NCBI GenBank assembly: GCA_034429715.1 | Contig: DAOUFR010000112.1 | Location: forward strand, 3,242-67,241 | Source of the DNA: Dehalococcoidia bacterium | GTDB taxonomy: Bacteria > Chloroflexota > Dehalococcoidia > GIF9 > UBA5629 | Direction: 5' to 3' | DNA length: 64,000 nt | Shown: positions 1-64,000 of the stretch, in pieces | Layout: each line of letters begins with the position of its first letter | Position numbering within the stretch: position 1 is the first letter of the stretch | Translations under genes and position numbers: made by a program | Notes under the pieces: generated by a model | Databases searched by the model: none | The model's input: only the letters and a program-made list of their open reading frames with translations | Told to the model about the DNA's origin: nothing

Positions 1-25
1 GGGCACAGCAGGTCTTTCTTACAAC

Positions 26-1243
26 ATGGGCATAGCCGCACTGTGGAGTGTGATCGCCTATGCTGTGGGATTAATCGGTTTTTCCTTTATTGCGTTCGTT
101 ATCCGCAGGATAAAGTATTGGACGATACCCGAGGTGCTGAAAGCACGTTACGGCAATGCGACACGGGTCATCGGTGCAATATTCCTGCTTCTCGGCCTGA
201 TTGCGCTCTTTGGTGTACAAGTTGCTGCGCTCGGTACCGTATTTACGGCGACTGGTAATTTTTACGGCATTGACTATCAACTGGCCGTAATAATTGCCGG
301 GGCGGTAATGATAGCCTACTGTTTTGCAGGCGGTATGTTTGCCCTGGCATATACCGAGATTATCCAGGCTATACTACTGCTGGTCATACTAGGCATAGCC
401 CTGCCGATATTCCTGCTTAATGGTGTCCAGTTCAGCGATGTAGCGGCCAAAATCCCACCCAGTATGCTGGATTTTATGGGCGGTGTTCCACCGGCAACCA
501 TTCTTGCCTGGTTCTTGACTATGACTCCCATCTGTTTTATCGATGTCTCACTCTGGCAGCGCGCTTCCTCTTCGAAATCAGAGAACGTAGCGCGCAGGAG
601 CATATGGGTCTCGACAATATTGTATTTTGGTTACAGCGTGGCAATCGTTTTAATTGGAATCCTAGGTTTTTACTATTACCCCAATCTAGTAAAGGATTAT
701 GGCACCGCGGATGTGGTGATGCCCGTAATGATTATGAACCATTTACCTACTGTCATGATCGGCCTCTCAATTGCGGCGATACTTGCAGTAATAATGTCCA
801 CGGCTGCCAGTGTCCTAATGGTTGCCGGAATGACCGTATCGAGGGATATCGCCCGTTTCTTCAGGCCATCCATAAGTGAAAAAAGTGGGTTGGTTACAGC
901 CCGGGTTGCTGTGATATTGATCGGTGTATTCGGAATCACATTCGCACTGCTGATGCGCGGCATATTTGACATGATGCTACTCTCGTTCGCCCTATTCATC
1001 GCCATCGGTTTTGTACCCACCATGGCAGCGCTTTTCTGGAACAAGGCCACCAATGCGGGGGCAATAGCAAGCATGATAGGTGGAGGCCTGACCGTGGTGC
1101 CGTTGTACGCGTTCAATAAACCGTTCGGCATTGAGCCTATCTTTGCTTCGCTCGTGGTCTCGTTCCTGCTTATGGTAATAGTGAGTCTGGCCACATATAA
1201 AAAGGGAGTCACTCCCAAGAAGTTATCTGAACTGGAAAACTAG
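26..1243 (+). CDS. Sodium:solute symporter (SSS family) permease. The true start may lie upstream of the window start.
   Basis: 405-aa ORF that is multi-TM throughout. The overall architecture is typical of PutP/PanF-like Na+/solute symporters. The ORF begins 25 nt from the window edge, so the N-terminus is uncertain. Confidence 0.75.
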   Translation: MGIAALWSVIAYAVGLIGFSFIAFVIRRIKYWTIPEVLKARYGNATRVIGAIFLLLGLIALFGVQVAALGTVFTATGNFYGIDYQLAVIIAGAVMIAYCFAGGMFALAYTEIIQAILLLVILGIALPIFLLNGVQFSDVAAKIPPSMLDFMGGVPPATILAWFLTMTPICFIDVSLWQRASSSKSENVARRSIWVSTILYFGYSVAIVLIGILGFYYYPNLVKDYGTADVVMPVMIMNHLPTVMIGLSIAAILAVIMSTAASVLMVAGMTVSRDIARFFRPSISEKSGLVTARVAVILIGVFGITFALLMRGIFDMMLLSFALFIAIGFVPTMAALFWNKATNAGAIASMIGGGLTVVPLYAFNKPFGIEPIFASLVVSFLLMVIVSLATYKKGVTPKKLSELEN

Positions 1244-1299
1244 ATATACTGTCAACACACACCTTATAAAATTTATCTTCAGTGTATTGATAAAGAACA

Positions 1300-1347
1300 G
1301 AGCGCCCTTCTGCATAACAGAGATTTGATTTGTTCAGAGGGGTGCTC
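1300..1347 (+). other. Stable plus-strand RNA hairpin: a 13-bp stem with a 22-nt loop, downstream of the symporter gene.
   Basis: GAGCGCCCTTCTG (1300-1312) pairs perfectly with CAGAGGGGTGCTC (1335-1347). Two of the pairs are G·U wobbles, which would be C·A mismatches on the minus strand. The structure is therefore plus-strand specific. No U-tract follows it. Confidence 0.4.
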
Positions 1348-1465
1348 CATTATAACATTCTATATTCAGAATGTGAGAGTCATTTGAAGATTAATTACTA
1401 TGCCCAATTATCCTATAAATTAATAACGGACCTCATTTTAATATGAAGTCCGCTAATAATTTTCG

Positions 1466-1813
1466 TGGTGGAGGCGAGGGAGGGTCGAACTCCCCGTCCA
1501 GAAAAAAGTTGCCAGCACTTCTACAGGCTTAGTCTGCTCTTTATGCTCACCCGCTCAGCCTCTGCAGGCGGAGTTTAAGCGGGCCAGCTGATAAATCTTA
1601 GGCAATCCTCATCAGCATCGGGACTGTCGCACCCCGGCATTTCGTCGCCCAATCCAATCCCACCGGGACGAGGAAAGGTTGGACGAGCGGCCTGGTTAGG
1701 CTGCTACTGGAACTGCTTCGTTGGCAGTTGTGTTTTGCCACCGGATTAACGAGGTAGATGGCGCCTCGGCCTGCCGTACTGTGGGCTCTTCCCTGTCGAA
1801 GCCACGCGCCCCC
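1466..1813 (-). ncRNA. ssrA: tmRNA (SsrA), transfer-messenger RNA.
   Basis: The minus-strand 5' end reads GGGGGCGCGUGGCUUCGACAGGGAAG. The 3' end reads GGACGGGGAGUUCGACCCUCCCUCGCCUCCACCA, a tRNA-Ala-like T-arm and acceptor ending in CCA. An internal tag ORF, GCC AAC GAA GCA GTT CCA GTA GCA GCC TAA, encodes ANEAVPVAA* on the minus strand at 1725→1696. The length of about 348 nt is typical, and smpB lies immediately adjacent. Confidence 0.8.
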
Positions 1814-1826
1814 ACATATTCGGTTG

Positions 1827-2294
1827 TTAACGTGCTTTGCGGGCCCCCGATTTCATGGCCCGCTCCACTATACGCTCTGTCTCGCGCCTGGCGATAGTAT
1901 CGCGCTTGTCGAACTGCTTTTTGCCCCTGCCTACGCCTATCTCCAGCTTTGCGAGCCCGTTTTTAATATATATCCGCAGAGGCACCAGAGTCAAACCTTT
2001 CTGGTTGGCCGTCTGCTCCAATTCGGCTATCTGGCTGCGGTGCATCAGCAGCTTGCGCCGCCGGTCCGGCTCATGCGTATTGAACCCGCCCGCCTGGTAT
2101 GCGGATATATGCGAGTTATGCAGCCATAGCTCGCCCTTCTCGGGCCTGGCATAGGCGTCCTTGATGTTGACCCGGCCCATCCGTACGGACTTGATCTCGG
2201 AGCCTTTAAGCGCTATGCCGGCCTCGTAGCTTTCCAGGATGTGGTAATCATGGTAAGCCTTTTTGTTTACTGTAATCGTCTTCAGGTTATCCAT
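1827..2294 (-). CDS. smpB: SsrA-binding protein SmpB.
   Basis: 155 aa. Conserved SmpB core, including GSEIKSVR, NIKDAYA, LWLHN and KLLMHRSQI, with a basic C-terminal tail. It sits 13 nt upstream of ssrA on the same strand. Confidence 0.9.
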   Translation of the reverse strand: MDNLKTITVNKKAYHDYHILESYEAGIALKGSEIKSVRMGRVNIKDAYARPEKGELWLHNSHISAYQAGGFNTHEPDRRRKLLMHRSQIAELEQTANQKGLTLVPLRIYIKNGLAKLEIGVGRGKKQFDKRDTIARRETERIVERAMKSGARKAR

Positions 2295-2351
2295 ATATGA
2301 TACAATTCTACCGCTGCCAACGCCTTAACTACACGTGAGGAGGGGAAGTTA

Positions 2352-2861
2352 ATGACGGGTATCCGCGAGAAGATGTGGCTTATTATAGCAGCATTGCTGG
2401 CAGTTTTCCTCATCACCGGCATAGTATTTTTCTGCGTCCGCATCTCCAACCTCCAGCCAACCGAGATAATCCTGAGCGACTTTAAACAGGCCGATATCAG
2501 CGGCGACGTACATATAAGCGGAAGTGTGGCCCGACCCGGCATCTACACAACCCGGCCGGGCGATACGCTGACGGCGCTCGTTTCGTCGGCAGGCATCTCG
2601 GACAACGCCGACATCGGCGGCATATCCATCTATGTGCCGGCAGCGGGAGAGACAGCCCGTCCACAGAAGGTGGACATCAACCGCGCGGACACCTGGCTGC
2701 TGCAAGCCCTGCCCGGTATAGGTGAGGGAAAAGCTGCGCAGATCGTCGATTACCGGACCGCCAACGGCCCCTTCCGCAGCGTAGACGACCTGCTCAAAAT
2801 TAAAGGCTTCGGAAAATCTGCAGTCGATGACCTGCGCAGCTTCGTCTCAACAGGTGAGTAA
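2352..2861 (+). CDS. comEA: Competence protein ComEA: an N-terminal TM/SLBB region with a C-terminal helix-hairpin-helix DNA-binding domain.
   Basis: N-terminal TM segment. Motifs VDINRADTWLLQALPGIGEGKAAQIVDYRTANGPF and LLKIKGFG are typical tandem HhH motifs of ComEA. Confidence 0.8.
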   Translation: MTGIREKMWLIIAALLAVFLITGIVFFCVRISNLQPTEIILSDFKQADISGDVHISGSVARPGIYTTRPGDTLTALVSSAGISDNADIGGISIYVPAAGETARPQKVDINRADTWLLQALPGIGEGKAAQIVDYRTANGPFRSVDDLLKIKGFGKSAVDDLRSFVSTGE

Positions 2862-2867
2862 ACCGAT

Positions 2868-5309
2868 ATGCCCCTTCTATACGTCAGCATCGCCTGGATA
2901 GCCGGCATATTTGCAGGCTCGATCTTCACCGCCCCTGTCTGGTTGCTGGCACTCCCGTTGACCGTTTTACTGCTGATCATTCTGATGCCCGGGCACCGAA
3001 GGCCGCTGGCATTGCTGGCCGTATGCCTGCTGGCTTTTCCCGCCGGCGCCCTGCTCTATCAATCGTCTCAACATCCGCTCGACGGCACGCAGGTACAGTA
3101 CTACAACGATCAGGGCCCTGTATCGCTGGAAGGAGTCATCGACGACCAACCCGAGGTCAGAGGCAGTTCGCTGGAGTTCAAGCTCGCTGCAAACAGTATC
3201 AGCATAGCCGACAATTCCTCGTCAATCAAAGGAGGCGTGCTGGTCAGATTGCCTTTTTACCGCTCTCTCCGATACGGCGACATGCTTCGACTGAGCGGCA
3301 GGCTGGAAACTCCGCCACAATTCGAAGATTTCGATTACCGTGATTACCTGGCTAACAAGGGAATTTATTCGATCATAAATTACCCGGCGGTAACCATAAT
3401 CGGCACGGACAAAGGATTGCCCCCATTGGCCTGGATTTACGGCCTGCGCGACAGCCTGTCAGATGGTCTTTTGTTATGTCTACCCGAACCGCAGAGTTCA
3501 CTGGCGCGCGCGATACTGCTGGGATTGCGAGGGAGCCTGCCTTACGACCTTCTGCAGTCTTTCTACGCAACCGGCACCACTCACCTGATCGCTATCTCCG
3601 GCATGAATTTGACCATACTGCTCGGTATGGTGCTGGCCATGACCATCTGGATCTTCGGCAGAAAAAACAGGGCTTACTTCTGGATATCTCTGTCCTCCAT
3701 CTGGCTTTACACCGTACTTACGGGCATGCCGGCGAGCATGGTCAGAGCAGCGATCATGGGCAGCGTGTTTCTGTTAGCGGAGTTGCTGGGGAGGCAGCGC
3801 AACGGCCTGGCAGCCCTTGTGCTGGCAGCTGCACTGATGACCGTGGCAGAGCCACGCGTTCTGTGGGACATCAGCTTCCAGTTGAGCTTTCTGTCCATGC
3901 TGGGCCTAATTCTGATAGCCTCATATTTAATTGATTTCGCCAGCCCGCACCTGCCAGGCCGTCAAAGCAGGTATATTGTCTGGTTGAAAAAAATCATCGT
4001 CATCAGCTTCGCGACAACACTGGCAGCAGTAATAGCGACCTGGCCCGTGACGGCGCTCAGTTTTCACTCTTTTTCCATCGTCAGCGCGCCCGCCACCTTC
4101 TTTTCCATGCCTTCCTTCCCGGGCATTATTGTCACTTCACTGCTCACAGCCACAGCGAGCCTGATCTGGCCGCCGCTGGGAACGGTACTCGGTTGGATCG
4201 CATGGCTGTTCTTATCGTATTTCCTGCTCGTGGTCCAGATATTCAGCTCGATACCTGCAGCGTACATCCGCGAAATTGAACTGCAGCCCTGGATAGCCAT
4301 AGCCTACTATATTGCGCTGGGCCTCATACTGGCCGGCATTAAATACAGGCAGCACGTCAGGACTTTTATCAAATCATGGGCGGACAAAGCGCGGCAGGCG
4401 GCAGGCGCCCTGAAGTCGATCAACTTCAAACCGATCATCTACCCTGCGCTGGCTGTTCTGCTGGCAGGCAATATACTTGTATGGACCGCCGTTTCCCTGT
4501 TGCCGGACGGGCAGCTTCACGTAAGCATTCTCGACGTCGGCCAGGGCGAATGCATATTGGTCAGGACCCCGGACGGCCGGAATATTCTGATCGACGCCGG
4601 CCCTGACCCGGCGTCAGCCTGCGTTCAACTGGGTAAAAAGCTACCGTTTTGGGACAGGCAGATAGATATGCTTGTCCTGACGCAGCTTCAATCCGACCAC
4701 ATAGCCGGCGCAATTGAACTGCTGAAACGCTACAACGTCCGCTCTCTGGCGCTTCCTCCCACCACCAGTAAAGCCATACTGCCGGCTGAAATCGTTAAAA
4801 CCTCACATGATCAGAGAGTCGCTATACACACACTGGCCTGCGGCAAACAGTTGGACGCCGGCAGCAACCTCCGCCTGACGGTGCTCAATCCCCCGGACGA
4901 ACCTTTCAAAGGCACTGAAGACGACATCAACAATAATTCCATTGTAATCAGAATTACCTATGGAGAAGTGAGTTTCCTGCTGTGCTCCGATATCGGTATG
5001 GAGGCCGAGCAGTACCTGGCCGGCAAGAGAGCAGACCTGCAAAGCAACGTCCTCAAGGTTGCACACCACGGAAGCAAAGGATCGAGCTCGGATGAGTTCC
5101 TGACCATCGTTGATCCTGCATCCGCCGCCATATCCGCCGGCGCGGTCAACCGTTTCGGACATCCCAGCCGGGAGACGCTTGAACGGCTATCGTCTAAAGT
5201 GCCGGGGCACAATATCTTCGTTACAGCGGTCCACGGCAATATCGAGTACGTCACCGACGGGCGGAGGCTCTGGGCCGTAACCGATAAACCCGCGCCTTCT
5301 TCGCCCTGA
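2868..5309 (+). CDS. comEC: DNA internalisation competence protein ComEC/Rec2: an integral-membrane competence domain plus a C-terminal metallo-beta-lactamase domain.
   Basis: 813 aa and multi-TM. HLIAISGMNLTILLG is the ComEC signature. The C-terminal LDVGQGECILV...HHGS region is MBL-fold. It lies directly downstream of comEA. Confidence 0.85.
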   Translation: MPLLYVSIAWIAGIFAGSIFTAPVWLLALPLTVLLLIILMPGHRRPLALLAVCLLAFPAGALLYQSSQHPLDGTQVQYYNDQGPVSLEGVIDDQPEVRGSSLEFKLAANSISIADNSSSIKGGVLVRLPFYRSLRYGDMLRLSGRLETPPQFEDFDYRDYLANKGIYSIINYPAVTIIGTDKGLPPLAWIYGLRDSLSDGLLLCLPEPQSSLARAILLGLRGSLPYDLLQSFYATGTTHLIAISGMNLTILLGMVLAMTIWIFGRKNRAYFWISLSSIWLYTVLTGMPASMVRAAIMGSVFLLAELLGRQRNGLAALVLAAALMTVAEPRVLWDISFQLSFLSMLGLILIASYLIDFASPHLPGRQSRYIVWLKKIIVISFATTLAAVIATWPVTALSFHSFSIVSAPATFFSMPSFPGIIVTSLLTATASLIWPPLGTVLGWIAWLFLSYFLLVVQIFSSIPAAYIREIELQPWIAIAYYIALGLILAGIKYRQHVRTFIKSWADKARQAAGALKSINFKPIIYPALAVLLAGNILVWTAVSLLPDGQLHVSILDVGQGECILVRTPDGRNILIDAGPDPASACVQLGKKLPFWDRQIDMLVLTQLQSDHIAGAIELLKRYNVRSLALPPTTSKAILPAEIVKTSHDQRVAIHTLACGKQLDAGSNLRLTVLNPPDEPFKGTEDDINNNSIVIRITYGEVSFLLCSDIGMEAEQYLAGKRADLQSNVLKVAHHGSKGSSSDEFLTIVDPASAAISAGAVNRFGHPSRETLERLSSKVPGHNIFVTAVHGNIEYVTDGRRLWAVTDKPAPSSP

Positions 5310-5422
5310 TATACACCATGCGCGTGATTTCAAGTATAATTGCTAAAGACAATAATTAATATCATGTATATTTCACCGCATTATTCATATGAGGGGCGGG
5401 GTAATATCGAGAGGAGAAATAA

Positions 5423-6055
5423 ATGAACGAAAGATTGGCCATCTTTATCGATGGCAGTAACCTTTACCACTCGCTGAAAAACAACTTTAAACGCTTCGAT
5501 CTCAATTTCGGCGAGTTCACCAGGAAGCTGTGCGGCAGCAGGCAGCTGATACGCACCTACTACTATAACGTGCTGCAGGAGTCCAACAAGGGATCCGAGG
5601 GCTCCCGCGAGCAGCAGGAGTTTTTAGAGACGCTGCGCAAAACGCCCTACCTGGAGTTGAGGCTGGGCACCACCAAGCTTTCACAGGGTATACCGGTTGA
5701 GCGCGGCATAGACGTAATGCTGGCCACCGACCTGCTGTACTTCGCGGCCAACAATACTTATGATACGGCCGTGCTGGTCAGCGGAGACTCGGACTTCAAT
5801 TACACGGTGCAGACTGTGAAAAATATGGGCAAACACGTGGAAGTAGCCTATTTCGAGAACGCTGCATCAAGAGACCTGATTAATTCGGCTGACTTTCTGC
5901 ACCAGCTCGACAGCAAGTTTTTCACATCTCTCTGGACCTCGGGACAACGAAAACATATCCGGAGAAAACCCCGCTACAGGAGGCAGGCTGCTGTGGCAAT
6001 CGCTAATTCCCCTTCGACGGAAGACCAGGGAACCGCTCAACAAGAGCTTCTCTGA
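5423..6055 (+). CDS. NYN/LabA-like domain protein (PIN-like putative RNase).
   Basis: The N-terminal LAIFIDGSNLYHS and later VLVSGDSDF motifs are characteristic of NYN/LabA (DUF88). The C-terminus is a low-complexity basic tail. Confidence 0.7.
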   Translation: MNERLAIFIDGSNLYHSLKNNFKRFDLNFGEFTRKLCGSRQLIRTYYYNVLQESNKGSEGSREQQEFLETLRKTPYLELRLGTTKLSQGIPVERGIDVMLATDLLYFAANNTYDTAVLVSGDSDFNYTVQTVKNMGKHVEVAYFENAASRDLINSADFLHQLDSKFFTSLWTSGQRKHIRRKPRYRRQAAVAIANSPSTEDQGTAQQELL

Positions 6056-6284
6056 TTGCCGGACATTCGGAATACACCTGCTGGAGAGTGACCTCCTCCC
6101 CGCTTGCCCTCAGCACACGCACGTCAGGATATCGTTCTACCAGCAAATAGGCGGGCTGCCTGTAAGCGTAAAATGAAACGGTTCCACCGATATCCGCCCA
6201 GGTTAGAGTGGACCTGACTATCGGTGTCAGCTTCACCCCCGAAACCTCGTGCGCCTCTCCGCAGCTGATTAGCTCTTTATGCAT
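6003..6284 (-). CDS. Hypothetical 93-aa ORF. It may be the out-of-frame C-terminal continuation of the DUF2953 gene, or it may be spurious.
   Basis: It overlaps the NYN gene end by 53 nt, convergently, and the DUF2953 ORF by 16 nt in another frame. There is no recognisable domain. Confidence 0.2.
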   Translation of the reverse strand: MHKELISCGEAHEVSGVKLTPIVRSTLTWADIGGTVSFYAYRQPAYLLVERYPDVRVLRASGEEVTLQQVYSECPAIREALVERFPGLPSKGN

Positions 6285-6862
6285 GGACCTCCAGCCATTA
6301 TCTTCCTCGCCCGTCGAAATTCGGGAGAGAGGGCAAATCCCAGGCAGGGTACAAGCATGTGAACAGGACGGACCTGCAGATCGCCGCAGATATCCCCCTC
6401 CAGAAAAAGTTCTTCCTCAAAAGCGGGCTGAATTAAGACTGCGCCGTCAAACCTTTGATTTAAATACAAAACAGCAGGTATGAAAATTCCCGCCAGCATG
6501 CCGGTATAATAATCGTCCCCCAGGCTCACCCTTAGATCCGATTGAATGGACTGCACCCTCACCCGATGGTATATTTGCTTGATCAGCAGTTTGATCCTTG
6601 CTCCCAGGCCTTTGACCTGTGCAACATCAAGCATTTGGGACATCGTGTCATGTCCGGTCTTTTCAAGTTCAACCTTGGCTGGCTTTTTTTCGCGCGCGTG
6701 TGCGCTGGACATCTCCCATGACAGCAGCCCGAAAAAGCATTCAATTCTTGCCTTGAAGGTGGCGCCGCCGTGGAAGCTGGCCGACAGCCGGATGCCCAGC
6801 GGAAGCACCAGCAGTAGAATTATAAGGGCAAGTATTGCAAGAACGATGATAAGCGGGGCCAA
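6269..6862 (-). CDS. DUF2953-family membrane protein, similar to the sporulation protein YtfI.
   Basis: 197 aa with an N-terminal hydrophobic segment (MAPLIIVLAILALIILLLVLPLGIRL). It lies immediately downstream of a GerW/YtfJ homolog, as in the Bacillus ytfJ-ytfI pair. Confidence 0.5.
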   Translation of the reverse strand: MAPLIIVLAILALIILLLVLPLGIRLSASFHGGATFKARIECFFGLLSWEMSSAHAREKKPAKVELEKTGHDTMSQMLDVAQVKGLGARIKLLIKQIYHRVRVQSIQSDLRVSLGDDYYTGMLAGIFIPAVLYLNQRFDGAVLIQPAFEEELFLEGDICGDLQVRPVHMLVPCLGFALSPEFRRARKIMAGGPCIKS

Positions 6863-6865
6863 CGA

Positions 6866-7240
6866 TTACTCCTTCTTGCGTTCACCCCACCTGTCAGCGA
6901 TCTTTTCAACCACGCCGGGAACCTTTTCACCCAGTTTCTCCAGAGCTGCGGCCACGCTGCTCTTGATAGGTTCTATGCGCACCCCGTCCTTGTCAATGAT
7001 AATTATGGCAATCGGCCGCATTCCACCTGCGCCACCTGTTCCGCCCTTGAGGCCGTCACCGCTCTGCTTGGCATCAGCCTTTCCCGCGCCTCCCGCCGCG
7101 CCGAAACCGAACCCCATGCTGAGCAAAGGTATAAGCGTTGTTTCACCTACGGTGATGGGTTCACCGATGACCGTCTTGCTGCTGAGGACCTTCTCGATCT
7201 GACTGATGGTGGTCCTCACCATGTTTTCAACATCTTCCAT
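6866..7240 (-). CDS. GerW/YtfJ-family spore-type protein.
   Basis: 124 aa. Has IGEPITVGETTLIPL, a central Gly-rich GFGFGAAGGAG...GGTGGAGG block, and a following IIIDKDGVRIEP segment, which together match the GerW (YtfJ) family. Confidence 0.65.
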   Translation of the reverse strand: MEDVENMVRTTISQIEKVLSSKTVIGEPITVGETTLIPLLSMGFGFGAAGGAGKADAKQSGDGLKGGTGGAGGMRPIAIIIIDKDGVRIEPIKSSVAAALEKLGEKVPGVVEKIADRWGERKKE

Positions 7241-7337
7241 TAAGGCGCCCCCTTATTTAAGGACTATTCTCAATATAACGCTGCTTACTTAGTATTTTAC
7301 ATCAATCACAGACGGCAAGGCGAAGCAATTTATAACG

Positions 7338-8033
7338 TCACTTCGTCGCGTGATATATCTCGAGATTGCCGATATCGATCCACTTCTCTTTAAATGGATA
7401 GGCGATTACATTGTCGATGCCGACCAGGTGGGTGATAAAAACCCCCAGGTTATCCCGAACAGCTTTTTCGCAGAACGCGCTTATAACGGGAAATATCCTG
7501 GGCGGCAATATCCAGCAGGCCGTGGCCACAAGGCTGGTTTTAGGCGCGGCCGGCTTCTCCTCAAGCTCGATGATGCGGTCGCCTTCGATCTTCACCACTC
7601 CATACTGAGTAGCCCTGGAAGGGTGGCCTACATCATACACGGCCACCAGAACATGCCGGCCATCGTATGCGGCCAGGAAGCGGGAAAGGTCGAACTCGAA
7701 ATAATTGTCGGCGCCGAAAAGCAGCAGGTCCTCGGTTATATTCTTCTGTTTTATCCAGTAGTTCAGCGAGCCGATGGCTCCCAGCTTCTCGTCCTCCGAC
7801 CTGACGTTCTCAACACATATATCGATATCGCGTCCTTGCTCCCTGCCCCATTCCCGAAAATCATGCTCAAATTTCGTATTCACGTTAACCAGTATCTCGA
7901 TTTCCCGGGGTATCTTGTCCACAATGTGGTTGATCATGGGTTTGCCCTTGTAGGGTAAAAGCGCTTTGGCCCGGTTCATCGTTAACGGATATAGCCTGGT
8001 ACCGAAACCGCTGGCAAGGATCAAACATTTCAT
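7338..8033 (-). CDS. Sugar-phosphate nucleotidyltransferase (NTP_transferase family).
   Basis: The N-terminal LILASGFGTRLYPLT...KALLP motif is the canonical G-x-G-T-R-L nucleotidyltransferase signature. 231 aa. Confidence 0.8.
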   Translation of the reverse strand: MKCLILASGFGTRLYPLTMNRAKALLPYKGKPMINHIVDKIPREIEILVNVNTKFEHDFREWGREQGRDIDICVENVRSEDEKLGAIGSLNYWIKQKNITEDLLLFGADNYFEFDLSRFLAAYDGRHVLVAVYDVGHPSRATQYGVVKIEGDRIIELEEKPAAPKTSLVATACWILPPRIFPVISAFCEKAVRDNLGVFITHLVGIDNVIAYPFKEKWIDIGNLEIYHATK

Positions 8034-8142
8034 CTCAGAACAATCCTTTTCGCTAGATAGGCCTGAACCGAATTTGCATTTTACTCCACCGTCACCCTGT
8101 AATCAATTATAATTGTGTCAGGTATTGGCAAGGACTTGAGCA

Positions 8143-8922
8143 TTGAATCCCATCAGCGCCGTAATAAAACGACACCACCGCCTCACCCTCATAGGCAAAT
8201 CTGAGGTCAACCTGCAGGGCAACTCCATCAGTTACAGCCTAAAGCAAAGCCCCAGGACCAGGGGCATCAGGCTCGAGATCCGCAGCGAAACGGGCCTTAC
8301 AGTAGTTGTCCCCAAGAAGTACACGCGGCAACAGGTGGAGGACATACTCCGGCAAAAGTCTCGCTGGATACTAAAACACCTGCCGGCCAACAAGCCGGTC
8401 CAAATGCCGCTTTTTACCCACGAGCTCGGCCAGGGCGACAGGCTGCATTTCATGGGCAGGCCGATCGAAATCAGCATCAGCACTGTGAAATCGGCAACAT
8501 CCTCGGCCGTACTGGATGGCCATAAACTACTGATCTCCACAGGAGCAAGGGACGGCGCTATACCCCGAATCCTTGAGAAGTGGTACAGACAGCAGGCTGC
8601 GATGGTCTTCAGGCAAAAGGCCGATAGCTTCCAGCAAACTATGGGCCTGCACTACAACAGCATTTTCATACGCGGGCAGAGAACACGCTGGGGCAGCTGT
8701 TCACCTGCAGGCAACCTGACATTGAACTGGAAACTGCTGATGGCGCCTGAAGAAATCATCGACTACGTGGTTATACACGAACTGACCCACCTCAGACATA
8801 TGAACCATTCGAAAAAATTCTGGGACATGGTGGAGCAGTACTGCCCGGACTGGAGGAGATATCGGAAATGGCTTGTCACACACGAAGACGAGCTCAAGGC
8901 ACGCGCTTCTTTTAAGCTATAA
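8143..8922 (+). CDS. M48-like metallohydrolase of the YgjP/DUF45 family.
   Basis: C-terminal WGSCSP...IDYVVIHELTHLRHMNHSKKFW contains the HExxH zinc motif and the flanking conserved residues of the YgjP/DUF45 family. Confidence 0.75.
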   Translation: MNPISAVIKRHHRLTLIGKSEVNLQGNSISYSLKQSPRTRGIRLEIRSETGLTVVVPKKYTRQQVEDILRQKSRWILKHLPANKPVQMPLFTHELGQGDRLHFMGRPIEISISTVKSATSSAVLDGHKLLISTGARDGAIPRILEKWYRQQAAMVFRQKADSFQQTMGLHYNSIFIRGQRTRWGSCSPAGNLTLNWKLLMAPEEIIDYVVIHELTHLRHMNHSKKFWDMVEQYCPDWRRYRKWLVTHEDELKARASFKL

Positions 8923-8943
8923 TCTTGTATATCGTCACTGGAG

Positions 8944-9285
8944 GTGGCCATGAAAGTACATCATTACCGGGAAGTCGAAGCTGTTGAGGCCGCTGCCGGC
9001 GTGCGCATGCACATTGTGGCCGGACCAAAGGAGGGCGCCCCCAATTTCATCATGCGTGTCTTTGAGATAGAGCCGGGCAGCAATACCCCCTTTCATCAAC
9101 ACGATTGGGAGCATGAGATTTTTATACTTGAAGGCCCTGCCGCGGTCAAACATAAGGATGGAGAGACTTCGCTCAAGCCGGGTCATGCCATTTTTATACC
9201 GGCCAATGAAATGCACGGCATTCTAAATAAGGGAGACCGCACGGTCAAACTGATCTGCGTCATACCCAACGTGGATAAAAAATAA
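8944..9285 (+). CDS. Cupin-domain protein.
   Basis: 113 aa. PFHQHDWEHEIFILEG and IPANEMHG form the two-His-motif cupin fold. Confidence 0.7.
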   Translation: MAMKVHHYREVEAVEAAAGVRMHIVAGPKEGAPNFIMRVFEIEPGSNTPFHQHDWEHEIFILEGPAAVKHKDGETSLKPGHAIFIPANEMHGILNKGDRTVKLICVIPNVDKK

Positions 9286-9310
9286 TGGCCTTTCCAGATG
9301 TCCCTATCGG

Positions 9311-9340
9311 TTGACACAGGCTTCGAACAGGGTTTAACAT
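9311..9340 (+). promoter_or_regulatory. Candidate sigma70-type promoter for the por operon: TTGACA, an 18-nt spacer, then TAACAT.
   Basis: Consensus -35 TTGACA at 9311-9316 and a weak -10 TAACAT at 9335-9340. It lies about 40 nt upstream of porG. Confidence 0.3.
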
Positions 9341-9377
9341 ATATCTTCGTTGTGTATTTGTCGACCTTTGAGAGAAA

Positions 9378-9974
9378 TTGCTGATGGCTGCTAAGTCTTC
9401 CCTCGACAATAAACCGCTGGAAATCAGGTGGCACGGACGCGGCGGCCAGGGTGCGATCACAGCCGCCAAGATAATTGCTGAGGCAGCGTATGCCAAAGGA
9501 TTCAAAGGAATAACTGCAGCGCCCTCCTTCGGGGCCGAGAGACGCGGCGCACCGGTCAGCGCTTCAACCCGGATATCCACCGAGCCTGTTCTGGTAGTAT
9601 CGCAGGTCGAATATCCACACATTGTAGTTGTACTCGATCATACACTGCTCAAATATCCCGATGTGACCCAGGGCCTGGGCAAAAACGGCTGGCTGATAGT
9701 AAATTCCCCGCTTTCGCCCAGGGAACTTGGTATAAAGGGGGAGTTCAATATAGCGACTGCCGATGCCACCAAAGTGTGCCAGGACCTCGAACTGATTGTG
9801 GCAGGGCTGGTCATAGTTAATACAGCCATACTGGGAGCGCTGGTAAAGGCAACTAAAATAGTGGATATACCGACCCTGGAAAAAGTTGTGCGCGAGCGTT
9901 TTTCGCGCAATACTGTGGATATCAACCTGGCCGCAATAAACAGGACTTACGAGATAACAAGGGTGGGCAAATAA
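9378..9974 (+). CDS. porG: 2-oxoacid (pyruvate-type):ferredoxin oxidoreductase, gamma subunit.
   Basis: EIRWHGRGGQGAITAAKIIAEAA is the POR gamma signature. The gene is followed by delta, alpha and beta subunits. Confidence 0.85.
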   Translation: MLMAAKSSLDNKPLEIRWHGRGGQGAITAAKIIAEAAYAKGFKGITAAPSFGAERRGAPVSASTRISTEPVLVVSQVEYPHIVVVLDHTLLKYPDVTQGLGKNGWLIVNSPLSPRELGIKGEFNIATADATKVCQDLELIVAGLVIVNTAILGALVKATKIVDIPTLEKVVRERFSRNTVDINLAAINRTYEITRVGK

Positions 9975-9985
9975 GGTTTAATATC

Positions 9986-10282
9986 ATGGGTACCAGAGAT
10001 TGCAACCACATCTGCGATGAGTCGTCGCCCGGCATCGGCGAGGCTGGCAGGACCGGTGAATGGCGCACGCACCTTCCGGTCATAGACGACAAGAGATGTA
10101 CTGCTTCAAAATTAAACAAGCCGACCTGCTTTCTCTGCTGGCTCTATTGCCCCGAGGCCGTCATGACCCGGTCGATACCGCCTTCGATAGACCTCGAATA
10201 CTGTAAGGGATGCGGTATCTGCGCGCAGGTCTGCCCGGTGCAGGCCATAACAATGATTCCAGAAGAGAAAAAACTGGGCTGA
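9986..10282 (+). CDS. porD: 2-oxoacid:ferredoxin oxidoreductase, delta subunit (2[4Fe-4S] ferredoxin).
   Basis: 98 aa with two Cys clusters, CTASKLNKPTCFLCWLYCP and CKGCGICAQVCP. Confidence 0.8.
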   Translation: MGTRDCNHICDESSPGIGEAGRTGEWRTHLPVIDDKRCTASKLNKPTCFLCWLYCPEAVMTRSIPPSIDLEYCKGCGICAQVCPVQAITMIPEEKKLG

Positions 10283-10286
10283 CATT

Positions 10287-11507
10287 ATGGCAGTACAGAG
10301 AAAATCAAATATACATATCCTTGACGGAAACCAGGCGGCGGCTATAGCGGCCAAGCTGAGCCGTGTGCAGGTCGTGGCCGCTTACCCCATCACTCCACAG
10401 ACACCGCTCACCGAGAAGCTCTCGCACTTCGTGGAGGACGGCCAGCTCAAGGCCGAGTACGTGGCAGTGGAAAGCGAGCACAGCGCCATGGCGGTTTGCA
10501 CCTCCGCCTCTATCGTAGGCGCCCGGGCTTTCACAGCCACCAGCTCACACGGGCTGGCATATATGCACGAGATGCTGCACTGGGCTGCCGGAGCGCGTCT
10601 GCCCATTGTCATGGCATGCGTGAACCGCGCCATCGGTGCGCCCTGGAATGTTCTCAACGACCAGCAGGACTCGATCTCGCAGCGCGATACCGGCTGGATC
10701 CAGATATATTGCCGCAATAACCAGGACATCCTGGACACGGTTATACAGGCTTATCGCATAGCAGAGAGCGTTTACGTGCCCGTCATGGTCTGCTACGACG
10801 GCTATATCCTGTCCCATACCGAGATGCCGGTCGACATACCCGAGCAGGTGGATGTCGACCGATACCTGCCGCCCTATAAGCCTCATACAACGCTCGATCC
10901 GGAAAATCCCAAGAACTACAACCTGGTTACCCTGGCCAATCCCCGTGTGGGCGTGGACGGCAAGCTCTACCACGGATATATGGAGCTCAGGTACCTTCTG
11001 CAGGAAGCTCTGCAGAACTCCAGGGAGACGATTTTACAGGCGGGAAAGGAATTCAACGGTATATTCGGGCGCGATTACGCCAATATGTTCTGGGAAGACC
11101 GCAACGAGGATGCGGAGATCACCATCGTCGCCATGGGAAGCCTGGCCTCTGAAGCGATTGTAGCGGCGGACATACTGAGAGAGGAAGGTATCAAAGTGGG
11201 CGTGCTGGGACTGCGTGTTTTCCGCCCCTTCCCCAAGCAGGACGTAGTACAGGCCCTGCGCAAGTCCCGCTTGATCGTGGTTTTCGATAAAAACATCAGC
11301 TACGGCTCGGAGGGCGCAACCTGTTCCGAGATCAAATCGGCGCTATACGGCACATATATCAACGCAGCCATCAGGAACTTCATCGTCGGGCTGGGCGGAC
11401 GCGATGTAAAAGCCCGTGAGCTTGCTGAAGCGACAAAGAAAGCAATATCATCACTAAAAGAGACGGTCACCAACCCTGATTACCCCGAATGGATCTGCCA
11501 TATTTAA
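10287..11507 (+). CDS. porA: 2-oxoacid:ferredoxin oxidoreductase, alpha subunit.
   Basis: 406 aa. The N-terminal GNQAAAIAAKLSRVQVVAAYPITPQT motif and overall domain layout are those of PorA/VorA. Confidence 0.9.
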   Translation: MAVQRKSNIHILDGNQAAAIAAKLSRVQVVAAYPITPQTPLTEKLSHFVEDGQLKAEYVAVESEHSAMAVCTSASIVGARAFTATSSHGLAYMHEMLHWAAGARLPIVMACVNRAIGAPWNVLNDQQDSISQRDTGWIQIYCRNNQDILDTVIQAYRIAESVYVPVMVCYDGYILSHTEMPVDIPEQVDVDRYLPPYKPHTTLDPENPKNYNLVTLANPRVGVDGKLYHGYMELRYLLQEALQNSRETILQAGKEFNGIFGRDYANMFWEDRNEDAEITIVAMGSLASEAIVAADILREEGIKVGVLGLRVFRPFPKQDVVQALRKSRLIVVFDKNISYGSEGATCSEIKSALYGTYINAAIRNFIVGLGGRDVKARELAEATKKAISSLKETVTNPDYPEWICHI

Positions 11508-11519
11508 GGAAGAATCAAA

Positions 11520-12425
11520 TTGAAAGCGAACGCCGTTAATCTGATCGAGAAAGAATGGATCTTGCCGGGCAACCGCACCTGCCCCGGGTGCGCCCTTTCA
11601 CTGGCATACAGACACACTCTGAAGGCGCTCGAGGGACAATGTATCGTCACGGTACCTGCCAGCTGCGCAACTGTGCTTCACGGTATGTATCCCATAACCG
11701 CTGTGAACGTACCGTGCGTCAATACGCCCTTCGCTTCCACCGGCGCTTCAGCTACCGGACTGGTGGCCGGGCTCAAGGCGCTGGGTAAGAAAGGAATAAC
11801 CGTACTGGCATTCGCCGGAGACGGAGGCACACATGATATCGGCATACAGTCGCTGAGCGGCGCGGCTGAGCGCCAATATGATTTCATGTATATTTGCTAT
11901 GACAACGAAGGCTATATGAACACGGGCAACCAGCGTTCGGGTTCCACGCCGCTGGGCGCCGTATCCGGGACCACGCCGATCCTGGGCAAACAGCAATATC
12001 AGAAAGACATGACGGCCATCATGGAGGCGCACGGCCTCCCCTACGTGGCAACATGTTCAGCCTCTTACCCGCTGGACCTTTATGAGAAAGTGAAAAAAGC
12101 TAAAACCATCGAAGGGACCAGGTTCATTCATATTCACACGCCCTGCCCGCCCGGATGGCTCTTCCCCTTCAGCGACACCATTAAATTCGGCGAGATGGCG
12201 GTGGAGACCGGCCTGGTCGTGCTCTACGAGATCGAGGACAACATCTTCAGGCTGACCTCAGCCAGTGAATCTCTGGCCCGCAAAGGAGGCAACCTGCAGC
12301 CGGTACGAGAGTACTTCAAATCTCAGGGCAGGTTCAAGACCATAACTGAGGAACAGATCGACGAGCTCCAGCAGTGGGTCAATGCCCGCTGGAAACAGTG
12401 CCTTAACAGGGCCACCAACCTTTAA
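11520..12425 (+). CDS. porB: 2-oxoacid:ferredoxin oxidoreductase, beta subunit (TPP-binding).
   Basis: TTG start. Has CPGC near the N-terminus and the GDGG TPP-binding motif (AFAGDGGTHDIG). Confidence 0.9.
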   Translation: MKANAVNLIEKEWILPGNRTCPGCALSLAYRHTLKALEGQCIVTVPASCATVLHGMYPITAVNVPCVNTPFASTGASATGLVAGLKALGKKGITVLAFAGDGGTHDIGIQSLSGAAERQYDFMYICYDNEGYMNTGNQRSGSTPLGAVSGTTPILGKQQYQKDMTAIMEAHGLPYVATCSASYPLDLYEKVKKAKTIEGTRFIHIHTPCPPGWLFPFSDTIKFGEMAVETGLVVLYEIEDNIFRLTSASESLARKGGNLQPVREYFKSQGRFKTITEEQIDELQQWVNARWKQCLNRATNL

Positions 12426-12531
12426 CCTCAACCGGCGCCGATTATTCAGCATAATCGCCCGGCTACCAATCCATTTAAATCACTGCTTGACAATCACCAC
12501 GCCATCTTGATAGACTGCATACAAATATCCC

Positions 12532-12551
12532 GCACACAAATTGTTTTGTGC
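12532..12551. promoter_or_regulatory. Imperfect 20-nt palindrome, GCACACAAATTGTTTTGTGC, immediately upstream of the first Fe-S paralog gene.
   Basis: Inverted repeat GCACA(C)AAA / TTTTGTGC, 24 nt before the start codon at 12575. It could be an operator or an RNA hairpin. Confidence 0.3.
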
Positions 12552-12574
12552 AAAAGTATATTAAGAGGTGAGAG

Positions 12575-13627
12575 ATGGCTGACCCGGCTTATGAGAAACT
12601 GGCAGGCGCCCTCAATGCTCGTTCCATGGTTTTCCCTGCTGTCAAATGCGATGAGTTCTATGACCTTGTGGAGTTCCTCTTTACTCCGGAAGAAGCTGCT
12701 ATCGTAGTGGCCATGCCGCTTGAGTTGAGCAGAGTTGAAGAGATAGCTGCCAACCTGCCCGCCAAAGACCTGAAGAAGCTGGAGGGGCAGCTTGAGGTCA
12801 TGGCTGACAAGGGCTTGATACATATCCGCGAGAGGGACGGCGTAAAGCTGTACGAGGCCCTTCCCTTTGTGCCCGGCATCACCGAATTCCAACTCATGAA
12901 AGGAATAGTCGATGAGAGGCACAAGAAGATCGCTACATTGTTGAAAAACTATTCGAAAGCAATGATCAGGACCATGCTGTCGGCCGATGCTCCTCCCCTC
13001 GAATCCTCGGCGCCCGGACGCAAGATACCGGTGGACCGCTCTATCGATGATAAGAGCACAATCGTGCCACTGCATGAGTTGAGAGAGCTGCTGCTGAAGA
13101 CGGAGTACATCTCTGTGGGAACATGCATCTGCAGACACCAGGGCGCGCTATTGGGCAGGCCGTCCGCCAAACCCGTCAACAACTGCATGGTACTGGGCGA
13201 GTCCGCAAAATTTGCCGCGGAAAGGGGATTTACAACACGTCTCACCAGGGAAGAGGCCATAAAGCGTATCGAAGAAGCGGAGGAAGCGGGGCTTATTCAT
13301 TCATTCGCCAACAGCCCGGACAGGTTCACTAATCTACTGTGCAACTGCTATAAGGATCTGTGCTTAATCATACGCATGACCAGCAAGTCCCCAGCACCCA
13401 GCACAGCCGTGAATGCGAGGTACCTGGTCAGGATAGATGAAGGCAATTGCACCGGTTGCGAGGCCTGCATACCCAGGTGCCAGATGGACGCTCTCAAGAT
13501 GGTTGACGGCAGATTATTACGGGATGAGATACGCTGCATCGGCTGCGGCCTGTGTATGTGGGTCTGCCCCACCGATGCGCTCGTGCTTGAACCCAGGCCG
13601 GCCAGCAAAATCCCCCTGCGTGGTTGA
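12575..13627 (+). CDS. Cysteine-rich Fe-S protein, paralog 1. It has an N-terminal domain, a CxCRHQ motif, a degenerate CNC..C motif, and a C-terminal 2x[4Fe-4S] ferredoxin.
   Basis: C-terminal CTGCEACIPRC...CIGCGLCMWVCP is a bacterial-ferredoxin dicluster motif. The central TCICRHQG is shared with the paralogs. Where paralogs 2 and 3 have CNCC.CHC, this copy has CNCYKDLC. Confidence 0.7.
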   Translation: MADPAYEKLAGALNARSMVFPAVKCDEFYDLVEFLFTPEEAAIVVAMPLELSRVEEIAANLPAKDLKKLEGQLEVMADKGLIHIRERDGVKLYEALPFVPGITEFQLMKGIVDERHKKIATLLKNYSKAMIRTMLSADAPPLESSAPGRKIPVDRSIDDKSTIVPLHELRELLLKTEYISVGTCICRHQGALLGRPSAKPVNNCMVLGESAKFAAERGFTTRLTREEAIKRIEEAEEAGLIHSFANSPDRFTNLLCNCYKDLCLIIRMTSKSPAPSTAVNARYLVRIDEGNCTGCEACIPRCQMDALKMVDGRLLRDEIRCIGCGLCMWVCPTDALVLEPRPASKIPLRG

Positions 13628-13654
13628 CCATATTAATAATTACGGAGGTTTGTT

Positions 13655-14710
13655 ATGGCTGACGCTATTTACGACAAACTTGCTGCCGCCTTAAATGCGC
13701 GCGGGACGACCGTTCCCTCGGTTATCTGTAAGGAATACTACGACCTGGTCGAGTTCCTCTTTACGCCGGAGGAGGCCGCAATCGCCTGCGCCATGCCCAT
13801 AGCGTATGCGACCGCTGAAGAGATCGCCGCCAATCTCGGGACCGGGGACGTGAAGAAAGTAGCTTCCCGGCTCGAGGTCATGGGCGATAAAGGTCTCATT
13901 CATATCAAGGAAAGCGGCGGTAAAAAGCTTTACGAGGGATTGCCCTTCGTACCCGGCCTGTTTGAATTTCAACTTATGAAAGGGATTGTTGACGATCGCA
14001 GCAAGAAATGGGCCGTCCTGCTAAACGATTATTCTAAAGCAGTAAAGCGTGAATTCATGTCCGGCAAGCCCATAAAAATCGAAAGGTCTGCTCCCGGCAA
14101 AACAGTTGCGGTAGGAAAAGAAGTCAGGCAGCTTGCCTGCGTAATACCTTACAAAGAGATGAGACAGCTGATCATGGATACCGAGCATATAGCTGCCGGC
14201 ACCTGCGTTTGCAGACATCAGGGCAACCTGCTGGGCAAAACGAGCTCCGAACCCATGGGCAACTGCATGGTCTTCGGCGAATCGGCGCTATTCTCAGTCG
14301 AACGCGGCTTCACCCGGAAGCTGTCCAAAGAGGAAGCGCTGAAGCTGCTGGATCAAGCCGAGGAAGCCGGCCTGGTGCACAATTACGTCAACAATCCGGG
14401 CCAGTTCACCAATCTGTTGTGCAACTGCTGCGGATGCCACTGCTTTATCCTCAGGGGCGCCAAGAACGCACCTGCCCCCAGCCAGATGGTGAATCCACGA
14501 TATCTGGTGTATATTAACGAGAAAGATTGCACGGCCTGCGAGGCCTGCATCGATCGATGCTGGATGAAAGCTCTGTCGATAAAGGATGGCAAGCTGGTGC
14601 GCGACGAAATGCGCTGCATAGGCTGCGGTATCTGTATGTGGGCATGTCCGACAGACGCGCTATATCTTGAACCGAGGGAAGCGGGCAAGGTGCCGCTCAA
14701 GAAATGCTAA
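13655..14710 (+). CDS. Cysteine-rich Fe-S protein, paralog 2, with an intact CNCCGCHC motif and a 2x[4Fe-4S] ferredoxin.
   Basis: Alignable along its full length with paralog 1. Has CTACEACIDRC...CIGCGICMWACP. Confidence 0.7.
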   Translation: MADAIYDKLAAALNARGTTVPSVICKEYYDLVEFLFTPEEAAIACAMPIAYATAEEIAANLGTGDVKKVASRLEVMGDKGLIHIKESGGKKLYEGLPFVPGLFEFQLMKGIVDDRSKKWAVLLNDYSKAVKREFMSGKPIKIERSAPGKTVAVGKEVRQLACVIPYKEMRQLIMDTEHIAAGTCVCRHQGNLLGKTSSEPMGNCMVFGESALFSVERGFTRKLSKEEALKLLDQAEEAGLVHNYVNNPGQFTNLLCNCCGCHCFILRGAKNAPAPSQMVNPRYLVYINEKDCTACEACIDRCWMKALSIKDGKLVRDEMRCIGCGICMWACPTDALYLEPREAGKVPLKKC

Positions 14711-14740
14711 ATAAAAACCAACGAGTTTATGGAGGTTACA

Positions 14741-15796
14741 ATGGTTGAGGCCGTATATGAAAAATTGATACCCGCACTCAATTCACGCAGCACCTTCCTG
14801 GTACCCTGTATCAAATGTGATGAGTTCTTTGCGCTTGCGGCTTACATGTACAGCCCTATCGAGGCCGAGATCGCCTGCGCCATGCCCCACGATTTCGCTA
14901 CAGCCCGAAAGATTTCAGCCAGTATCCCGGGCAGCCACCCTGAGAAGATTGCCGAACACCTTGAGACCATGGCGAATAAGGCGCTGATACATTCAAGAAA
15001 AGAAAACGGCGAAACGCTCTACGAGCTCCTTCCGCTGTTCCCCGGCGCCATGGAGCTTCAATTCTGGCGCGATGACAAAGAGTATCTGAGCAAGCTGGAC
15101 ATCCTGCTCAGCCAATACCTGGTAGCGATGTGGGGCCTGCGGAAAGCCGGCGCCCCGATCGTAACCGAAACGCCATCCTCCCCCAGAAAAGTAGCCGTAG
15201 AACAGGAGATCATGAGCCGCTCCACGATTATCCCCTATGCAGAGATGAAAGAACTGATCAAGCAAAGCGAGTATATCGGCGTGGCGCTCTGCCACTGCCG
15301 GCAGCTGGGCGAACAATGGGGCAAGCCGTGCTCCAGGCCAATGGACAACTGCATGATCTTGGGCTCTTCAGCTAAATTCACTATCGAAAAGGGATTGACC
15401 AAAAGACTGAATGTCGAGCAGGCGCTTCAGGTGCTGGAAGAAGCGGAAAAGGCCTGCCTGGTACATCAATACGCCGATACGCCCGACCACTTTTCCAATA
15501 TTCTATGCAATTGTTGTTCATGCCATTGCATAGCTCTTAAGGGCTATAAAAAGTCCCCGGTTCCCAGCCAGGCTGTCATCGCACGTTACCTGATCAGGAT
15601 CGACGATGAAGCCTGCACCACTTGCGAGGCCTGTCTGGAACGCTGCCAGATGGACGCATTGAAAATGGAGGGGGGCAAGCTCACGAGGGACGAAACACGC
15701 TGCATAGGCTGCGGTCTTTGCATGTATATATGTCCTGTTGAAGCACTGTCCCTGGAGAAGAGGCCTGCCGGTAAAATACCTCTGAGAACCCGTTGA
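14741..15796 (+). CDS. Cysteine-rich Fe-S protein, paralog 3, the most divergent copy, with CNCCSCHC and a 2x[4Fe-4S] ferredoxin.
   Basis: Start chosen at the second ATG, 14741, because GGAGG sits 5 nt upstream and this aligns with the MAD..Y.KL N-termini of paralogs 1 and 2. The listed ORF begins at 14729. Confidence 0.65.
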   Translation: MVEAVYEKLIPALNSRSTFLVPCIKCDEFFALAAYMYSPIEAEIACAMPHDFATARKISASIPGSHPEKIAEHLETMANKALIHSRKENGETLYELLPLFPGAMELQFWRDDKEYLSKLDILLSQYLVAMWGLRKAGAPIVTETPSSPRKVAVEQEIMSRSTIIPYAEMKELIKQSEYIGVALCHCRQLGEQWGKPCSRPMDNCMILGSSAKFTIEKGLTKRLNVEQALQVLEEAEKACLVHQYADTPDHFSNILCNCCSCHCIALKGYKKSPVPSQAVIARYLIRIDDEACTTCEACLERCQMDALKMEGGKLTRDETRCIGCGLCMYICPVEALSLEKRPAGKIPLRTR

Positions 15797-15805
15797 GGCG
15801 GGGAT

Positions 15806-16435
15806 TTAATCGTTCTCTTTATCCCTTTTGGCGGCCCGGTCACGCGCCCAACGATGTATCTCATCCAGCGCCGGCGGCGCCACCATGAATACCTCGATAT
15901 CCTGGGGGAACTGGACTAAATGCCCCTCTCGAATAAAAAGCAGGGCGACATCGCCGGGCTTTAAAGTCTCATCGATGGTTTTGCCGATAAACTGGTAGCG
16001 TTTCCTCGAGGCATCAGAGTACGCTTCGTAGACCTGTTTGGCCACTTTTTCACTGATCAGTCCGACCATCAGGCAGCGCTCCCAGTCCATGACCTCCCCG
16101 AGCAGCTCACTGGTCTCAATACACTTTAAGGATGCAGACTCCGCGCAGCGTTTATTCACCATTTCATGGCTTTTGGGATGCAGTTCCTTCAGTATCTCCA
16201 AACCGCCTTCCCCTTCCTTATCAACCGTCTCATGATAGATTAAAGTCACACGACCCAATTTACCTTCGAGCTTGACTATTAATTCATTAACCTGCTGCCA
16301 GTATTTTTCATAGAGCTCGACATATTCCACAGGCGAGTTTTTACCGGCATATACCAGGGGTACCTGCATTATCTTTCTGCTGCCTTTGAAGCTGTCGACT
16401 TCAGGTTTCTCCACTTTGCCCAGTTCCTGTGACAT
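15806..16435 (-). CDS. Hypothetical protein.
   Basis: 209-aa ORF convergent with the paralog cluster. No recognisable domain. Confidence 0.45.
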   Translation of the reverse strand: MSQELGKVEKPEVDSFKGSRKIMQVPLVYAGKNSPVEYVELYEKYWQQVNELIVKLEGKLGRVTLIYHETVDKEGEGGLEILKELHPKSHEMVNKRCAESASLKCIETSELLGEVMDWERCLMVGLISEKVAKQVYEAYSDASRKRYQFIGKTIDETLKPGDVALLFIREGHLVQFPQDIEVFMVAPPALDEIHRWARDRAAKRDKEND

Positions 16436-16604
16436 GATTACTCTCCTCTCTCTACCGGCTGCTGTATCATCTCCATATGTCTAACTGCCTGATCACCGAT
16501 ACAACCTTACCTCTATCAATAGTACTAAAATTATACTACAATGTAAGACGCCTTTTGAGGGACCTGGCTTTCATGATTCTATAATCGGGCACTGGAGGAA
16601 CCAT

Positions 16605-17813
16605 ATGGATTTCGACCTTGGTGGAAAGACGGATCAGCTGCGCAGGGAGATACGCCAATTTGCCCTTGCCGAGGTTGTGGGAAAACCTTACCACACCGCC
16701 ATGCTGGAAGAGGAGAGCGCGGACGAGGACTGGGAATTTTCGCTCTCGATATCCAGAAAGCTCGCACAAAAGAAATGGCTCTGTATGAACTGGCCTGAGC
16801 AATACGGGGGTATGGGCGCATCATACTGGGAACAATTTGTATACTCCGAGGAGGCCGGCTATTATGAGATTCCCGGCACCAGCATGGGCATATCCGGCAC
16901 GGGCATCAACGGCCCCAGCCTGATGTTATTCGGCAGCGAGGAGCAGAAACAGAAATACCTTCCCCTGATTGCCTCAGGTGATCCCGACGGGATATGGTGC
17001 ACCGCTTACAGCGAACCCGATTCGGGCTCCGACTACAATAAGATCAAGACTATCGCCGTCAGATCGGGAGACGACTATATTATAAACGGACAGAAAGTGT
17101 GGACGAGCTGCGCCCACCGCGCGCGCTGGTGCTGGCTGGCATGCAAGACCGACCCAACGTCGAACAAGATCCACAAAAGCATGAGCATCATCATCGTGGA
17201 TATGAAAAGCCCCGGCATTACTACCAGACCTCTCATCAATCTTTCGGGTATTCACAGTTTCAACGAGGTCTATTTCGATAACGTACGGGTGCCTGCGTCG
17301 AACCTGGTCGGCGAGGAGAATAAAGGATTCTACATGCTGATCCCCGCGCTGGCAATCGAGCGGCTCTCCCTGGCGCCTCATGTGCTGGGCACAGGACGAC
17401 GCATACTTGAATTGCTCGTCCACTATGCCAGGGAAAATAACCATAAAGGGAAACCCATGTCTGACGACCTGGTAGTGCGCCATAAGCTGGCTGAGCGCGC
17501 TGTGGAGCTCGAGACGCTGCGCCTCTTCGGGCTTGAAATAATGTGGAAAATGAGCACAGGTAAGATGCCGGGCTATGAGGCAGCCAGAAACAAGCTGTAC
17601 TGCAATATCGTCACGGACAACATGGCCAGAACCGGGCTGGAGATCGTGGGAGCCAATTCACAGATAAGCCCCGATTCCAGGTGGGCAAAACTGAGAGGCC
17701 GCTGCCAGAATCTTTACCTCGTTAATATGGGGTGGTTCAGCGCCGCCGGTACGATGGAAATACAGAAGAACGTTATCGGCCAGTTTAAGCTCGGCCTGCC
17801 GCGGGCCTATTAA
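16605..17813 (+). CDS. Acyl-CoA dehydrogenase family protein.
   Basis: 402 aa. The WCTAYSEPDSGSD..., GQKVWTS and C-terminal helical domain are typical of acyl-CoA dehydrogenases. Confidence 0.85.
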   Translation: MDFDLGGKTDQLRREIRQFALAEVVGKPYHTAMLEEESADEDWEFSLSISRKLAQKKWLCMNWPEQYGGMGASYWEQFVYSEEAGYYEIPGTSMGISGTGINGPSLMLFGSEEQKQKYLPLIASGDPDGIWCTAYSEPDSGSDYNKIKTIAVRSGDDYIINGQKVWTSCAHRARWCWLACKTDPTSNKIHKSMSIIIVDMKSPGITTRPLINLSGIHSFNEVYFDNVRVPASNLVGEENKGFYMLIPALAIERLSLAPHVLGTGRRILELLVHYARENNHKGKPMSDDLVVRHKLAERAVELETLRLFGLEIMWKMSTGKMPGYEAARNKLYCNIVTDNMARTGLEIVGANSQISPDSRWAKLRGRCQNLYLVNMGWFSAAGTMEIQKNVIGQFKLGLPRAY

Positions 17814-17835
17814 GATAGGTGTAAACCTTTCAAAC

Positions 17836-17872
17836 AAAGGGGCTGTTTCAATTCTGAACCGGCCCCTTTTTC
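17836..17872. terminator. Bidirectional rho-independent terminator between the convergent acyl-CoA dehydrogenase and TPM genes.
   Basis: AAAGGGGC...(loop)...GCCCCTTTTT is a GC stem followed by a T-run on the plus strand. A run of A residues on the other side would serve the minus strand. Confidence 0.5.
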
Positions 17873-17879
17873 ATATCGA

Positions 17880-18800
17880 CTACCACCCGCCGCTGGCGCC
17901 TCCTCCTCCGGACATCCCACCACCACCGCCGCCAAATCCCCCGCCGAAACCGCCTCCCGACCCACCGCCGAAGCCTCCCCAGAAACCACCTCCGGTTTTA
18001 TGCCAGTCTGTGGATTTTCCAGCATCCTTCAGCTTCTGGTAATTGCGCGAAAGCACCCAGTCCGTGCCCAGGCCGAGCCCTGCAAAAATCAGCGGCGCAG
18101 CTATCAATGCCGCAATACCTCCGATCGAAAGCCCCATTATAACGCCTGCTATGGCGCCCCAGATGCCCCCCATCCATACATTCTTGCTGCGCGCCATGAA
18201 ACCCGAAAGGTAAATCGTGATTATCGACAGTATAAAGAAGACGAAGATGAAATCGCCGAGCATCGATTTCACCGGATTTTCCTCAAGCGGAGCAGGCGGA
18301 GTGCCGTCCCTGATATACTTCTCAATTGAGGCAACACCAGCCTTGATTCCACCATCGTAATCATTACTCTTGAACAGCGGCAGCACGTCGTCATCGCGTA
18401 TCCTGCCGGCGCGCCCGTCGGTGATCACCGGTTCGAGTCCATATCCGACCTCGATACGCATCTTGCGATCATCCAGAGCCACCAGAAAAAGCACCCCGTT
18501 GTCTTTATCTTTTTGCCCGATCTTCCATCTCTCGAACAGCCTGCTGGCATAGTCCTCTATACTGTCCCCTTCAAGGCTTTTAACAGTCGCGACGAAGACC
18601 TGCGCCGTGGTATCCTTCTCAAGCTGAGCCAGTTTAGCTTCAAGCTCGGATTTGGACTGGGGCGACAGCAATCCGGCATTATCGTTGACATAGCCGGTAA
18701 GCTCCGGAAAATTCTGCGCCGCCGCCGGCACGTTGAAGGCAGGCAGTATTATGACAGCCAGACAGGCCGTCACTAACAGCAGGATCAGCCTGTGGCGCAC
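17880..18800 (-). CDS. TPM-domain protein (YgcG-like) with a signal peptide, a C-terminal TM segment and a Gly-rich tail.
   Basis: Has the TPM core LTGYVNDNAGLLS...VFVATV...GVLFLVAL.DR.MRIEVGYGLE. The C-terminus is GGFWGGFGGGSGGGFGGGFGGGGGG. Confidence 0.8.
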   Translation of the reverse strand: MRHRLILLLVTACLAVIILPAFNVPAAAQNFPELTGYVNDNAGLLSPQSKSELEAKLAQLEKDTTAQVFVATVKSLEGDSIEDYASRLFERWKIGQKDKDNGVLFLVALDDRKMRIEVGYGLEPVITDGRAGRIRDDDVLPLFKSNDYDGGIKAGVASIEKYIRDGTPPAPLEENPVKSMLGDFIFVFFILSIITIYLSGFMARSKNVWMGGIWGAIAGVIMGLSIGGIAALIAAPLIFAGLGLGTDWVLSRNYQKLKDAGKSTDWHKTGGGFWGGFGGGSGGGFGGGFGGGGGGMSGGGGASGGW

Positions 18801-19375
18801 TAAAACTCCACTTTAGGCGCTGTTTCTGCGCCGCTGACAGACTGGAAGTATTGCTTCTCACTGAATCCAAACATACCTGCCAGCATATTCGTGGGGAAAG
18901 TCTTGATCTGCGTGTTATAGTCCCTCACCAGGTCATTGAACCGCCTCCTTTCCACGCTGATGCGGTTCTCCGTCCCCGCCAACTCGTCCATCAACTGGGT
19001 AACGTTCTGACTGGACTTGAGGTCCGGGTAATTCTCCATCACGGCGAGCAGGCGGCCAAGTGCGGTTTCAACCTCTCCGGCCGCAGCAGCCTTTTCATTC
19101 ACCGTCTGGGCAGCCCCGTATTTTGTCCGCGCATCGGCTATGGCCAGGAAAACCGTCTGTTCCTGTGTCATCATACCTTTGACCGAGTTCACCAGGTTCG
19201 GTATCAGGTCATAACGCCGTTGATATTGCGTCTCAACCTGCGACCACTGGGCGTCTATGCCCTGTGATTTGGTTACCAGGCTGTTATACATACCGACCAG
19301 GGAGACTGCAATGATTATGGCGCCAAGTACTATTACACCTACGGCTGCCAGAACACATCCCCAGGTTGACTTCAT
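18800..19375 (-). CDS. LemA-family protein.
   Basis: N-terminal TM segment. YNSLV...QW.QVE.QYQRRYDLIPNLV is the LemA signature. It overlaps the TPM gene start by 1 nt, which is the usual LemA-TPM pairing. Confidence 0.85.
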   Translation of the reverse strand: MKSTWGCVLAAVGVIVLGAIIIAVSLVGMYNSLVTKSQGIDAQWSQVETQYQRRYDLIPNLVNSVKGMMTQEQTVFLAIADARTKYGAAQTVNEKAAAAGEVETALGRLLAVMENYPDLKSSQNVTQLMDELAGTENRISVERRRFNDLVRDYNTQIKTFPTNMLAGMFGFSEKQYFQSVSGAETAPKVEF

Positions 19376-19532
19376 ATAGATAACCTCCTTAATCAGTCTG
19401 AACAGAATGATTTTTGTTATGGCAATTCTACATCAGGACTATTCTATCAACAAATTACACCTGCAACGCTTGTTTTGGCCGGCTGGCGAAGCGTATAATC
19501 ATGCACAATCAATAAGAGGGGGTTGGAATATC

Positions 19533-19982
19533 ATGGCCATCAATAAGGAACTTGCAGCGCCATGCGGTCTCTACTGCGGAGTTTGCGGAATCTACATAGC
19601 CACCAGGGACAATAATGAAAAATTTAAAGAGAAGCTGGCCCCTGTTTACGGTGTTAAGCCCGAAGACCTGGTATGCGATGGATGCCTCTCTCAGCGCGTC
19701 TGGTCTTATTGCCAGGACTGCCCGATTAAAACGTGTTGCCTGAATAAAAAAATAGAGGGATGCCACCAGTGTAACGAATTCCCCTGCCGCTACATAGATA
19801 ATTTCCCGATCCCTGTCGGCAAGAAGGTTATACTACGATCCATTCCCGGATGGCGGGAGCTCGGTACGGAAAAGTGGATACAGGAGGAGCAGAAACGCTA
19901 TAATTGTCCCCATTGCGGCGCTGCGACCTTCCGTGGAGCCAAGCGTTGTCGTAGCTGCAAGGAACCTATCGATCTCGACTAA
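19533..19982 (+). CDS. DUF3795-like Cys-rich protein.
   Basis: Cys pattern CGLYCGVCGIY...CDGC...CQDCPIKTCC...CHQCNEFPC...CPHCGA. Start chosen at the internal ATG 19533, which is preceded by AGAGGGGG. Confidence 0.55.
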   Translation: MAINKELAAPCGLYCGVCGIYIATRDNNEKFKEKLAPVYGVKPEDLVCDGCLSQRVWSYCQDCPIKTCCLNKKIEGCHQCNEFPCRYIDNFPIPVGKKVILRSIPGWRELGTEKWIQEEQKRYNCPHCGAATFRGAKRCRSCKEPIDLD

Positions 19983-19992
19983 AATTCGCGTC

Positions 19993-21132
19993 ATGCTCAG
20001 AATAATTGTAGCCCTCATCGTTATTATTCTGGCTGCGGGCTGTTCCACCCCCCAGCAGCAGCCGGCACCACAAGCCCAGCCCGAACAGGTTAAGATCGGG
20101 GCCTTACTGGGCTTAAGCGGCGATATAGCAACATCTTACGGTCAAGCGCAAAAAAAGGGGGTTGAGCTGGCCGTTAGCGAGGTCAACGGTAGCAATTACC
20201 TGGGCGAGGGCAAACAACTCAAGCTTGTCATAGCAGACGCCGGACCCGGCGCAGACACCGCTTTCTCCGCCATGACCCGATTGATTGAAACCGACAATGT
20301 CTCAGCCGTCATAGGCCCCACACTGTCTACACAGGCCTACAAAGCCGACCCTGTAGCTCAGATTCACAAGGTGCCGGTGATAGCAGTGAGCAACACGGCC
20401 CCGGGTATAACGGAAATGGGCGATTTTATCTTCCGCTGCAGCTTGCCCGAGACGACCGTTATCGGAGGCACCATTAAAGCTGCGGCCAGCCAGCTGCGCG
20501 TGGTGAAAGTCGCCTATCTCTGGGGCAAGGATGACGACTACACCATTGCCGGCTATAAAGCTTTTACCGATGCCGTAGCAAAAAACGGCCTGAAGGTACT
20601 GGCGGATGAAACATTCAACCGCGGCGATACAGACTTTAAACCGCAGCTGGAAAGGATCACAGCAAAGGGACCCGACGCAATACTCGTTTCCGCTCTGGCC
20701 AAAGAAGCTGCAGCCATCATAATTCAGGCACGGTCCCTCGGCTACACCGGTATCATTATCGGCGGAAATGGCTTCAATTCAACTGACGTTATTAAACAGG
20801 CCGGCAGCTACGCAGAGGGAGTTATGGCCGGCACGGCATGGAATATCGCCAGCATCAATACCAGGAACCTGGAATTCATATCCGCCTATCAGAAAGCTTA
20901 TGGAATCAAACCGGACCAGTTTGCCGCTCAGGCTTATACCGGCACCTGGCTGCTGGCCAACGCCATCCGGACCGCCGGCAACTCTGATCCCCAGACCATT
21001 AGAGATGCGCTGGCAGGTATATCCAATTTTACTACGCCTATGGGATCGTTCAGCTTCACACAGGACAGGGAACCTGTTCATCCCGCCGTTGTGCAGATCG
21101 TGAAAAACGGAAGATTCACCATTTTTAAATGA
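19993..21132 (+). CDS. ABC transporter substrate-binding lipoprotein, type 1 periplasmic binding fold, LivK-like for branched-chain amino acids.
   Basis: Lipobox LAAGC after the signal peptide. KIGALLGLSGDIATSYGQ...GVELAV.EVN is typical of Leu/Ile/Val-binding protein family SBPs. Confidence 0.75.
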   Translation: MLRIIVALIVIILAAGCSTPQQQPAPQAQPEQVKIGALLGLSGDIATSYGQAQKKGVELAVSEVNGSNYLGEGKQLKLVIADAGPGADTAFSAMTRLIETDNVSAVIGPTLSTQAYKADPVAQIHKVPVIAVSNTAPGITEMGDFIFRCSLPETTVIGGTIKAAASQLRVVKVAYLWGKDDDYTIAGYKAFTDAVAKNGLKVLADETFNRGDTDFKPQLERITAKGPDAILVSALAKEAAAIIIQARSLGYTGIIIGGNGFNSTDVIKQAGSYAEGVMAGTAWNIASINTRNLEFISAYQKAYGIKPDQFAAQAYTGTWLLANAIRTAGNSDPQTIRDALAGISNFTTPMGSFSFTQDREPVHPAVVQIVKNGRFTIFK

Positions 21133-21199
21133 TGCTCTCCGGCAGGGATTCCCGGCGATAACATCAACCACGAGGCCTGTGCTATAATCGCTCTGTAAA

Positions 21200-21832
21200 A
21201 TGTTTAAATTAAACCTGATGCCCAGGGGCGACAAGTTCTTCGACCTCTTTGAGGTCAGCACAAAGAACATGGTCAAAGCAGCCGAAAATCTCAAGGAGCT
21301 TATATACAGCTGGGACAGCATTGACCAGAAACTGGAGGAGATGGATAGGATCGAGCATCAGGGTGATACCATAACCCACGAAATCATGTTCCAGCTTAAC
21401 CGTTCCTTTATAACACCTTTCGACAGGGAGGATATCGGTATGCTGGCGCACTCTCTGGACGATGTCACCGACCTCATCCAGGCGACTGCCGACACCATGG
21501 TTCTATATAAAGTCAGGGAACCCGGCAAACGGGCGCGTGAGCTCGCAGATATCCTGGTCCAGATAACTACCGAGGTGGAAAATGTGATGCCCAGCCTCAG
21601 GCGCCATAACGCCAACCTTGAGAAAATCCTGAACAGCTGCGTGGAGATAAACAGGCTGGAAAACGTGGCGGACAAGATCTACCGCACGGCGCTCAAGGAG
21701 TTGTTTGAGGATTCAAATGATATCACGGATATCATTAAGTGGCGCGAAATATACGAGCATATGGAGAGCGCCACCGATATGTGTGAGGATGTCGCCAACG
21801 TGCTTGAGGGCGTAGCCCTGAAACACGCTTGA
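21200..21832 (+). CDS. DUF47-family protein (PhoU-like, associated with phosphate transport regulation).
   Basis: 210 aa and all-helical. The N-terminal FFDLFE and the IEHQGDTITHEI, ITPFDREDI and HMESATDMCEDVANVLEG motifs match DUF47/TIGR00153. Confidence 0.7.
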   Translation: MFKLNLMPRGDKFFDLFEVSTKNMVKAAENLKELIYSWDSIDQKLEEMDRIEHQGDTITHEIMFQLNRSFITPFDREDIGMLAHSLDDVTDLIQATADTMVLYKVREPGKRARELADILVQITTEVENVMPSLRRHNANLEKILNSCVEINRLENVADKIYRTALKELFEDSNDITDIIKWREIYEHMESATDMCEDVANVLEGVALKHA

Positions 21833-21896
21833 ATACTTAGCCATACTGTCCGGGTCGGCGCCGGTTACACACAGCTTTATAAAAGGACGATGAAAT

Positions 21897-22469
21897 ATGA
21901 CTATCAAAGAGCTCGTTTATAAAAACCGCAGCTACCGCCGCTTTTTTCAAGACACAGCGGTCTCCCTTGACACTCTGAAGGAGCTTGTTGACCTTGGCAG
22001 GATGTCAGCCTCCGCTATGAACCTGCAGCCTCTCAAGTATATTTTATCCAACGATGCGGCCGGGAATGCCGCCATTTTCGCAAACATCGGATGGGCAGCC
22101 TACCTCAAGGACTGGGGTGGGCCCCCCGAGGGGGAAAAGCCTTCGGCGTATATTATCATGCTGGGAGATACGGAGATCAGCAAAAATGTGGTATGGGACC
22201 ACGGGATCGCCGCACAGAGTATCCTGCTTGGCGCCACGGAAAGAGGGTTGGGTGGCTGCATGATTGCCACGATACGCAAGGCCGACCTGGCAAAAGCTCT
22301 AAATATCAGCCCACGTTATGAGATACTGCTGGTTATCGCCATCGGGAAACCAAAGGAGCAGGTCGTGGTCGACCCGCTGGATCAGAACGGAGAGTCGAAA
22401 TACTGGCGAGACAGCCAGGCTGTACATCATGTGCCCAAGCGCTTGTTGAAGGACATCATCATCGGATAA
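21897..22469 (+). CDS. Nitroreductase-family protein.
   Basis: 190 aa. RRF..., the SA.N.QP motif and a C-terminal GGC..I block fit the nitroreductase fold. Confidence 0.75.
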   Translation: MTIKELVYKNRSYRRFFQDTAVSLDTLKELVDLGRMSASAMNLQPLKYILSNDAAGNAAIFANIGWAAYLKDWGGPPEGEKPSAYIIMLGDTEISKNVVWDHGIAAQSILLGATERGLGGCMIATIRKADLAKALNISPRYEILLVIAIGKPKEQVVVDPLDQNGESKYWRDSQAVHHVPKRLLKDIIIG

Positions 22470-22490
22470 GCAGGCTGCCGATATAACGGC

Positions 22491-22934
22491 TTACTCGGAA
22501 GTCCTCTTTACCAGCAGCAGGCGGTTACCTTCTCCCTCGCTGTAACTGTAGTCAACCCGGTCCATCATCTTTTTCATCATATATATGCCCAGGCCACCCG
22601 CTTTACGGTCCTCAAGCGCGCTGCCCACCTCCGGCAACGGGACGGACGCAGGATCAAATTTCTTACCTCGATCCCTGATGGTAATAATGATATCGGGGCC
22701 GTTTAGAGCACATGAAATCTGGAAAAAACCACCCCTGCCGCCGTAAGCATGCTTGACCACGTTGGTGCTTGCTTCATCAACCGCTGTCTCGAAGGCAAAT
22801 ACATATTTGTCCAACTTTCGCTGCTGTAACCAGTTAACCACAAAATCTACAATCACCGGTATGTCTTTGAGTACTGCGCTCTCCAGGATAAGCGTATCTC
22901 CATTCATGCCTGCTGCCCGTTGTTGATCGTCCAT
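22491..22934 (-). CDS. Anti-sigma regulatory factor (HATPase_c Ser/Thr kinase, RsbW/SpoIIAB-like).
   Basis: 147 aa. Has the E.AVDEASTNVVKHAY N-box and GGLGIYMMKKMMD G-box. Confidence 0.7.
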   Translation of the reverse strand: MDDQQRAAGMNGDTLILESAVLKDIPVIVDFVVNWLQQRKLDKYVFAFETAVDEASTNVVKHAYGGRGGFFQISCALNGPDIIITIRDRGKKFDPASVPLPEVGSALEDRKAGGLGIYMMKKMMDRVDYSYSEGEGNRLLLVKRTSE

Positions 22935-22959
22935 GATTATTTGCCTGTAACCCGATTAT

Positions 22960-23877
22960 TTATGCTACTGCCGCTGTTGCGGGTGAGATAACAATTTGGC
23001 TGCCGCTGATCTTGCTTTCCAGACTGGATTTGATGGAGTCGATCACCTTCTGAACCTCGGACATCTTTCTTTCGCCGTCGAACTCCAAAAAGATCTCGAC
23101 GTAAACATTGGCTCCTGAACGTCTTGAACGTATCCCGTGAATAGCTTCGTATTCATCGAAATAGCGTGCCAGTTCCCTGAGTATAATGATCTGGAGCGAC
23201 TCTTCCAGGGCACGATCCAGCAGATCGTAGACAGACATGGTGCTGATGTTGTATATGGATTGGACGATGAAAAGCCCGATGATGACGGAGCCGATAGGGT
23301 CCACATAGCTGGCCCACGGCTGATCGCTGAATATAGCGCTCAGTGCCAGCGAGATTATTACTAATACGGAAGCAATTGTCTTAAAACGGTACATGCGCCA
23401 TAGCGACTCCAGAACGGGCGAGTATTCCTCCTTCGCCAGGTGATAATCGTGCCGCCATAGCCAGGCGCTGGTCAGCAGGGCGATAGCTGAAAATACAATA
23501 GCAAGGTCCAGTCCACCCGCATGCAGCTCCTCCGGATGCTGAAACCTCTCCACGGTATGCCCGATAACGATTATGAGTGATATGACCAGAACCACAGCCA
23601 CAATCAAGCCCGAAAAACTTTCCAGCTTGCCGTACCCATAGTTGTAACCCTCGGTTCGGCCCCGGTTGACTTTCCGGATGCTCAGATAAGACAGAAATAC
23701 CGCGGTAACCAGCCCGATATTCTTGAGGATTTCCGATTCAAGAGTCAGTGAATTGGCTATTACTGCGGCAATTACACCGGTGATAAGCCCGAATATCCCC
23801 AGCAGCAGGCCCAAAAGGATGGATTTTTCCTTGGCCTTACTATGGTCAGCCGGCTTTGTTACTTTATCATTCGACAT
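22960..23877 (-). CDS. Cation diffusion facilitator (CDF) family transporter.
   Basis: Six TM segments followed by a C-terminal cytoplasmic domain, with the conserved His/Asp metal site in the TM region. 305 aa. Confidence 0.8.
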   Translation of the reverse strand: MSNDKVTKPADHSKAKEKSILLGLLLGIFGLITGVIAAVIANSLTLESEILKNIGLVTAVFLSYLSIRKVNRGRTEGYNYGYGKLESFSGLIVAVVLVISLIIVIGHTVERFQHPEELHAGGLDLAIVFSAIALLTSAWLWRHDYHLAKEEYSPVLESLWRMYRFKTIASVLVIISLALSAIFSDQPWASYVDPIGSVIIGLFIVQSIYNISTMSVYDLLDRALEESLQIIILRELARYFDEYEAIHGIRSRRSGANVYVEIFLEFDGERKMSEVQKVIDSIKSSLESKISGSQIVISPATAAVA

Positions 23878-24032
23878 TAATTACCTTTTAAATCCTGCTC
23901 TGTATCATCAATGTAAGCCTGATTATTTTGGCATGATTTGATTTATTATTCAAAGAATAACACCACCATATTCCCAAAACAATGAAGGGGCGTTATAATG
24001 GAGCTAATATATTGGGATATGTATAATTAGCT

Positions 24033-24752
24033 ATGTTGTTTGAGCTGGAACGGCGGCACATCTCACCGGCAATATCGATACTTATACTTACGTTGATGTT
24101 GATAGGTGCCTCCTGCACGGTGGATGAATTACCGCAACCGGTAGACAATCCAGCTAATCCTCCGGTCGTCGACAACAGCGCTACCTGTGTTATACTTGAC
24201 ATCTCGTCTTTCGTTGCTCAACCTAAAACTATAATACTGGGCGAGCAGACAGTCCTTTCCTGGAAAACGGTCGCCGCTACTTCTCTTTCCATCGATCCAG
24301 GCATTGGAAGTATCAGCGTGGACAGCGACAGTATCATCGTGACACCGAAAGCAACCACGCTGTATACATTGAGAGCGTCCGACGGATGTTATGAGGTATC
24401 TCAAAAATTTCTTGTAATCGTCAAGACAATAGACGGAGAGATCGTATGGCCCGCCGGCAGCTCTGAAAATGTTACGGCCGAACCGATATACGAAGGCTGG
24501 AGCCACTATCCAAATAAATATGTTGAATGGACAATACTCGATCGGAATAAATATGCCGAGAGCGATATATATAATTGCTGGCACCAGGGACGTATCATCA
24601 ACAAACACAGCGAATGGATTATGACGGAGGTTACCGTCAGCGGCAAAGTGGTAGCGAGTACCATATCACCCTCAGAACAGGTGATTTATGTCACCAGTAT
24701 AGATTGCCTGCAATTGCCGGAACTTAAGTGGAAGTGGAAGGTCTCCAAGTAG
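24033..24752 (+). CDS. Hypothetical lipoprotein with an Ig-like beta-sandwich segment.
   Basis: Signal peptide with lipobox LIGASC. PKTIILGEQTVLSWKTV...TLYTLRAS resembles an Ig-like domain. Confidence 0.45.
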   Translation: MLFELERRHISPAISILILTLMLIGASCTVDELPQPVDNPANPPVVDNSATCVILDISSFVAQPKTIILGEQTVLSWKTVAATSLSIDPGIGSISVDSDSIIVTPKATTLYTLRASDGCYEVSQKFLVIVKTIDGEIVWPAGSSENVTAEPIYEGWSHYPNKYVEWTILDRNKYAESDIYNCWHQGRIINKHSEWIMTEVTVSGKVVASTISPSEQVIYVTSIDCLQLPELKWKWKVSK

Positions 24753-24797
24753 TTTTCTACCAGACCATATCGATATATAGGATGTTGGATAAGGCTT

Positions 24798-26171
24798 ATG
24801 ATTAGCATGTGGAACAGAATAGCCGTTATCGTACTTTTAATCTGTATCTCAACGCTCTCCCTGTCCTGCTTTATCTTTGAACGTGCCACCGATCATTATA
24901 AGGCGGGAAATGAATTATACAGCCAGAAGCAGTGGGATAAGGCAATCGAAGAGTATACCAAGGCTATCAGCATGGATTCCAATCAGCCCTTCTTTTACAT
25001 CAACAGGGCGCTGACCTACAACCAGATAGGCGAATATGATCTGGCTATCGCGGATTGCACCAGGGCAATAAACAAGAAGAGCAACATCGCATTAGCCTAT
25101 ACCACGCGCGCCTCCGCCTATAATGAAAAAGGCCAATATCAACTGGCATTGGCTGATTCACTGAAGGCTATTGAGCTGAGCCCCAAGACTGCCCTGGGCT
25201 ACATCAATAAGGGCTGGGCGCTCTACGGCCTGGGCAAGTTCAAGGAATCGATACTGGCCTGTACCGATGGTATCGCCGCCGAGCCGACCAGGGCCATGGC
25301 CTATATATTCAGGGCCATGAACCACAATGAGATGGGCAACTACGAAAATGCGATGGCTGACTGCAACAAAGCTATTGAGCTCGATCCCACGCTGCCGCTG
25401 GCATATGTCAACCGCGCCTGGGTGTACAACCAGACCGCTGTTTATGAAAAGGCTATTGAGGACTGCAACACGGCGATCAGTCTGGATCCCAGGATTGCCA
25501 CGGCTTACGTGAACCGTTCCTGGGCACAGACAGCCAGAGGTAATTTCGATCTCGCAATAGCTGACTGCGATACCGCCATCAAGCTTAATCCCAACCTGCC
25601 GGGAGCATATGTTCAACGCGCCTGGGCCTACTTCGAGAAATATCCATATGATCTTTCTAAAGACTGGTGGCAGATGGGCATGGATGACTGCAACAAGGCC
25701 ATTGAATTGAATCCCAAATCCGCCCTGGCTTATAACATGAGAGCACGCGGATATATTTTAAAGGAAGAGTACCGCCTTGCTATTGCCGATGCTACCAAAG
25801 CGATGGACCTGAGCTCAGAATTTGCACTGCCTGACATCACGCGCGCCTGGGCCTTTAATAATCTCCGCCTTTGGGACCTGGCCATAGAGGACTGTGACGT
25901 AGCCATATCCAAAAACCCCAAGCTGGCGGCGGCCTGGGCAAACCGTGCCTGGGCTTACAACGGCAAGGGCATGTTCGATAAAGCGCTGTCGGATATAAAC
26001 GAGGCCATCCGGCTTCAATATGACTTTGCCTGGGCTTATTTTACCCGGGCCATAATACATAAGAACCTGCATGATTACGAGCAGGCGAAATCCGACATCG
26101 AACTCTGCCTTCAATACACAACTGATCCCAAGCTTATCGAGGCCGCCAGAGCGCTCTACGCCACACTTTGA
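24798..26171 (+). CDS. TPR-repeat lipoprotein with about 11 or 12 tetratricopeptide repeats.
   Basis: Signal peptide with lipobox LSLSC. There are many repeats of the form AxxxxxxAIxLxPxxAxAYxNRxxAY. Confidence 0.8.
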   Translation: MISMWNRIAVIVLLICISTLSLSCFIFERATDHYKAGNELYSQKQWDKAIEEYTKAISMDSNQPFFYINRALTYNQIGEYDLAIADCTRAINKKSNIALAYTTRASAYNEKGQYQLALADSLKAIELSPKTALGYINKGWALYGLGKFKESILACTDGIAAEPTRAMAYIFRAMNHNEMGNYENAMADCNKAIELDPTLPLAYVNRAWVYNQTAVYEKAIEDCNTAISLDPRIATAYVNRSWAQTARGNFDLAIADCDTAIKLNPNLPGAYVQRAWAYFEKYPYDLSKDWWQMGMDDCNKAIELNPKSALAYNMRARGYILKEEYRLAIADATKAMDLSSEFALPDITRAWAFNNLRLWDLAIEDCDVAISKNPKLAAAWANRAWAYNGKGMFDKALSDINEAIRLQYDFAWAYFTRAIIHKNLHDYEQAKSDIELCLQYTTDPKLIEAARALYATL

Positions 26172-28042
26172 CTTATAACATATTTAGGTCTTATGATAAC
26201 AACATGAACTCACCGGCAGCACGGTTGGTCAACCTCATTTTATGTCTGGCTTTGCTTTTTTCTATCGGCTGTACTGCCTCTCCCGCCACGCCTGACGTGA
26301 TACCGGCTGCTTCACAGTCGATCCCGGCGGCACATACGAGAAAACTGCAAACATCTCCCTTCGAAGGCGGCAGCGCCGTCATTTTCGTTCTCAATCAGAT
26401 CGATGATGACAAATACATTGAGGCTGTGCAGGAGATTATCCGGGTCTTCGCGGAAAACGATGCATCCCTTGATGTCGCCGTGAAACCCCCTGAAAAGAAT
26501 TTCGGCCTGAACGAAAGCACCCGGGAACTGACCTATTTTTCTGATGCCGGTATCCTCGATACCAGCGTAGATGGCCATTACGTTAGCTGGCTGAAGCCTC
26601 AGACCTCGCTGACCGGTGACGAATACAAAACATTCACAGCTAACCTTGTATTGACTCGCGATCAGATTAAATACATATTCGGTTCGGCGGTTTTTTCCTG
26701 CTTACTGCCGACAGCGGCTATTAATGAGGCCAACTACAGGGCTCTACAGGACAGCGGCTTCAAGGTTATCGCTTACAGCGATTCAGATGCCCTCAAACCT
26801 TCAATCAAACCGGTGAACTGGTCGGGACAGGTGGATACCGGAGGGCTTTACCGTCTGCCCGTTGTTGGCAAAGTCGACCTTTCCCAGAAGTTCGATAACT
26901 CCACCGTGCTGTACGGTGCGGTTAAACAGAGCATCAACTCTCTCGGCGTGGCCGTCATCGAATTACCCGTCGCTTCGGTGCTGGACTTAAATAACAAACC
27001 TGATCCTGCAAAATTACTGCAGTTGTCAGCGCTCGTTAAGTCCTGCCAGGGTCTTGGAGAGGTTACCACGCTGGAGAACTGGTACGAGTATATCATTAGC
27101 TGTCCGCTGGATTCCCAGGGCTTAAAGCGGCCTCTTCCCCCTTACCACGGTGGACCCATTATCATTTTCAGGCTGGACGATGTTGCCAGAGGTTACCGGG
27201 AAGATGTGGTGCACGAAATAATCAAGGTCTTTGAGCGAAACGGCGTGCCGCTGGACTGCGGAGTCGTCTCCAGCGTGGACGGTACCGAATCATATGAGAT
27301 CCCCTGGCTGAAACAATACGTCGATGACAACGTGGTTGGCATCAGTGTTCATGGCTATGACTGGACCTATTATCAACTGGATATCAAGCAGAATTACCTG
27401 AAGCATCTTGATGAAAATCCGTGCATTAATGTGTATGCCGCCAAGGCAGAGGCCGAAAAAGCCAAGGTTACCTATGAGGAACTGAAATACAAACTGATAC
27501 AGGCACGATGCAAATTCTTGAAATATTTCGGCATCAATCCCGTATCTTTCACCGTCCCGACAGATTATTACGACGAACTCGGATATAAAGCGATACAGGA
27601 CGCCGGATACAAAGTGTTCTCGGTACACAAATCGGTTGAACCATGCCCATCCCTGAAGCCTGTTGACTACAACTGTCAAATAGATCTGGAAAAAGGCATG
27701 TACCGCATCCCCACAGCATCCGACATGTGCATCTGGTACAACTGCCAGTGGACCAATGTGATCGATCTGGATAAGCCTATGAAACAAAAGGATTACTGCA
27801 TCTATGTAGACGCCTATGGCGAATCGATGGAGTATAACGACTACGGGATCTCAATCTGCACAACTATGAATACGCTGGGAGTGGCCGCCATAGGGTTACA
27901 TCCCGATTGTTTTGTGGATAAATACGGCAAGCCGGACATGGCCAAGCTTGAAAAAGTGGATACGCTGATCAAATGGTTCAAGTCATTTGCGACGATAATG
28001 ACCTTCGAGCAGTGGTACCGTTACCAAACGGGCGATAAATAG
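26168..28042 (+). CDS. Lipoprotein containing two tandem polysaccharide-deacetylase-like (NodB-like) domains.
   Basis: Lipobox SIGC. There are two internal repeats of about 300 aa. Repeat 1 reads GGSAVIFVLNQIDDDKYIEAVQEIIRVFAEN, and repeat 2 reads GGPIIIFRLDDVARGYREDVVHEIIKVFERNGVPL. The RLDDV motif is typical of the deacetylase family. Confidence 0.5.
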   Translation: MTYNIFRSYDNNMNSPAARLVNLILCLALLFSIGCTASPATPDVIPAASQSIPAAHTRKLQTSPFEGGSAVIFVLNQIDDDKYIEAVQEIIRVFAENDASLDVAVKPPEKNFGLNESTRELTYFSDAGILDTSVDGHYVSWLKPQTSLTGDEYKTFTANLVLTRDQIKYIFGSAVFSCLLPTAAINEANYRALQDSGFKVIAYSDSDALKPSIKPVNWSGQVDTGGLYRLPVVGKVDLSQKFDNSTVLYGAVKQSINSLGVAVIELPVASVLDLNNKPDPAKLLQLSALVKSCQGLGEVTTLENWYEYIISCPLDSQGLKRPLPPYHGGPIIIFRLDDVARGYREDVVHEIIKVFERNGVPLDCGVVSSVDGTESYEIPWLKQYVDDNVVGISVHGYDWTYYQLDIKQNYLKHLDENPCINVYAAKAEAEKAKVTYEELKYKLIQARCKFLKYFGINPVSFTVPTDYYDELGYKAIQDAGYKVFSVHKSVEPCPSLKPVDYNCQIDLEKGMYRIPTASDMCIWYNCQWTNVIDLDKPMKQKDYCIYVDAYGESMEYNDYGISICTTMNTLGVAAIGLHPDCFVDKYGKPDMAKLEKVDTLIKWFKSFATIMTFEQWYRYQTGDK

Positions 28043-28054
28043 CCCGAATCAGTA

Positions 28055-29035
28055 TTACAGCCGTTGCTTCTTCCGATTTTTATACCAGGCTATGCATTTC
28101 TGCATACCTGATTCCAGGCCTGTCAGCGGTTTATATGCAAGCAGCGTCTCAGCTTTAGTTGTGTCTGCTATGCGGTTAAATACCTCGATTTCCAAGGACC
28201 TGCGGCGGTCGTAATCAACATACTTTGTCTTTACCTTATCTCTCAGATCGAGGGAGGCCAGAACCATATCAGCCAGCACATTAATCGACACATCTTTTCC
28301 TGTGCCGAAGTTCAACACCTGGTTGATGCCTTCATCCATGATACCGGCCAGCAGCGTCATATGAATGGTATCTCCGATATATGTAAAATCACGCGTCTGG
28401 TTCCCATCGCCGTAGATAATGATCTCCTGTCCCGCCAAAGCCCTGCTAATAAAACGGGACAATACAAAACGGTCGTCCTGACGCGGCCCGTATGCATTAA
28501 AATAACGTAAAGCTGTGTACTTGAGACCGAATTTCTGATAGTACGCTATGCAGAAATGTTCGCCTATCAACTTGGTTAAGGCATAGGTGGATTTGGGATT
28601 GAACGGCCCCTCTTCCACCATGGGTTTAACGGAATCGCCGTAGACCTCCGAAGAAGAAGCAAAGACAAAGCGTTTGATCTTGTTCCTGGCCGCCAGAGAA
28701 ATCACATTGGAAGTGCCTACTACTTCAACATTGAGAAGATTGACCGGCTCATCCTGCGTTTCCTCCACTCCCACAACAGCTGCAAGGTGGAAAACCATAT
28801 CCTGGCCCTTAAATAACGGAGCAATAGCCCGGGTATCTGTGACATCCAGCCGGTGTACTGACAGGTTCTTGCCCTCCTTGCGGAGCTCTATCTTGTTGCC
28901 GCACAACATGGTATCGATCACAGTTACACTGGCGCCAAGGTCGATTAGTTTTTCCACAAGGTGCGATCCGATAAATCCTGCTCCCCCTGTCACAAGGACC
29001 CTCAGTCCGCTGTATTTCTTAAGGATATCACTCAT
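28055..29035 (-). CDS. NAD-dependent nucleotide-sugar epimerase/dehydratase (extended SDR family).
   Basis: N-terminal VLVTGGAGFIGSHLV Rossmann motif and a YxxxK active site (YALTK). Confidence 0.85.
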   Translation of the reverse strand: MSDILKKYSGLRVLVTGGAGFIGSHLVEKLIDLGASVTVIDTMLCGNKIELRKEGKNLSVHRLDVTDTRAIAPLFKGQDMVFHLAAVVGVEETQDEPVNLLNVEVVGTSNVISLAARNKIKRFVFASSSEVYGDSVKPMVEEGPFNPKSTYALTKLIGEHFCIAYYQKFGLKYTALRYFNAYGPRQDDRFVLSRFISRALAGQEIIIYGDGNQTRDFTYIGDTIHMTLLAGIMDEGINQVLNFGTGKDVSINVLADMVLASLDLRDKVKTKYVDYDRRRSLEIEVFNRIADTTKAETLLAYKPLTGLESGMQKCIAWYKNRKKQRL

Positions 29036-29096
29036 TATTTTTATCTTGAATAATTATTTATCAGCGACAATAGCTGAACCGGATGACCGGGGTTAT

Positions 29097-30629
29097 TTAG
29101 CTATCGGCCTTCGACGCTTTGGACGGCTTGGCCTGTAGTTCAATCAGCACCTCAGCGGGTGCTGATTGCTGGCTGCGCGGAGCATCACCGATCCTGGTGA
29201 CCCTCTCACGTTTGAGATAAGTACCCCCGGCCACGATTATATCTAACAGAGCCTTGATCATAGTGAAATCCAGGAACTGTTTGTATCCGATGATGAAGAA
29301 AGGTGAATACAGTGCCAACTTGAGATCATCTTCTGCCACCAGTATAGCAATTATGGATAGCAGCAACTGCAACACGGCAAAGAGCGCAAAGGCCATTACC
29401 AGTGTCATCCATTCGCCGTCTATTATCATTATGACCGACGTTACCATAACGACCAGGCTGGCCAGCGGCACCAGTGTCATGGATAACAGCATATAGGGAA
29501 ACGTCAGCTTGTTCATAATTCCAAACCTGGGATTAAAAAAGGCGTCTCGATGTTTCCAGAAATTTTGAAAATCGCCGCGGAACCAGCTCAGACGCTGTCG
29601 GTAAACATCCTTGATAGTCTCCGGCGCCTCTGTGTAACAGACAGCTTCGTTGCTGCCATGAAGGATCTGATGCGCTTTAAGCATCTTGATGGTTATATCG
29701 AAATCCTCAAGCAGATAGTCGGGATCATAGTATCCCGCTTCCTCAAGGGCCGACTTACGAAAAGCGCTGAAAGCACCGGACGCTACGGTCAGGGAGCCGA
29801 AATTCTCAAAAGCCCTCCTCACGATCTGTATCTGGACGATATACTCCAACGCTTGCAGCTTTGTAAGTAGATTATTGCGGTTAAAAACCTTTAAATTTCC
29901 GGCCACGCCCGCCACCTGAGGATCCTCAAAGCCCCTGACCATCTCGTTTATGGCGCCGCGTGCAATCATACTGTCGGCATCCACGGTCATCACTATTTCA
30001 CCCGAGCATATGGCAATGCCCGTATTCAGCGCAGCGAATTTTCCGCCGTTAAGACGCCGGACCACTTTAACACCGCGATGGCTGAACTCGGTGGCCACAG
30101 AATAAGTATTGTCTTTGGAACCATCATCAACCACGATGATCTCTTTATTGGGATAATCGGCCTCGATCAGTGTTTCCAGTGTCCTTGCCAGTACTTTTTC
30201 CTCATTGAATGCAGGTACAATGATACTGACTCTCGGCTTATAGGAGCTTGGCTGGAATACCTCTTTTTTCTGTTTTATTTTGTGGAAAATCGCCAGAGGC
30301 ACGGTGAGGAAATTGATCAGCATGGTAAATACTAAAGAAACCATGAGCACATATATCAGGGCCGAAGGGACCACATCCCAGAGCGTTACCACGAAGATAA
30401 TGAAGATAATGACAAATATCACAAGCAACGACGTGAGATTCTGCCACTGGCTTGGCTTGGACTCACGGGTCTGTTTTCCTTTAAGCGCCCTGGACAGAAA
30501 ATGAAATATAATGATGACGGCTAATGCGCCCAGCGCAATCCAAACCGACTCGACGGGCATAAAGTAGAATATACCCATCAGCAATGTCAGAAAAAGGATA
30601 GCGACGACAAAAACAGCTATATTTCTCAT
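29097..30629 (-). CDS. Membrane-embedded family-2 glycosyltransferase, a processive synthase type (PgaC/cellulose-synthase-like).
   Basis: TM segments flank a GT2 catalytic domain: IVPAFNEE...VVDDGSKDNT, then TVDADS, with a QRLSWFRG (QxxRW-like) motif. Confidence 0.85.
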   Translation of the reverse strand: MRNIAVFVVAILFLTLLMGIFYFMPVESVWIALGALAVIIIFHFLSRALKGKQTRESKPSQWQNLTSLLVIFVIIFIIFVVTLWDVVPSALIYVLMVSLVFTMLINFLTVPLAIFHKIKQKKEVFQPSSYKPRVSIIVPAFNEEKVLARTLETLIEADYPNKEIIVVDDGSKDNTYSVATEFSHRGVKVVRRLNGGKFAALNTGIAICSGEIVMTVDADSMIARGAINEMVRGFEDPQVAGVAGNLKVFNRNNLLTKLQALEYIVQIQIVRRAFENFGSLTVASGAFSAFRKSALEEAGYYDPDYLLEDFDITIKMLKAHQILHGSNEAVCYTEAPETIKDVYRQRLSWFRGDFQNFWKHRDAFFNPRFGIMNKLTFPYMLLSMTLVPLASLVVMVTSVIMIIDGEWMTLVMAFALFAVLQLLLSIIAILVAEDDLKLALYSPFFIIGYKQFLDFTMIKALLDIIVAGGTYLKRERVTRIGDAPRSQQSAPAEVLIELQAKPSKASKADS

Positions 30630-30689
30630 TTCACTCAGCGATTATCGGCCCTGATGCACAGAGTATACCGACTGAATTATTCAAGACAA

Positions 30690-32876
30690 TCACGTCAGTT
30701 TTCTCAGGTCCTGCTGCTCAATAATATCAATTTTTTGCTGCATGGCAAATTGTTTTGCCTGTGTTGATATATCCGACAGCGCCAGGAATACTTTGTTGCG
30801 AATACCTGCATCGAAAGCTGCGGCGTCGAACTTGGACAATTCATCCAGTCCACATACCTGACCGGCCTCGTTGCCGATGCCGATCGCAATAGTGGGTACC
30901 ACTATCTTATCGTCACGCCTGGCGAATATGTCGAATATATGCTCGATGCCTGATTTACCGAGGATCAGGGCCCGCTCATATACTTCGTAGCCCTTATTGC
31001 GGAGGAATCTGACAATGATTCCCCTCGCGTTGGCCGCTGCCGAACCGGAATGGTTTACTCCCGCCTCCACCCTGCTCTGCATTCCTATATTGGAGCGGTC
31101 AAGATGCGTGATATCCGCAACCACCGTTGCCAGGGTCTTTGCTTCAAACGCCCTGATCATCTGACGGCCGGCGAAATTCAATGCTTCCTGGCCGAGCTTG
31201 GGGATCGCTATTACCACTTTGTAGTTAATGCCGATATCATAGGCCCTTGTATCGAATCTGAAGAGAGATTCAAGCCCGACCTCCGGTTCCCCCGATGGGG
31301 CCACCAGGATACCTATACCGAGATTGACCTTGGTGATAATATCGTCCCTGATAGCAAGTACATCCACGGTATGCACTGCGCCGGAACGGCCCGTCAGCTG
31401 AGCCAGCTCATGAACCTGATATCCCCGTTGCTTCAGGAAATCGACAAGCTGTGTTTTCGGTTTCAGCTGGAATTCCAGCCATCCCTTCTTATCGGGGCTG
31501 AACTGGTACGAAGAAGCCTCGACTTCTTTCAGATCCTCAGAGCTCCAAACTTTACGCGTTTTCATATTGCGCCATTTGACGACCGGGACCGTAAATACCT
31601 CGCTACAATCCTGGCACCTGTAGTGTATGCCGACATTGCGATAATCGGTGCCGATCAATCTCAAATCCTTTCGACACTTGGGGCAGACGTACCTGCTGTC
31701 CTGCTTGAAATCCTTATCAAGTCCCACGTATCCGCAGGAAAAATGCTCTACGAGTTGCCCTTTGATGATATTGGAGGAGTCACAGCGCGGGCACCTTTCA
31801 ATGGGAACCAGCTGAAACAATCCGTCGGGATCGACATAAAACTTTTCATACGGTTGTTTGATCAGTATTCCCTCATTGGATAGAGACTCAAGTATGTTTA
31901 TCGTGTCTCCCTCTGAGGTATCGATCAGGCTGCTAACGGACGGGTATGCGTATCCCATTTTGTAGCTGAAATCGACAACCGGATTGATATCGGGAATTTT
32001 ACCGCTTACCAGCGCATCAACCAGTTTGATAACCCTCGCATCCTCGAGAATTGCCGCGCCGGCATCCTCTTGAGATGGCTGTGCCTTGGCCACGTAGGCA
32101 GACTGCTGTGCGGGAGGATTAACTATGACGGGGGAGCTCGGCTTTTTGATATCGCGCCCAAGCGGAGGTACTACTACAGGCGGTTGCTGCTGCATCTGAG
32201 GCGCTGCCGGCCTGGGAACTACTACCACCGGTGGCTCGGGCGCCGGGCTTACCGGCGTCGAAGGCACAGGCGGGGCCGGCGGTACATATGGTTGCTGTAC
32301 AGGCGGCACCTGGGTTGGCGGAGAAGCTTCGTACTGCTGAGGTTCGGGCCGGGATCTGATAATAATCCTTTCCTGTCCCGGGGAAGCAGGCTCCGGGGCA
32401 CGCGCTGGAGCAGCCGCTTCTCTCTGCACGGGTATTGACCTGGAAGGTGGTTTAATAGCTTCTTTCGGGGCAGCGGCCGCCGGCTTTGCGGCTGCATCTT
32501 CCGTAACTCCTTCCGTGCCGGGCCGTCTCAGCAGCGCTTTGGTACGTGCCAGCAACTCCCGCGGGCTGATGGGTTTGCGCAGATAAAGATCAAAACCCAG
32601 CTCCTCTACACGAGACCATGCATCCGAGTCCGGGATAGTCCCGAGAAGAACGATCAAGGCGCCATGCTGCTGCCTTATCTTGAGGCACGCTTCATAGCCG
32701 CTGACATCCGACAGCTCATCGTCAATTATTACGACATCGTAGTTGGTTTTATCCATCATTACCAGACCGTCAAGACACCCCGATGTCCCGTTTGCATCAA
32801 GGCCGCTCTGCTGCAGGATCTCGACGTTTTTCTCTTTTAAGACGGGATCGCTTGAAAGAAAGAGAATTTGACTCAT
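30690..32876 (-). CDS. Atypical response regulator: REC domain, Pro-rich linker, Cys4 zinc-ribbon region, and two tandem restriction-endonuclease-fold-like modules.
   Basis: REC has the acidic pocket DVVIIDDELSD and the K (LRKP). The linker is about 120 aa and Pro-rich. The Cys ribbon is CPRCDSS...CPKCRKD...CQDC. The two roughly 110-aa repeats carry G(R/K)SG..H..D(V/I).A.RDD...IGIG, reminiscent of Hjc/Mrr SxGxxD(I/V)(V/I)A. Confidence 0.6.
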   Translation of the reverse strand: MSQILFLSSDPVLKEKNVEILQQSGLDANGTSGCLDGLVMMDKTNYDVVIIDDELSDVSGYEACLKIRQQHGALIVLLGTIPDSDAWSRVEELGFDLYLRKPISPRELLARTKALLRRPGTEGVTEDAAAKPAAAAPKEAIKPPSRSIPVQREAAAPARAPEPASPGQERIIIRSRPEPQQYEASPPTQVPPVQQPYVPPAPPVPSTPVSPAPEPPVVVVPRPAAPQMQQQPPVVVPPLGRDIKKPSSPVIVNPPAQQSAYVAKAQPSQEDAGAAILEDARVIKLVDALVSGKIPDINPVVDFSYKMGYAYPSVSSLIDTSEGDTINILESLSNEGILIKQPYEKFYVDPDGLFQLVPIERCPRCDSSNIIKGQLVEHFSCGYVGLDKDFKQDSRYVCPKCRKDLRLIGTDYRNVGIHYRCQDCSEVFTVPVVKWRNMKTRKVWSSEDLKEVEASSYQFSPDKKGWLEFQLKPKTQLVDFLKQRGYQVHELAQLTGRSGAVHTVDVLAIRDDIITKVNLGIGILVAPSGEPEVGLESLFRFDTRAYDIGINYKVVIAIPKLGQEALNFAGRQMIRAFEAKTLATVVADITHLDRSNIGMQSRVEAGVNHSGSAAANARGIIVRFLRNKGYEVYERALILGKSGIEHIFDIFARRDDKIVVPTIAIGIGNEAGQVCGLDELSKFDAAAFDAGIRNKVFLALSDISTQAKQFAMQQKIDIIEQQDLRKLT

Positions 32877-32921
32877 ATCCAGTCCCTCACGCTTATAATG
32901 TTCGTATTTTTTTCCTTTGCT

Positions 32922-33671
32922 TTATATATACTCGACCGCATTCCGGGCGATTTTATATCCGTTTTCTTCCTGGATAATTATTTGCGGGCTATCGGGATTT
33001 TCTTCCAATTTTTCACGCAGGTGGCGTATATATTGCTGCAGATTTGATGTGCAATCCACATATTCTATACCCCAGACCTTGGTGAGTATGTCGTCCCCCG
33101 ATATCGTCTTGCCTTCATGCGAGACAAGATATTTAAGAAGGTTTAATTCGGTGGTCGAGAGTTTAACCTGTTCCCCGTTCTTCTGAACCGTGCCTGCTGA
33201 TACGTTCATCCTGATTCTCTTTGCTGCAGGCACACTCCTGGCTTCGGTCGCCGGTGCAGCTTTAACTTCCACGCTCTTTTTAGGGGCCTCTCTTTTGCCA
33301 CGGTGCCTGAATACAGCCTTCACGCGAGCGAGAAGCTCGTTATGATTAAAAGGCTTCACAATATAATCATCCGCACCCATCTCCAGACCCCTCACTTTAT
33401 CCGTCTCGTCACCCCTTATCGTGAGTATAACGATGGGTATATCGCTGTAGCTGCGTATCTCCTTCAGAACCTTCATACCGTCCATGTCAGGTAACCCGAG
33501 GTCCAGAATGATCATAGCGGGTGATTCAGACTTCATCAATGCGAGTCCCTCTGCACCCTTTACGGCCGGTATTATCTTGACTTCGGGCATGTGCATCTCG
33601 AATATCAGATTGGTTACTTCCCTGATATCGGCGTTATCCTCTATGAGCAGGATTTTCAATTGTCCCGGCAT
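32922..33671 (-). CDS. OmpR/PhoB-family response regulator: REC plus winged-helix, joined by a long Ala/Lys-rich linker.
   Basis: REC has ILLIEDN...IILDLGLPDMDG...YIVKPF. The C-terminal LT..E..LL..L......G...S...I...VWG is trans_reg_C. Confidence 0.85.
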   Translation of the reverse strand: MPGQLKILLIEDNADIREVTNLIFEMHMPEVKIIPAVKGAEGLALMKSESPAMIILDLGLPDMDGMKVLKEIRSYSDIPIVILTIRGDETDKVRGLEMGADDYIVKPFNHNELLARVKAVFRHRGKREAPKKSVEVKAAPATEARSVPAAKRIRMNVSAGTVQKNGEQVKLSTTELNLLKYLVSHEGKTISGDDILTKVWGIEYVDCTSNLQQYIRHLREKLEENPDSPQIIIQEENGYKIARNAVEYI

Positions 33672-33688
33672 ACGACTATTACTCCACC

Positions 33689-34927
33689 TTATTTTTCATG
33701 TATCGGCAACGAGAAAGAGAAGGTGCTACCTTTGCCGACATCGCTCTGCACCCAGATTGCACCCCCATGTAACTCCACAATTTGCTTGCTGATGGCCAGC
33801 CCCAATCCCAATCCGGGTATTCCCGACCTATCAGAAGACGGATGATAATAAGGGATGAACAGCTTCCGTTTCTCTTCATTGGGAATGCCCGGTCCCGTGT
33901 CCTGCACGTTGATCACCAACCTGTTCCCATCCTTGGCTGCCCTGAGAAAGATCTGTCCGCCTTCCGGTGTAAATTTAATTGCATTGGATAAAAGATTCAA
34001 CAACACCTGTTCAATACGCTGATCGTCAGCATTGATCTTAATGTAAGGTTCCACTTCCAAACTGAGCGTCTGCTTTTTCTGCCTGGCCAGTGACAATACC
34101 TGGTCAGCGACCTCAGCAGCCAGCATCGAGAAGTCGAAGTCCTTCTTTGCAATACCGTATGATTCATCCTTATTTTTAGACAGGTTGATCAATTCGTTCA
34201 GGCGGTTTTGCAGGCTCGATGCGCTACGCGAAATATTCTCGGCCAGTTTAAGCAAAACCGTCTCGTGCCGCCTGTCCAATTCCTCAATCAACAGGCCTGT
34301 GGAAGCTATGATGGCGGTAAGAGGCGTCTTCAACTCGTGGCTCAAAGCGCTTAAAAACAGATGTGTATGTGTAATCTCATCTTGTTGTTTGGCAGCCTCG
34401 TTATCAACAGGCCCGCTCGAAACTTTACGACAAACCTCCGATATGCTGGCACTGACGGCTGCCATTAATTTGAGTTCATTGACCGTAAAGATATCTGCCT
34501 TGGCAGATAATCCGCCGATAATCCCCAGCAGTTGTCCCCCCGAGATTATCGGGGAGGCGATAAACGACAGGAGCCCGCTTTGTACGGCTGATTCCCAGCG
34601 GTAGTTGGCATCGTTCGCCATATCGTTGCAAAATAGCGGTTTGCGTGTCTGAGCCACTACTCCGATGATGTCATTGCCCACGGTCATTGCCTCCAGTTCC
34701 TTGACAAGTTGATCCGGTAAACCGTGGTGCAATACCAGCGTCAGAGTTTTATTACCCGGGCTGTACTTTTGTACCCAGCAGACATCAAGATCAATTACAT
34801 TCCCGAGCTCCCAGAGCACACCGTCCAGTACCTCCCTTTCCGACAACGAACTGGATACGATATCGGAGATATCAGATAGAACGTATAGATACTTGTTCTT
34901 TTGTTGTCCCTGTTGCTGCATACGCAA
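33689..34927 (-). CDS. Cytoplasmic sensor histidine kinase with GAF, HisKA and HATPase_c domains.
   Basis: There are no TM segments. The GAF region is followed by the H-box [15 protein letters not shown] and then N, G1 and G2 boxes ([26 protein letters not shown]). Confidence 0.85.
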
Positions 34928-35112
34928 TCAGCTTCCATTATAACTAAAATCATCAATATGTCAATCGCAGCAGCCCGAAAAAGCTCCTGCGACTTACGAT
35001 GCGACAATCATAACACGACCACACTGATCACATTTTGACACGGTTTCATCTCACAGTTAAACTATGCATAATCTGATTGATTGGTAAATTAATAAATATC
35101 TGTGAGGGAAAA

Positions 35113-36447
35113 ATGGCAAGGGCAGAATTAACCGTTAACGATCTGAGAAATCTGGAAAGCAGGATCCGGGATAAATCAGCTGACATCGGGGTTGTAGGTT
35201 TGGGATACGTGGGATTGCCCCTGGCGCTGGCCTTTGCCGAAGCAGGATTCAATGTAACCGGCGTTGACGCCGATAAGGGACGGGTTAATAAGATTACACG
35301 GGGCATATCTTACCTGCTGGATATAGAATCTGCACGCCTTAAAAAGGCTGTTGCCAAAGGAAGATTAAAGGCAACCACCAGCCAATCGGCGCTGCGCAGA
35401 GTAGATACTATCATTATCTGTGTTCCCACCCCGCTTACTAAAACCAAGGAGCCTGATCTGACCTATATCGTCAGCGCCACCAACGATATCGCACGTTTTC
35501 TGAGGCTGGGGCATCTGGTTATTCTGGAGAGCACTACCTACCCGGGCACCACGCGGGAGATTGTGCTGCCGATATTGGAATCCACCGGGCTTAAAGTGGG
35601 CGTAGATTATTTCCTGACCTTTTCACCCGAACGTATCGATCCGGGCAGCCGGAAATTTACAATCAAAAACACGCCCAAGATAGTCGGTGGTATGGAACCC
35701 ACATCCACGAAGCTCGCCGCGTTGCTCTACCGGCATGTTTCAGACAGGGTGCTCGAAGTATCCACGCCGGAAGTAGCCGAGATGGACAAGGTCTTCGAGA
35801 ATGTATTCCGCAGTGTGAATATCGCTCTGGTAAACGAGCTCGCCAAACTCTGCGAAAAGATGAAGATTAATGTGTGGGAGGTCATCAAGTCCGCTTCCAC
35901 AAAACCCTTTGGATATATGCCGTTCTATCCGGGTCCCGGTGTGGGCGGGCATTGCATTCCTCTTGATCCGTACTATCTCGCCAGCAAAGCCAGGGAGTAT
36001 TTTTTCCATACAAGGTTCATCGAGCTGGCTGCCGAAATCAATGAAACGATGCCTGAGTACATTGTCGAGCAAACCGTGGCTGCGCTCAACACAAGAAGTA
36101 AAAGCCTGAAAGGGTCAAAAATTCTTATACTGGGTGTGGCCTACAAGAAAGACATCGAGGACGTCAGAGAGTCACCAGCATTAAGGGTTATCGAACTGTT
36201 GATCGAGAAGAAAGCTGCGGTGCACTACCATGATCCTTACATCCCCGATTTCAGGGAGGGCAACCATAAGCTCCGCTCGATCAAACTCACAAAAAAAGTA
36301 TTCGGCAATTATGATTGCGTACTAATCGTGACCGATCATAGTTGCTATGACCTGAAATCGATAGCAAAGGAAGCAAAGCTGATATTCGATACGCGCGGAT
36401 GCACGGTTGGCATCAACGCCGCAAACATCATCCGCCTTGGCGAATAG
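35113..36447 (+). CDS. Nucleotide-sugar dehydrogenase (UDP-glucose/UDP-ManNAc 6-dehydrogenase family).
   Basis: IGVVGLGYVGLPLALAFAEAGF is the NAD motif, and GGHCIPLDPYYL holds the catalytic Cys. Start set at 35113, which is preceded by GAGGGA. Confidence 0.85.
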   Translation: MARAELTVNDLRNLESRIRDKSADIGVVGLGYVGLPLALAFAEAGFNVTGVDADKGRVNKITRGISYLLDIESARLKKAVAKGRLKATTSQSALRRVDTIIICVPTPLTKTKEPDLTYIVSATNDIARFLRLGHLVILESTTYPGTTREIVLPILESTGLKVGVDYFLTFSPERIDPGSRKFTIKNTPKIVGGMEPTSTKLAALLYRHVSDRVLEVSTPEVAEMDKVFENVFRSVNIALVNELAKLCEKMKINVWEVIKSASTKPFGYMPFYPGPGVGGHCIPLDPYYLASKAREYFFHTRFIELAAEINETMPEYIVEQTVAALNTRSKSLKGSKILILGVAYKKDIEDVRESPALRVIELLIEKKAAVHYHDPYIPDFREGNHKLRSIKLTKKVFGNYDCVLIVTDHSCYDLKSIAKEAKLIFDTRGCTVGINAANIIRLGE

Positions 36448-36474
36448 GTCTTTATCAGGTTAACGGCGGCCGCA

Positions 36475-37302
36475 TCAAGCTCGTTGCGTGACTTTCTTTA
36501 TCTGGCTGTCCATTACCGATTGCACCAATCCAGGAAAGAGCCTCTTCATGAAATACGTGTACTTGGTGCCGGAACCCGGCAGGATAAGGAACTGCCCTCT
36601 GCCCATGCCGGCCACTACCTCCCTGGCAACATCAATCGGTTTGATGAGGGAAGCGGATGAAGAAACAGCCGCGGTCTCCTCGGGTCTAATCTTCTTGGAT
36701 CTTTCGAGCATCGGTGTATCGACATCGGGGGGACATAGCACGGAAACGGAGATATTGAACCTCTTCAATTCACTTCTCAGAGCCTCAGATAGGCCTATCA
36801 CAGCAAACTTGGATGCGCTGTAGGCGCTTAAGCCATAGACCCCTATATAACCCGCAACAGAGGACACATTAACTATATATCCGCCGTGCTTCTTCATATA
36901 GGGAAGTAGTATTGCTATGGTATTCCATGTACCGTGCAGATTAATATGAACGATTTCATCGAATCTGGCATAGGGAATATCTTCAAACCGCTGGGGAAAT
37001 GAAACGCCTGCGCTGTTTATCAGGATATCCGGGGCGCCGAAATCGGACACAGCCTTATTGAGGATATTTTCGACCTGTGTGTGCTGAGATACATCGAGCC
37101 TGACCGCCAGAAAACGTTGTCTCTGTGTTACCCTGTTCCGCTCTATTTGCGCAAGGGCACTATCGAGTTGCTGCTGGCCACGTGCAAAGATCGCCACATC
37201 GGCACCCCGGGTGGCCAGCAGCTCCGCACAGGCCAGGCCTATGCCGCTTGACCCTCCCGTAATAAAGGCAACTTTCCCGGAAAAGTCTTTAAACTTCATC
37301 AT
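36475..37302 (-). CDS. Short-chain dehydrogenase/reductase (SDR).
   Basis: TGGSSGIG glycine motif and the YSASK catalytic tetrad element. Confidence 0.85.
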   Translation of the reverse strand: MMKFKDFSGKVAFITGGSSGIGLACAELLATRGADVAIFARGQQQLDSALAQIERNRVTQRQRFLAVRLDVSQHTQVENILNKAVSDFGAPDILINSAGVSFPQRFEDIPYARFDEIVHINLHGTWNTIAILLPYMKKHGGYIVNVSSVAGYIGVYGLSAYSASKFAVIGLSEALRSELKRFNISVSVLCPPDVDTPMLERSKKIRPEETAAVSSSASLIKPIDVAREVVAGMGRGQFLILPGSGTKYTYFMKRLFPGLVQSVMDSQIKKVTQRA

Positions 37303-37405
37303 CTGTCAACCACCTTTGTGCTTACGCTGTTTCCAGCACATAGTTTTATTCAAGCCTGAATCAGGGCTATATTAGCTGCTGCATAAACTGATGTAAAGCG
37401 CAGTT

Positions 37406-38902
37406 CTAACCCAGGTCTACCAGGTTCTTCATACCCGAGCGCAAGCGGGAGAGCTGAATAAAATGCGTGGGATTAATGAAGAGCTCCGTGAGGTCGGCTA
37501 TGTCATCAATTGTCGCACCTTTCTTCAGCAGGTACAGCAGGTACTGGAACGAGTCCTTTCCCCCATAGCCCACATGCTGGGCGCCCAGGAATTTACGTGT
37601 CTTGGCATCATAGATAATCTTCTGGAACCCGGACAGGTCCGGCCACTGGTGGGCATATTCCATAGTTCCTTCAGCCAGGGGCAATGGCAGCCAGTTCTTG
37701 TATCCCTGTATGGGCATCCTGGCTACAAAGACCTGCCCTACTTTCTCTTTGGCCTCTTTCTCGGTCATGCCAACCCAGGTGGTCTCATAGAAGGTATGCA
37801 AAGTGTCAGCGAACAGATCAGTCTCAAACTCTGCGGGAGCGCCGAGGATATTCTTGGCTGCCATCATACCGCCCTGCCTGGCCTTCCACATCTCCATGAC
37901 TCCGCCCGTGATATCGCCGCTGGCGTATATCCCGGGCACGTTGGTTGCCATGTGTTTGTCAATTACTATCTCTTTCTTAGGGCCGGTTTTCACACCGACC
38001 GGAGTGACAATATCTGAACGCGGCGTGCACCCTGTTCCCAGATAGACAAGATCTGCCTTAATTACCTTCTCCACGCCGTCTTTTCCCCTGACCGTCACAG
38101 ATTTGACCGAGCCGCTGCCGTTTATAGAGACCAGCGTGGTCTCGTCAAGCACCGGCAGGCCCCTGATCTTCATCATGCGGAGAGTATAATCCCTCACATC
38201 ATCATCGATGGGGAACTGGCTGAGCGCCGGCATCATTTCGACCACGGTGGTGTTGCAGCCTACCGCATTGAAAAAGGCTGCCCAGGGCAGACCGCTCTTG
38301 GAGGCGCCCACTACCACGACATCTTTGGGCTCGTAATCGAGCTCCAGAAAGTCTGCATAAGTATATACCCCCTTAAGGTTGGTTCCGGGCACAGGCGGCA
38401 CCGAGGGGCCGGCGCCCGCCGCTACGATGATGTTCTTTGTTTTGAACTCGCCCTTACCCTGGACGGCGACGGTGTGCGCATCAAGCACGGAAGCCCTCTG
38501 ATTGAGCAAGAACTGAAGCTTGAGTTGCTCCTTGCTCTGATGGAACATGAAATCGAAGACATACTCTCGCCCGATAATGAAATCTCTTAAAACGGGCAGA
38601 ATTTCGACTTTACCGTTTTTCCTGGGGAACTTGGGCCAGTATTCTTTCTTATCCCAGATCCTCGCCTTATCCAGCTCAACTGCTATCTCATATAGATAAT
38701 GGTGCAGCACACAGGCGTTCTTGCAGCACTTTCCACCCAGGTGATTGTCCGCCTCGATGGTGAGTTGGTTACCGCCCATAGCGCGGAAATAGGATGAGCC
38801 GAACCTTCCTGAAGCTCCGCCACCGATGAAGATAGCGTCCCATTCCCTGGTAGTCGAATCATAATTGTCATAGGGCCTTCTGTTATCGTAAAAAGTTGTC
38901 AT
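37406..38902 (-). CDS. FAD-dependent pyridine-nucleotide-disulfide oxidoreductase (class I, lipoamide-dehydrogenase-like fold).
   Basis: GGGASG FAD motif. The redox-active region GGKCCKNAC reads CxxxxC with an extra Cys. There is a second Rossmann, VVVGASKSG, and a C-terminal dimerisation domain. Confidence 0.75.
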   Translation of the reverse strand: MTTFYDNRRPYDNYDSTTREWDAIFIGGGASGRFGSSYFRAMGGNQLTIEADNHLGGKCCKNACVLHHYLYEIAVELDKARIWDKKEYWPKFPRKNGKVEILPVLRDFIIGREYVFDFMFHQSKEQLKLQFLLNQRASVLDAHTVAVQGKGEFKTKNIIVAAGAGPSVPPVPGTNLKGVYTYADFLELDYEPKDVVVVGASKSGLPWAAFFNAVGCNTTVVEMMPALSQFPIDDDVRDYTLRMMKIRGLPVLDETTLVSINGSGSVKSVTVRGKDGVEKVIKADLVYLGTGCTPRSDIVTPVGVKTGPKKEIVIDKHMATNVPGIYASGDITGGVMEMWKARQGGMMAAKNILGAPAEFETDLFADTLHTFYETTWVGMTEKEAKEKVGQVFVARMPIQGYKNWLPLPLAEGTMEYAHQWPDLSGFQKIIYDAKTRKFLGAQHVGYGGKDSFQYLLYLLKKGATIDDIADLTELFINPTHFIQLSRLRSGMKNLVDLG

Positions 38903-38934
38903 CTTTTCTCTCCTGCGTAATAGTCAACCGGAGT

Positions 38935-39150
38935 TCAGTCCTTCAACACATGTGTGACTGTACGAACACAGTCAAGCCTGTTGCAGGTTGTCTCCAGCTT
39001 GTCGATGTTTTTAAAAGCCAATCCGAAGTTGTCGGCATTCAGCTTGACCTTGCAGACAAAGCATTTGAGCTTGCCGGCAACGAGGTTGTCCCAGATTCCC
39101 AGGTATTGAAGGTGATCCTTGATTTCGCCCTGATAAGACTGCAGACGCAT
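38935..39150 (-). CDS. Hypothetical 71-aa protein.
   Basis: Short ORF between the LarA-like gene and the oxidoreductase on the same strand. It has CFVC...C..C cysteines. Coding status is uncertain. Confidence 0.3.
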   Translation of the reverse strand: MRLQSYQGEIKDHLQYLGIWDNLVAGKLKCFVCKVKLNADNFGLAFKNIDKLETTCNRLDCVRTVTHVLKD

Positions 39151-39171
39151 CTTACGCCTCCTGATTTTATA

Positions 39172-40644
39172 TTATTTAACGTAGAACCTGGGCCTGATCC
39201 TGGTCCAGAAGGACGGACAGGCCATGACCCTTGGATTTTTTCCTACTACTTTCTCTGCTATTTTCATGGCTTCACCGAAATCTCGAGCGGGAGTGCAGCC
39301 TACATCACGCACCGCGCCGGGGCCACCGGTGCCGCTGACTTGTACCTGAGCCAGCGGATTGTCCATGCCCGGCACACCCGCCATAATGATCTTATTGGCC
39401 TGGTTAAGGGCATACTCGCTCTCATACATCAGCCAGAAGCCGTGCACGGGCGCGTAGGCATGCCCATGCCTGTATTTAAAAATGAGGTCTTCGCGGTACA
39501 TGAACTCCTCTTCATAAACGGATAGCTCCCGCATTGAGAAGCAGTTACGGTAAAGGTCGAGTATCTCCGAATAAGACGGGTGCGACCTCTCGTCTATAGT
39601 GCCGTCGCAATGAGCCAGCGCGATGACAACACCGCCTTCTCTCAGCAATGGTTTATTGACCCACATCCGTACGGGGGCGCACGCCGCAGCCAGCGCTATG
39701 AGAGGATTGCTGGTCTCACCGTAAAGCGAGTAACGCGGTACACCGTAGATAAGCACATCGGCCTGCGGCACCTCCATATGATAGATGCTTTCGGCAAATT
39801 TCCAGGTAGGTTCGTTGATCTCAGGCGAATAACCTGCAAAAACCCCGGCCGGAGCGCCACCTGCGGTGGGGACGACATCCACATAAAATACACGCTTTCC
39901 GGTGAATTTTTCGATCTGAGCCATGACCGCTTCCTTGTGAGCGCGATACATCATGGTATGCTGGTTGCCGTGGCAGGAATCAGGATGGCCTACCACCGGA
40001 AAACCGTGCGTTGATGTCATACTGCGCGTGCTGGGAAAACCGATTATCACGCCGGTACCCGTCATACCACCCCAGTTCGAAACTACCACAGTGCCTGTAT
40101 AAATAAAAAGGTCGGAATCCTGCAACGCCCTGTTGTACTCCACATAATCACCCATAGCAGATGTGCCCATATATACGAGGTTCTCTGTGTCATGGCAATC
40201 ATGGTTGATAATTCTTGAGGCGCTTCCGGGCGGCGCAAACCTGTCATAGATGGCCGGCCCCAGGTAAGCCCTCAACTGAATGTCGGTCCATTTGCAGTGA
40301 TTGCCGCTACCGCATAGAAAATATATATTTTCTTCTTTCACACCGGCCTTAAGAAGCTCTTCTATCAGAATGGGGATAATCATCTGCCGCGGTTTCCCCG
40401 GCCGGGATGGGTCATCAAAACCGATGGTAACCTTGCCGTTACGCGCCTTTTGGGCCAGCTCGGACAGGGGCGGCGCGCCTACCGGCTTCGCAATAGCATC
40501 ACGTATGGCTTTTTCGGGGTCCTGTAAGGCTGGAGGATTGGGGATCTCTCCCACCACTGTTTCTCCCGGCACCTCAATGTCTATCTTCTTATCCCAATAG
40601 TCTGCCTGGATTGTTTTATTGCTCACCGTTATCCTCCTTAACAA
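39172..40644 (-). CDS. LarA-like protein (DUF2088 N-terminal domain; nickel-pincer-dependent racemase/epimerase family).
   Basis: 490 aa. Has the N-terminal GKVTIGFDDPSRP and the internal Gly/His-rich blocks typical of lactate racemase LarA homologs. No larB, larC or larE genes are in the window. Confidence 0.55.
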   Translation of the reverse strand: MLRRITVSNKTIQADYWDKKIDIEVPGETVVGEIPNPPALQDPEKAIRDAIAKPVGAPPLSELAQKARNGKVTIGFDDPSRPGKPRQMIIPILIEELLKAGVKEENIYFLCGSGNHCKWTDIQLRAYLGPAIYDRFAPPGSASRIINHDCHDTENLVYMGTSAMGDYVEYNRALQDSDLFIYTGTVVVSNWGGMTGTGVIIGFPSTRSMTSTHGFPVVGHPDSCHGNQHTMMYRAHKEAVMAQIEKFTGKRVFYVDVVPTAGGAPAGVFAGYSPEINEPTWKFAESIYHMEVPQADVLIYGVPRYSLYGETSNPLIALAAACAPVRMWVNKPLLREGGVVIALAHCDGTIDERSHPSYSEILDLYRNCFSMRELSVYEEEFMYREDLIFKYRHGHAYAPVHGFWLMYESEYALNQANKIIMAGVPGMDNPLAQVQVSGTGGPGAVRDVGCTPARDFGEAMKIAEKVVGKNPRVMACPSFWTRIRPRFYVK

Positions 40645-40746
40645 TTAAAATCGATCTTGATTTATCTATTGATCAGATTCAAAGACGGCTTCATAATATC
40701 ACAGCTATAATTTCAGTCCAAACCACTGTTCTTCTATCACCGGCAT

Positions 40747-40775
40747 TAGACAAATTATACAAATATTGTATAATT
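40747..40775 (+). promoter_or_regulatory. Sigma70-type promoter with an embedded perfect palindrome, and a candidate operator, upstream of the ssuA-like ABC operon.
   Basis: TAGACA, a 16-nt spacer, then TATAAT. The palindrome AATTATACAA-ATA-TTGTATAATT (40753-40775) overlaps the -10. A near-identical copy lies upstream of dsrA. Confidence 0.5.
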
Positions 40776-40824
40776 TAATCAACCCCTTGGCGACTGATAT
40801 AATTTGCTGAATCAGGTGGTGTAG

Positions 40825-41823
40825 ATGAAACTTATATTAAAGCTGCTGATGAGTTTTGTGCTGGCGTCGTTGTTATTTCTCCCCGTCAGTGGTCTGTGGG
40901 GCTGTGCGCCTGCGAAGCCGCCCTCCATACGTATCGGCTATCTGCTGGGCGATCTGCACCAGTTGCCGTTCTTTGTGGCCGAGGACAAAGGATTCTTCAC
41001 TGAGGAAGGACTGGATATCGAGGTGGTGGGTCCCTTTGAGGCAGGGCCTGCAGAGATGGATGCTCTGGCAGCCGGCCAGATCGATATGGGCTACGTCGGA
41101 ATGGCGCCTGCCGTGATGGCGGCTGCCCGCAAGATTCCACTTGCCATAGTATCGGGTGTCAATCTGGAGGGTTCCGGCCTGGTGACCCGTACAGATATAA
41201 GCAGCGTTTCCGAACTGAAGTCAAAAAAAATAGCAACGCCTGCGCCGGGATCGATACAATATGTAATGTTCGGGATGCTTCTGGCCGATAATGATTTAGG
41301 TTACAACGACATCGAGCTTTTCCCCGGTACCGTTAAACCCCCGGATATGCCACAGTCCCTGCAGACCGGACGCATCGACGGATACTTTGTATGGGAGCCT
41401 TTCGTAGCTAAGTCTGTTGTAGGCGGCTACGGTAAAGTCCTTGTGGAATCAAAGGATATCTGGCCCGGTCATCCCTGCTGTGTGATAGTGGCAGGGGGTG
41501 ATTTCATCCGTTCTCAGGATAGCGTTGTAGCTGCGGTAATACGTGCGCATCGCAGGGCTATTGATTATATAGCGGCCAACCCGGACGAAGCCAAAGCTAT
41601 TGCCAGCAAATGGACCAAACTGGATTCCGCCGTTATCGATAACGCTTTCCAACGGGTAAAATACACCTATTCTCTTAATAAGGACGATGTCAAGAAATTT
41701 GTTGGGGACATCATTAATCTTGGTGAGACAGGAGCGATCAAGCCGATAATAACAACTGCTGATGTCCCGGATTTAGATAAGTTTGTCGAGATGGTAGTAG
41801 ATACCAAATATATTCAGAGGTGA
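40825..41823 (+). CDS. ABC transporter substrate-binding protein of the NitT/TauT family (aliphatic sulfonate/taurine/nitrate type).
   Basis: Signal peptide with lipobox-like LWGCAP. The overall SsuA/TauA-like fold is shared with the NMT1 family. Confidence 0.75.
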   Translation: MKLILKLLMSFVLASLLFLPVSGLWGCAPAKPPSIRIGYLLGDLHQLPFFVAEDKGFFTEEGLDIEVVGPFEAGPAEMDALAAGQIDMGYVGMAPAVMAAARKIPLAIVSGVNLEGSGLVTRTDISSVSELKSKKIATPAPGSIQYVMFGMLLADNDLGYNDIELFPGTVKPPDMPQSLQTGRIDGYFVWEPFVAKSVVGGYGKVLVESKDIWPGHPCCVIVAGGDFIRSQDSVVAAVIRAHRRAIDYIAANPDEAKAIASKWTKLDSAVIDNAFQRVKYTYSLNKDDVKKFVGDIINLGETGAIKPIITTADVPDLDKFVEMVVDTKYIQR

Positions 41824-41866
41824 GGCCACGCGTCCTTTACGACTAATTTCGATCCTCCTGTTCCTG

Positions 41867-42592
41867 GTGATCTGGGAAGCGGCAGCCCTCCTGGCCAATA
41901 TACCGCAGCTTTTTCCGACTCCTGTTGCCGTAATTATCGCCCTCGGACAGCTGTTTGTCGCACCCGGTCCTCCCGGATTGTCATGGGCCGGCGAATTAAT
42001 GGGGAATACACTAATCAGCCTCTGGAGGGTCATGGTCGGTTTTGCGCTGGCGGGAGTGACGGGAATATTGCTGGGCATCATCATCGGCTGGTGGCGAAAT
42101 GCCCGAGACCTGCTGGAGCCGATCATAGAGCTGCTGCGCCCTATCCCGCCACTGGCCTGGATACCGCTGGCCATGCTGTGGTTTGGACTGGGTTTCAAGC
42201 CTGCGGTCTTCCTGATCTGGCTGGGCGCCTTTTTCCCGATTTTGCTCAATACGGTGCTCGGCATGGAGAGCACGCCCAACAAGCTGGTGGAGGTAGCTAA
42301 AACGCTTGGCGCCGGACCCTGGCAGATACTGTTTAAGGTCGGTTTGCCGTCGGCGGCCCCCTCCATCATGGCAGGCCTGCGCATCGGTATCGGGATAGGG
42401 TGGATGTGCCTGGTCGCGGCTGAACTGACAGGTTCCAACTCCGGACTGGGTTACATGATAATGTACTACTACTCGACCATGGAAGCATCAAAGACAGTTG
42501 CAGGCATGCTGATGATCGGTATCGTGGGCTTTCTGATGTTCATCGGACTCAAAAATCTCGAGGATAAAATCCTGTTCTGGAAGGCGACATGA
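41867..42592 (+). CDS. ABC transporter permease (SsuC/TauC-like).
   Basis: Binding-protein-dependent transport inner-membrane component, with the EAA-like motif region (AKTLGAGPWQILFKVGLP). The first canonical start is GTG 41867. The frame is open upstream to 41801, so the true N-terminus is uncertain. Confidence 0.75.
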   Translation: MIWEAAALLANIPQLFPTPVAVIIALGQLFVAPGPPGLSWAGELMGNTLISLWRVMVGFALAGVTGILLGIIIGWWRNARDLLEPIIELLRPIPPLAWIPLAMLWFGLGFKPAVFLIWLGAFFPILLNTVLGMESTPNKLVEVAKTLGAGPWQILFKVGLPSAAPSIMAGLRIGIGIGWMCLVAAELTGSNSGLGYMIMYYYSTMEASKTVAGMLMIGIVGFLMFIGLKNLEDKILFWKAT

Positions 42593-43353
42593 GCGGGAAA
42601 AAACTCATCATCGAACGCGTCACGAAAACCTTTATCGAGAAAAAAGGGGGCACATCCACTATGGCCCTGCGCGAATTCAGCCTGGAAATTGAACAAGGCG
42701 AGTTTGTCTGCCTGGTTGGCCCCTCCGGATGCGGTAAGACCACGCTGCTCAAGCTCGTTGCCGGTCTCGAACAGGCCAGTTCAGGCTCTATTTATCTCGA
42801 TGGGAACCCGGTAACCGGGCCGGGCCGTGAGAGGGGACTGGTCTTTCAGGATTTCGCATTGTTCCCCTGGAGGGATGTCCGAGACAATGTGGCCTTCGGT
42901 CCGGAGGTTCTCAAAGTACCGCTCTCTGAGCGACTGCGAATCGCTGAACACTGCATCGATCTCGTTGGATTGTCCGGCAGCAGTCACAAGTACCCTTCTG
43001 AGCTTTCCGGAGGCATGAAGCAACGTGTGGCCATCGCACGCGCCCTGGCCAACAGTCCGGAAGTGCTGCTGATGGATGAGCCATTCGGTTCGCTTGACGC
43101 ACAAACACGCAACCAGATGCAGAACGAGTTACTACGTATCTGGCAGGATAATAAAAAGGCCGTAGTCTTCGTCACACACAGTGTAGAAGAGGCGGTTTAC
43201 CTCTCAAACCGGATTGTGGTGATGACAGGCAGCCCGGGAACAGTTAAGCAGATCTACACTGTGGAGCTTTCCTATCCACGCTCGCGCGCCGACCATGGTT
43301 TTATCTCCCTTCGCGAGAAAATAACAGGCTGCATGGCCGAAGAGTGCAGGTAA
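42589..43353 (+). CDS. ABC transporter ATP-binding protein (SsuB/TauB-like).
   Basis: Walker A GPSGCGKTT, signature LSGGMKQR, Walker B LLMDEPF. Its start overlaps the permease stop by 4 nt. Confidence 0.85.
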   Translation: MSGKKLIIERVTKTFIEKKGGTSTMALREFSLEIEQGEFVCLVGPSGCGKTTLLKLVAGLEQASSGSIYLDGNPVTGPGRERGLVFQDFALFPWRDVRDNVAFGPEVLKVPLSERLRIAEHCIDLVGLSGSSHKYPSELSGGMKQRVAIARALANSPEVLLMDEPFGSLDAQTRNQMQNELLRIWQDNKKAVVFVTHSVEEAVYLSNRIVVMTGSPGTVKQIYTVELSYPRSRADHGFISLREKITGCMAEECR

Positions 43354-43487
43354 AAGCAAAATAGTCTATTATTACTTAGGTCAATGATATCGGGCAGGAG
43401 GTGTAAATATAGTTGCATTCACTTCGGTTGACTGTCCTATTGCTGGATCGCCAGTTCATCTCAAATTTAATGCTCGGAGGTTAGAAC

Positions 43488-44750
43488 TTGGATAGCACTA
43501 AGAGTAAAGCAGTACCGGTAATTCCGCCCAGAAGCCGCGGCTATATCGCATACTTAGCCGTGCTCATGACCATCGTCGCCCTCATGGACTGGTATATATC
43601 CACGATCAAAATGACCGCTCTTCCTTATATACTTAAGGAATACAATTTAACCGCCGCCCAATTTTCATGGACCGAGTCACTTTTCCTGATCCCAACTTTC
43701 CTTGTATTCTTGCTTAACGGGCTGAACGATATTATCGGCAGGAAGTGGTCGGTTTTCATTCTGATGCTGCTCATGGGAACTTCGTGCATTTGCATAGTGT
43801 ATTTCACACCGTCATTCTTAATGTTTATGACATTTTACGCTGTTGCCATGCTCACGACCGTCTCCAATATGTGGGCCATTCCCATCGGCGAGGAGGCGAA
43901 GGCTGCCAACCGCGGCAAGATGGTCGCCCTTGTATATACAATCGGTATGATCCCCCTGAGCGCACTATTACCGTCCCTTCTCGTTGATAAGCTGGGATTG
44001 GACTGGAGATGGATGTACGGCGTGATGTTCGTCATGATGATGATCGGCATTGTACTGTGGTTTTTTATGAAGGAAACAGCCAGGTACGAACAGATTAAGG
44101 CCGAACGCAAAGCCGGCACCCGTAAGGAGCATATCTTCGGTGTGGGAGTTATCACAAAAGGCGATATAAAATACATTGCTATCGGCGCACTGATGTGGAT
44201 ATGCTGGCTGCTCGACCAGTTTCTCTTTTTCTGGGCAGGACATTATTTCATGGATATCAAAGGTTTAACCCTGCAGCAGTGGACTTACGGGGTACTGCTG
44301 TTGGCCATGTTAGGCACGATAGCCGGCGGCCTTATTGCTGGCTGGTTACTGGATAAGATCGGCAGGAAGGTAACATGGTTCATCGGGTGCCTGGGCATGG
44401 CAATTTCCATGGCACCTATAGGTTTCCTTCCGGATTCACTGGTACGCATTGCGGTTATCTCTGGCGGCTTCTTCATGGGTTTTTCCTACGCATGGATTGT
44501 AGTATTTATCCCTGAGATATTCCCCACGGATAGAAGGGGCTCCTGCCTGGGATGGACCACAACCATCACCCGCATCTCTTACGTGCTCGGTCCCGTAGTG
44601 GCAGCCGTTTTATTAACACTATCTCCCAATATGGAATGGTTCTGGGTGGTAACAGGGGCAATTATGATCATTCCGGCCGTGAGTATTCTTATAATTAAAC
44701 CCTATGAGACGAAAAACAAAGAGCTGGAAGAGATAGAGTTCAGGCTTTAG
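43488..44750 (+). CDS. MFS transporter.
   Basis: 420 aa with 12 predicted TM segments and a GRK-type loop motif (DIIGRKW). Confidence 0.7.
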   Translation: MDSTKSKAVPVIPPRSRGYIAYLAVLMTIVALMDWYISTIKMTALPYILKEYNLTAAQFSWTESLFLIPTFLVFLLNGLNDIIGRKWSVFILMLLMGTSCICIVYFTPSFLMFMTFYAVAMLTTVSNMWAIPIGEEAKAANRGKMVALVYTIGMIPLSALLPSLLVDKLGLDWRWMYGVMFVMMMIGIVLWFFMKETARYEQIKAERKAGTRKEHIFGVGVITKGDIKYIAIGALMWICWLLDQFLFFWAGHYFMDIKGLTLQQWTYGVLLLAMLGTIAGGLIAGWLLDKIGRKVTWFIGCLGMAISMAPIGFLPDSLVRIAVISGGFFMGFSYAWIVVFIPEIFPTDRRGSCLGWTTTITRISYVLGPVVAAVLLTLSPNMEWFWVVTGAIMIIPAVSILIIKPYETKNKELEEIEFRL

Positions 44751-44836
44751 CCCGGTTAATTGGATCGGTTGGCGCCAGGCAGCAGCGGGGATTTTGTTAC
44801 CTTATATAATCTCTACTACCATGGAGGGACCATAAT

Positions 44837-45787
44837 ATGAAAGGCAAAGGTAAAATAGTGTGTAACGTTGCTGTGATCGGTGCTGGAGTAATGGGTCCCG
44901 GCATCGCCCAGGTTTTCGCCCAGGCAGGTTGCCCGGTTAAAATTATTGATATCGACAAGGTAGCCTTACAGCAGGCACGAGAACGCATCGAATCAAGTGT
45001 AAGCGCGTTTAAACAAGCCGGGATTTATGGAGCGCGTAAAGCGGCCGCAACATTATCCAATATCAGTGTCACAGCAAACCTTGCGGACGGACTTAAAAAG
45101 GCCGGTTTCATCGTTGAGGCGATCGGGGAAAACATGGAGTTGAAAAGGGCTCTGTACAAGCAGGTTGAGAAGCTTGCCCCACCCTCAGCCGTTATCGCCA
45201 GCAATACCTCGACGTTCTCTATCGATGATTTGGCCAAGGGATCAAAACGGCCGGGAAGGTACATGTTAACGCACTTCGTTAATCCTCCAAATGTCATACC
45301 CCTGGTTGAAGTGGCCCGTGGAGTGCAGACTTCCGATAAAACCTACGATTTCACACTGGCTCTGCTCAAGCAGGCGGGCAAACGTCCCCTGATACTGAAG
45401 AAAATGATACCCGGACACCTAATCAACAACTTCAATTTTGCCATATTGAGCACTGCCCTGGGCTTTATGGGACAGGGCATCGCCTCTATAGAGGATATTG
45501 ACCGTGCGCTCACGGAGGCGCTCGGCCCACGTTATTCGATAATGGGTCCTTTCAAGACCATGGATTTGCTCGGCCTCAATATCATCTGGCAATCGGTGAC
45601 TTCTTTTGATCCCAACGCCCACAATGATCCGCGCATCAAAGAGTTGAAAAAATTGTACCAGGCAGGCAAGCTGGGGATGAGAACCGGGGCAGGTTTCTAT
45701 GACTACGGCGGAAAAACATACTTCGATACACTCAACCACTATAATCGCAGGATCCTAAAAGCTTATAAAACGGCACAGGAAAAATAA
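44837..45787 (+). CDS. 3-hydroxyacyl-CoA dehydrogenase family protein (NAD-binding).
   Basis: N-terminal VAVIGAGVMGPGIAQV Rossmann fold, then the 3HCDH N- and C-domains. Confidence 0.85.
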   Translation: MKGKGKIVCNVAVIGAGVMGPGIAQVFAQAGCPVKIIDIDKVALQQARERIESSVSAFKQAGIYGARKAAATLSNISVTANLADGLKKAGFIVEAIGENMELKRALYKQVEKLAPPSAVIASNTSTFSIDDLAKGSKRPGRYMLTHFVNPPNVIPLVEVARGVQTSDKTYDFTLALLKQAGKRPLILKKMIPGHLINNFNFAILSTALGFMGQGIASIEDIDRALTEALGPRYSIMGPFKTMDLLGLNIIWQSVTSFDPNAHNDPRIKELKKLYQAGKLGMRTGAGFYDYGGKTYFDTLNHYNRRILKAYKTAQEK

Positions 45788-45847
45788 TCCCGCAGCACAG
45801 GTTATTCTATAAATAGATTGATATTTAATTGACCGGTTTCAGGCATC

Positions 45848-46351
45848 ATGGAACTCTGTAGTCTGCTCGAAAAGAAAAAACCGATCATTCTTAAGAATTG
45901 GGTCGCGGCAATCCTTGGCACCTATCCCGACGATGTTGGCGCATTCTTCAAAGATGAGATGGACATGTTCGCCAACCCTGTTGGTCACACCATCATGACC
46001 AATGCTGAAAATATACTGGAAGGACTTATCAGCGGTGAGGATGCGCACACGCAATCTGTCTATATAGAGAGGATCATCCGCATTCGCGCTGTGCAGAATT
46101 TCACCACTGTCCAGGCAGTATCCTTCATCAACAGCTTAAAAACAGCAATAATCGATCAGCTTGAATCGGAGATAAGCAGGCGCAATCTCCGGGATGAATG
46201 GGATGAGTTACAGGTAACCGTGGACAGTCTTGCCCCCCTGGCTTTGGGGATATACGCAAAAACTCAGGAGAGAATTGAGCATATCCGCAGGAAAGAGATC
46301 GAGAACAACGAGAAGTTCCTGATGAGACTGATGGGAAGTCGAAATCCATGA
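45848..46351 (+). CDS. Conserved hypothetical protein immediately upstream of dsrM. Its position corresponds to dsrT in other dsrMKJOP loci.
   Basis: 167-aa soluble helical protein. Its stop overlaps the dsrM start by 4 nt. Confidence 0.45.
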   Translation: MELCSLLEKKKPIILKNWVAAILGTYPDDVGAFFKDEMDMFANPVGHTIMTNAENILEGLISGEDAHTQSVYIERIIRIRAVQNFTTVQAVSFINSLKTAIIDQLESEISRRNLRDEWDELQVTVDSLAPLALGIYAKTQERIEHIRRKEIENNEKFLMRLMGSRNP

Positions 46352-47379
46352 ATCGCACAGCTATAATACTCTACCCCCTGGCCGTGGTAACATTGCTTGT
46401 CCTGCTGTCGCTCTTGACTTTGTTTGGTAACGGCACTGAATATGTTTTCGCAATCATCATACCTTATCTGGCACTGATATCTTTTTTCACAGGTATCATT
46501 TACAGGGTTGTACGCTGGGCGCAGTCGCCCGTCCCCTTCAATATACCCACAGTTTCCGGTCAGGAAAAGTCACTCCCCTGGATCAGAGCCGATAGAATTG
46601 AAAGCCCTTCCAATAACTGGGCTGCGGCCTGGCGTATGTTGCTGGAGATGCTGCTCTTCCGATCTCTATTCCGCAATAATAATATGCAGCAGGCAGGCAG
46701 GCACCGGCTGATCTACGGCGGCAGCCGCTGGCTCTGGCTGGGTGGACTGGCCTTCCACTGGTCACTGTTCATAATCCTCATACGTCACCTGCGTTATTTT
46801 ACGGAACCTGTCTTCCCACCATCAATATGGATCGCCACGATCGACGGATTTCTGCAGTTGGCTCTACCTGCTCTTTTCATCACCGATTTCATCATACTCA
46901 CCGCAGTATCGTATTTATTAGTGAGGAGACTGGTCTCTGCACGGGTCAGGTATATATCTCTCGCTCCGGATTACCTGGCCCTTTTTCTTATCCTCGCAGT
47001 GGTGATCTCGGGCATTCTTATGCGCTCCGTATTTAAGGTAGACCTTGTCGCAGTCAAGGAGTTGGCGATCAGCGTGATCACTTTCAGACCGGCGGTCCCC
47101 GCCGGCATCGGCCTTCCTTTCTATATCCACCTGCTGCTCGTTTGCACATTAATAGCCTATTTCCCTTTCAGCAAAATGATACACGCTGCCGGCATACTCC
47201 TCAGCCCCACACGCAGCTTAAAGAACGACAGCCGAAGGGTGAGGCATGTTAATCCCTGGAACCGCCCGGTCAGGGTGCATACTTATACCGAATACGAAGA
47301 CGAGTTCAGACAGCCCATGATCAAGGCAGGTATTCCCGTTGACATAAATACTGCTGCGGGGAGCAATGATGGCAGATAA
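46348..47379 (+). CDS. dsrM: DsrM, the NarI-like membrane dihaem cytochrome b of the DsrMKJOP complex.
   Basis: 343 aa and multi-TM. Has the His-containing TM motif GGLAFHWSLFIILIRHLRYF. It is followed directly by dsrK. Confidence 0.8.
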   Translation: MNRTAIILYPLAVVTLLVLLSLLTLFGNGTEYVFAIIIPYLALISFFTGIIYRVVRWAQSPVPFNIPTVSGQEKSLPWIRADRIESPSNNWAAAWRMLLEMLLFRSLFRNNNMQQAGRHRLIYGGSRWLWLGGLAFHWSLFIILIRHLRYFTEPVFPPSIWIATIDGFLQLALPALFITDFIILTAVSYLLVRRLVSARVRYISLAPDYLALFLILAVVISGILMRSVFKVDLVAVKELAISVITFRPAVPAGIGLPFYIHLLLVCTLIAYFPFSKMIHAAGILLSPTRSLKNDSRRVRHVNPWNRPVRVHTYTEYEDEFRQPMIKAGIPVDINTAAGSNDGR

Positions 47380-49000
47380 GTTAAACAGGCCCGAAGAGAC
47401 GGCCAGCATCGATTACCATCCTCCCCACCGGAACTGGATGGACCCGTCCGTTGAATTCACAAAGGGTTCCTACTGCTATGCAGCACCTCTCAAGAACCAG
47501 GAGCAATTAGAACTGCCCAATCCACGCCAGTGGAATCCGCTGGATCCTGACTGGAAACTGCCCCCGGACTATAAACGGATTATTCTAAACGGTATGAAAG
47601 AGCGTCTGGACAAATACCGTTCCTGGAAATTATTTCTTGATATTTGCGTGCGCTGTGGAGCCTGCTCCGATAAGTGCCACTATTTCATCGGGTCGGGTGA
47701 TCCCAAAAACATGCCGGTCATGAGGGCTGAATTGTTGCGCTCGGTATACCGCCGGTATTTCACCATCGGGGGCAGGCTCCTGGGTAAGCTGGCCGGCGCC
47801 AGGGACCTGAACGAGCAGATCATTAAGGAGTGGTATTACTACTTCTATCAGTGTTCGGAGTGCCGGCGCTGCTCCGTCTTCTGTCCTTACGGCATCGATA
47901 CGTGCGAGATCACCATGATGGGACGCGAGCTTCTGAACCTGGTAGGCTGCACCACCGAATGGGTGGTCGGACCGGCGTCCAATTCATTCCGTACGGGCAA
48001 TCATGTGGGTATACCCCCGCATGCCATGAAACAAAGCCTTGAATCGGCGCAGGATGATATTAAGACCATCACCGGCATTGAAGTGGATGTACCCATTAAT
48101 AAAAAAGGCGCCGAGATCCTTTTTGTCACCCCGTCAGCCGATTTCTTCGCCAGCCCGGCCTGGTACACGCTGATGGGCTACCTCATGCTGTTCCACGAGA
48201 TCGGGCTGGATTATACGTTCAGCACCTATGCCTCAGAGGGAGGAAATTTCGGACTTTTCCACTCGTCCGAGCTGGCCAAAAGCCTTAACGCAAAAATATA
48301 CGCTGAAGCCGAGCGGCTGAAGGTAAAATGGGTGTTGGGAGGAGAATGCGGCCATATGTGGAGAGTTATACATCAATACATGGATACCTTCAACGGCCCG
48401 CCGTCGTTTCTCGAGGAGCCGGTCTCGCCCGTAACCGGTACTAAATTCGATAACGCCGGATCGACTAAAATGGTCCATATCTGCGAGTTCACCGCAGACC
48501 TGATACACTATGGCAAGCTGAAGCTGGACCCCGGGCGCAATGACAAGTGGAAAGTGACCTACCACGATTCCTGTAACCCGGCTCGGGCCATGGGCCTATT
48601 CGAGGAGCCCCGCTATATCATCAACCACACCTGCAACCATTTTTACGAGATGCCGGAGAATACCATCAGGGAGCGCACTTTCTGCTGCGGCAGCGGAGCC
48701 GGCCTTGGACCCGATGAGAACCTGGAGGTGCGGTTACGCGGCGGTTACCCGCGTGCCAACGCAGTACAGTATGTGCAAGAAAAACACGGCGTCAATCTAT
48801 TGGCCTGCATCTGCGCCATAGACAAAGCTTCGTTCCCGCCTCTACTGGAATACTGGGTGCCCGGCGTGGAAACGGCCGGTGTGCATGAACTGCTTGGCAA
48901 CGCACTCATCATGCAAGGCGAAAAACAGAGGGAAACAGATTTGAGGGGTGAGACTCTAACAGCAAACACATCTTCAGAAGGCGGCCGGGACAGTGTATGA
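47366..49000 (+). CDS. dsrK: DsrK, the HdrD-like catalytic Fe-S subunit with CCG domains.
   Basis: Ferredoxin-type CVRCGACSDKC and CSECRRCSVFCPYG, plus C-terminal Cys-rich CCG motifs (CCGSGAG). It overlaps dsrM by 14 nt. Confidence 0.85.
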   Translation: MMADKLNRPEETASIDYHPPHRNWMDPSVEFTKGSYCYAAPLKNQEQLELPNPRQWNPLDPDWKLPPDYKRIILNGMKERLDKYRSWKLFLDICVRCGACSDKCHYFIGSGDPKNMPVMRAELLRSVYRRYFTIGGRLLGKLAGARDLNEQIIKEWYYYFYQCSECRRCSVFCPYGIDTCEITMMGRELLNLVGCTTEWVVGPASNSFRTGNHVGIPPHAMKQSLESAQDDIKTITGIEVDVPINKKGAEILFVTPSADFFASPAWYTLMGYLMLFHEIGLDYTFSTYASEGGNFGLFHSSELAKSLNAKIYAEAERLKVKWVLGGECGHMWRVIHQYMDTFNGPPSFLEEPVSPVTGTKFDNAGSTKMVHICEFTADLIHYGKLKLDPGRNDKWKVTYHDSCNPARAMGLFEEPRYIINHTCNHFYEMPENTIRERTFCCGSGAGLGPDENLEVRLRGGYPRANAVQYVQEKHGVNLLACICAIDKASFPPLLEYWVPGVETAGVHELLGNALIMQGEKQRETDLRGETLTANTSSEGGRDSV

Positions 49001-49394
49001 TAAAGGAAAGATAATCGGCGGCCTGGCCATTTTCCTTTGTCTGACCAGCTTCCCCGCCTGGTATATGGCTGCCAGCGGAAAGGCTGATTACAGCCCGGAC
49101 CCGGTGCTGCCTGTCAGCGAGAACCAGTGTGTGGAATCTGCACAATATATGAAAGAGTATCACATGCAGCTTATGCAGCAGTGGCGGGACCAGTCGGTAA
49201 GGCAGGGCGATAACACTTATATTTCCAGTGACAACCGCACATTCGACATCAACCTGACGGGCACCTGCTTCAAATGCCACACCAACAAGGCCGATTTCTG
49301 CGACCGCTGTCATAATTATACAGGCACAGCTCCCAACTGCTGGGATTGCCATAACATACCTCCGGCCAGTGCGCCGCCGCAGGTGACGAAATGA
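48993..49394 (+). CDS. dsrJ: DsrJ, a periplasmic trihaem cytochrome c.
   Basis: 133 aa with a signal anchor and three CxxCH motifs (CFKCH, CDRCH, CWDCH). It overlaps dsrK by 8 nt and dsrO by 4 nt. Confidence 0.8.
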   Translation: MYDKGKIIGGLAIFLCLTSFPAWYMAASGKADYSPDPVLPVSENQCVESAQYMKEYHMQLMQQWRDQSVRQGDNTYISSDNRTFDINLTGTCFKCHTNKADFCDRCHNYTGTAPNCWDCHNIPPASAPPQVTK

Positions 49395-50155
49395 ATATCG
49401 ACCGCCGCTCTTTTCTCAAACTGGCAGCTCTCGGCCTGCTTGCCATAGCTGCCAAACCTGCCATCGACTTCATCTCAAAGCCGTCTGCGGCCAGGGCTCT
49501 CGACGGACCGTTTTCCGGCAAACGTCTGGCTATGGCTGTAGACCTCAAGGCCTGCACTGCCGGAGACGGCTGCGTTGACTGCATTGCCGCGTGCCACCGG
49601 GTACACAACGTCCCCGACATAGGCAATATCAAAGAGGAGGTCAAATGGCTGTGGGAGGTCGACTACAAGCAGGCTTTCCCTGATCAGGAGAACGGATTTG
49701 TCAGTGAACCGTTGCTGGACAGCAGGGTGCTGGTACTGTGTAACCACTGCGACAACCCGCCCTGCGTCAAAGTGTGCCCAACGCAGGCGACCTGGAAGAG
49801 GGAAGACGGCATAGTTATGATGGACTACCACCGCTGCATCGGTTGCCGCTATTGCATGGCGGCATGCCCCTATGGCTCCCGCAGCTTCAACTGGCGCGAT
49901 CCGCGCCCTTATATCGATATCATCGAGCAGAGCTACCCCACCCGTACCAGAGGCGTGGTCGAGAAGTGCAACTTCTGCGAGGAGCGACTATCAGATGGAT
50001 TGCAGCCTGCCTGCGTGGAAGCTTGCAGCAGCGGGGCATTGAAATTCGGAGACCTGAATCAGGGCACAGATTTGTACAACCTGATTTCATCGCAATTCAA
50101 CCTGCGGCGCAAGGCCGAGCTGGGTACGCGGCCGCAGGTCTATTATTTGCTGTAG
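49391..50155 (+). CDS. dsrO: DsrO, a periplasmic Tat-exported 4x[4Fe-4S] ferredoxin-like subunit.
   Basis: Twin-arginine signal RRSFLKLAALGLLAIAA. There are multiple Cys clusters (CNHCDNPPCVKVCP, CIGCRYCMAACP). Confidence 0.85.
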   Translation: MNIDRRSFLKLAALGLLAIAAKPAIDFISKPSAARALDGPFSGKRLAMAVDLKACTAGDGCVDCIAACHRVHNVPDIGNIKEEVKWLWEVDYKQAFPDQENGFVSEPLLDSRVLVLCNHCDNPPCVKVCPTQATWKREDGIVMMDYHRCIGCRYCMAACPYGSRSFNWRDPRPYIDIIEQSYPTRTRGVVEKCNFCEERLSDGLQPACVEACSSGALKFGDLNQGTDLYNLISSQFNLRRKAELGTRPQVYYLL

Positions 50156-50163
50156 GTTTCACA

Positions 50164-51318
50164 TTGATTGAGAACATTTTCAGAGGCGGAAAGACATACT
50201 GGCTGCTGGTGAGCGGCCTGCTCGTGCTTATGGCGGCAGGGCTGGCAGCCTATCTCGAGCAGTGGAATATCGGTCTGGCGGTGACCGGTTTGAGCAGGGA
50301 TGTTTCCTGGGGCCTGTACCTTGCCAACTTTACCTTCTTCGTTGGTATAGCCGCCTCCGCCGTCATGATTGTCATCCCTTACTATCTGCATAACACACGG
50401 GAATTCCGCCGCATACTTATACTGGGAGAGTTCATGGCCGTAGCGGCCTGCCTGGTGGCCATTACTTTCATACTGGTGGACCTGGGCCAGCCGGCCAGGG
50501 TACTTAATATCATTCTTTATCCCTCACCCGGTTCCATTATTTTCTGGGATGTTGTGGTGCTCTCGGTCTACCTGCTGCTCAACATCATCCTCGGCTGGGT
50601 GGCGCTGGATGCCGAGTACAAAGAGGTCGCTCCGCCGGCCTGGTTAAAGCCAGTTGCAATCATATCCGTAGTCTGGGCTATCAGCATTCACACCGTCACC
50701 GCATTCATATACGCCGGGTTGGCAGCACGCGCTTTCTGGCTGACCGCCCTGCTGGCGCCCCGCTTCCTGGCCTCGGCTTTCGCCTCCGGACCCGCCCTCC
50801 TGATATTATTGGCCCTGGCCATGAAGAAGTGGGGCGGCTTCGACCCGGGTGACCAGTCCCTGGACAAGGTGGCCAAGATCGTCACGTACGCCATTATCAT
50901 CACCGTCTTCTTCCTGCTGCTGGAGATCTTCACGGTTTTCTACAGCCAAGAGCCGGACGCTGTGTCACACTTCCAGTACCTGCTATTTGGATTGGACAAT
51001 CATTACGGACTCGTACCATGGCTATGGACATCGGTCATTCTGGCCTGCGCCGCCATTATCCTGATGGTCATACCCTCTATGCGAAAAAATCAGCTCACAC
51101 TTGCGTTGGCCTGTGCAGCTGTTTTCATCTCCATCTGGATCGATAAAGGCCTGGGCCTGATCGTGCCGGGTTTTATTCCGTCACCTCTGGGAGACATTAC
51201 CGAATACACCCCCACCTTGCTCGAAACACTAATAACTATTGGGGTATGGTCGATGGGCGGTTTAATACTGACTCTGCTGCTCAAGGTGGTGCTGGGTGTC
51301 AGACAGAGACAGCGCTGA
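50164..51318 (+). CDS. dsrP: DsrP, a NrfD/PsrC-like integral membrane quinone-interacting subunit.
   Basis: Polytopic membrane protein. The listed ORF 49774..51318 overlaps dsrO in another frame. The real start is most likely the TTG at 50164, just after the dsrO stop, and no ATG or GTG is available there. Confidence 0.7.
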   Translation: MIENIFRGGKTYWLLVSGLLVLMAAGLAAYLEQWNIGLAVTGLSRDVSWGLYLANFTFFVGIAASAVMIVIPYYLHNTREFRRILILGEFMAVAACLVAITFILVDLGQPARVLNIILYPSPGSIIFWDVVVLSVYLLLNIILGWVALDAEYKEVAPPAWLKPVAIISVVWAISIHTVTAFIYAGLAARAFWLTALLAPRFLASAFASGPALLILLALAMKKWGGFDPGDQSLDKVAKIVTYAIIITVFFLLLEIFTVFYSQEPDAVSHFQYLLFGLDNHYGLVPWLWTSVILACAAIILMVIPSMRKNQLTLALACAAVFISIWIDKGLGLIVPGFIPSPLGDITEYTPTLLETLITIGVWSMGGLILTLLLKVVLGVRQRQR

Positions 51319-51370
51319 ACGACATCTCTTTGACAAATAATTACTCGCCGTAGATAATTGAGCCGCAGAT

Positions 51371-51916
51371 ATGTATCATCCTTTAAATTCCATACCCGGT
51401 AGCAAGAGGTTACCGGCATTCCTGTGGCTGCTGGCTGCGACCATAGGCATTACCATCGTGTTCCGCTTTATCGGCCCCTTCAAACCGACCATTGTGGATT
51501 TCGAGCTGGCCGGAAGTGTGGAGAAAACATCGGCGATAATCGGCGCGTGGGATACACTGGCCAGGCTGCAGGCCTGTTTCAACCTGGGCTTCGATTACCT
51601 TTATATGCCCGTATATTCAACTACTATAGCCCTGGCCTGTGTGATGGGCGCCGGCGTCGTTTCACGGAGCGGCTGGAGAAATCTCGGACTGCTGTTGGCC
51701 TGGGGCTTATGGCTGGCCGCTATACTCGACGCCGTGGAGAATTACGCCCTGATCACTATGATGTACGGCAGCCCGGCGGCCCCGTATCCTCAGATAGCTG
51801 CGTATTGCGCAGCCTGTAAATTCGGCCTGATCATTCTGGGCCTGCTATACGCCCTTATCTCGCTTATCGTTTATCTGGTTAAACTCTCCCGAATAAAGCT
51901 TGTGCCGCTGAAATAA
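51371..51916 (+). CDS. Hypothetical membrane protein with about five TM segments.
   Basis: 181-aa hydrophobic ORF between dsrP and ccsA. No recognisable family. Confidence 0.45.
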   Translation: MYHPLNSIPGSKRLPAFLWLLAATIGITIVFRFIGPFKPTIVDFELAGSVEKTSAIIGAWDTLARLQACFNLGFDYLYMPVYSTTIALACVMGAGVVSRSGWRNLGLLLAWGLWLAAILDAVENYALITMMYGSPAAPYPQIAAYCAACKFGLIILGLLYALISLIVYLVKLSRIKLVPLK

Positions 51917-51942
51917 ACGTTGCATTCATAAACTACCGGATT

Positions 51943-52770
51943 TCACATTGCAGCGTAACTGTGCAGTCCCCCGAAGAACAAATTGCCGAAAAATGTCAGG
52001 AGCACTGCCAGGAAGCCGGCTACCAGGAACCAGGCGCTGCGTGAGTCCCTCCAGCCAAATATCCACCTCGTGAGCAAATAAAGTGCGTAAATCAACCAGG
52101 TCACCAGCGCGGCGGTCTCCTTAGGGTCCCAGGACCAGTAGCTGCCCCAGGCGATTTTTGCCCATATGGAGCCGAGGACTATCACCACTGTCAGGAAGCA
52201 AAAACCGATCAGTGAGGAGCGATAGCCCAGCCTGTCGAGAATAAGCGGTGAGGGCATGAAGGAAGCCGCATATCTCTGTCCTGTCAGAAAGAGCGCAGCG
52301 CAGGCAAATCCCAGCGCAAATAGACCGTAAGCAATAATAGCGCAGGATACGTGAAGCGGCAGCAGCCAGGTCTGGTTCAATATCGGGGAGAGCGGCTGAT
52401 GCTGGACAGGCAACGTGAACGCATAGATCAGCATAGCGAGAGTTATCAGCGCGCCTGCGGCGCTTACTATATCGTTTCTCTGCCTCCACCTGAAAATCAG
52501 CACAACCGTCAGCACACCCCAGCCGAAAGACATCGAGAACTCGAACATATCTGTAGCGGGGATATGTCCGGCCTGGATAGCATGCATAACCAGGGAAACA
52601 GTGAGCGCCAGCCAGGCGACCAACATAACAGGCAGGGAATAACGGGAAACTGCCAGGTCCAGCGGGCTTTTATTAACATAAATGGAGATGAATCCCCAGA
52701 TATACAGAATTAACGCCAGTTGCAGGGCAACCAGCGTGGTCACGAACATGAGGATTTCGATCTGGCCCAT
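51943..52770 (-). CDS. ccsA: Cytochrome c biogenesis protein CcsA/ResC (System II haem handling).
   Basis: The WGSYWSWDPKET WWD-domain motif and conserved His-containing TM segments are present. Confidence 0.8.
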   Translation of the reverse strand: MGQIEILMFVTTLVALQLALILYIWGFISIYVNKSPLDLAVSRYSLPVMLVAWLALTVSLVMHAIQAGHIPATDMFEFSMSFGWGVLTVVLIFRWRQRNDIVSAAGALITLAMLIYAFTLPVQHQPLSPILNQTWLLPLHVSCAIIAYGLFALGFACAALFLTGQRYAASFMPSPLILDRLGYRSSLIGFCFLTVVIVLGSIWAKIAWGSYWSWDPKETAALVTWLIYALYLLTRWIFGWRDSRSAWFLVAGFLAVLLTFFGNLFFGGLHSYAAM

Positions 52771-52815
52771 AATGACTAAAGTATAAACAAATTGCTTAAC
52801 TGTCGTTTACTGCTG

Positions 52816-52844
52816 TTGACAGCAATTAAGTGATATTGTATAAA
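52816..52844 (+). promoter_or_regulatory. Candidate sigma70 promoter: TTGACA, a 17-nt spacer, then TATAAA, upstream of the YeiH-like transporter gene.
   Basis: Consensus -35, 17-nt spacer and a near-consensus -10, about 135 nt upstream of 52979. The spacer shares ATATTGTATAA with the dsrA and ssuA-like promoter motif. Confidence 0.4.
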
Positions 52845-52978
52845 GGAGCTTAAGACCGGGCAATATCAGGTGAGGGGGGTGATATATTTAACAATTGTTC
52901 CGTTTTTTTCAGTCCCAGGATTCGTTTCATCTTTTTTAATCAGTACTACTATTAATCGATAATAAAGGAGGTGAGAGG

Positions 52979-54280
52979 TTGCAGAAGATTGATTGGTCAT
53001 CGATATGGACCAAAGAGGACTGGTGGGCGTGTTGGCTGGGATTCGTCATCCTGATTCTGGCTATGATCGGCATTCTGCCCGCCGGCCCCAAGTTCGGCAC
53101 ATGGGCAACGATCGATAAAGCTTTCCCTTCAGGCATCGCAACTATCTGGGACACACTGATCCTGTTAGTCATACTGGCCGTCCTGTGTTTGATCGGTCTG
53201 ATCTTTATGAAAAAGGATATCAAGCGTTTTGTCCCCGCCTTCATCGTTATCTTTGCGCTTGCCTGGCTGGCGGTTTTCATCGGTAAGCAGTCCGTCATCA
53301 ATGCCTGGGGTTTGGAATATGTTATCTGGGCTTTGATCTTCGGTCTGCTTATCAGCAATACAGTAGGCATGCCAGGCTGGCTCAAACCGGCCGTACTAAC
53401 CGAATATTATATAAAGATCGGCCTGGTCTGCATGGGCGCAACCATACTTTTCTCCGTTATCCTTAAAGCGGGCGGCGTAGGCATGCTGCAGGCCCTGCTG
53501 GTAGTGGCCGCAGTATGGTTTTTCACTTACTGGCTGGGCAGAAGGTTCGGGATGGCCGAACGCTTCTCCAGCACCATGGCTACAGGTGTCTCGATCTGCG
53601 GTGTATCAGCTTCCATAGCCGCTGGTGGAGCGGTTAAGGGCGATCCCAAAGAAACCAGCTACATCATAGCCTGGCTGCTGGTTGGCGCAGTGATCATGAT
53701 AGTGGTAATGCCCCCCATTGCCAAGGCCGTCAGCATGCCGACCAACATGGCCGGAGCATGGCTGGGCGGCACCATCGATAATACCGGCGCAGTGGTAGCT
53801 GCAGGCGAGGTGATGAAAAGCAAAGCTTCACTCGATGTGGCCGCTCTGGTCAAGATGGCGCAGAATATTTTGATCGGGTTTGCGGCTTTCTTCCTGGCGG
53901 TATGGGCAACGCTGAGGCTGGATAAAAAATCCGTCAGCGAACGGCCGTCTTTCATGGAAATCTGGTACCGCTTCCCTAAATTCATCGTCGGATTCATTAT
54001 CGCCTCTCTAATAGCCTCCTTCTACATCGAGCCTGTCATGGGTACCAAAGCAACAGCAACGATCACCGGCCTGCTGACAACCTACCGCACCTGGTTCTTT
54101 GCACTGTGCTTTGTCTGCATAGGTCTGGAGACTAACTTCAAAGAGCTTCTTTCAGTCGGCGGCGGCAAACCGGCGGCTGTGTACTGGATCGGGCAGACAT
54201 TTAACGTGGTGTGGACCCTGCTCATCGTCTGGATCCTGTGGTCCGGCACCTTTTTCGTTCCCCCCATACTTCCCGATTAA
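52979..54280 (+). CDS. YeiH/UPF0324-family membrane transporter (putative sulfate-exporter family).
   Basis: 433 aa with about 10 TM segments. The GVSICGVSASIAAGGAV motif is characteristic of the YeiH family. Confidence 0.55.
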   Translation: MQKIDWSSIWTKEDWWACWLGFVILILAMIGILPAGPKFGTWATIDKAFPSGIATIWDTLILLVILAVLCLIGLIFMKKDIKRFVPAFIVIFALAWLAVFIGKQSVINAWGLEYVIWALIFGLLISNTVGMPGWLKPAVLTEYYIKIGLVCMGATILFSVILKAGGVGMLQALLVVAAVWFFTYWLGRRFGMAERFSSTMATGVSICGVSASIAAGGAVKGDPKETSYIIAWLLVGAVIMIVVMPPIAKAVSMPTNMAGAWLGGTIDNTGAVVAAGEVMKSKASLDVAALVKMAQNILIGFAAFFLAVWATLRLDKKSVSERPSFMEIWYRFPKFIVGFIIASLIASFYIEPVMGTKATATITGLLTTYRTWFFALCFVCIGLETNFKELLSVGGGKPAAVYWIGQTFNVVWTLLIVWILWSGTFFVPPILPD

Positions 54281-54345
54281 TTCGACCCAATATTGCGGGA
54301 GGAACCGGCAGCGGTTCCTCCCGCAATAAACGTGTTTCAATAGGC

Positions 54346-55443
54346 TTATATCCCCTGCAACTTATAGCACCCCCGGCACTGTGCCGGCGCCTGCGGCATC
54401 GTCCCCGGGACTTCAGTCAGGGACTGTTTCTCCTGTCCCTGTAAATTTCTACGTGCTCCGCGTATCCCGGGCAGAGTCAGCAACGCCATTGATTTGGCTG
54501 CATTTAATCTCGAGTGCTCGATTCGCCGTTCGAACGCCAGCCTGAACTCCTTTGCCTGTGCATTCTCAAGCACTTTACCGAAGCCATCCTGCACATTTCC
54601 ATAGATAAAGCGGTCAACCGGGCCTTCATCACGCCATGATATTATCCTAGGAATCATGCCTTCAACCGGCATACAGAGGTAAACACAGGGAGAGACTTCG
54701 CCCCGCACACTCACAACAACATTGTGCAGCGGATCGTCGCTGCAAACAGGTGAATTGTCACGGGGCTCCAACGGATAAATATGTACCTGGATACCTCTCT
54801 TTTTCCCCCTCATCTCTGCTTCCTTGACTATGTCATATAGACGTGGATCGAACGTCTGGCCGAACGTTTTCAGCGCCTCCGCCTCAGCGTCAGGTATGTA
54901 ATCAAGATTAGGTACGATCACCCTGTCCGCTTTAAGCTCCGCCGCCAGATCAACCAGCTCAGGCAACTCCGCGATGTTCGGTTTCATCATCTGCATGACG
55001 AGATGAATATCCGGGTGAGACCTGGCCGCGCTTAATCCGGCGATATTCTTGCAGATTTGCGCCAGGCTCGATCCTGCTCTTAGAGAATCGTGTGTAGTAG
55101 ACCTGGCTCCCGCCACCGACACCGCTATGAAAGCAAACCCGATCTCGCATATCCGCCGGACGGCGGCGTCATCCAGCAGCACGCCGTTGGTGGTCAGGCT
55201 GACCCTGCCTCCCCTCTCCTTGATTGCCCTTGCCATGCTCCAGATTTCGGGATGGAGCAGCGGCTCCCCCCATCCCTGCAGGTGCACCAGTTCCGCTTTA
55301 CCCAGGTACGGCAAAATCTGCGTAAAAGCATCGCGACTTATATCCCGTGAGATCCATCTGTCTTTAAGCAGCGTGTGCGGGCAAAAGCAGCACCTTAGCT
55401 GGCACCTGGTCGATACCTCTACCTGTATAATGCGAGGCTGCAT
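54346..55443 (-). CDS. Radical SAM protein with a C-terminal SPASM-like Cys-rich extension.
   Basis: N-terminal CQLRCCFC contains CxxxCxxC. It has a GWGEPLL SAM-binding motif and C-terminal extra Cys (CVYLC, CRGC). It lacks the Gly-rich N-terminal motif of canonical GRE activases. Confidence 0.75.
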   Translation of the reverse strand: MQPRIIQVEVSTRCQLRCCFCPHTLLKDRWISRDISRDAFTQILPYLGKAELVHLQGWGEPLLHPEIWSMARAIKERGGRVSLTTNGVLLDDAAVRRICEIGFAFIAVSVAGARSTTHDSLRAGSSLAQICKNIAGLSAARSHPDIHLVMQMMKPNIAELPELVDLAAELKADRVIVPNLDYIPDAEAEALKTFGQTFDPRLYDIVKEAEMRGKKRGIQVHIYPLEPRDNSPVCSDDPLHNVVVSVRGEVSPCVYLCMPVEGMIPRIISWRDEGPVDRFIYGNVQDGFGKVLENAQAKEFRLAFERRIEHSRLNAAKSMALLTLPGIRGARRNLQGQEKQSLTEVPGTMPQAPAQCRGCYKLQGI

Positions 55444-55539
55444 CGGAATTAACCTCTGATCAGTGTATCCAAACGCATTCTAACACAGCATCGTAATCAG
55501 CTGCCTGTTCTTTGACCTGCTCGAAAAACGTATGTTATA

Positions 55540-56187
55540 TTGCGGCCTATGGGCGTGCTGAGAGATATTCTCCCCACAGTGCTGGACACTAAAATAAAAA
55601 ATATCCTGACCGAGGAAAGAGAGGTGGCTAAAGCAGTGGCTACCGATGTAACCGGCACAATGGCTTTAGGGGTCTGGGATTTCGTGCTTCCTCCGCTCTT
55701 TGCAATCAATCTGCTCAAACATCACCGGTCGAAAGAGGCCTTTACACTTAATTTCATGTTTACCAAGAAACTGGCGCTGGAAGCAGCCGGCAATATGTTG
55801 CAATCCGGCCTGACAATAGATAATTGCCTGGCAGAGGTGGAGAAAAAGACATCTTCGATCCTGAGCGCCGACCGGAAAGGCGTGTATTCGGAGAAGGTGC
55901 GTCTGAAACAGATGCAGGAGGTCCGCCTGCTGATCGACCATTATCAAAAGCTGATTATGTCTGAGGGTAAAACCTACCGCGATATGGTTAAGTCAGCATA
56001 TGTGGACCGGGAATCATTCGATACGTTTTTGCACAGGCTCAGTTCAGCCGAAAAAGACGTCAACCGGGCTGCTTTGCAGATAGTGAGCAAAAGCACTGAA
56101 GCAAGGGACTTTGTTGCCAGGATGGAGAAGTCGGTGAACCAGATACGCAACAGGGACCTGGACAATTATTTTCCCCTACCTGAATAA
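55540..56187 (+). CDS. Hypothetical protein.
   Basis: 215-aa ORF between the radical SAM and GRE genes. No recognisable domain. Confidence 0.4.
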   Translation: MRPMGVLRDILPTVLDTKIKNILTEEREVAKAVATDVTGTMALGVWDFVLPPLFAINLLKHHRSKEAFTLNFMFTKKLALEAAGNMLQSGLTIDNCLAEVEKKTSSILSADRKGVYSEKVRLKQMQEVRLLIDHYQKLIMSEGKTYRDMVKSAYVDRESFDTFLHRLSSAEKDVNRAALQIVSKSTEARDFVARMEKSVNQIRNRDLDNYFPLPE

Positions 56188-56191
56188 AGGC

Positions 56192-58792
56192 CTAACACAG
56201 ACAGGAATTGATATCGTGCGCGGTGCGCTGTATCAATTCGTCCTTCATCGATTCTGTCAGGTCGTTGAAATACGCCGAATATCCGGATACGCGCACTACC
56301 AGGCCCCGGTACTGGTCAGGATGATCCTTAGCATCGATGAGTATTGCGGGATCAACCACGTTGAACTGCACCTGCATTCCTCCGCTGGCGAAGAAACCGA
56401 AAATCAACGCTTCTACCAGACGGTTGCGCGAAGGATCCTTGATCAGCGCCAGATCCAGTTTTTCGTTGAGCGCATAGCCATTGGCCACCAGGCTGTTATC
56501 TATGCAGGCTGTTGATGACATCGATGCCGTCGGTCCATTCCTGTCACGGCCGTTGCAGGGCGATATCCCGTTGGCCAGCGGCTGCCCGGCCCGACGGCCG
56601 CCGGGCAATGCGCCTGTACGCGCACCGAAACCCTGATGTGTAGTCATGGACCAGAATCCCGGGTAATATTTCCCTCCGCGCGGGTTGTTGTATCGCGTCA
56701 CCAGATCAGTGAAAATGCCGGAGACCAAACGGGCGTAGTAGTTAGACCTTTCCTCGTTTTCGCCGTATTTTTGTACCTTGTTTGAGATAATCGCATTCAG
56801 CTCCGGATGGCCTGCAAAATCGTCATCCACAGCCCTGACCAATTCTTCCAGAGACAGCCTCCCCTCATTAAATACGAGCTGCTCTATAGCAGTCAGAGCA
56901 TCCGCCGTATCGGCCAGTCCCACACCCTGGCAGCCGGTGGAGTTATACCTGGCACCGCCCGCATTGATCTCCATGCCTTTGTCTATACAGCCTTCCACAA
57001 CGGTGGATAGAAATAGAGTGGGACGATGTGCCGCGTGTGTCTGCTCGATAGCATTGTTGCCCTCCGTTGCGCGCCTTATCATGTTATGAAGCTGTATTTT
57101 AAAAGCGCCGACAACGGCTTCCATGTCACCCATCGCTTTGATATCACCGGTCTGCGGGCCAAACTGCAGGCCATTACACTTACCTTTATGTAAAGCCAGA
57201 TGCAGGGCTATAGGAACATTGGTAAAAATCGCCCCGGCTGCCGGGAAGCTCTTCCCTGGCACGCCCCATTCCACACAGCCAACGATGGAATAATCCTCAG
57301 CGTCCTCTTTATCGATGCCCGACTTCTCCAGCGCCGCAGGTATCTGGTCATCATTGAAAAAAGCCGGAAGGCCGCCGCCTTTTTTAAGCACTTCGCAGCA
57401 AAGGTCGGTGAATTCGACGGGAGTATCCTGATTGATCCTGACATGGAAGTTCGGTTGCCTGAGCCTGACCTGGTCATAGGCCTGCAGAAACAGGAATGAC
57501 AGCTCATTAACGCCGTCGCTGCCGTCGGCCGTACGCCCTCCCAGAGTTATGCCGGAGGCCGAAGACAGGCCGCTGAAATATTCTGTTGCGCGGTCGAAGA
57601 AAAGCGGCAGCAGCTCGCCCGCTTTAGCTATGAAACACCCCAGCAGTTCACCCGCCTGAGTACGGTTGAGCCTGCCCGCTTCGATATCGCGCTTATAGTA
57701 GGGGAAAAGGTACTGGTCCATGCGTCCGAAAGAGATGCCGTGCTGGAAGTTCTCGTAATGCAGCATGACATGGGTGATAAAAACGCTTTGCAGCGCCTCG
57801 TAAAAAGTCTCGGCCGGCTCTGCGGGCACCCTGTTAAATATCTCCGCTAATCTCAGCAATTCCTGTCTTCGAACTTCGCTCTCTGTCCCAGCAGCCTCGC
57901 GCTCGAGGAATTTGCTCCAGCGCTTACCGTAATCGGCGGCAGCCTCGGCACAGACCAGGGCTGCTTCATAAAAACGCTTTATTTGCTCTAACCGCCCACG
58001 CACGGCCGCATCGCTGCAGGCCTCTATGTCCGATTTCACCCCTTCCAACCGCTCGCGTATCTGCCGGGCTATGCCGTTGAATCCCAGCCTGAGCACGGTG
58101 GGATAATCCGGTGTAACATGCGAGACTCCCGAGAACTGCGTCAGGATAAAATATCTCCCCTCCAGCATCGTATTAAACAGGCCGGGATCGCTGCTCAAGA
58201 GAGGCGTCAGCGCCAGCACTGAACGGTTAAACCAGAACGGGAAAATGACCGTCTCAAGTTCCTCAATTTGAGCCGGCTCGATGTCCATGGGGTTTTGCCT
58301 GCGCCCGGATATGCCTCTTATCTCCGGTAACATGAGCAATCCGCCCAGGTCGGGATGGATGGGAGCGCCCACACGCCAGGCCGATGGATTTCCCGCGATC
58401 AACTCGCGGTCATATACCTTCAGTTCCATATTTTCCAATATGTATCTAAAAGCTTCGGCATAGCGTATGACAGTATCGCCCTGCGAAACATTGCGCCTCT
58501 TGAGCAGCAGGGAATTGATAAAGTTGTTAGCAGCCACCTGCCATCTCTTCTGGGGGATAGATCCGGCTGATTTCTCCAGGCTCCTGCGGTAAAAGCGATA
58601 TTGAATTGAGGATAGCAGATCATCCAGGATATCCCGCCGAGTATGTCTGCGAAAATAATCGGTCAGCAGGGAGGCCTTCTGCGTGCAAACATGATAGGGC
58701 GAGTTGAGGATATCGTCACGCAACTTCTTCAACCGCGGGAGCGCTTCCAGCGAGTCTTTGGACACAACTACCGCGGATCCCGGTTCATCCAT
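56192..58792 (-). CDS. Glycyl radical enzyme (PFL-like fold) of the 1,2-eliminase/lyase class. Substrate unknown. It is a candidate organosulfonate C-S lyase (sulfite-releasing), on the basis of its neighbours.
   Basis: 866 aa. The C-terminal glycyl-radical motif RVSGYSAYF is present. The active-site loop GCVEWG gives thiyl Cys plus Glu, the pattern of the CutC/glycerol-dehydratase/HypD/IslA eliminases. Confidence 0.85.
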   Translation of the reverse strand: MDEPGSAVVVSKDSLEALPRLKKLRDDILNSPYHVCTQKASLLTDYFRRHTRRDILDDLLSSIQYRFYRRSLEKSAGSIPQKRWQVAANNFINSLLLKRRNVSQGDTVIRYAEAFRYILENMELKVYDRELIAGNPSAWRVGAPIHPDLGGLLMLPEIRGISGRRQNPMDIEPAQIEELETVIFPFWFNRSVLALTPLLSSDPGLFNTMLEGRYFILTQFSGVSHVTPDYPTVLRLGFNGIARQIRERLEGVKSDIEACSDAAVRGRLEQIKRFYEAALVCAEAAADYGKRWSKFLEREAAGTESEVRRQELLRLAEIFNRVPAEPAETFYEALQSVFITHVMLHYENFQHGISFGRMDQYLFPYYKRDIEAGRLNRTQAGELLGCFIAKAGELLPLFFDRATEYFSGLSSASGITLGGRTADGSDGVNELSFLFLQAYDQVRLRQPNFHVRINQDTPVEFTDLCCEVLKKGGGLPAFFNDDQIPAALEKSGIDKEDAEDYSIVGCVEWGVPGKSFPAAGAIFTNVPIALHLALHKGKCNGLQFGPQTGDIKAMGDMEAVVGAFKIQLHNMIRRATEGNNAIEQTHAAHRPTLFLSTVVEGCIDKGMEINAGGARYNSTGCQGVGLADTADALTAIEQLVFNEGRLSLEELVRAVDDDFAGHPELNAIISNKVQKYGENEERSNYYARLVSGIFTDLVTRYNNPRGGKYYPGFWSMTTHQGFGARTGALPGGRRAGQPLANGISPCNGRDRNGPTASMSSTACIDNSLVANGYALNEKLDLALIKDPSRNRLVEALIFGFFASGGMQVQFNVVDPAILIDAKDHPDQYRGLVVRVSGYSAYFNDLTESMKDELIQRTAHDINSCLC

Positions 58793-58878
58793 AGAATGAT
58801 TTCCCCCTGTCTTAATCCACTGATAAAATTATATTTGGCCGACCGGATTTATTGAAATACGCAGCTTTATTATACCAG

Positions 58879-58907
58879 TTTACAAATTATACAAATAATG
58901 TATAATT
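58879..58907 (+). promoter_or_regulatory. Sigma70-type promoter with an embedded palindrome (one mismatch) upstream of dsrA, in the divergent GRE/dsrA intergenic region.
   Basis: TTTACA, a 16-nt spacer, then TATAAT. The spacer AATTATACAAATAATG is 15 of 16 identical to the spacer at 40753-40768. The flanking TTTAA is also conserved. Confidence 0.5.
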
Positions 58908-59010
58908 TAACTGTCGATAAATGCGGTGGGGAGCGGGCATGATTATGCCTGCAAATGGTATTATTTTAGTATCAGACTCGGGCGGATTAAACAACCAGGA
59001 GGTGCAGTAA

Positions 59011-60180
59011 ATGGCGGACAGAGACACACCTTTAATCAACAACCTCGAGGGCGGGCCCTGGCCCAGCTACATAAAAGAGATCAAGCGTGCCGGCAAGAAG
59101 AATGCTGCTGCCAATGATCTGCTGGGCGTGCAGGAGCTTTCCTTTAAGGACAAGATCACCCACTGGAAACACGGCGGCATAGTAGGCGTGACGGGCTACG
59201 GCTCGGGGGTCATCGGCAGGTACATAGATGCCCCTGAGAAATTCCCCGCAGTCGAGATGTTCCACACTATGCGCATCAACCAGCCGGCCGGTTGGTTTTA
59301 TACAACCGATGCCCTGCGCAAAATCTGCGATATCTGGGAGAAGCACGGCAGCGGCCTGACCAATTTTCACGGATCTACGGGAGACGTCATCCTCCTGGGC
59401 ACCACGACACAGCACCTGCAGCCCTGCTTCGACGAGTTGATCGATGCCGGTTTCGACCTGGGCGGCTCGGGTTCGGCGCTGCGCACCATCAGCTGCTGTG
59501 TCGGCCCCGCCCGCTGTGAGTACTCATGCATCGATACGCTGGATATCTGCAGCAACCTGACGCAGGAATTTCAGGATGAGATACACCGCCCGCGCTGGCC
59601 TTATAAATTCAAGATCAAGATATCGGGATGCCCCAACGACGGCGTTGCTGCCATAGCCCGCGCAGACTTCACCATCATCGGAACTTGGCGCGATTCGCTG
59701 CGCATCGATCAGGACGAGGTCCGCAGGTATGTTAAGAACGGCCTGGATATCAGGGGCATCGTCACTGACAAATGCCCGACCAAAGCATTGGCCTGGGATG
59801 AGAAGGGGCAAAAACTTAATCTGAGGGCAGATGATTGCGTACGCTGCATGCACTGCATCAACAAGATGCCCAGGGCGCTCAGACCCGGTCTGGAACGGGG
59901 GGCAACCATATTGATCGGCGGAAAGGCCCCCATTATCAAGGGCGCTTACCTCTCCTGGGTGCTGGTCCCCTTCATGAAGATGGAGCCGCCCTACGATGAG
60001 GCCAAGGAGCTGCTGCGCAAGATCTGGGAATGGTGGGATGAGAACGGACGCTCACGCGAGCGTGTCGCCGAACTGATCGAGAGAATGGGCCTCAAGACCT
60101 TCCTGCGCGCCGTTGACCTCAAACCGCTTCCGCAGATGGTCTATAAGCCCAGGGCCAATCCGTACGTATTCTTCGATTAA
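59011..60180 (+). CDS. dsrA: Dissimilatory sulfite reductase alpha subunit.
   Basis: N-terminal [11 protein letters not shown], then the sirohaem/Fe-S Cys region [17 protein letters not shown], then the ferredoxin insert CPTKA...CVRCMHC. GGAGGTG RBS. It is followed by dsrB. Confidence 0.9.
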
Positions 60181-60200
60181 ATATATTGAAGGAGAGAGAA

Positions 60201-61265
60201 ATGGGAAAAAGCGACATCGGGCCTCCAAGCTATAAAAAGATGCTTCCGGCAGTTATCGAGAAGAATTACGGAAAGTGGAAGTATCATGAAATACTCAAGC
60301 CGGGCGTGCTCAGGCACGTATCCGAGAGCGGCGACGAAGTCTGGACCGTACGCGCAGGATCGCCACGCCTGGTCAGCATTGATTTCATCCGCGATATCTG
60401 CGATATAGCCGATAAATACTGCGACGGCAAGCTGCGTTTCACCAGCCGCTCCAATGTTGAGTTCATGACGCCTAAAAAAGAAAACGTTGAACCTATTATC
60501 GCGGCAGTACAAAAAATGGGCTTACCGGTGGGCGGCACGGGTAAGGCCATATCCAATATAGTGCACACGCAGGGCTGGGCGCATTGCCACAGCGCTGCCA
60601 CCGACTCCTCCGGCCTGGTTAAAGCCATCATGGATGAGTTATATCCTTATTTCACCAGCATGAAGCTGCCGGCCAAGTTGAGGGTTGCGTTGGCCTGCTG
60701 CATCAACATGTGCGGCGCCGTGCACTGCTCCGACATAGCCATCGTGGGCATACATACCAAACCGCCCAAGGTGGACAACAGCAAGGTGGCCGCCGTCTGC
60801 GAGATACCGACTACCATGGCCTCCTGTCCCACCGGCGCCATACGCAAGAGCCCCGATCCCAACATTAAGGGGCTGGTAGTCAACGAAGAGAAATGCATGT
60901 ACTGCGGCAACTGTTTCACGGTCTGCCCGGCTATGCCGCTGGCCGATGCCGAGGGAGATGGCGTGGCCATCTATGTTGGCGGCAAAGTCTCCAATGCCCG
61001 CCATGCGCCCATGTTCTCACGTCTGGCCATCCCCTACCTGCCCAATAATCCGCCGCGCTGGCCCGAGGCGGTGAGCGCCATCAAGAATATCGTAGAAATC
61101 TATGCCAAACATGCTCTCCCCGACGAAAGAATGGGAGAGTGGATCGACCGCGTCGGCTGGGAGAGCTTCTTCAAACTTACCGGTATACCCTTTACCGAGT
61201 ACCATATAGATGATTTCACACACGGTGTAGATACCTACCGCACCACCACGCAGTTCCGCTGGTAG
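60201..61265 (+). CDS. dsrB: Dissimilatory sulfite reductase beta subunit.
   Basis: Ferredoxin domain [12 protein letters not shown] and sirohaem-binding Cys. ATG 60201 is preferred over the TTG at 60186 because of the GGAGAGAG RBS spacing. Confidence 0.9.
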
Positions 61266-61278
61266 AAGGAGTAGCAAG

Positions 61279-61479
61279 ATGACAGAAGGAGTTAGCGAGG
61301 AACTAAAAGAGAAAGTTTTAAAATACCTGGGCACGGTCAGCAAGGCCAAGAACCGCGACGTGGCGCGCGCAGTGGAAGTCGAGAAAGCCCTGGTGGATAA
61401 GACTATTTCTGAATTGGCCAAGGAAAACAAGATCGAGTATATCTACCTGGGAACCTCATATATACAGCTCAAGCAGTAG
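61279..61479 (+). CDS. dsrD: DsrD, a small winged-helix protein of dsr operons.
   Basis: 66 aa, basic and helical, with YLG...KAKNRDVARA and IEYIYLGTSYIQL. It sits directly after dsrB. Confidence 0.8.
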   Translation: MTEGVSEELKEKVLKYLGTVSKAKNRDVARAVEVEKALVDKTISELAKENKIEYIYLGTSYIQLKQ

Positions 61480-61492
61480 AGAGGAACATTGC

Positions 61493-62926
61493 ATGCAGAC
61501 AGCGCGCCTGATGATAGCCGCCCCGCAGGGACGCTCCGGCAAGACTGCCGTGGCCATAGGCCTGTGCGCCTCCCTGAGGGAGCGTGGTTTGAAGATAAAG
61601 CCTTTCAAGAAAGGTCCCGATTATATAGACCCCTCCTGGCTCTCGGCGGCTGCCGGCATCCCCTGTAGCAATCTCGACCTCTTCATGTTCGATCCCTCCG
61701 CATTGCTGAGAAGCTTCCGTGAGGGCTGTGAAAGGGCCGACCTGGCGCTGATTGAGGCATCGATGGGTCTCTATGACAGCCCCCTGGATGACGGTGAAGG
61801 CAGTTCAGCCTGGCTGGCGCGCGAACTTCAGGTACCCGTAGTAATGATCGTCAATTGCTCCCGCATGACGCGCAGCGCGGCAGCTATGGTCAGCGGCTAC
61901 CTCAATTTTGAGCCGGCTACGCCCATCGCCGGTGTGATATTAAACTACGTGGGCAATCCCAGGCACGAGCGCACCATCGTCAAAGCCATTGATCAGTACT
62001 GCGGCATACCCGTGCTGGGCGCGCTTCCCAGGGATGACCGCCTGGCGATACGTGAGCGGCATCTCGGCATCGTCCCCTTACAGGAACAGGCCGAGGCCGC
62101 CACTATGATCGACCGTATAGGAAGCTCCGTCAGCCAATACGTAGATATCGATCGCATACTGGGCATCGCACGAGGATCTGAGAGATCGATGCGCCCCGCT
62201 CGCGGTGACAACGGCAACCACATCATTGCGAGTAACGCAGCTACAAGTCAATCTCGCAGGATTGAAGTTAAAATTGGCGTCCTGGCGGACAGGGCTTTCA
62301 GTTTTTACTATCCCGAGAACCTCGAAGCGCTGCAACGAAACGGGGCTCAACTGGTTTACATCGATTCATTCGGGGACAGGCACCTGCCGGCAGTTGATGC
62401 CGTCTATATCGGCGGGGGCTTCCCCGAGCTTTATGCCTCGCAGCTTGAGTCTAATAGTAGTCTGCGTCGGGATATTAAAGCCGGCGTGGAATCCGGATTG
62501 CCGGTCTACGCGGAGTGTGCAGGACTGATGTACCTCTGCCGTTCACTGCTCAAGACAGGCAAGGCCTACGACATGTGCGGCGTGATACCCGCGGACGTCG
62601 CCGTCGAGAAAAAGCCGCAGGGACATGGCTATGTCTCGGTCGAAGTCACAGGACAAAATCCCTTTTTCCCGGCGGGCACGCAGCTCAGGGGCCACGAGTT
62701 CCACTATTCCAGGCTGGTCAACATGGGCGACCTGCACTGCGCCTACCGTATAATCCGGGGCAACGGGATCGACGGTATAAATGACGGCTTTATTTATAAG
62801 AACGTGCTGGCCTCTTACACCCACCTGCATGCCCTCGGAGCGCCCTGCTGGGCGCAAAATTTCGTAAAGCTGGCGGCCGCACGGAAAAACGCAGACAAAA
62901 GTATCACAGTTAAAACCGGAGGATAA
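61493..62926 (+). CDS. dsrN: DsrN, a cobyrinic acid a,c-diamide synthase (CbiA)-like sirohaem amidase.
   Basis: N-terminal P-loop GRSGKT (CobQ/CobB/MinD-type ATPase) and a C-terminal glutamine amidotransferase domain (CAGLMYLC). Confidence 0.8.
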   Translation: MQTARLMIAAPQGRSGKTAVAIGLCASLRERGLKIKPFKKGPDYIDPSWLSAAAGIPCSNLDLFMFDPSALLRSFREGCERADLALIEASMGLYDSPLDDGEGSSAWLARELQVPVVMIVNCSRMTRSAAAMVSGYLNFEPATPIAGVILNYVGNPRHERTIVKAIDQYCGIPVLGALPRDDRLAIRERHLGIVPLQEQAEAATMIDRIGSSVSQYVDIDRILGIARGSERSMRPARGDNGNHIIASNAATSQSRRIEVKIGVLADRAFSFYYPENLEALQRNGAQLVYIDSFGDRHLPAVDAVYIGGGFPELYASQLESNSSLRRDIKAGVESGLPVYAECAGLMYLCRSLLKTGKAYDMCGVIPADVAVEKKPQGHGYVSVEVTGQNPFFPAGTQLRGHEFHYSRLVNMGDLHCAYRIIRGNGIDGINDGFIYKNVLASYTHLHALGAPCWAQNFVKLAAARKNADKSITVKTGG

Positions 62927-62931
62927 ATGAA

Positions 62932-63081
62932 ATGGCAGTATGCCCGGTATGTAAAATGGAAGTAGAGGAGAAAAAAGCCCGCGGCACGAGTGAGCATAAG
63001 GGTAAGACCCATTACTTCTGCTGCAAAGCCTGTAAGAAGAAGTTTGACGAAGATCCCGATAAATATTCCAAGGACAAATAA
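62932..63081 (+). CDS. Small YHS/TRASH-type metal-binding protein of 49 aa. It falls below the ORF-track size cutoff.
   Basis: MAVCPVCKMEVEEKKARGTSEHKGKTHYFCCKACKKKFDEDPDKYSKDK. The CPVC...HYFCC pattern is that of a YHS/TRASH domain. GGAGGA sits 8 nt upstream. It lies between dsrN and dsrC. Confidence 0.5.
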   Translation: MAVCPVCKMEVEEKKARGTSEHKGKTHYFCCKACKKKFDEDPDKYSKDK

Positions 63082-63099
63082 ACAACAGGAGAACTGAGC

Positions 63100-63417
63100 A
63101 TGCCTAAAGTAACACTTGGCGGAAAGGAACTCGAGATAGATGAAGACGGCTTCATACAGGAGCCCGAAAAATGGGACAAGGCCGTAGCCGAAGATATTGC
63201 AAAAACAGAGGAAGCTTATCCCATGAGCGAGGACCACTGGAAGCTGGTGAATTACCTGCGCAATTACTTCCTCGAGTTCGAAATAGCTCCGCCCATCAGG
63301 ATGGTCACCAAGCAGACCGGCTTTGACCTCAAGACCATATACAAACTTTTCCCGGGCGGACCGGCCAAGGGCGCCTGTAAAGTGGCAGGGCTGCCCAAAC
63401 CCACCGGCTGTGTATAG
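63100..63417 (+). CDS. dsrC: DsrC, the sulfur-carrier protein with a C-terminal redox-active Cys pair.
   Basis: 105 aa. The C-terminus CKVAGLPKPTGCV carries the two invariant cysteines spaced by 10 residues. A helix-turn-helix region precedes it. Confidence 0.9.
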   Translation: MPKVTLGGKELEIDEDGFIQEPEKWDKAVAEDIAKTEEAYPMSEDHWKLVNYLRNYFLEFEIAPPIRMVTKQTGFDLKTIYKLFPGGPAKGACKVAGLPKPTGCV

Positions 63418-63428
63418 AGCCGTACTAC

Positions 63429-64000
63429 AATGTGGTTATTGCTGCTGACCTACATCTGCCTTTTAATCTTCATCGCCGGATTAACCTGGAGAATATATAA
63501 ATACGCTTCGCTCCCGGTACACCTGCGTTGGGAGCTGTACCCGGTAGCCCATGAAATCGGCAGGCCATATGGAGGGTCGTACCTCGAGGAAGAGGATTGG
63601 TGGCGCCGGCCACGTAAAATTAACCTGTTGGGCGAATCAACTGTATTTCTTCGGGAGATTGTTTTCTTTCGAGAGTATTTTTACAGCAACCGGAGATTCT
63701 GGAGCTTCGTATATCCCTTCCACCTCGGATTGTTTCTGCTGGTGGCCTGGGTAGTAATGCTCCTGGCAGGATCAATACTCACACTGAACGGATTGAGTAT
63801 TTCCTCAACATCACCTTATTTCGGGGTTGCGCTTGTTTACTACCTAACTCTCATATCCGGTGTCGCCGCCTTTATACTGGGCATCTTCGGTACTATCGGG
63901 CTACTGATTAAGCGGTCTTACGACGAAGACCTTAGAAAATACTCGGCGCCCATCGATTACTTCAATCTTACAGGTATATTGCTCGTTTTCCTGACCGGCC
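63429..64000 (+). CDS. NarI/DsrM-like membrane cytochrome b, truncated at the 3' end by the window edge. It is a possible second DsrM-type paralog.
   Basis: Open frame from ATG 63429 to the window end, so it is not in the ORF track. The TM helices with RRFWSFVYPFHLGLFLL parallel the dsrM motif RWLWLGGLAFHWSLFII. Confidence 0.5.

Follow-up and report, generated by a model that had tools for sequence, protein, structure and literature searches.

Three co-oriented genes directly downstream of porGDAB in the window (the whole 64 kb stretch of DNA that was analyzed) are old, well-maintained paralogs of a widespread, unstudied iron-sulfur protein family. We tentatively favor the explanation that they form one regulated transcription unit for stand-alone, soluble, ferredoxin-wired redox proteins or reductases. 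A function as redox protein or reductase is what we infer for the family, with “reductase” used as a generic assignment. The features of the region are as follows.

9378–9974, + strand: porG (gamma subunit); NCBIfam PorC_KorC, Pfam POR
9986–10282, + strand: porD (delta subunit); NCBIfam PorD_KorD, Pfam Fer4
10287–11507, + strand: porA (alpha subunit); Pfam POR_N and PFOR_II, PorA_Arch at 450 bits (cut-off 550)
11520–12425, + strand: porB (beta subunit); Pfam TPP_enzyme_C, NCBIfam VOR-beta/PorB
12487–12516, + strand: predicted sigma-70-like promoter; −35 TTGACA at 12487–12492, −10 TAGACT at 12511–12516, 18-nt spacer with a TG extension
12511–12552, + strand: operator-like block TAGACTGCATACAAATATCCCGCACACAAATTGTTTTGTGCA, overlapping the −10 element and the transcription start, with two direct CAYACAAAT copies
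12575–13627, + strand: copy 1, the “type 1” paralog, 350 aa; ribosome-binding site GAGGTG upstream
13655–14710, + strand: copy 2, the “type 2” paralog, 351 aa; ribosome-binding site GGAGG at 13645–13649; winged helix 13655–14059, Cys-rich α/β domain 14132–14506, 2x[4Fe-4S] domain 14507–14674
14741–15796, + strand: copy 3, the “type 3” paralog, 351 aa; mechanical ORF start at 14729
15806–16435, − strand: conserved hypothetical protein, 209 aa, convergent with the array

The three + strand ORFs are where the sequence-only reading had placed them, and the gap between porB and copy 1, given there as about 150 nt, measures 149 nt. The most likely start of copy 3 is ATG 14741, because GGAGG lies at 14731–14735 and the public record has the 351-aa form. 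In tblastn searches within the window, the copies are related to one another at E values of 1e-108 to 1e-146, and no fourth copy was found across the 64 kb. Pairwise identity is 59% for copies 1 and 2, 48% for copies 1 and 3, and 46% for copies 2 and 3. Neither a transmembrane segment nor a signal peptide was found in any copy (maximum KD(19) hydropathy 1.2–1.4). At 11 syntenic loci the 209-aa hypothetical protein comes next after the array (62%–90% identity), always adjoining it in the POR clade; it has zero matches in Pfam, NCBIfam or the PDB.

How old are these genes? The array had been described as a tandem triplication. The copies are indeed three and co-oriented, but they are three ancient paralog types rather than the products of a recent local duplication. 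Each type has its own conserved Cys signature, which is kept across species, and all three are under strong purifying selection (Ka/Ks 0.03–0.11). The same types recur in many independent assemblies, which excludes an assembly artefact, an alternative that had already been thought unlikely. As to whether relatives carry one or three copies next to POR, the number varies: related species have 1–4 family genes at the same spot, and type 2 is the paralog found in every POR-linked array. The N-terminal sequence blocks that had been called invariant are so in copies 1 and 2 but not in copy 3, which reads FALAAYMYSPIEAEI and LPLFPGAMELQFWR.

The N-terminal 282 residues alone retrieve 1,757 cluster representatives at 50% identity. 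These come from many anaerobic phyla, including Chloroflexota, Thermodesulfobacteriota, Clostridia, Actinomycetota, Spirochaetota and archaea, and nearly all are from uncultured organisms. Databases name them “4Fe-4S binding protein” or, wrongly, RnfB or PreA, and a literature search for the family found no paper on it. The label “unrecognised family” is apt for the first 280 residues, which lie outside curated resources, but the C-terminal ferredoxin domain is recognized.

That C-terminal domain (residues ~285–340) is the sole part of the protein known to Pfam and NCBIfam. Membership of the ferredoxins was taken as two CxxCxxCxxxC(P) motifs ~20–30 residues apart with a score above the Pfam gathering threshold (Fer4, Fer4_7 or Fer4_21); all three copies have two CxxCxxCxxxC motifs and score 35–49 bits for Fer4 (cut-off 21.1), and the eight Cys of the domain are invariant. 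The domain superposes at 1–2 Å on the ferredoxin domains of OFOR delta, HdrA and HgcB. Nevertheless, it makes up only 16% of the protein, and the parent families that carry a Fer4 domain (OFOR delta, RnfB, HdrA, polyferredoxins, HgcB) have no match outside it, with every NCBIfam score far under its cut-off. For example, the RnfB model TIGR01944 scores 31–38 bits against a cut-off of 68.7 and covers residues 275–342 only; the membrane anchor is absent and no rnf genes were found nearby. RnfB and PreA (dihydropyrimidine dehydrogenase) share a ferredoxin-type dicluster domain with the family and nothing else, and these names are over-annotations of the homologs. Identity as OFOR delta (PorD/KorD) was likewise rejected: TIGR02179 gives 27–28 bits against a cut-off of 60, the expected size is about 70–100 aa, and the true PorD at 9986–10282 scores 86.6 bits on the same model.

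The central Cys-rich domain (residues ~160–284) is a β-α-β α/β domain of ~125 residues with the Cys spacing CxC-x10-C-x6-C...(about 51)...CxCCxCxC. Six Cys (184, 186, 204, 256, 258 and 263) are invariant in 356 of 356 homologs. Four further positions, 197, 259, 261 and 262, are facultative and covary, forming a graded series among the 356: CCCC in 167, CCCH in 80, SCCH in 31 and SYDx in 46. This pattern of conservation and covariation suggests a split into a putative six-Cys site A and a putative four-Cys site B. Copy 1 (S/Y/D/L) lacks all four facultative Cys and has the six invariant ones only; copy 2 (S/C/C/H) is two Cys short; copy 3 (C/C/C/H) is one short and keeps the ancestral Cys197. 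The CNCCxCHC block, said to contain four Cys of which copy 1 had lost two, contains five, of which copy 1 keeps three (CNCYKDLC). The proposal that copy 1 had subfunctionalized or lost a metal site is supported. Copy 1 is diverged in function rather than decaying, because CNCY.D.C defines a conserved orthogroup (46 cluster representatives) under purifying selection, and it fits the loss of one metal site, because all four facultative Cys are absent.

For the central domain, searches of Pfam, NCBIfam, PDB sequences and PDB folds yielded nothing credible. A profile built from 35 central domains returned only spurious hits to PPR and DEP from PDB sequences and Pfam at E<=10, and Foldseek with a domain-only model reached a best E value of 1.0 with TM<=0.26. 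Homolog searches with the central-domain profile returned mostly short fragments, and stand-alone homologs were dropped as probes of genomic context: L091 and L093 are fragments of frameshifted long-read assemblies. Another stand-alone homolog, L092, adjoins a molybdopterin oxidoreductase. In one further homolog (P0269), a single sequence without genomic context, the module is joined to an NAD(P)H flavoprotein of the GltD/NfnB kind, which puts the Cys-rich domain last in an electron-transfer chain.

Could this domain be a known kind of ferredoxin-dependent catalyst? A more specific version of the favored explanation is a disulfide or persulfide reductase resembling FTR or HdrB, in which four of the invariant Cys would ligate a [4Fe-4S] cluster beside a redox-active pair made up of the remaining two. 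The likeness lies in a small domain, dense in Cys, to which ferredoxin-type clusters would supply electrons, here with the attached ferredoxin domain as electron donor; the six Cys, arranged CxC...C...CxC....C, would be just enough for one cluster and one disulfide. There are also CxC pairs, and the CxCRH and CHC motifs of the family recall the CPCRHY and CHC motifs of the FTR catalytic subunit. However, similarity was not detected in sequence, profile or fold. The spacing and topology differ, the former being unlike CPC-x16-CPC-x8-CHC, and His262 of copies 2 and 3 is Cys in most of the family. With the central-domain profile, neither FTR nor Hdr chains of the PDB nor Pfam FeThRed_B came up at E<=10, and no FTR or Hdr fold is among the Foldseek matches. 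The HdrB/GlpC-type CCG domain (CXnCCGXmCXXC) was rejected as well: 35 central domains gave zero Pfam CCG matches at E<=10, and the CCG pattern is absent. We consider this specific version improbable.

Still harder to credit is a role in metal handling, in which the metallothionein-like CxCCxCCC run would store, sense or deliver nickel, zinc or cobalt. Two homologs that share just 49% identity both have hypA and hypB/cobW as neighbors, in gene orders that differ, and at one of these loci a regulator of the ArsR family and a P-type ATPase for heavy metals are also nearby. Yet this context was seen at just 2 of 69 loci, type 1 manages without part of the Cys-rich run, and a 2x[4Fe-4S] wire on the same polypeptide speaks for electron transfer.

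The sequence-only reading overlooked a MarR/TrmB-like winged helix in the first ~135 residues. An AlphaFold2 model of copy 2 is compact and of high confidence (pLDDT 89.6, pTM 0.86), and its secondary-structure order (alpha1-alpha2-alpha3-alpha4-wing-alpha5-alpha6) is the complete MarR topology. Foldseek matches the winged helix to MarR, ArsR and TrmBL2 regulators (5jbr, 4nb5, 5bpd and 7p6f), with E values of only ~0.01–0.08. Pfam HTH families have zero matches to the window copies at E<=0.01; among 40 distant members, TrmB is found in 15 (best E 1.4e-7) and MarR_2 in 11, and one distant member reaches 25.7 bits against a Pfam HTH cut-off of 25.6.

The winged helix raises the hypothesis, absent from the earlier note, that these proteins are redox-sensing transcription factors; among the alternatives to the favored explanation, it is the leading one. 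The Fe-S domains would sense O2 or the redox state of the ferredoxin pool and switch DNA binding by the winged helix, for example at the block upstream of the array (autoregulation). Pairing an Fe-S cluster with a winged helix is the working principle of Rrf2/SufR-type sensors (RirA, ArnR: PMC5863699, PMC12343034). Beyond topology and fold matches, a conserved operator-like element lies directly upstream of the array, the family genes are usually stand-alone with variable neighbors, and some contexts include hyp or rubredoxin/FprA genes that may be redox-regulator targets. Several observations argue the other way. First, IscR, RirA, SufR and ArnR carry one cluster on 3–4 Cys, whereas in this family a domain of 10 Cys is combined with a dicluster ferredoxin; as many as four clusters in one monomer, and a complete 2x[4Fe-4S] wire, are unusual for a sensor. 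Second, the recognition helix (positions 66–72) is poorly conserved and not basic (K/R frequency 0.07–0.37), unlike that of DNA-binding winged-helix regulators; the wing is moderately basic, and the best-conserved residues of the N-terminal domain (Y93, P97, P100, G101 and E104) all lie after it. Third, the pTM indicates a winged helix packed into a compact body. Fourth, separate TetR, MarR or AraC regulator genes recur as neighbors, including a divergent MarR gene at the same operator block in L017, L019 and L020. Fifth, the NAD(P)H flavoenzyme fusion fits catalysis better than sensing. The acidic N-terminal domain (median pI 5.4) also counts weakly against DNA binding, but charge does not discriminate as a test since genuine MarR neighbors used as controls span −5 to +6 net charge and overlap with it. 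On balance, a regulator is unlikely.

By Pfam and NCBIfam, porGDAB (9378–12425, + strand) encode a POR/VOR-type 2-oxoacid:ferredoxin oxidoreductase with four subunits, with all NCBIfam scores below the POR and VOR equivalog cut-offs. The array had been proposed, from its position alone, to encode an electron-transfer partner of this enzyme. Dedicated partners would be polyferredoxin-like acceptors that dock on the OFOR and are co-expressed with it. The array is indeed directly 3′ of por and in the same orientation in 13 of 13 close-clade loci, no strong terminator was found 3′ of porB, and the ferredoxin domain is similar to the OFOR delta subunit. In a second clade of Dehalococcoidia, a different OFOR is encoded no more than three genes away. 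Yet adjacency is confined to the clade in which porA is at least 88% identical, and even in related loci, SDR genes or divergent MarR genes lie between porB and the array in seven cases. Type-1 orthologs also occur as singletons far from any OFOR, including in a genome (L019 and L022) in which type 2 is the only paralog left at the POR locus. A census of 146 neighbors in 69 other loci revealed no universal partner, and OFOR domains are absent from the 25 commonest neighbor families. Thus, adjacency to POR is a local habit of one clade rather than a feature of the family, and we consider a dedicated POR partner unlikely. A redox link to reduced ferredoxin that is not specific to this POR is plausible because of the ferredoxin domain. 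Frequent redox neighbors are SDR, OYE, molybdopterin oxidoreductase, flavin reductase-rubredoxin and OFORs of two types. An acyl-CoA/2-oxoacid metabolic theme, seen in hand-picked loci, was unsupported by the unbiased census.

Signs of separate expression also weigh against a dedicated partner. Sequence conservation indicates that the array has its own putative promoter and operator-like block. The promoter has 10 of 12 consensus matches, and both hexamers are invariant in six species, across which the half of the porB-to-copy-1 gap nearer porB shows no conservation. In 12 of 12 POR-clade loci, the operator-like block precedes the first family gene by ~64 nt and stays with the array regardless of paralog type or of SDR or MarR insertion after porB. 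The 20-nt palindrome reported at 12532–12551 exists but belongs to this larger conserved block near the promoter. Across the clade, only the 5′ half of the palindrome is kept, with conservation of the 3′ arm confined to the five closest loci, and the palindrome was rejected as a functional unit; the clade-wide element is instead the −10 hexamer plus the two direct CAYACAAAT copies. An RNA leader or riboswitch was also rejected (zero Rfam matches; RNAalifold −5 kcal/mol with zero compensatory pairs).

How might ferredoxin-wired redox proteins of this kind work? The ferredoxin domain would serve as the electron entry wire, taking low-potential electrons from reduced ferredoxin, one example of a possible source being the neighboring 2-oxoacid oxidoreductase. 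Electrons would then pass to one or two metal-sulfur centers in the central domain, where a substrate may be reduced or the electrons relayed onward. Site A, made of the six invariant Cys, would be obligatory, and site B, made of the four facultative Cys, would be dispensable: copy 1 would have no site B, copy 2 one that lacks two ligands, and copy 3 a Cys3His version. This difference in site B probably means that the paralogs differ in redox tuning or acceptor. The winged helix is most likely a structural, docking or ligand-binding module. The array's own promoter would drive expression, with a repressor binding the conserved block where transcription begins; some relatives may use the divergently encoded MarR for this. 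The redox-enzyme neighbors, together with dedicated TetR, MarR or AraC regulators, fit an inducible effector enzyme. Two observations count against an enzyme: the N-terminal domain has a complete DNA-binding MarR topology for which an enzyme has no obvious need, and there is no family-wide conserved partner or pathway.

What would this mean for anaerobes? The Cys-rich core is without a curated domain model and without a structural relative in the PDB, as judged by Pfam, NCBIfam and PDB searches. It is conceivable, though not likely, that the central domain represents a new class of metal-sulfur site in ferredoxin-driven reductases of anaerobes, or that the family is the first transcription factor to use a ferredoxin domain of its own for reading the ferredoxin pool. 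A new site might consist of a six-Cys center (an 8Fe double-cubane or P-cluster-like center, or a [4Fe-4S] cluster with a reactive Cys pair) and an optional four-Cys cluster. In either case, the cofactor could be dissected with the three paralogs as natural variants that have 2, 1.5 and 1 central sites, and the stepwise loss of four Cys across the series is an experimental handle. If the proteins are merely elaborate electron carriers, a widespread mis-annotation is still corrected, and the domain is worth a Pfam entry. If the core has a new cofactor arrangement or activity, a gap would be filled in the electron-transfer maps of many anaerobes. If the central domain is indeed such a new class of site, the family would be a previously unrecognized, phylogenetically broad group of ferredoxin-driven reductases of anaerobes.

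Three co-oriented genes for cysteine-rich Fe-S proteins follow the 2-oxoacid:ferredoxin oxidoreductase (OFOR) genes porGDAB, an observation of the sequence-only reading that is confirmed by the ORFs and by tblastn inside the window:

12575-13627, + strand, copy 1, ORF
13655-14710, + strand, copy 2, ORF
14729-15796, + strand, copy 3 as the mechanical ORF, likely start 14741

The copies match one another with E-values of 1e-108 to 1e-146 and share 59% (copies 1 and 2), 48% (copies 1 and 3) and 46% (copies 2 and 3) amino-acid identity; the same search found no fourth copy in the 64 kb. They are separated by 27 nt and then 18 nt, and copies 1 and 2 each have an RBS in front. For copy 3, a GGAGG (14731-14735) lies within the mechanical ORF, just ahead of the second ATG, so the true start is most likely at 14741, with the mechanical ORF beginning 12 nt early. 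Public collections hold copy 3 as a 351-aa form. A hydrophobic segment is absent from all three proteins. An antisense ORF of 214 aa (12494-13138, − strand) overlaps copy 1 in its 5' half as well as the promoter region; almost certainly, it is a shadow ORF cast by the conserved gene on the + strand.

What kind of proteins are these? Pfam and NCBIfam match only the C-terminal 2x[4Fe-4S] ferredoxin domain (~residues 285-340), and PDB sequence matches are limited to the same region. For copy 2, AlphaFold2 with 53 homologs as input gives a compact model of high confidence (pLDDT 89.6, pTM 0.86). In residues 1-135, helix, wing and helix succeed one another as in winged-helix proteins of the MarR type. 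By Foldseek, this part aligns with MarR/ArsR/TrmBL2-type regulators at marginal E-values, and among 40 diverse family members, Pfam TrmB matches 15 (best E 1.4e-7) and MarR_2 matches 11. The main rival to a ferredoxin-driven role is a redox-sensing transcription factor that acts through this MarR-like domain. We consider this unlikely. The recognition helix lacks both conservation and basic character, and conservation within the domain peaks after the wing; N-domain charge, set against MarR controls, does not discriminate. Residues ~160-284 form an α/β domain of β-α-β type that houses the Cys-rich motifs, and modelling this domain by itself again gives a confident result (pLDDT 89.2, pTM 0.81). 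It has no relative among PDB folds (Foldseek, best E 1.0, TM<=0.26) or PDB sequences, whether searched by sequence or by profile, and no match in Pfam or NCBIfam. The earlier description of the family as unrecognised is upheld and can be sharpened: the Cys-rich domain is an undescribed domain within a widespread, uncharacterised Fe-S protein family.

Full-length searches return thousands of homologs, roughly 2,400 or more, and the N-terminal 282 residues, which exclude the ferredoxin domain, retrieve 1,757 cluster representatives (clustering at 50% identity, E<=1e-3). Named members, nearly all from MAGs, include bacteria (Dehalococcoidia, other Chloroflexota, Actinomycetota, Clostridia, Syntrophomonadaceae, Thermodesulfobacteriota, “delta” groups and Spirochaetota) and archaea (Archaeoglobaceae and one Asgard archaeon). 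Databases call them “4Fe-4S binding protein”, or RnfB or PreA after the ferredoxin domain, and a few JGI names carry “MarR” or “biotin operon repressor”. No literature on the family was found.

The central cysteines 184, 186, 204, 256, 258 and 263 (copy-2 numbering) are present in 356/356 full-length homologs. Positions 197, 259, 261 and 262 vary in concert, with these states among the same sequences:

CCCC, 167 sequences, no window copy
CCCH, 80 sequences, copy 3 (type 3)
SCCH, 31 sequences, copy 2 (type 2)
S-Y-D-x, 46 sequences, copy 1 (type 1)

Position 261 is Asp or Glu in a few sequences. Together, these states define a canonical motif, CxC-x10-C-x6-C ... CxCCxCCC, of which copies 1-3 are graded reductions. 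On the sole basis of conservation, we infer that a six-Cys site would be obligatory and a four-Cys site facultative. The CxCRH and CHC elements resemble those of ferredoxin:thioredoxin reductase, a likeness that failed against PDB sequences and profiles, Pfam and Foldseek; an FTR-like disulfide reductase seems very doubtful.

The array had been described as a triplication, which is not borne out. Types 1, 2 and 3 are stable orthogroups, separated by clustering, with one Cys signature each, and the array after porB comprises 1 to 4 genes at 13 syntenic loci in related species (porA 88-97% identical). The loci (L numbers, from other assemblies) include the following arrays:

Type 2 only: L011, L017, L019, L020
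Types 1+2: L006, L012, L021
Types 2+3: L013, L015
Three genes: window, L018
Four genes: L005

Type-1 orthologs also occur as singletons outside arrays (L001, L022), and one MAG combines a POR locus with type 2 only (L019) and a type-1 singleton elsewhere (L022). The sole array gene of L011 (8001-9053) joins a type-1 N-terminus of ~16 residues (MIDPAYEKLAGALNAR) to a type-2 body, which suggests that copy 1 was deleted by unequal recombination between neighbouring paralogs. Single genes of the L017 type have an N-terminal half that looks intermediate between types 1 and 2. The simplest history is that the array is old and was then pruned differently among lineages. Ka/Ks between the window genes and their orthologs is 0.03-0.11, and copy 1 is a specialised, maintained paralog rather than a decaying one. 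The proposed subfunctionalisation of copy 1 stands, as an ancient event.

The array appears to have a promoter of its own. The 149-nt spacer between porB and copy 1 holds a predicted sigma-70-like promoter, TTGACA-18-TAGACT with a TG extension. Across six species, the hexamers and the next ~40 nt are conserved, and the porB-proximal half of the spacer is not. An operator-like block at 12511-12552 (TAGACTGC..CAAATAT..TGYAYACAAAT) lies ~64 nt 5' of the first family gene in 12/12 clade loci examined, whichever paralog leads. It also stays with the array at loci in which another gene comes between porB and the array: an SDR gene in L005 and L018, and a MarR gene with divergent transcription in L017, L019 and L020. 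The palindrome reported earlier (12532-12551) is the 3' part of this block, a part conserved in the closest loci only. Rfam gives no match to the block, and no covariation marks it as an RNA; lying across the transcription start, it is a putative repressor operator.

These features bear on the proposal that the proteins are specific partners of POR. By Pfam and NCBIfam, the OFOR is a four-subunit enzyme (gene order gamma, delta, alpha, beta) whose scores do not reach the equivalog cut-offs for POR and VOR. Adjacency to the array is confined to the clade, and this limited synteny, the independent promoter and the genes inserted between porB and the array weaken the proposal, leaving it quite improbable. 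In a second clade of Dehalococcoidia, an OFOR distinct from that of the window is encoded <=3 genes from the family gene. At L027, L033, L034 and L036 (~4800-6400, − strand), OFOR alpha (355 aa, just 25% identical to window PorA) and delta (72 aa) are encoded, an MFS transporter gene is divergent from the family gene, and an acyl-CoA synthetase gene lies directly downstream. The 3' side of the window array is also syntenic in part:

15806-16435, − strand, conserved hypothetical protein of 209 aa, whose gene is convergent with the array and adjoins it throughout the clade (11 loci, 62-90% identity; no match in Pfam, NCBIfam or PDB)
16605-17813, + strand, PimC-like acyl-CoA dehydrogenase, two genes 3' of the array, syntenic in the clade
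19407-19982, + strand, Cys-rich DUF3795 protein, beyond the acyl-CoA dehydrogenase

When the 146 immediate neighbours at 69 non-syntenic loci were tallied by Pfam, 125 families emerged, none of them a universal partner. Most frequent were PlsY (7), TetR (6), molybdopterin oxidoreductase (5), AMP-binding (4), MFS (4) and AraC (3); checked locus by locus, PlsY and molybdopterin oxidoreductase are each confined to one clade. At six Desulfobacterales-like loci (L063, L065, L072, L073, L080, L081; ~9060-11430), a cytoplasmic-type molybdopterin oxidoreductase (~740-790 aa, Fe4S4 domain at the N-terminus) is encoded directly 3' of the family gene, often with TetR and OYE genes nearby. In a Chloroflexota locus (L092:6174-8390), such a gene is convergent with a truncated homolog. 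Two homologs with a mutual identity of just 49% adjoin hypA and a cobW/hypB-type GTPase gene (L007:5708-8083, L009:7001-9272); a metal-handling role for the family is very unlikely. The hypA and cobW/hypB-type genes are in opposite orders at the two loci, and an ArsR regulator and a heavy-metal P-type ATPase are encoded upstream at L009.

Elsewhere, the window contains the following:

1466-1813, − strand, tmRNA gene (Rfam RF00023, 154.8 bits, full length), the sole Rfam gathering-level match within the window
30690-32876, − strand, 728-aa protein of unusual architecture, in which a receiver domain of response-regulator type and a TackOD1 output domain are joined to an Mrr-type restriction-endonuclease domain at the C-terminus
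39172-40644, − strand, LarA-like (Lar_N) protein
49774-51318, + strand, NrfD-type membrane subunit
56192-58792, − strand, PFL-like glycyl-radical enzyme

The LarA-like protein, glycyl-radical enzyme and NrfD-type subunit fit a strictly anaerobic lifestyle.

What, then, might the family do? A dicluster ferredoxin domain is a standard electron wire. In a single example from a representative library, P0269 (896 aa), the winged-helix and Cys-rich module is fused to Fer4_20 and Pyr_redox_2, which together make up a GltD/NfnB-like NAD(P)H oxidoreductase flavoprotein, and to another Fer4 motif. Family genes often neighbour redox enzymes and dedicated one-component regulators. We therefore favour, at a little under an even chance, a regulated, stand-alone, ferredoxin-driven redox protein or reductase. 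The new Cys-rich domain would be its reactive centre, and paralog types 1, 2 and 3 would differ at the second, four-Cys site.

Follow-up and report, generated by a model that had tools for sequence, protein, structure and literature searches.

A Dehalococcoidia response regulator joining a TackOD1 domain to two Mrr-type nuclease folds without the catalytic motif

The output domain of archaeal REC-TackOD1 regulators was defined by Galperin et al. 2018 (PMC5847659), who described eleven conserved cysteines in it, arranged as five CXXC motifs and one HXXC motif. Its archaeal counterpart is arCOG06883 (Makarova et al. 2016, PMC4858521), and archaeal TackOD1 proteins have been reported from type IV pilus loci of Thaumarchaeota, where they may be auxiliary components with a structural or regulatory part (PMC4858521, PMC5847659). 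TackOD1 is thus far a named output domain without known function.

Response regulators with atypical or pseudo-receiver domains that act on surface behaviour also exist, such as FrzS of Myxococcus. This protein combines a receiver of degenerate active site with a long non-globular segment and an interaction module, and it has a genetic link to type IV pili or exopolysaccharide. Here, we describe a bacterial regulator encoded in a 64-kb window (the whole stretch of DNA analysed, 64,000 nucleotides) from a Dehalococcoidia bacterium.

Domain architecture of the regulator

Pfam matches and the translation give the order of the 728-aa regulator as REC, Pro/Ala-rich linker, TackOD1 and two inactive Mrr-type nuclease folds, with the following coordinates:

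30690..32876, minus strand: regulator ORF, 728 aa (ORF list, translation, Pfam)
32523..32870, minus strand: REC domain, residues ~3-118 (Pfam PF00072, E 4e-11; alignment with CheY and the neighbouring OmpR)
32037..32522, minus strand: low-complexity Pro/Ala/Val/Gln-rich linker, residues ~119-280 (composition)
31503..32036, minus strand: TackOD1, residues 281-458 (Pfam PF18551, AF2 model, ligand conservation, pI, Nitrosotalea alignment)
31119..31457, minus strand: inactive restriction-endonuclease-like fold, copy 1, residues 474-586 (internal repeat, family HMM, AF2 model)
30693..31025, minus strand: inactive restriction-endonuclease-like fold, copy 2, residues 618-728 (Pfam Mrr_cat, Foldseek)

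The receiver domain with which the protein was said to begin is found by Pfam at residues 10-111 (43.5 bits, cut-off 30.2). A preliminary description of this DNA had called the acidic pocket of the receiver intact, and aligning it with CheY of E. coli and with the adjacent OmpR-type regulator does not bear this out. D52 and K101, corresponding to D57 and K109 of CheY, are kept and are conserved in homologues; the Mg-binding acidic pair D12/D13 of CheY is replaced by Ser8/Ser9, and T87 by Gly79. The homologues are alike, having SS, SN, SG or SA at the sites of the acidic pair and G at the T87 site, with D10 at the +1 position in most of them. This D10, beside Ser8/Ser9, might stand in for the absent acidic pair. 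The Pro-rich linker that follows was recognised correctly (39 Pro and 27 Ala in 162 residues), although it measures ~160 aa (about residues 119-280) rather than the ~120 residues first given. It probably accounts for most of the length variation among homologues, which range from about 610 to 980 aa. The AF2 model of the regulator has a pTM of 0.50, and the relative orientation of the domains in it is not reliably predicted.

TackOD1 is matched by PF18551 at 111.3 bits against a cut-off of 32 (E 5e-32), over profile positions 9-187 of 188. The zinc-ribbon region had been likened to output domains of TACK-archaeal regulators, and by Pfam it is indeed TackOD1. The accompanying statement that the protein carries no standard output domain is therefore only half right, and part of the earlier claim of novelty falls because residues 281-458 match a domain that already has a name. 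The domain is composed of an acidic winged-helix-like part (residues 281-358, pI 4.4) and a basic zinc-ribbon part (residues 359-445, pI 8.9), and across 30 homologues the winged helix is acidic (pI 4.2-5.3, median 4.4); the pI of the zinc-ribbon part is about 9. The predicted zinc ligands are C362, C365, H378 and C381 in one set and C398, C401, C421 and C424 in the other. They include the cysteine pairs noted before, CPRC (362-365), CPKC (398-401) and CQDC (421-424), and in addition H378-x-x-C381, which had been missed; these motifs are conserved in 24-30 of the 30 homologues. The ribbon part also contains four invariant basic residues, K400, R413, K434 and R436. Compared to the eleven cysteines of the archaeal domain, the regulator has just three CXXC motifs and the HXXC, and the first and last archaeal CXXC (CPQC and CVKC) align with DPDG and KTRK. 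This TackOD1 is a reduced variant, probably one with two zincs.

In the AF2 model of the regulator, the block pLDDT over TackOD1 is mostly 81-90, with one block at 75, and the domain is modelled as a helix-helix-helix-wing unit with beta ribbons after it. When TackOD1 was modelled alone from 10 sequences, the ribbon region was poor (pLDDT 40-60). Foldseek with this model returned no significant match (best E 0.47), the insignificant ones being the winged helices of MarR, TFE-alpha, FeoC and Z-alpha and RPB9-type ribbons. A word-index search with the TackOD1 profile gave 17 proteins, mostly fragments.

The C-terminal part of the protein, hereafter iREase2, contains the two tandem repeats of ~110 aa that had been noticed earlier (about residues 476-583 and 620-724). 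They are 38% identical over 106 aa, a similarity far above chance level (BLASTP E 1e-21). Their proposed resemblance to Mrr-type PD-(D/E)xK folds, for which a Foldseek check had been suggested, is borne out by Pfam and Foldseek. Mrr_cat (PF04471) matches copy 2 at residues 620-727 with E 1e-8 and 35.5 bits against a cut-off of 21, and the top PDB matches in Foldseek are AF1548 (1Y88, E 5e-6), followed by Cdn1, MspJI, Can2 and AspBHI. The nuclease fold as modelled for copy 1 (AF2) has the topology alpha-beta-beta-beta-alpha-beta. PDB sequence searches with the C-terminal half and with the tandem-module profile gave nothing, or chance Zn-finger matches.

The (E/Q)xK motif is absent from both copies and from strand 3 of all 45 aligned family copies; strand 3, which reads LGIGIL and IAIGI in the regulator, is hydrophobic in every one of the 45. 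The earlier remark that no clear ExK is seen was correct; the aligned repeats show no conserved acidic-x-Lys across these copies. The PD aspartate is kept in the regulator (D505, D649), and several other copies, especially those of PilB proteins, have A, S, H, N, G or L in its place. A comparison with the EcoKMrr catalytic domain found no counterpart of Q217-A-K219 in the regulator. The hhalign alignment used in it spans 42 columns, covering the helix-strand segment after strand 3 alone (probability 32%), and the statement that QxK is missing rests on this anchor together with predicted strand positions and conservation. Judged by its sequence, the module should not be classed as an active nuclease. 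Near-invariant residues in the orthologous group are E490, H502, D505, D511-D512, D542, D547 and K553, together with their copy-2 equivalents. When 16 copies were sampled from the alignment, the only residues without variation were L, Y, S, H, A, D, G and A. The pI of the iREase copies is close to neutral, and they carry the signature GYxV...GxSGxxH...DD...FDxxAYDxGI, which is specific to this small family. A literature search for response regulators that contain inactive restriction endonucleases yielded no relevant paper.

Genomic neighbourhood and family members

The regulator gene lies within a same-strand run of genes facing a divergent neighbour:

34937..34964, minus strand: promoter-like site TTGACA-16-TATAAT (12/12), ending 10 bp before the kinase start (consensus scan only)
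33689..34927, minus strand: histidine kinase (GAF-HisKA-HATPase) opening the putative operon (Pfam)
32922..33671, minus strand: OmpR-type response regulator with canonical receiver (E-D pair, D, T, K) (Pfam, alignment)
29097..30629, minus strand: membrane GT2 synthase (PgaC/IcaA/NodC-like), 60 bp past the end of the regulator ORF (Pfam, NCBIfam)
28055..29035, minus strand: NAD-dependent sugar-nucleotide epimerase/dehydratase closing the same-strand run (Pfam, NCBIfam, synteny)
35077..36447, plus strand: divergent nucleotide-sugar dehydrogenase (UDP-ManNAc / UDP-GlcNAc 6-dehydrogenase-like), syntenic (Pfam, NCBIfam, synteny)

The intergenic gaps on this strand are 17, 45, 60 and 61 bp long. No terminator-like site was found in the minus-strand gaps, the sole minus-strand match being inside the ORF of the regulator itself, and the regulator may be co-transcribed with the GT2 gene in a putative operon. 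Pfam confirms that the gene is directly preceded, on the same strand, by those of the GAF kinase and the OmpR-type regulator. From this arrangement it had been proposed that the kinase has two alternative partners; the adjacency stands, and the idea of a second partner is weakened because the receiver active site is degenerate.

This arrangement recurs in related genomes. Of the orthologous loci that could be assessed, 19 of 22 have the GAF kinase upstream and 21 of 24 the OmpR gene, and GT2 directly follows the regulator in 28 of 31 orthologous species-level loci. A reciprocal test starting from GT2 in metagenomes found the module just upstream in 30 of 33 loci. GT2 is also downstream in the orphan pairs of 40% identity (L037, L038 and L042), which are without kinase and OmpR. 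As exceptions, three orthologous loci (L001, L030 and L032) have no GT2 partner and three GT2 loci (e.g., L116) have no regulator. The neighbours of the regulator are sugar-nucleotide and polysaccharide genes and do not form a defence-type neighbourhood, and they include no methyltransferase or DNA-metabolism partner gene. The GT2 protein contains no PilZ or other receptor domain by Pfam, and tblastn detected no PilB-like gene in the window. PADLOC was likewise searched, and none of its defence-system models was matched by the regulator. With a best E of 0.05 in this search and a neighbourhood of sugar-polymer genes, a defence-system reading was rejected.

The regulators form a small family of cytoplasmic proteins found almost exclusively in Dehalococcoidia/Chloroflexota, and a search with the module profile covering 1.84 billion representatives gave 466 matches only. 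The best homologues of the regulator come from Dehalococcoidia MAGs. Close homologues carry the public annotation 'restriction endonuclease', a label that is probably misleading. Ten long representatives scanned with Pfam all have the architecture of either a TackOD1 regulator or an iREase2-MshEN-T2SSE PilB. Paralogues without REC stand at the start of type IV pilus operons or before pilin genes and are associated with pilus genes in 18 of 20 assessable loci; PilB-PilC follow in 11 of the 20 and a pilin gene in another 7, and GT2 is downstream in 3. The gene in the window has the REC-TackOD1 order, and its partner is the GT2 synthase, not a pilus locus. A position beside pilin or pilB is also a typical place for a transcription factor gene. 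Furthermore, iREase2 is fused N-terminally to MshEN-T2SSE in some Dehalococcoidia PilB ATPases, examples being the 802-aa protein of locus L056 and P0156, P0188, P0164, P0170 and P0151. Literature searches turned up nothing relevant on PilB with a restriction-endonuclease-like N-terminal domain or on response regulators together with type IV pili in Dehalococcoidia.

Candidate functions

Control of cell-surface structures is suggested because the regulator pairs with GT2 and its relatives with pilus genes. The leading explanation, with a chance somewhat short of even, is that the protein serves the neighbouring exopolysaccharide synthase as a regulator or adaptor and has no catalytic role. Gene order and one shared module are the basis of this role, and from them we infer a putative protein contact. 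The regulator would then be dedicated to the adjacent GT2 synthase and act at the protein level rather than as a nuclease. In this scheme iREase2 would provide docking or oligomerisation, and TackOD1 would offer a further surface for interaction. The Pro-rich tether, a long one, would join the TackOD1-iREase2 unit to the degenerate receiver; the co-encoded GAF kinase would phosphorylate this receiver with low efficiency, or the receiver would just bind the kinase/OmpR pair. As an outcome, polymer synthesis would be coupled to the signal sensed by the kinase. A broader proposal, which we hold to be rather doubtful, is that iREase2 is a new docking or ligand-sensing unit wiring signals to surface-polymer machines, with TackOD1 as partner surface. 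If this is true, the PilB cases (fused or co-encoded) and the GT2 cases (co-encoded) would show iREase2 controlling surface-polymer machines in Dehalococcoidia and filling the role that the c-di-GMP receptors PilZ and MshEN have in other bacteria. It would also offer the first way into the function of TackOD1, also for the proteins in thaumarchaeal pilus loci.

The main rival is a DNA-binding transcription factor whose winged helix and basic zinc ribbons, perhaps together with the dead nuclease folds, would bind an operator. iREase2 would then be an oligomerisation or sensing domain, the paralogues would act on pilin/pilB operons, and the regulator in the window would switch the GT2 operon on or off. 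Winged helices, zinc ribbons and inactive nuclease folds are classic nucleic-acid-binding elements, and inactive nuclease folds serve as DNA-binding modules in other systems; PF22722 is itself named an inactive restriction endonuclease. Nucleic-acid binding by the regulator is possible. The winged-helix topology is modelled with weak MarR/TFE-alpha/FeoC/Z-alpha and RPB9-type matches, the ribbons combine a pI of about 9 with the invariant K400, R413, K434 and R436, and the genes directly precede those for pilin, PilB or GT2. However, all Foldseek matches of TackOD1 alone are insignificant (E > 0.4), and the winged helix is acidic in the 30 homologues, with no conserved basic residue in its third helix. 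Moreover, only 60 bp separate the gene from the presumed target, both being in a putative operon with a canonical OmpR-type transcription factor of its own, and the fusion of the tandem module to PilB ATPases is left unexplained. Collectively, we consider a transcription factor unlikely, though worth keeping in view.

In other bacteria, c-di-GMP acts through PilZ and MshEN domains, and iREase2 could likewise be a receptor for a small molecule, e.g., a nucleotide second messenger, that coordinates polysaccharide and pili. The residues conserved in both copies cluster at the former nuclease active site (GxSGxxH, D/RDD at the end of strand 2, FDxxAYDxGI, and a Lys where strand 4 begins), where the small residues of strand 3 (G/A-x-G) could open a pocket. 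The module is N-terminal to MshEN in PilB, a position of regulatory domains, and the GT2 protein is without a receptor domain of its own. This reading is nevertheless improbable, given that no known ligand-binding family is matched, that the PDB sequence searches were empty and that the set L, Y, S, H, A, D, G and A, invariant in 16 copies, looks more structural than pocket-like; moreover, no PD-(D/E)xK fold is known to us that serves as a second-messenger receptor. Still far less probable is the signal-controlled nuclease proposed earlier, which would require an active site rearranged from E490/E634, D505/D649, the RDD motif and K553/K695. Migrated catalytic residues occur in some PD-(D/E)xK families, and the fold with its Mrr_cat match, the near-invariance of the acidic residues, H502 and K553 in both copies and the public naming of close homologues are in line with it. 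Nevertheless, (E/Q)xK is absent from strand 3 in 45 of 45 copies, and several members that keep the signature have another residue at the PD aspartate. The empty PADLOC search, conserved partners that are GT2 and pilus genes with no methyltransferase, and faint matches of homologues to PF22722, a family defined as inactive nuclease, argue in the same direction, and we consider this proposal very unlikely.

Three handles absent from the TackOD1-defining paper are now available, namely the fixed fusion to a tandem inactivated nuclease fold, the occurrence of the module on PilB ATPases and the near-obligate pairing with synthase or pilus genes. If the module proves to be an adaptor or receptor, it would show how the abundant, hard-to-culture Dehalococcoidia control pili and exopolysaccharide, and it would hint at the role of the thaumarchaeal pilus-locus TackOD1 proteins.

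Comparison with known systems

The regulator shares the receiver-then-TackOD1 order with the archaeal REC-TackOD1 proteins and is 31% identical over 142 aa to a TackOD1 protein of Nitrosotalea devanaterra; relatives of both are found in type IV pilus loci, in Thaumarchaeota and in Dehalococcoidia, respectively. However, the archaeal proteins end right after the zinc ribbons (305 aa in locus L069) and have neither the nuclease module nor a long Pro-rich linker. In 19 thaumarchaeal loci, the match is limited to query residues 41-188 and the module is absent. The eleven cysteines of the archaeal domain (five CXXC and HXXC) contrast with the three CXXC and HXXC of the regulator, whose host is a bacterium (tmRNA present) and whose partner is a GT2 synthase. 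An archaeal source for the window was rejected on account of this tmRNA and of the Dehalococcoidia MAGs that supply the best homologues. The fusion of TackOD1 to a tandem dead-nuclease module is not described in the TackOD1-defining paper (PMC5847659).

With EcoKMrr and Mrr proteins (PF04471; AF1548, PDB 1Y88), the two copies have the alpha-beta-beta-beta-alpha-beta fold in common, and the GDGGID motif of Mrr corresponds to the strand-2 motif GxSG...D. The regulator differs from them in the missing (E/Q)xK, an aspartate that is dispensable in relatives, and the two tandem copies, and it lacks the Mrr-type N-terminal DNA-recognition domain and a restriction or defence context. The NACHT-associated family PF22722 (NA-iREase1) likewise uses a nuclease fold without the catalytic motif as a non-catalytic module. 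In the homologue P0138 a third copy matches PF22722 (33.4 bits, cut-off 27), and P0109 shows faint matches; the protein in the window has no match to this family and, unlike PF22722 proteins, no NACHT/STAND partner. Among the PilB/MshE-type ATPases (MshEN, PF05157), some from Dehalococcoidia share the tandem module of the regulator, placed before MshEN-T2SSE, which connects the module with the control of a surface-polymer machine; the regulator itself has no ATPase. The likeness to FrzS is at the level of architecture, both proteins having a degenerate receiver, a long tether and an interaction module; FrzS has a coiled coil where the regulator has TackOD1 and the nuclease folds. Unlike FrzS, the regulator retains D52 and K101 in its receiver, by which phosphorylation may still be possible.

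Domain composition of the regulator

The preliminary description had proposed a signal-controlled nucleic-acid-binding or nuclease effector. The underlying open reading frame is real, as judged from the ORF list and its translation, and three domains of its product exceed their Pfam gathering scores, which served as the threshold.

Regulator gene and Pfam domains
30690-32876, minus strand: regulator gene, 728 residues encoded
Residues 10-111: receiver domain (E 4e-11)
Residues 281-458: TackOD1, 'Thaumarchaeal output domain 1' (E 5e-32; 111 bits against a cut-off of 32)
Residues 620-727: Mrr_cat, the catalytic domain family of Mrr-type restriction endonucleases (E 1e-8)

The linker (residues ~119 to 280) is Pro-rich as claimed, with 39 Pro and 27 Ala among 162 residues, but it spans about 160 rather than about 120 residues. 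The acidic pocket of the receiver, said to be intact, is not: when the domain is aligned to CheY of E. coli, the adjacent OmpR and 29 homologues, Ser8/Ser9 occupy the positions of CheY D12/D13, and Gly79 that of T87. Both the acceptor Asp (D52) and Lys (K101) are retained in this alignment. The homologues carry SS, SN or SG at the D12/D13 positions, or SA in the protein of locus L037. In L037 and L042, two loci of the ~40%-identity group that were read closely, the receiver is still more degenerate than that of the regulator; by eye, the N-terminal sequence from L037 has Ser-Ala-Lys in place of CheY D12-D13-F14.

The Cys pairs CPRC, CPKC and CQDC noticed earlier are all found in the translation, beside an additional HxxC motif (H378, C381), and the eight Cys/His ligand positions are kept in 24-30 of 30 homologues. 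The two tandem repeats were likewise confirmed: across 106 aligned residues they are 38% identical to each other (E 1e-21). Residues 273-728, modelled with AlphaFold2 from an alignment of 30 sequences (mean pLDDT 81), are predicted to form a winged-helix-like unit of three helices, beta ribbons bearing the Cys/His ligands, and two alpha-beta-beta-beta-alpha-beta domains with a disordered loop between them. The earlier guess of a PD-(D/E)xK nuclease fold for the repeats was right, because Foldseek against the PDB ranks such proteins first, led by AF1548 (1Y88, E 5e-6), with further matches to Cdn1, MspJI, Can2, VC1899 and AspBHI. TackOD1 alone, whose separate model is weak in the ribbon region, has no significant Foldseek neighbour (best E > 0.4), the top insignificant matches being RPB9-type ribbons and winged helices of a generic kind.

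Both copies retain the strand-2 Asp (D505, D649); at strand 3, the expected site of (D/E/Q)xK, copy 1 has LGIGIL and copy 2 has IAIGI. In an alignment of 45 domain copies from the regulator, orthologues, paralogues and PilB-fused versions, strand 3 is hydrophobic in every copy, and several have A, S, H, N, G or L in place of the strand-2 Asp; GY, GxSG, an Ala, DD, FDxxAYDxGI and PxLSxxAxxFAxxQxI are conserved. With EcoKMrr as a reference, in which hhalign anchors the segment following strand 3, neither a gapless back-count nor a motif-based alignment places an acidic-x-Lys opposite Q217-A-K219. We conclude that both repeats most likely represent inactivated nuclease folds; a rearranged active site is improbable. 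The nuclease fold of the original proposal is thus supported, and its catalysis is not. No defence-system model in PADLOC matched the regulator. An orthologue-like protein of 827 aa (P0138) has three inactive copies, and the third matches PF22722 (NACHT-associated inactive restriction endonuclease 1) with a score above the cut-off of that Pfam family.

Gene neighbourhood and family

The regulator lies in a minus-strand run of genes for a GAF-HisKA-HATPase kinase, a canonical OmpR-type regulator, the regulator itself, a glycosyltransferase-2 synthase (GT2) and a sugar-nucleotide epimerase/dehydratase, separated by 17, 45, 60 and 61 bp.

Other features of the locus and window
34937-34964, minus strand: sigma-70 consensus TTGACA-16-TATAAT, 12/12 in a consensus scan, 10 bp short of the GAF kinase start codon
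29097-30629, minus strand: GT2, a membrane protein of 510 aa
26168-28042, plus strand: syntenic protein of 624 aa with a hydrophobic N-terminus and a borderline DUF2334 match in its second half (26.4 bits against a cut-off of 26)
1466-1813, minus strand: tmRNA gene (Rfam RF00023, 154.8 bits; ARAGORN tag peptide ANEAVPVAA), by which the window is bacterial

The GT2 is most like PgaC/IcaA and NodC, scoring under the cut-offs of those models. The consensus scan found no terminator-like site in the gaps of the run, its sole minus-strand match lying inside the regulator ORF. A TviB/WecC-like nucleotide-sugar dehydrogenase gene is divergent from the kinase and is faced by a 10/12 sigma-70 consensus match (35035-35063, plus strand). 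The 624-aa protein may be an enzyme through which the locus modifies polysaccharide outside the cytoplasm.

Among assessable species-level loci at 48% identity or more, GT2 is directly downstream of the regulator in 28 of 31, and an OmpR gene (21/24) and a kinase gene (19/22) are upstream. At ~40% identity, in L037, L038 and L042, just the pair of GT2 and a regulator with receiver, TackOD1 and both repeats is kept in an unrelated neighbourhood; kinase and OmpR are not adjacent to the orphan pairs L037 7160-10546 and L042 7422-10912. The search was also reversed, starting from GT2 in metagenomes. Of 33 loci in which GT2 identity was 50% or more and the upstream stretch was long enough, 30 had the module directly upstream, L116 being among the exceptions.

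Paralogues without a receiver (~450 aa, TackOD1 and two repeats, 34-41% identity) occur in three arrangements. The paralogue is the first gene of a type IV pilus operon, followed by PilB, PilC and pilins (L043, L045, L052, L057, L059, L061, L064); it precedes a prepilin gene by 0.3-0.9 kb (L039, L041, L044, L048, L050, L053, L054); or it is followed by four Roadblock/LC7-like genes and a PilB with its own N-terminal tandem module, preceding MshEN and the T2SSE ATPase by Pfam (L055, L056, L058, L062). Pilus genes or GT2 adjoin all 20 assessable distant loci, one locus being counted in two classes. A tandem-module profile gave 466 matches at E <= 1e-3 among 1.84 billion representative proteins, and the 10 long representatives scanned all show one of two architectures, (REC)-TackOD1-iREase(2-3) or iREase(2-4)-MshEN-T2SSE, where iREase denotes the inactive fold. 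GT2-linked and pilus-linked members coexist in one genome, for example in isolates H111_81 (L019, L064) and C0_12 (L035, L061).

In L056 (9595-11726), and likewise in L055, L058 and L062, the genes between the TackOD1-iREase2 gene and the PilB gene of these Dehalococcoidia pilus operons are four tandem paralogues of ~140 aa with a weak match to the Roadblock/LC7-type family MAPKK1_Int; no small GTPase was seen adjoining them. The PilB-type ATPase of L056 (11836-14244) and proteins P0151, P0156, P0164, P0170 and P0188 carry two inactive folds before MshEN-T2SSE, possibly up to four in P0151, and the first L056 copy has Ala for the PD aspartate. At a distance of a few kb upstream of its pilus operon, L056 also encodes (1386-2072, minus strand) a member of the phage integrase family into which a small Zn ribbon is inserted.

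The nearest homologues, at 97% identity, are from Dehalococcoidia metagenome-assembled genomes and are labelled 'response regulator' or 'restriction endonuclease'. The latter name (NCBI records of P0001, P0003 and P0008) and the JGI name 'general secretion pathway protein E' of fragment P0110, probably due to the PilB-fused copies, are likely misleading.

Possible modes of action

Beyond the domain composition, catalytic motif loss, degenerate receiver, gene pairings and the module common to PilB, which are established, we infer that the regulator controls the adjacent polysaccharide synthase. It could do so as a protein-level adaptor, which is our tentative preference because the module is also found in a machine component, PilB; because the gene is putatively co-transcribed with the synthase at a fixed short distance, even without kinase and OmpR; because the operon already encodes a canonical transcription factor; and because the winged helix has an acidic pI (median 4.4) and that of the nuclease folds is close to neutral. 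The main rival, a DNA-binding transcription factor, appears somewhat less probable; in its favour are the character of all three domain types, a Zn-ribbon part with a basic pI of about 9, and the proximity of the genes to pilin and pilB genes. A shared small-molecule receptor in the iREase2 module would account for why residues near the former active site are conserved, but such a role has no known precedent and seems unlikely. An active nuclease is the least supported reading and highly improbable. From the long Pro-rich tether and degenerate receiver, we speculate that tethering, or association with the kinase and OmpR as a pair, may count as much for control as classical phosphorylation.

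Comparison with known systems

The REC-TackOD1 architecture, Mrr-type folds and inactive nuclease folds are already known. TackOD1 as defined by Galperin et al. is an 11-Cys domain of obscure function, found 'in some bacteria', and a nuclease-like partner domain is absent from their account (PMC5847659). In a one-genome-per-species scan, the full C-terminal module of TackOD1 and both repeats was found in ~58 Dehalococcoidia/Chloroflexota loci, at identities down to 34%, and the match in 19 thaumarchaeal loci was limited to the TackOD1 part (query residues 41-188). The 305-aa protein of Nitrosotalea devanaterra comprises REC, winged helix and Zn ribbons, ending directly after the ribbons. Compared to it, the regulator lacks the first and last archaeal CXXC, having DPDG and KTRK instead, and its TackOD1 is therefore a reduced variant that probably binds two zinc ions. 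By eye, the archaeal gene (L069 5624-11135) adjoins one for a 609-aa PilT-like ATPase with PIN-/KH-like parts, and its other neighbours encode a single-domain receiver, a small helical protein and a membrane histidine kinase, resembling a signalling cluster rather than an obvious pilus operon. According to Makarova et al. (PMC4858521), most archaeal proteins with this double Zn ribbon (arCOG06883) belong to type IV pilus loci of Thaumarchaeota.

The searchable literature yielded no description of the fixed TackOD1-iREase2 fusion of Dehalococcoidia, its predicted two-zinc TackOD1 variant, the tandem dead-nuclease module on PilB, or the near-obligate pairing with GT2 synthase or pilus genes. The regulator is neither a new enzyme nor a new defence system, and the TackOD1-iREase2 family opens the question of TackOD1's role to experiment.

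Follow-up and report, generated by a model that had tools for sequence, protein, structure and literature searches.

Dehalococcoidia that carry dsr genes are uncultured, and what they respire, and when, is an open question (PMC4959651, PMC10591310). The presence of dsr genes in Dehalococcoidia has been reported in the literature, in which we found nothing on how these genes are controlled. The locus analyzed here, a 64,000-nucleotide stretch of DNA from a Dehalococcoidia bacterium (hereafter the window), raises that question directly, since a short promoter-like sequence stands before an ABC transporter operon and again, 18 kb away, before dsrAB. Could both copies be the docking site of one regulator? 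The original prediction, made from the sequence alone, was that a dimeric transcription factor binds both copies and could co-control the genes on either side of each.

Two copies of a palindromic block in one window

Site 1 reads TAGACAAATTATACAAATATTGTATAATTTAA and site 2 reads TTTACAAATTATACAAATAATGTATAATTTAA; the letters at both agree with the earlier reading. Positions 40750 to 40778 and 58882 to 58910 have 28 of 29 bases in common, which confirms that a near-identical promoter is duplicated, and the common 29-nt block can be written as ACAAATTATACAAATA[T/A]TGTATAATTTAA, with T40765 versus A58897 as the sole difference. The intergenic DNA around the two blocks does not align between the sites. 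Both blocks contain an inverted repeat (Table 1). At site 1, where a perfect 10-3-10 repeat had been described, the repeat is indeed perfect and actually extends to 11-3-11. The inner core of this 23- to 25-bp repeat, ATACAA-N3-(T/A)TGTAT, is invariant, and at both sites the palindrome covers the 16-nt spacer together with the -10 hexamer, so that the inverted repeat overlaps the promoter.

When the window was searched for the 23-mer with up to 3 mismatches, only these two places were found, and none of 100 shuffled sequences yielded a match. On a 9-5-9 pattern of arms, the next best site in the window had 4 mismatches in 18 positions, a third copy was absent, and 0 matches were expected. The exclusive 23-mer match and the distance of the next best site indicate that the element is genuine, that chance does not account for it, and that it is no general promoter consensus of this DNA.

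TABLE 1 Features at and around the two sites (window coordinates)
Feature	Position	Strand	Description
LarA_N-like gene	39172-40644	-	Left of site 1
Proximal promoter of the LarA-like gene	40693-40720	-	TGGACT-16-TATTAT with TG; box CATAATATCACAG kept in close orthologues
Site 1	40747-40778		
-35 hexamer, P1, ABC side	40747-40752	+	TAGACA; consensus scan, 11/12, 16-nt spacer
Site 1 palindrome, proposed operator	40752-40776		11-3-11, AAATTATACAA-ATA-TTGTATAATTT; center at about -17 of P1
Mirror promoter toward the LarA-like operon	40754-40782	-	-35 TTGATT, 40782-40777; -10 TATAAT, 40759-40754, in left arm
-10 hexamer, P1, ABC side	40769-40774	+	TATAAT; consensus scan; within right arm
Proximal extended -10 (P2), ABC side	40795-40803	+	TGATATAAT; read from sequence; 21 nt before binding-protein ATG; kept in most orthologues
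NMT1/SsuA-like binding protein, permease, ATPase	40825-43353	+	Right of site 1
Putative unit downstream of site 1	40825-51916	+	ABC, MFS, 3-hydroxyacyl-CoA dehydrogenase, DsrT (RsbRD_N), DsrMKJOP, membrane protein; Pfam
PFL-like glycyl radical enzyme (GRE)	56192-58792	-	Left of site 2
Site 2	58879-58910		
-35 hexamer, P1, dsrA side	58879-58884	+	TTTACA; consensus scan, 11/12, 16-nt spacer
Site 2 palindrome, proposed operator	58885-58907		10-5-10, AATTATACAA-ATA-ATGTATAATT
-10 hexamer, P1, dsrA side	58901-58906	+	TATAAT; consensus scan
Possible stem-loop in dsrA leader	58933-58952	+	GCGGGCAT-GATT-ATGCCTGC; transcribed only if P1 is used
Proximal extended -10-like element (P2), dsrA side	58956-58964	+	TGGTATTAT; conserved in nearly all clade sequences
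DsrA and DsrB	59011-61265	+	DsrA TIGR02064, 554 bits versus cut-off 393, equivalog level
dsrD	61279-61479	+	
dsrN	61493-62926	+	
dsrC	63100-63417	+	
dsrA-dsrC operon	59011-63417	+	Putatively driven from site 2

Genes headed by the two copies

The earlier gene calls were verified against Pfam and NCBIfam, and the assignments of the LarA-like gene, the ABC operon, the GRE, and dsrAB are correct. Downstream of the LarA-like gene are a pyridine-nucleotide disulfide oxidoreductase and then a short-chain dehydrogenase. The transporter to the right of site 1 had been called sulfonate type, a label that holds, weakly, at the level of the SsuA/TauA family: the closest solved relatives of its binding protein are TauA and SsuA (E values of 1e-15 to 1e-11), and the SsuA_fam score of 156.6 is just below the cut-off of 163.5. 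The genes from the ABC operon through dsrMKJOP are closely spaced, with no intergenic terminator detected in this putative unit. The ABC genes directly adjoin dsrT-MKJOP in L189 to L191.

The best solved relative of the GRE is PFL2 of Archaeoglobus, with the isethionate and DHPS lyases further off. Beyond the window, a second dsrMK follows dsrC on a 10-kb contig that is identical to the window end. Judging from the gene order at both sites, the two copies head the two halves of a complete sulfite reduction module. Because the ABC genes run straight into dsrT-dsrMKJOP in relatives, the suggested co-control of the ABC operon and dsrAB is reasonable.

Distribution and conservation of the block

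A scan of species-representative genomes, one for each species and 596 Gb in all, returned 104 loci with the exact 18 arm bases. Twenty-five of these were in Dehalococcoidia MAGs, every one at one of two orthologous positions, and 22 align to the window over kilobases at 74 to 88% nucleotide identity (L064, L082, and L088 are the exceptions). Among 15 Dehalococcoidia genomes, 10 had both sites and 5 had site 1 only; a perfect site 2 was accompanied by a perfect site 1 in 10 of 10 species genomes. On three contigs the two sites lie in direct orientation at a spacing of 12 to 18 kb. The 596-Gb species scan gave no third perfect copy in any genome of the clade, and neither 166 kb of island DNA from relatives nor four extensions of 10 to 20 kb (~71 kb) contained an additional site at 4 or fewer mismatches.

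The other 79 matches come from AT-rich genomes or are sites of other factors, each specific to its lineage. The core is set in GCAT...ATGC in Eremiobacterota and Acidobacteriota (L008, L017, L025, L037, and L022), where it precedes argF, argG, or argC, beside argR. These ARG-box-like sites have the same 9-5-9 core as ours, AATTATACA-N5-TGTATAATT; unlike ARG boxes (18 bp, TGCAT/TGAAT-AATT-ATGCA/ATTCA), the Dehalococcoidia copies have the flanks ACA...TTTAA and stand before an ABC transporter and dsr genes, not arginine genes. We set aside all of the cross-phylum matches (the ARG boxes, a Peptococcaceae sigma-54 locus, and Pasteurellaceae), which have contexts of their own and are uninformative on the Dehalococcoidia factor.

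These counts also bear on the objection that the resemblance is due to chance or to a generic AT-rich promoter consensus of the genome. The blocks are AT rich, and the arm pattern does occur in the ~79 unrelated loci; however, only ~2e-5 chance matches are estimated per 2.5-Mb genome at this base composition, the other promoters of the window differ by at least 4 mismatches, and the matches occupy two orthologous positions in 10 genomes, with strong conservation at both loci. We consider this explanation refuted.

Since the genome scan detects perfect arms only, we resampled loci by DsrA similarity alone, which gave a footprint set of 80 metagenome loci. Where DsrA identity was at least 84% and upstream DNA was available (n = 27), 16 loci had perfect arms, 8 had one mismatch, and 3 were degenerate. 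Conservation of the motif upstream of dsrA in relatives, proposed earlier as a check, is therefore found with at most one mismatch in 24 of 27 loci. At DsrA identities of 80% or less, the block was absent in all loci, the best resemblance being background with at least 6 mismatches. Three loci of an AT-richer subclade (L113, L115, and L116) keep the -35 hexamer and the left arm at dsrA and have a changed right arm; at site 2 of L189, the right arm is lost and the -35 hexamer and left arm are retained.

Among 21 unique clade sequences, pairwise identity averaged 0.94 in the 34-nt block GTTTACAAATTATACAAATAWTGTATAATTTAAC, of which 27 columns are invariant. The corresponding value was 0.56 in the remaining intergenic DNA and, within dsrA, 0.59 at third codon positions and 0.925 at first and second positions, which argues that the spacer is constrained as tightly as the hexamers. 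The -35 hexamer of site 2, TTTACA, is invariant in these 21 sequences, as is ATACAAATA-TGTATAAT; the variable positions are in the outer left arm (1, 3, and 4) and at the innermost base of the right arm. The latter accounts for the single mismatch that had been noted in the site 2 repeat. The difference is present, but because this base is an A/T polymorphism across the clade, it is not a sign of decay.

Site 1 is conserved to a similar depth or deeper. Perfect arms occur in 19 orthologues, 16 from species genomes and 3 from loci selected regardless of the motif, and in all 19 the -35 hexamer is TAGACA or TATACA and the flank TAATCAA is invariant. The loci picked through binding-protein similarity (66, 63, and 59% identity) each have TAGACA-palindrome-TAATCAA with perfect arms between a LarA-like gene and the transporter, whose genes lead directly to dsrT-dsrMKJOP; at 56% identity, where synteny is lost, site 1 is absent. 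Retention of site 1 down to 59% binding-protein identity suggests that it is at least as old as site 2. Across many species, purifying selection acts strongly on the block at both loci.

The conservation at site 2 follows dsrA. In five loci (L112, L117, L121, L029, and L188), the GRE is missing and the block upstream of dsrA is retained; there, a CcsA-like gene adjoins dsrA and starts ~50 nt from the block. The persistence of the block without the GRE indicates that it belongs to dsrA rather than to the GRE.

Predicted promoters within and beside the blocks

Both sites agree with the sigma-70 consensus in 11 of 12 positions, and the hexamers are kept in orthologues. The minus strand of site 1 carries a second match of 10 of 12 positions, TTGATT-17-TATAAT, facing the LarA-like operon. 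This minus-strand promoter, together with its invariant -35 flank, makes site 1 a mirrored pair of opposed predicted promoters with one -10 hexamer in each arm. No minus-strand -35 hexamer was found at site 2 in the consensus scan.

The mirrored arrangement invites an explanation that has no need of a dedicated regulator, in which the symmetry is that of a compact bidirectional promoter and the spacer is kept for polymerase or DNA shape reasons. Warman et al. are said to have described, in 2021, bidirectional promoters that arise from sequence symmetry. The two strands of site 1 match the consensus within the same 36 bp, both -35 hexamers are kept in the 19 site 1 orthologues, and, as in symmetric bidirectional promoters, the -10 boxes lie on opposite strands of one AT-rich element. 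Unlike in those promoters, the -10 boxes do not overlap and start 15 bp apart, the predicted transcription starts are ~34 bp apart instead of 18, and site 2 is one-sided. The inner left arm is nevertheless invariant at site 2, CAA/TTG and the central ATA are invariant although they fall outside both hexamers, and the spacer is not common to other promoters of the window. Polymerase constraints would therefore be a rather improbable sole cause of the symmetry.

The suggestion that four transcription units could be co-controlled is not supported. In addition to the persistence of the block without the GRE, the LarA-like and GRE genes have conserved -10 boxes of their own, ~60 to 75 nt left of the blocks, and the mirrored promoter is present at site 1 only.

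On the plus strand, conserved extended -10 elements (P2) lie between each block and its downstream gene, and these might be the main promoters instead of P1. The proximal element lies 34 nt from the block at site 1 and 63 nt from it at site 2; in L105, where 45 nt are deleted, the interval is 18 nt. Such variation makes it unlikely that the block is a phase-dependent activator site for the proximal plus-strand promoters. A sigma-54 reading of the proximal elements, which needs GG at -24 and GC at -12 with 10-nt spacing, was rejected by inspection: TGGTATTATTTTAGT at site 2 has no GC, and CTGATATAATTTGCT at site 1 has no GG, and its TTGC is not conserved.

The leader of dsrA may form a stem-loop (Table 1). 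In the alignment, 68% of cells were paired, and covariation was 0.297; shuffles gave 0.174 (0 of 500), and every slid control was lower. RNAalifold gave no consensus structure for the leader, and the stem-loop is deleted in L105; we regard this candidate structure as moderately supported. A partly covarying stem-loop downstream of the predicted P1 start is an indirect hint of P1 transcription. A search of Rfam gave nothing at either site and nothing credible in positions 58780 to 59030, and the only hit above threshold was a tmRNA at 1466 to 1813.

Comparison with known systems

Operators of LexA, TrpR, Fur, and MarR/OhrR-type regulators are among the repressor sites known to overlap a sigma-70 promoter core, and within Dehalococcoidia the MarR-type Rdh2R acts on rdhA promoters. 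The half-sites TACAA/TTGTA resemble those of OhrR, which is a lead only. The two blocks are like these promoter-core operators in having a dyad of ~23 bp, a position over the spacer and -10 hexamer, identical copies before functionally linked operons, and conservation that extends past the hexamers. They are unlike them in that there is no regulator gene beside the targets, that there are two near-invariant sites per genome, and that the arms of site 1 double as -10 boxes of opposed promoters. MarR genes, for their part, adjoin rdhA (PMC4959651). A palindrome between the -35 and -10 hexamers is also a feature of MerR-type promoters, which have spacers of 19 to 20 nt rather than the 16 nt found at both sites. 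The MerR-type, ARG-box, sigma-54, and LysR architectures were each rejected because they fail a defining feature.

The LysR comparison deserves more space, for it underlies the proposal that the palindrome is the site of an activator, LysR type or similar, serving the neighboring extended -10 promoters or the divergent genes. LysR-type regulators are usually activators. The LysR site of BenM/CatM is T-N11-A/ATAC-N7-GTAT (PMC11495319), and the core of our palindrome, ATAC-AAATATT-GTAT (invariant as ATACAAATATTGTAT, at 40757 to 40771), fits it letter for letter. We estimate that the palindrome centers lie ~74 to 77 nt upstream of the GRE and LarA-like starts, the usual LysR range, and conserved proximal extended -10 promoters are available to be activated. 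The palindrome is, however, placed exactly in the spacer and -10 hexamer of an 11/12 promoter with a conserved -35, rather than ~65 nt upstream, and it has no recognizable activation site. No LysR gene was found among the ~60 ORFs of the window or in the flanking DNA of relatives, and there is no divergent regulator gene. The variable distance to the plus-strand proximal promoters speaks against an activator there; on the divergent side, a 6-nt indel in one subclade alters the distance from the block to the GRE -10, and the block stays where the CcsA-like gene replaces the GRE. An activator site is therefore unlikely in our estimation.

Near-identical direct copies at this spacing could, alternatively, be the cores at which a site-specific recombinase would excise the intervening 18 kb, from the ABC genes to the GRE. 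Tyrosine recombinase cores are compatible with arms of 7 to 11 bp around a center of 3 to 7 bp, and the gene content left of site 2 differs between genomes. But no recombinase domain was detected among the scanned ORFs, a LarA-site-dsrA junction is absent from the dsrA loci that we inspected, and each copy has its own conserved -35 hexamer at exact promoter spacing. In L190 and L191, moreover, site 1 is present, and the 10 kb downstream contain neither dsrAB nor a second copy at 4 or fewer mismatches, only a CcsA-like gene followed by unrelated genes. We judge excision very improbable as the reason for the duplication.

Search for the regulator

Pfam and NCBIfam searches of the window (~60 ORFs) and of the DNA flanking the sites in relatives gave no consistently linked regulator. 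The sole regulator in the window, an OmpR-type response regulator (32922 to 33671) with a GAF kinase, is 7 kb away and belongs to a family that uses direct repeats. The winged-helix protein DsrD was set aside because its role is now seen as the allosteric activation of DsrAB. A DUF134 predicted DNA-binding protein is encoded downstream of dsrC in the extension of the window and in one relative (L185), but not in two others. A protein combining HTH_17/MerR and RsbRD_N (DsrT-like) domains is encoded beside the LarA operon in L190, L191, and L088; its promoter has three direct TTATAG repeats and no palindrome, and no copy of the gene was found in the window or in the remaining loci examined. The Rex, Fur/PerR, and Helicobacter pylori NikR-like boxes were rejected because they differ from the block in half-site orientation or spacing. 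A TetR protein is encoded downstream of dsrC in some relatives only.

DISCUSSION

Given how little they differ among many related species, the two blocks most likely serve a single regulator as its docking site. We postulate that the block is the operator of one dimeric repressor, encoded elsewhere, that is centered at about -17 on the promoters of ABC-(MFS-3HCDH)-dsrTMKJOP and dsrABDNC; we think this is probably correct, with room for doubt. Of the earlier proposal that a dimeric factor binds here, the spacer conservation is real and extends across species, as an operator predicts; no consistently linked regulator gene was found in the window or in the flanks of relatives. The analysis establishes that the copies are near-identical, that they match a promoter, that they are exclusive to these two places, and that they are deeply conserved at both loci. 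We infer that a protein binds the block and that it represses rather than activates, and the effector and the operon extents given here are likewise predictions.

Under the repressor model, each copy would be a strong sigma-70-type promoter whose spacer and -10 hexamer are made from the operator repeat. A homodimer occupying about -28 to -6 would deny RNA polymerase access to the promoter and would leave the DNA on a signal, probably the availability of sulfite or of an organosulfur substrate. Sites 1 and 2 would in this way jointly control the transporter/DsrMKJOP half and the dsrABDNC(-MK) half of the module. One dimer at site 1 could also close the leftward promoter toward the LarA-like operon, and the weaker proximal extended -10 promoters could give basal expression.

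In kind, an operator inside a promoter is ordinary, like many known repressor sites. Two almost invariant sites per genome are tighter than most operators, which could reflect several overlapping constraints. More tentatively, we speculate that this is a dedicated regulon of two promoters that switches the whole sulfite reduction module, that its regulator belongs to an unrecognized or unexpected family and senses sulfite or an organosulfonate, and that a dimer at site 1 closes two opposed promoters because the half-sites it binds are the -10 boxes of both; we hold this fuller version to be possible though doubtful.

The motif, the two-site regulon, and the host clade appear to be undescribed. 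We found no published report of the motif, and a string search with the half-sites and the core gave only primers and unrelated sequences. The element may be the first candidate for the control of dsr genes in this phylum, and a fragment of 25 to 40 bp carrying it is a possible bait for the regulator. It links an SsuA/TauA-like transporter and a LarA-like operon to the Dsr machinery, which supports a pathway from substrate to sulfite, and it can serve as a marker of the dsr loci of this clade in metagenomes. The finding holds no surprise in principle and is a useful lead on uncultured sulfite reducers: the effector of the regulator would reveal whether free sulfite or organosulfur compounds trigger sulfite respiration in these cells.

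Promoter elements and gene content around dsrA

Conserved extended -10 elements (TGnTATWAT) lie near the binding-protein, dsrA and LarA-like genes; they suggest that each is served by tandem promoters, and this type is perhaps the usual promoter form of the clade. The dsrA leader carries a possible stem-loop, which takes a different, shifted version in one subclade and lies in a region that is deleted in the dsrA locus L105. RNAalifold did not call this stem-loop.

Features identified in the analysis (window positions unless a locus from another genome or metagenome is named)
Feature	Position	Strand	Remarks
Possible stem-loop, dsrA leader	58933-58952	+	Compensatory changes in several orthologues
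Conserved extended -10, near binding-protein gene	40795-40803	+	
Conserved extended -10, near dsrA	58956-58964	+	
Conserved extended -10, near LarA-like gene	40693-40698	-	
AATTAAGTGATATTGTATAAAG	52824-52845		Between CcsA-like and YeiH genes
Perfect 16-5-16 palindrome, GGGTAATAATTATACA-N5-TGTATAATTATTACCC	L033 3473-3527; L060 5837-5891		Two Peptococcaceae MAGs; centered on the same 9-5-9 core
Full-length tmRNA	1466-1813	-	Rfam RF00023, 154.8 bits
Region past the window end (beyond 64000)	L185 2867-6707		Order: dsrC, second dsrMK pair, YgaP-like protein, DUF134
217-aa protein, MerR/excisionase-type HTH and DsrT-like RsbRD_N domain	L190 5743-6610; L191 5764-6590; L088 1118-1935		

To the left of dsrA (54346-58792), the glycyl radical enzyme (GRE) is accompanied by a radical SAM (rSAM)/SPASM protein and an NF038143 "HYxxLL" protein, and a canonical activase is absent beside it. 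The presence of the GRE, YeiH, rSAM and HYxxLL genes varies among the window and related dsrA loci (L105, L106, L108, L112, L117, and L121), and dsrA and its promoter block are retained in the related genomes where this content varies. A 49-aa YHS-domain ORF separates dsrN from dsrC. In L185, the contig that continues the window, the YgaP-like gene encodes a small membrane protein conserved in relatives; 3' of it are genes for the DUF134 predicted DNA-binding protein and a Nitro_FeMo-Co domain protein.

The HTH-RsbRD_N gene is the first of a radical-SAM, AhbAB-like, sirohaem/haem operon adjoining the LarA-like operon in L190, L191 and L088. Its promoter contains three direct repeats, TTATAG(N)TTT, identical across lineages. 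The family has >1200 members, and the few with a source name belong to Chloroflexota/Dehalococcoidia.

Other occurrences and variants of the palindrome

Outside Dehalococcoidia, the Peptococcaceae palindrome is flanked by a PAS sigma-54 activator on one side and by two DsrC-like genes and an HdrD-like gene on the other. This is another sulfur context, and the setting may be a coincidence. In Eremiobacterota and Acidobacteriota (L008, L017, L022, L025, and L037), the same core, extended to GCAT...ATGC, occurs directly 5' of argF/argG or argC/argB and, in L008, adjoins argR; these copies are probably ARG boxes.

Within the window, the palindrome's right half has an 11-nt stretch (ATATTGTATAA) in common with the sequence at 52824-52845, between the CcsA-like and YeiH genes. 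Synteny in relatives is broken there, and this sequence probably represents no more than a -10 region. In an AT-richer subclade (L113, L115, L116, and L189), site 1, before the binding-protein gene, is perfect, as seen in L189, and the dsrA site reads GTTTACAAAGTATACAAGAAATGTCATAAT (L189 19060-19110), with the left arm intact and the right arm and -10 remodeled. This dsrA site is a natural variant that could reveal which half of the palindrome matters.
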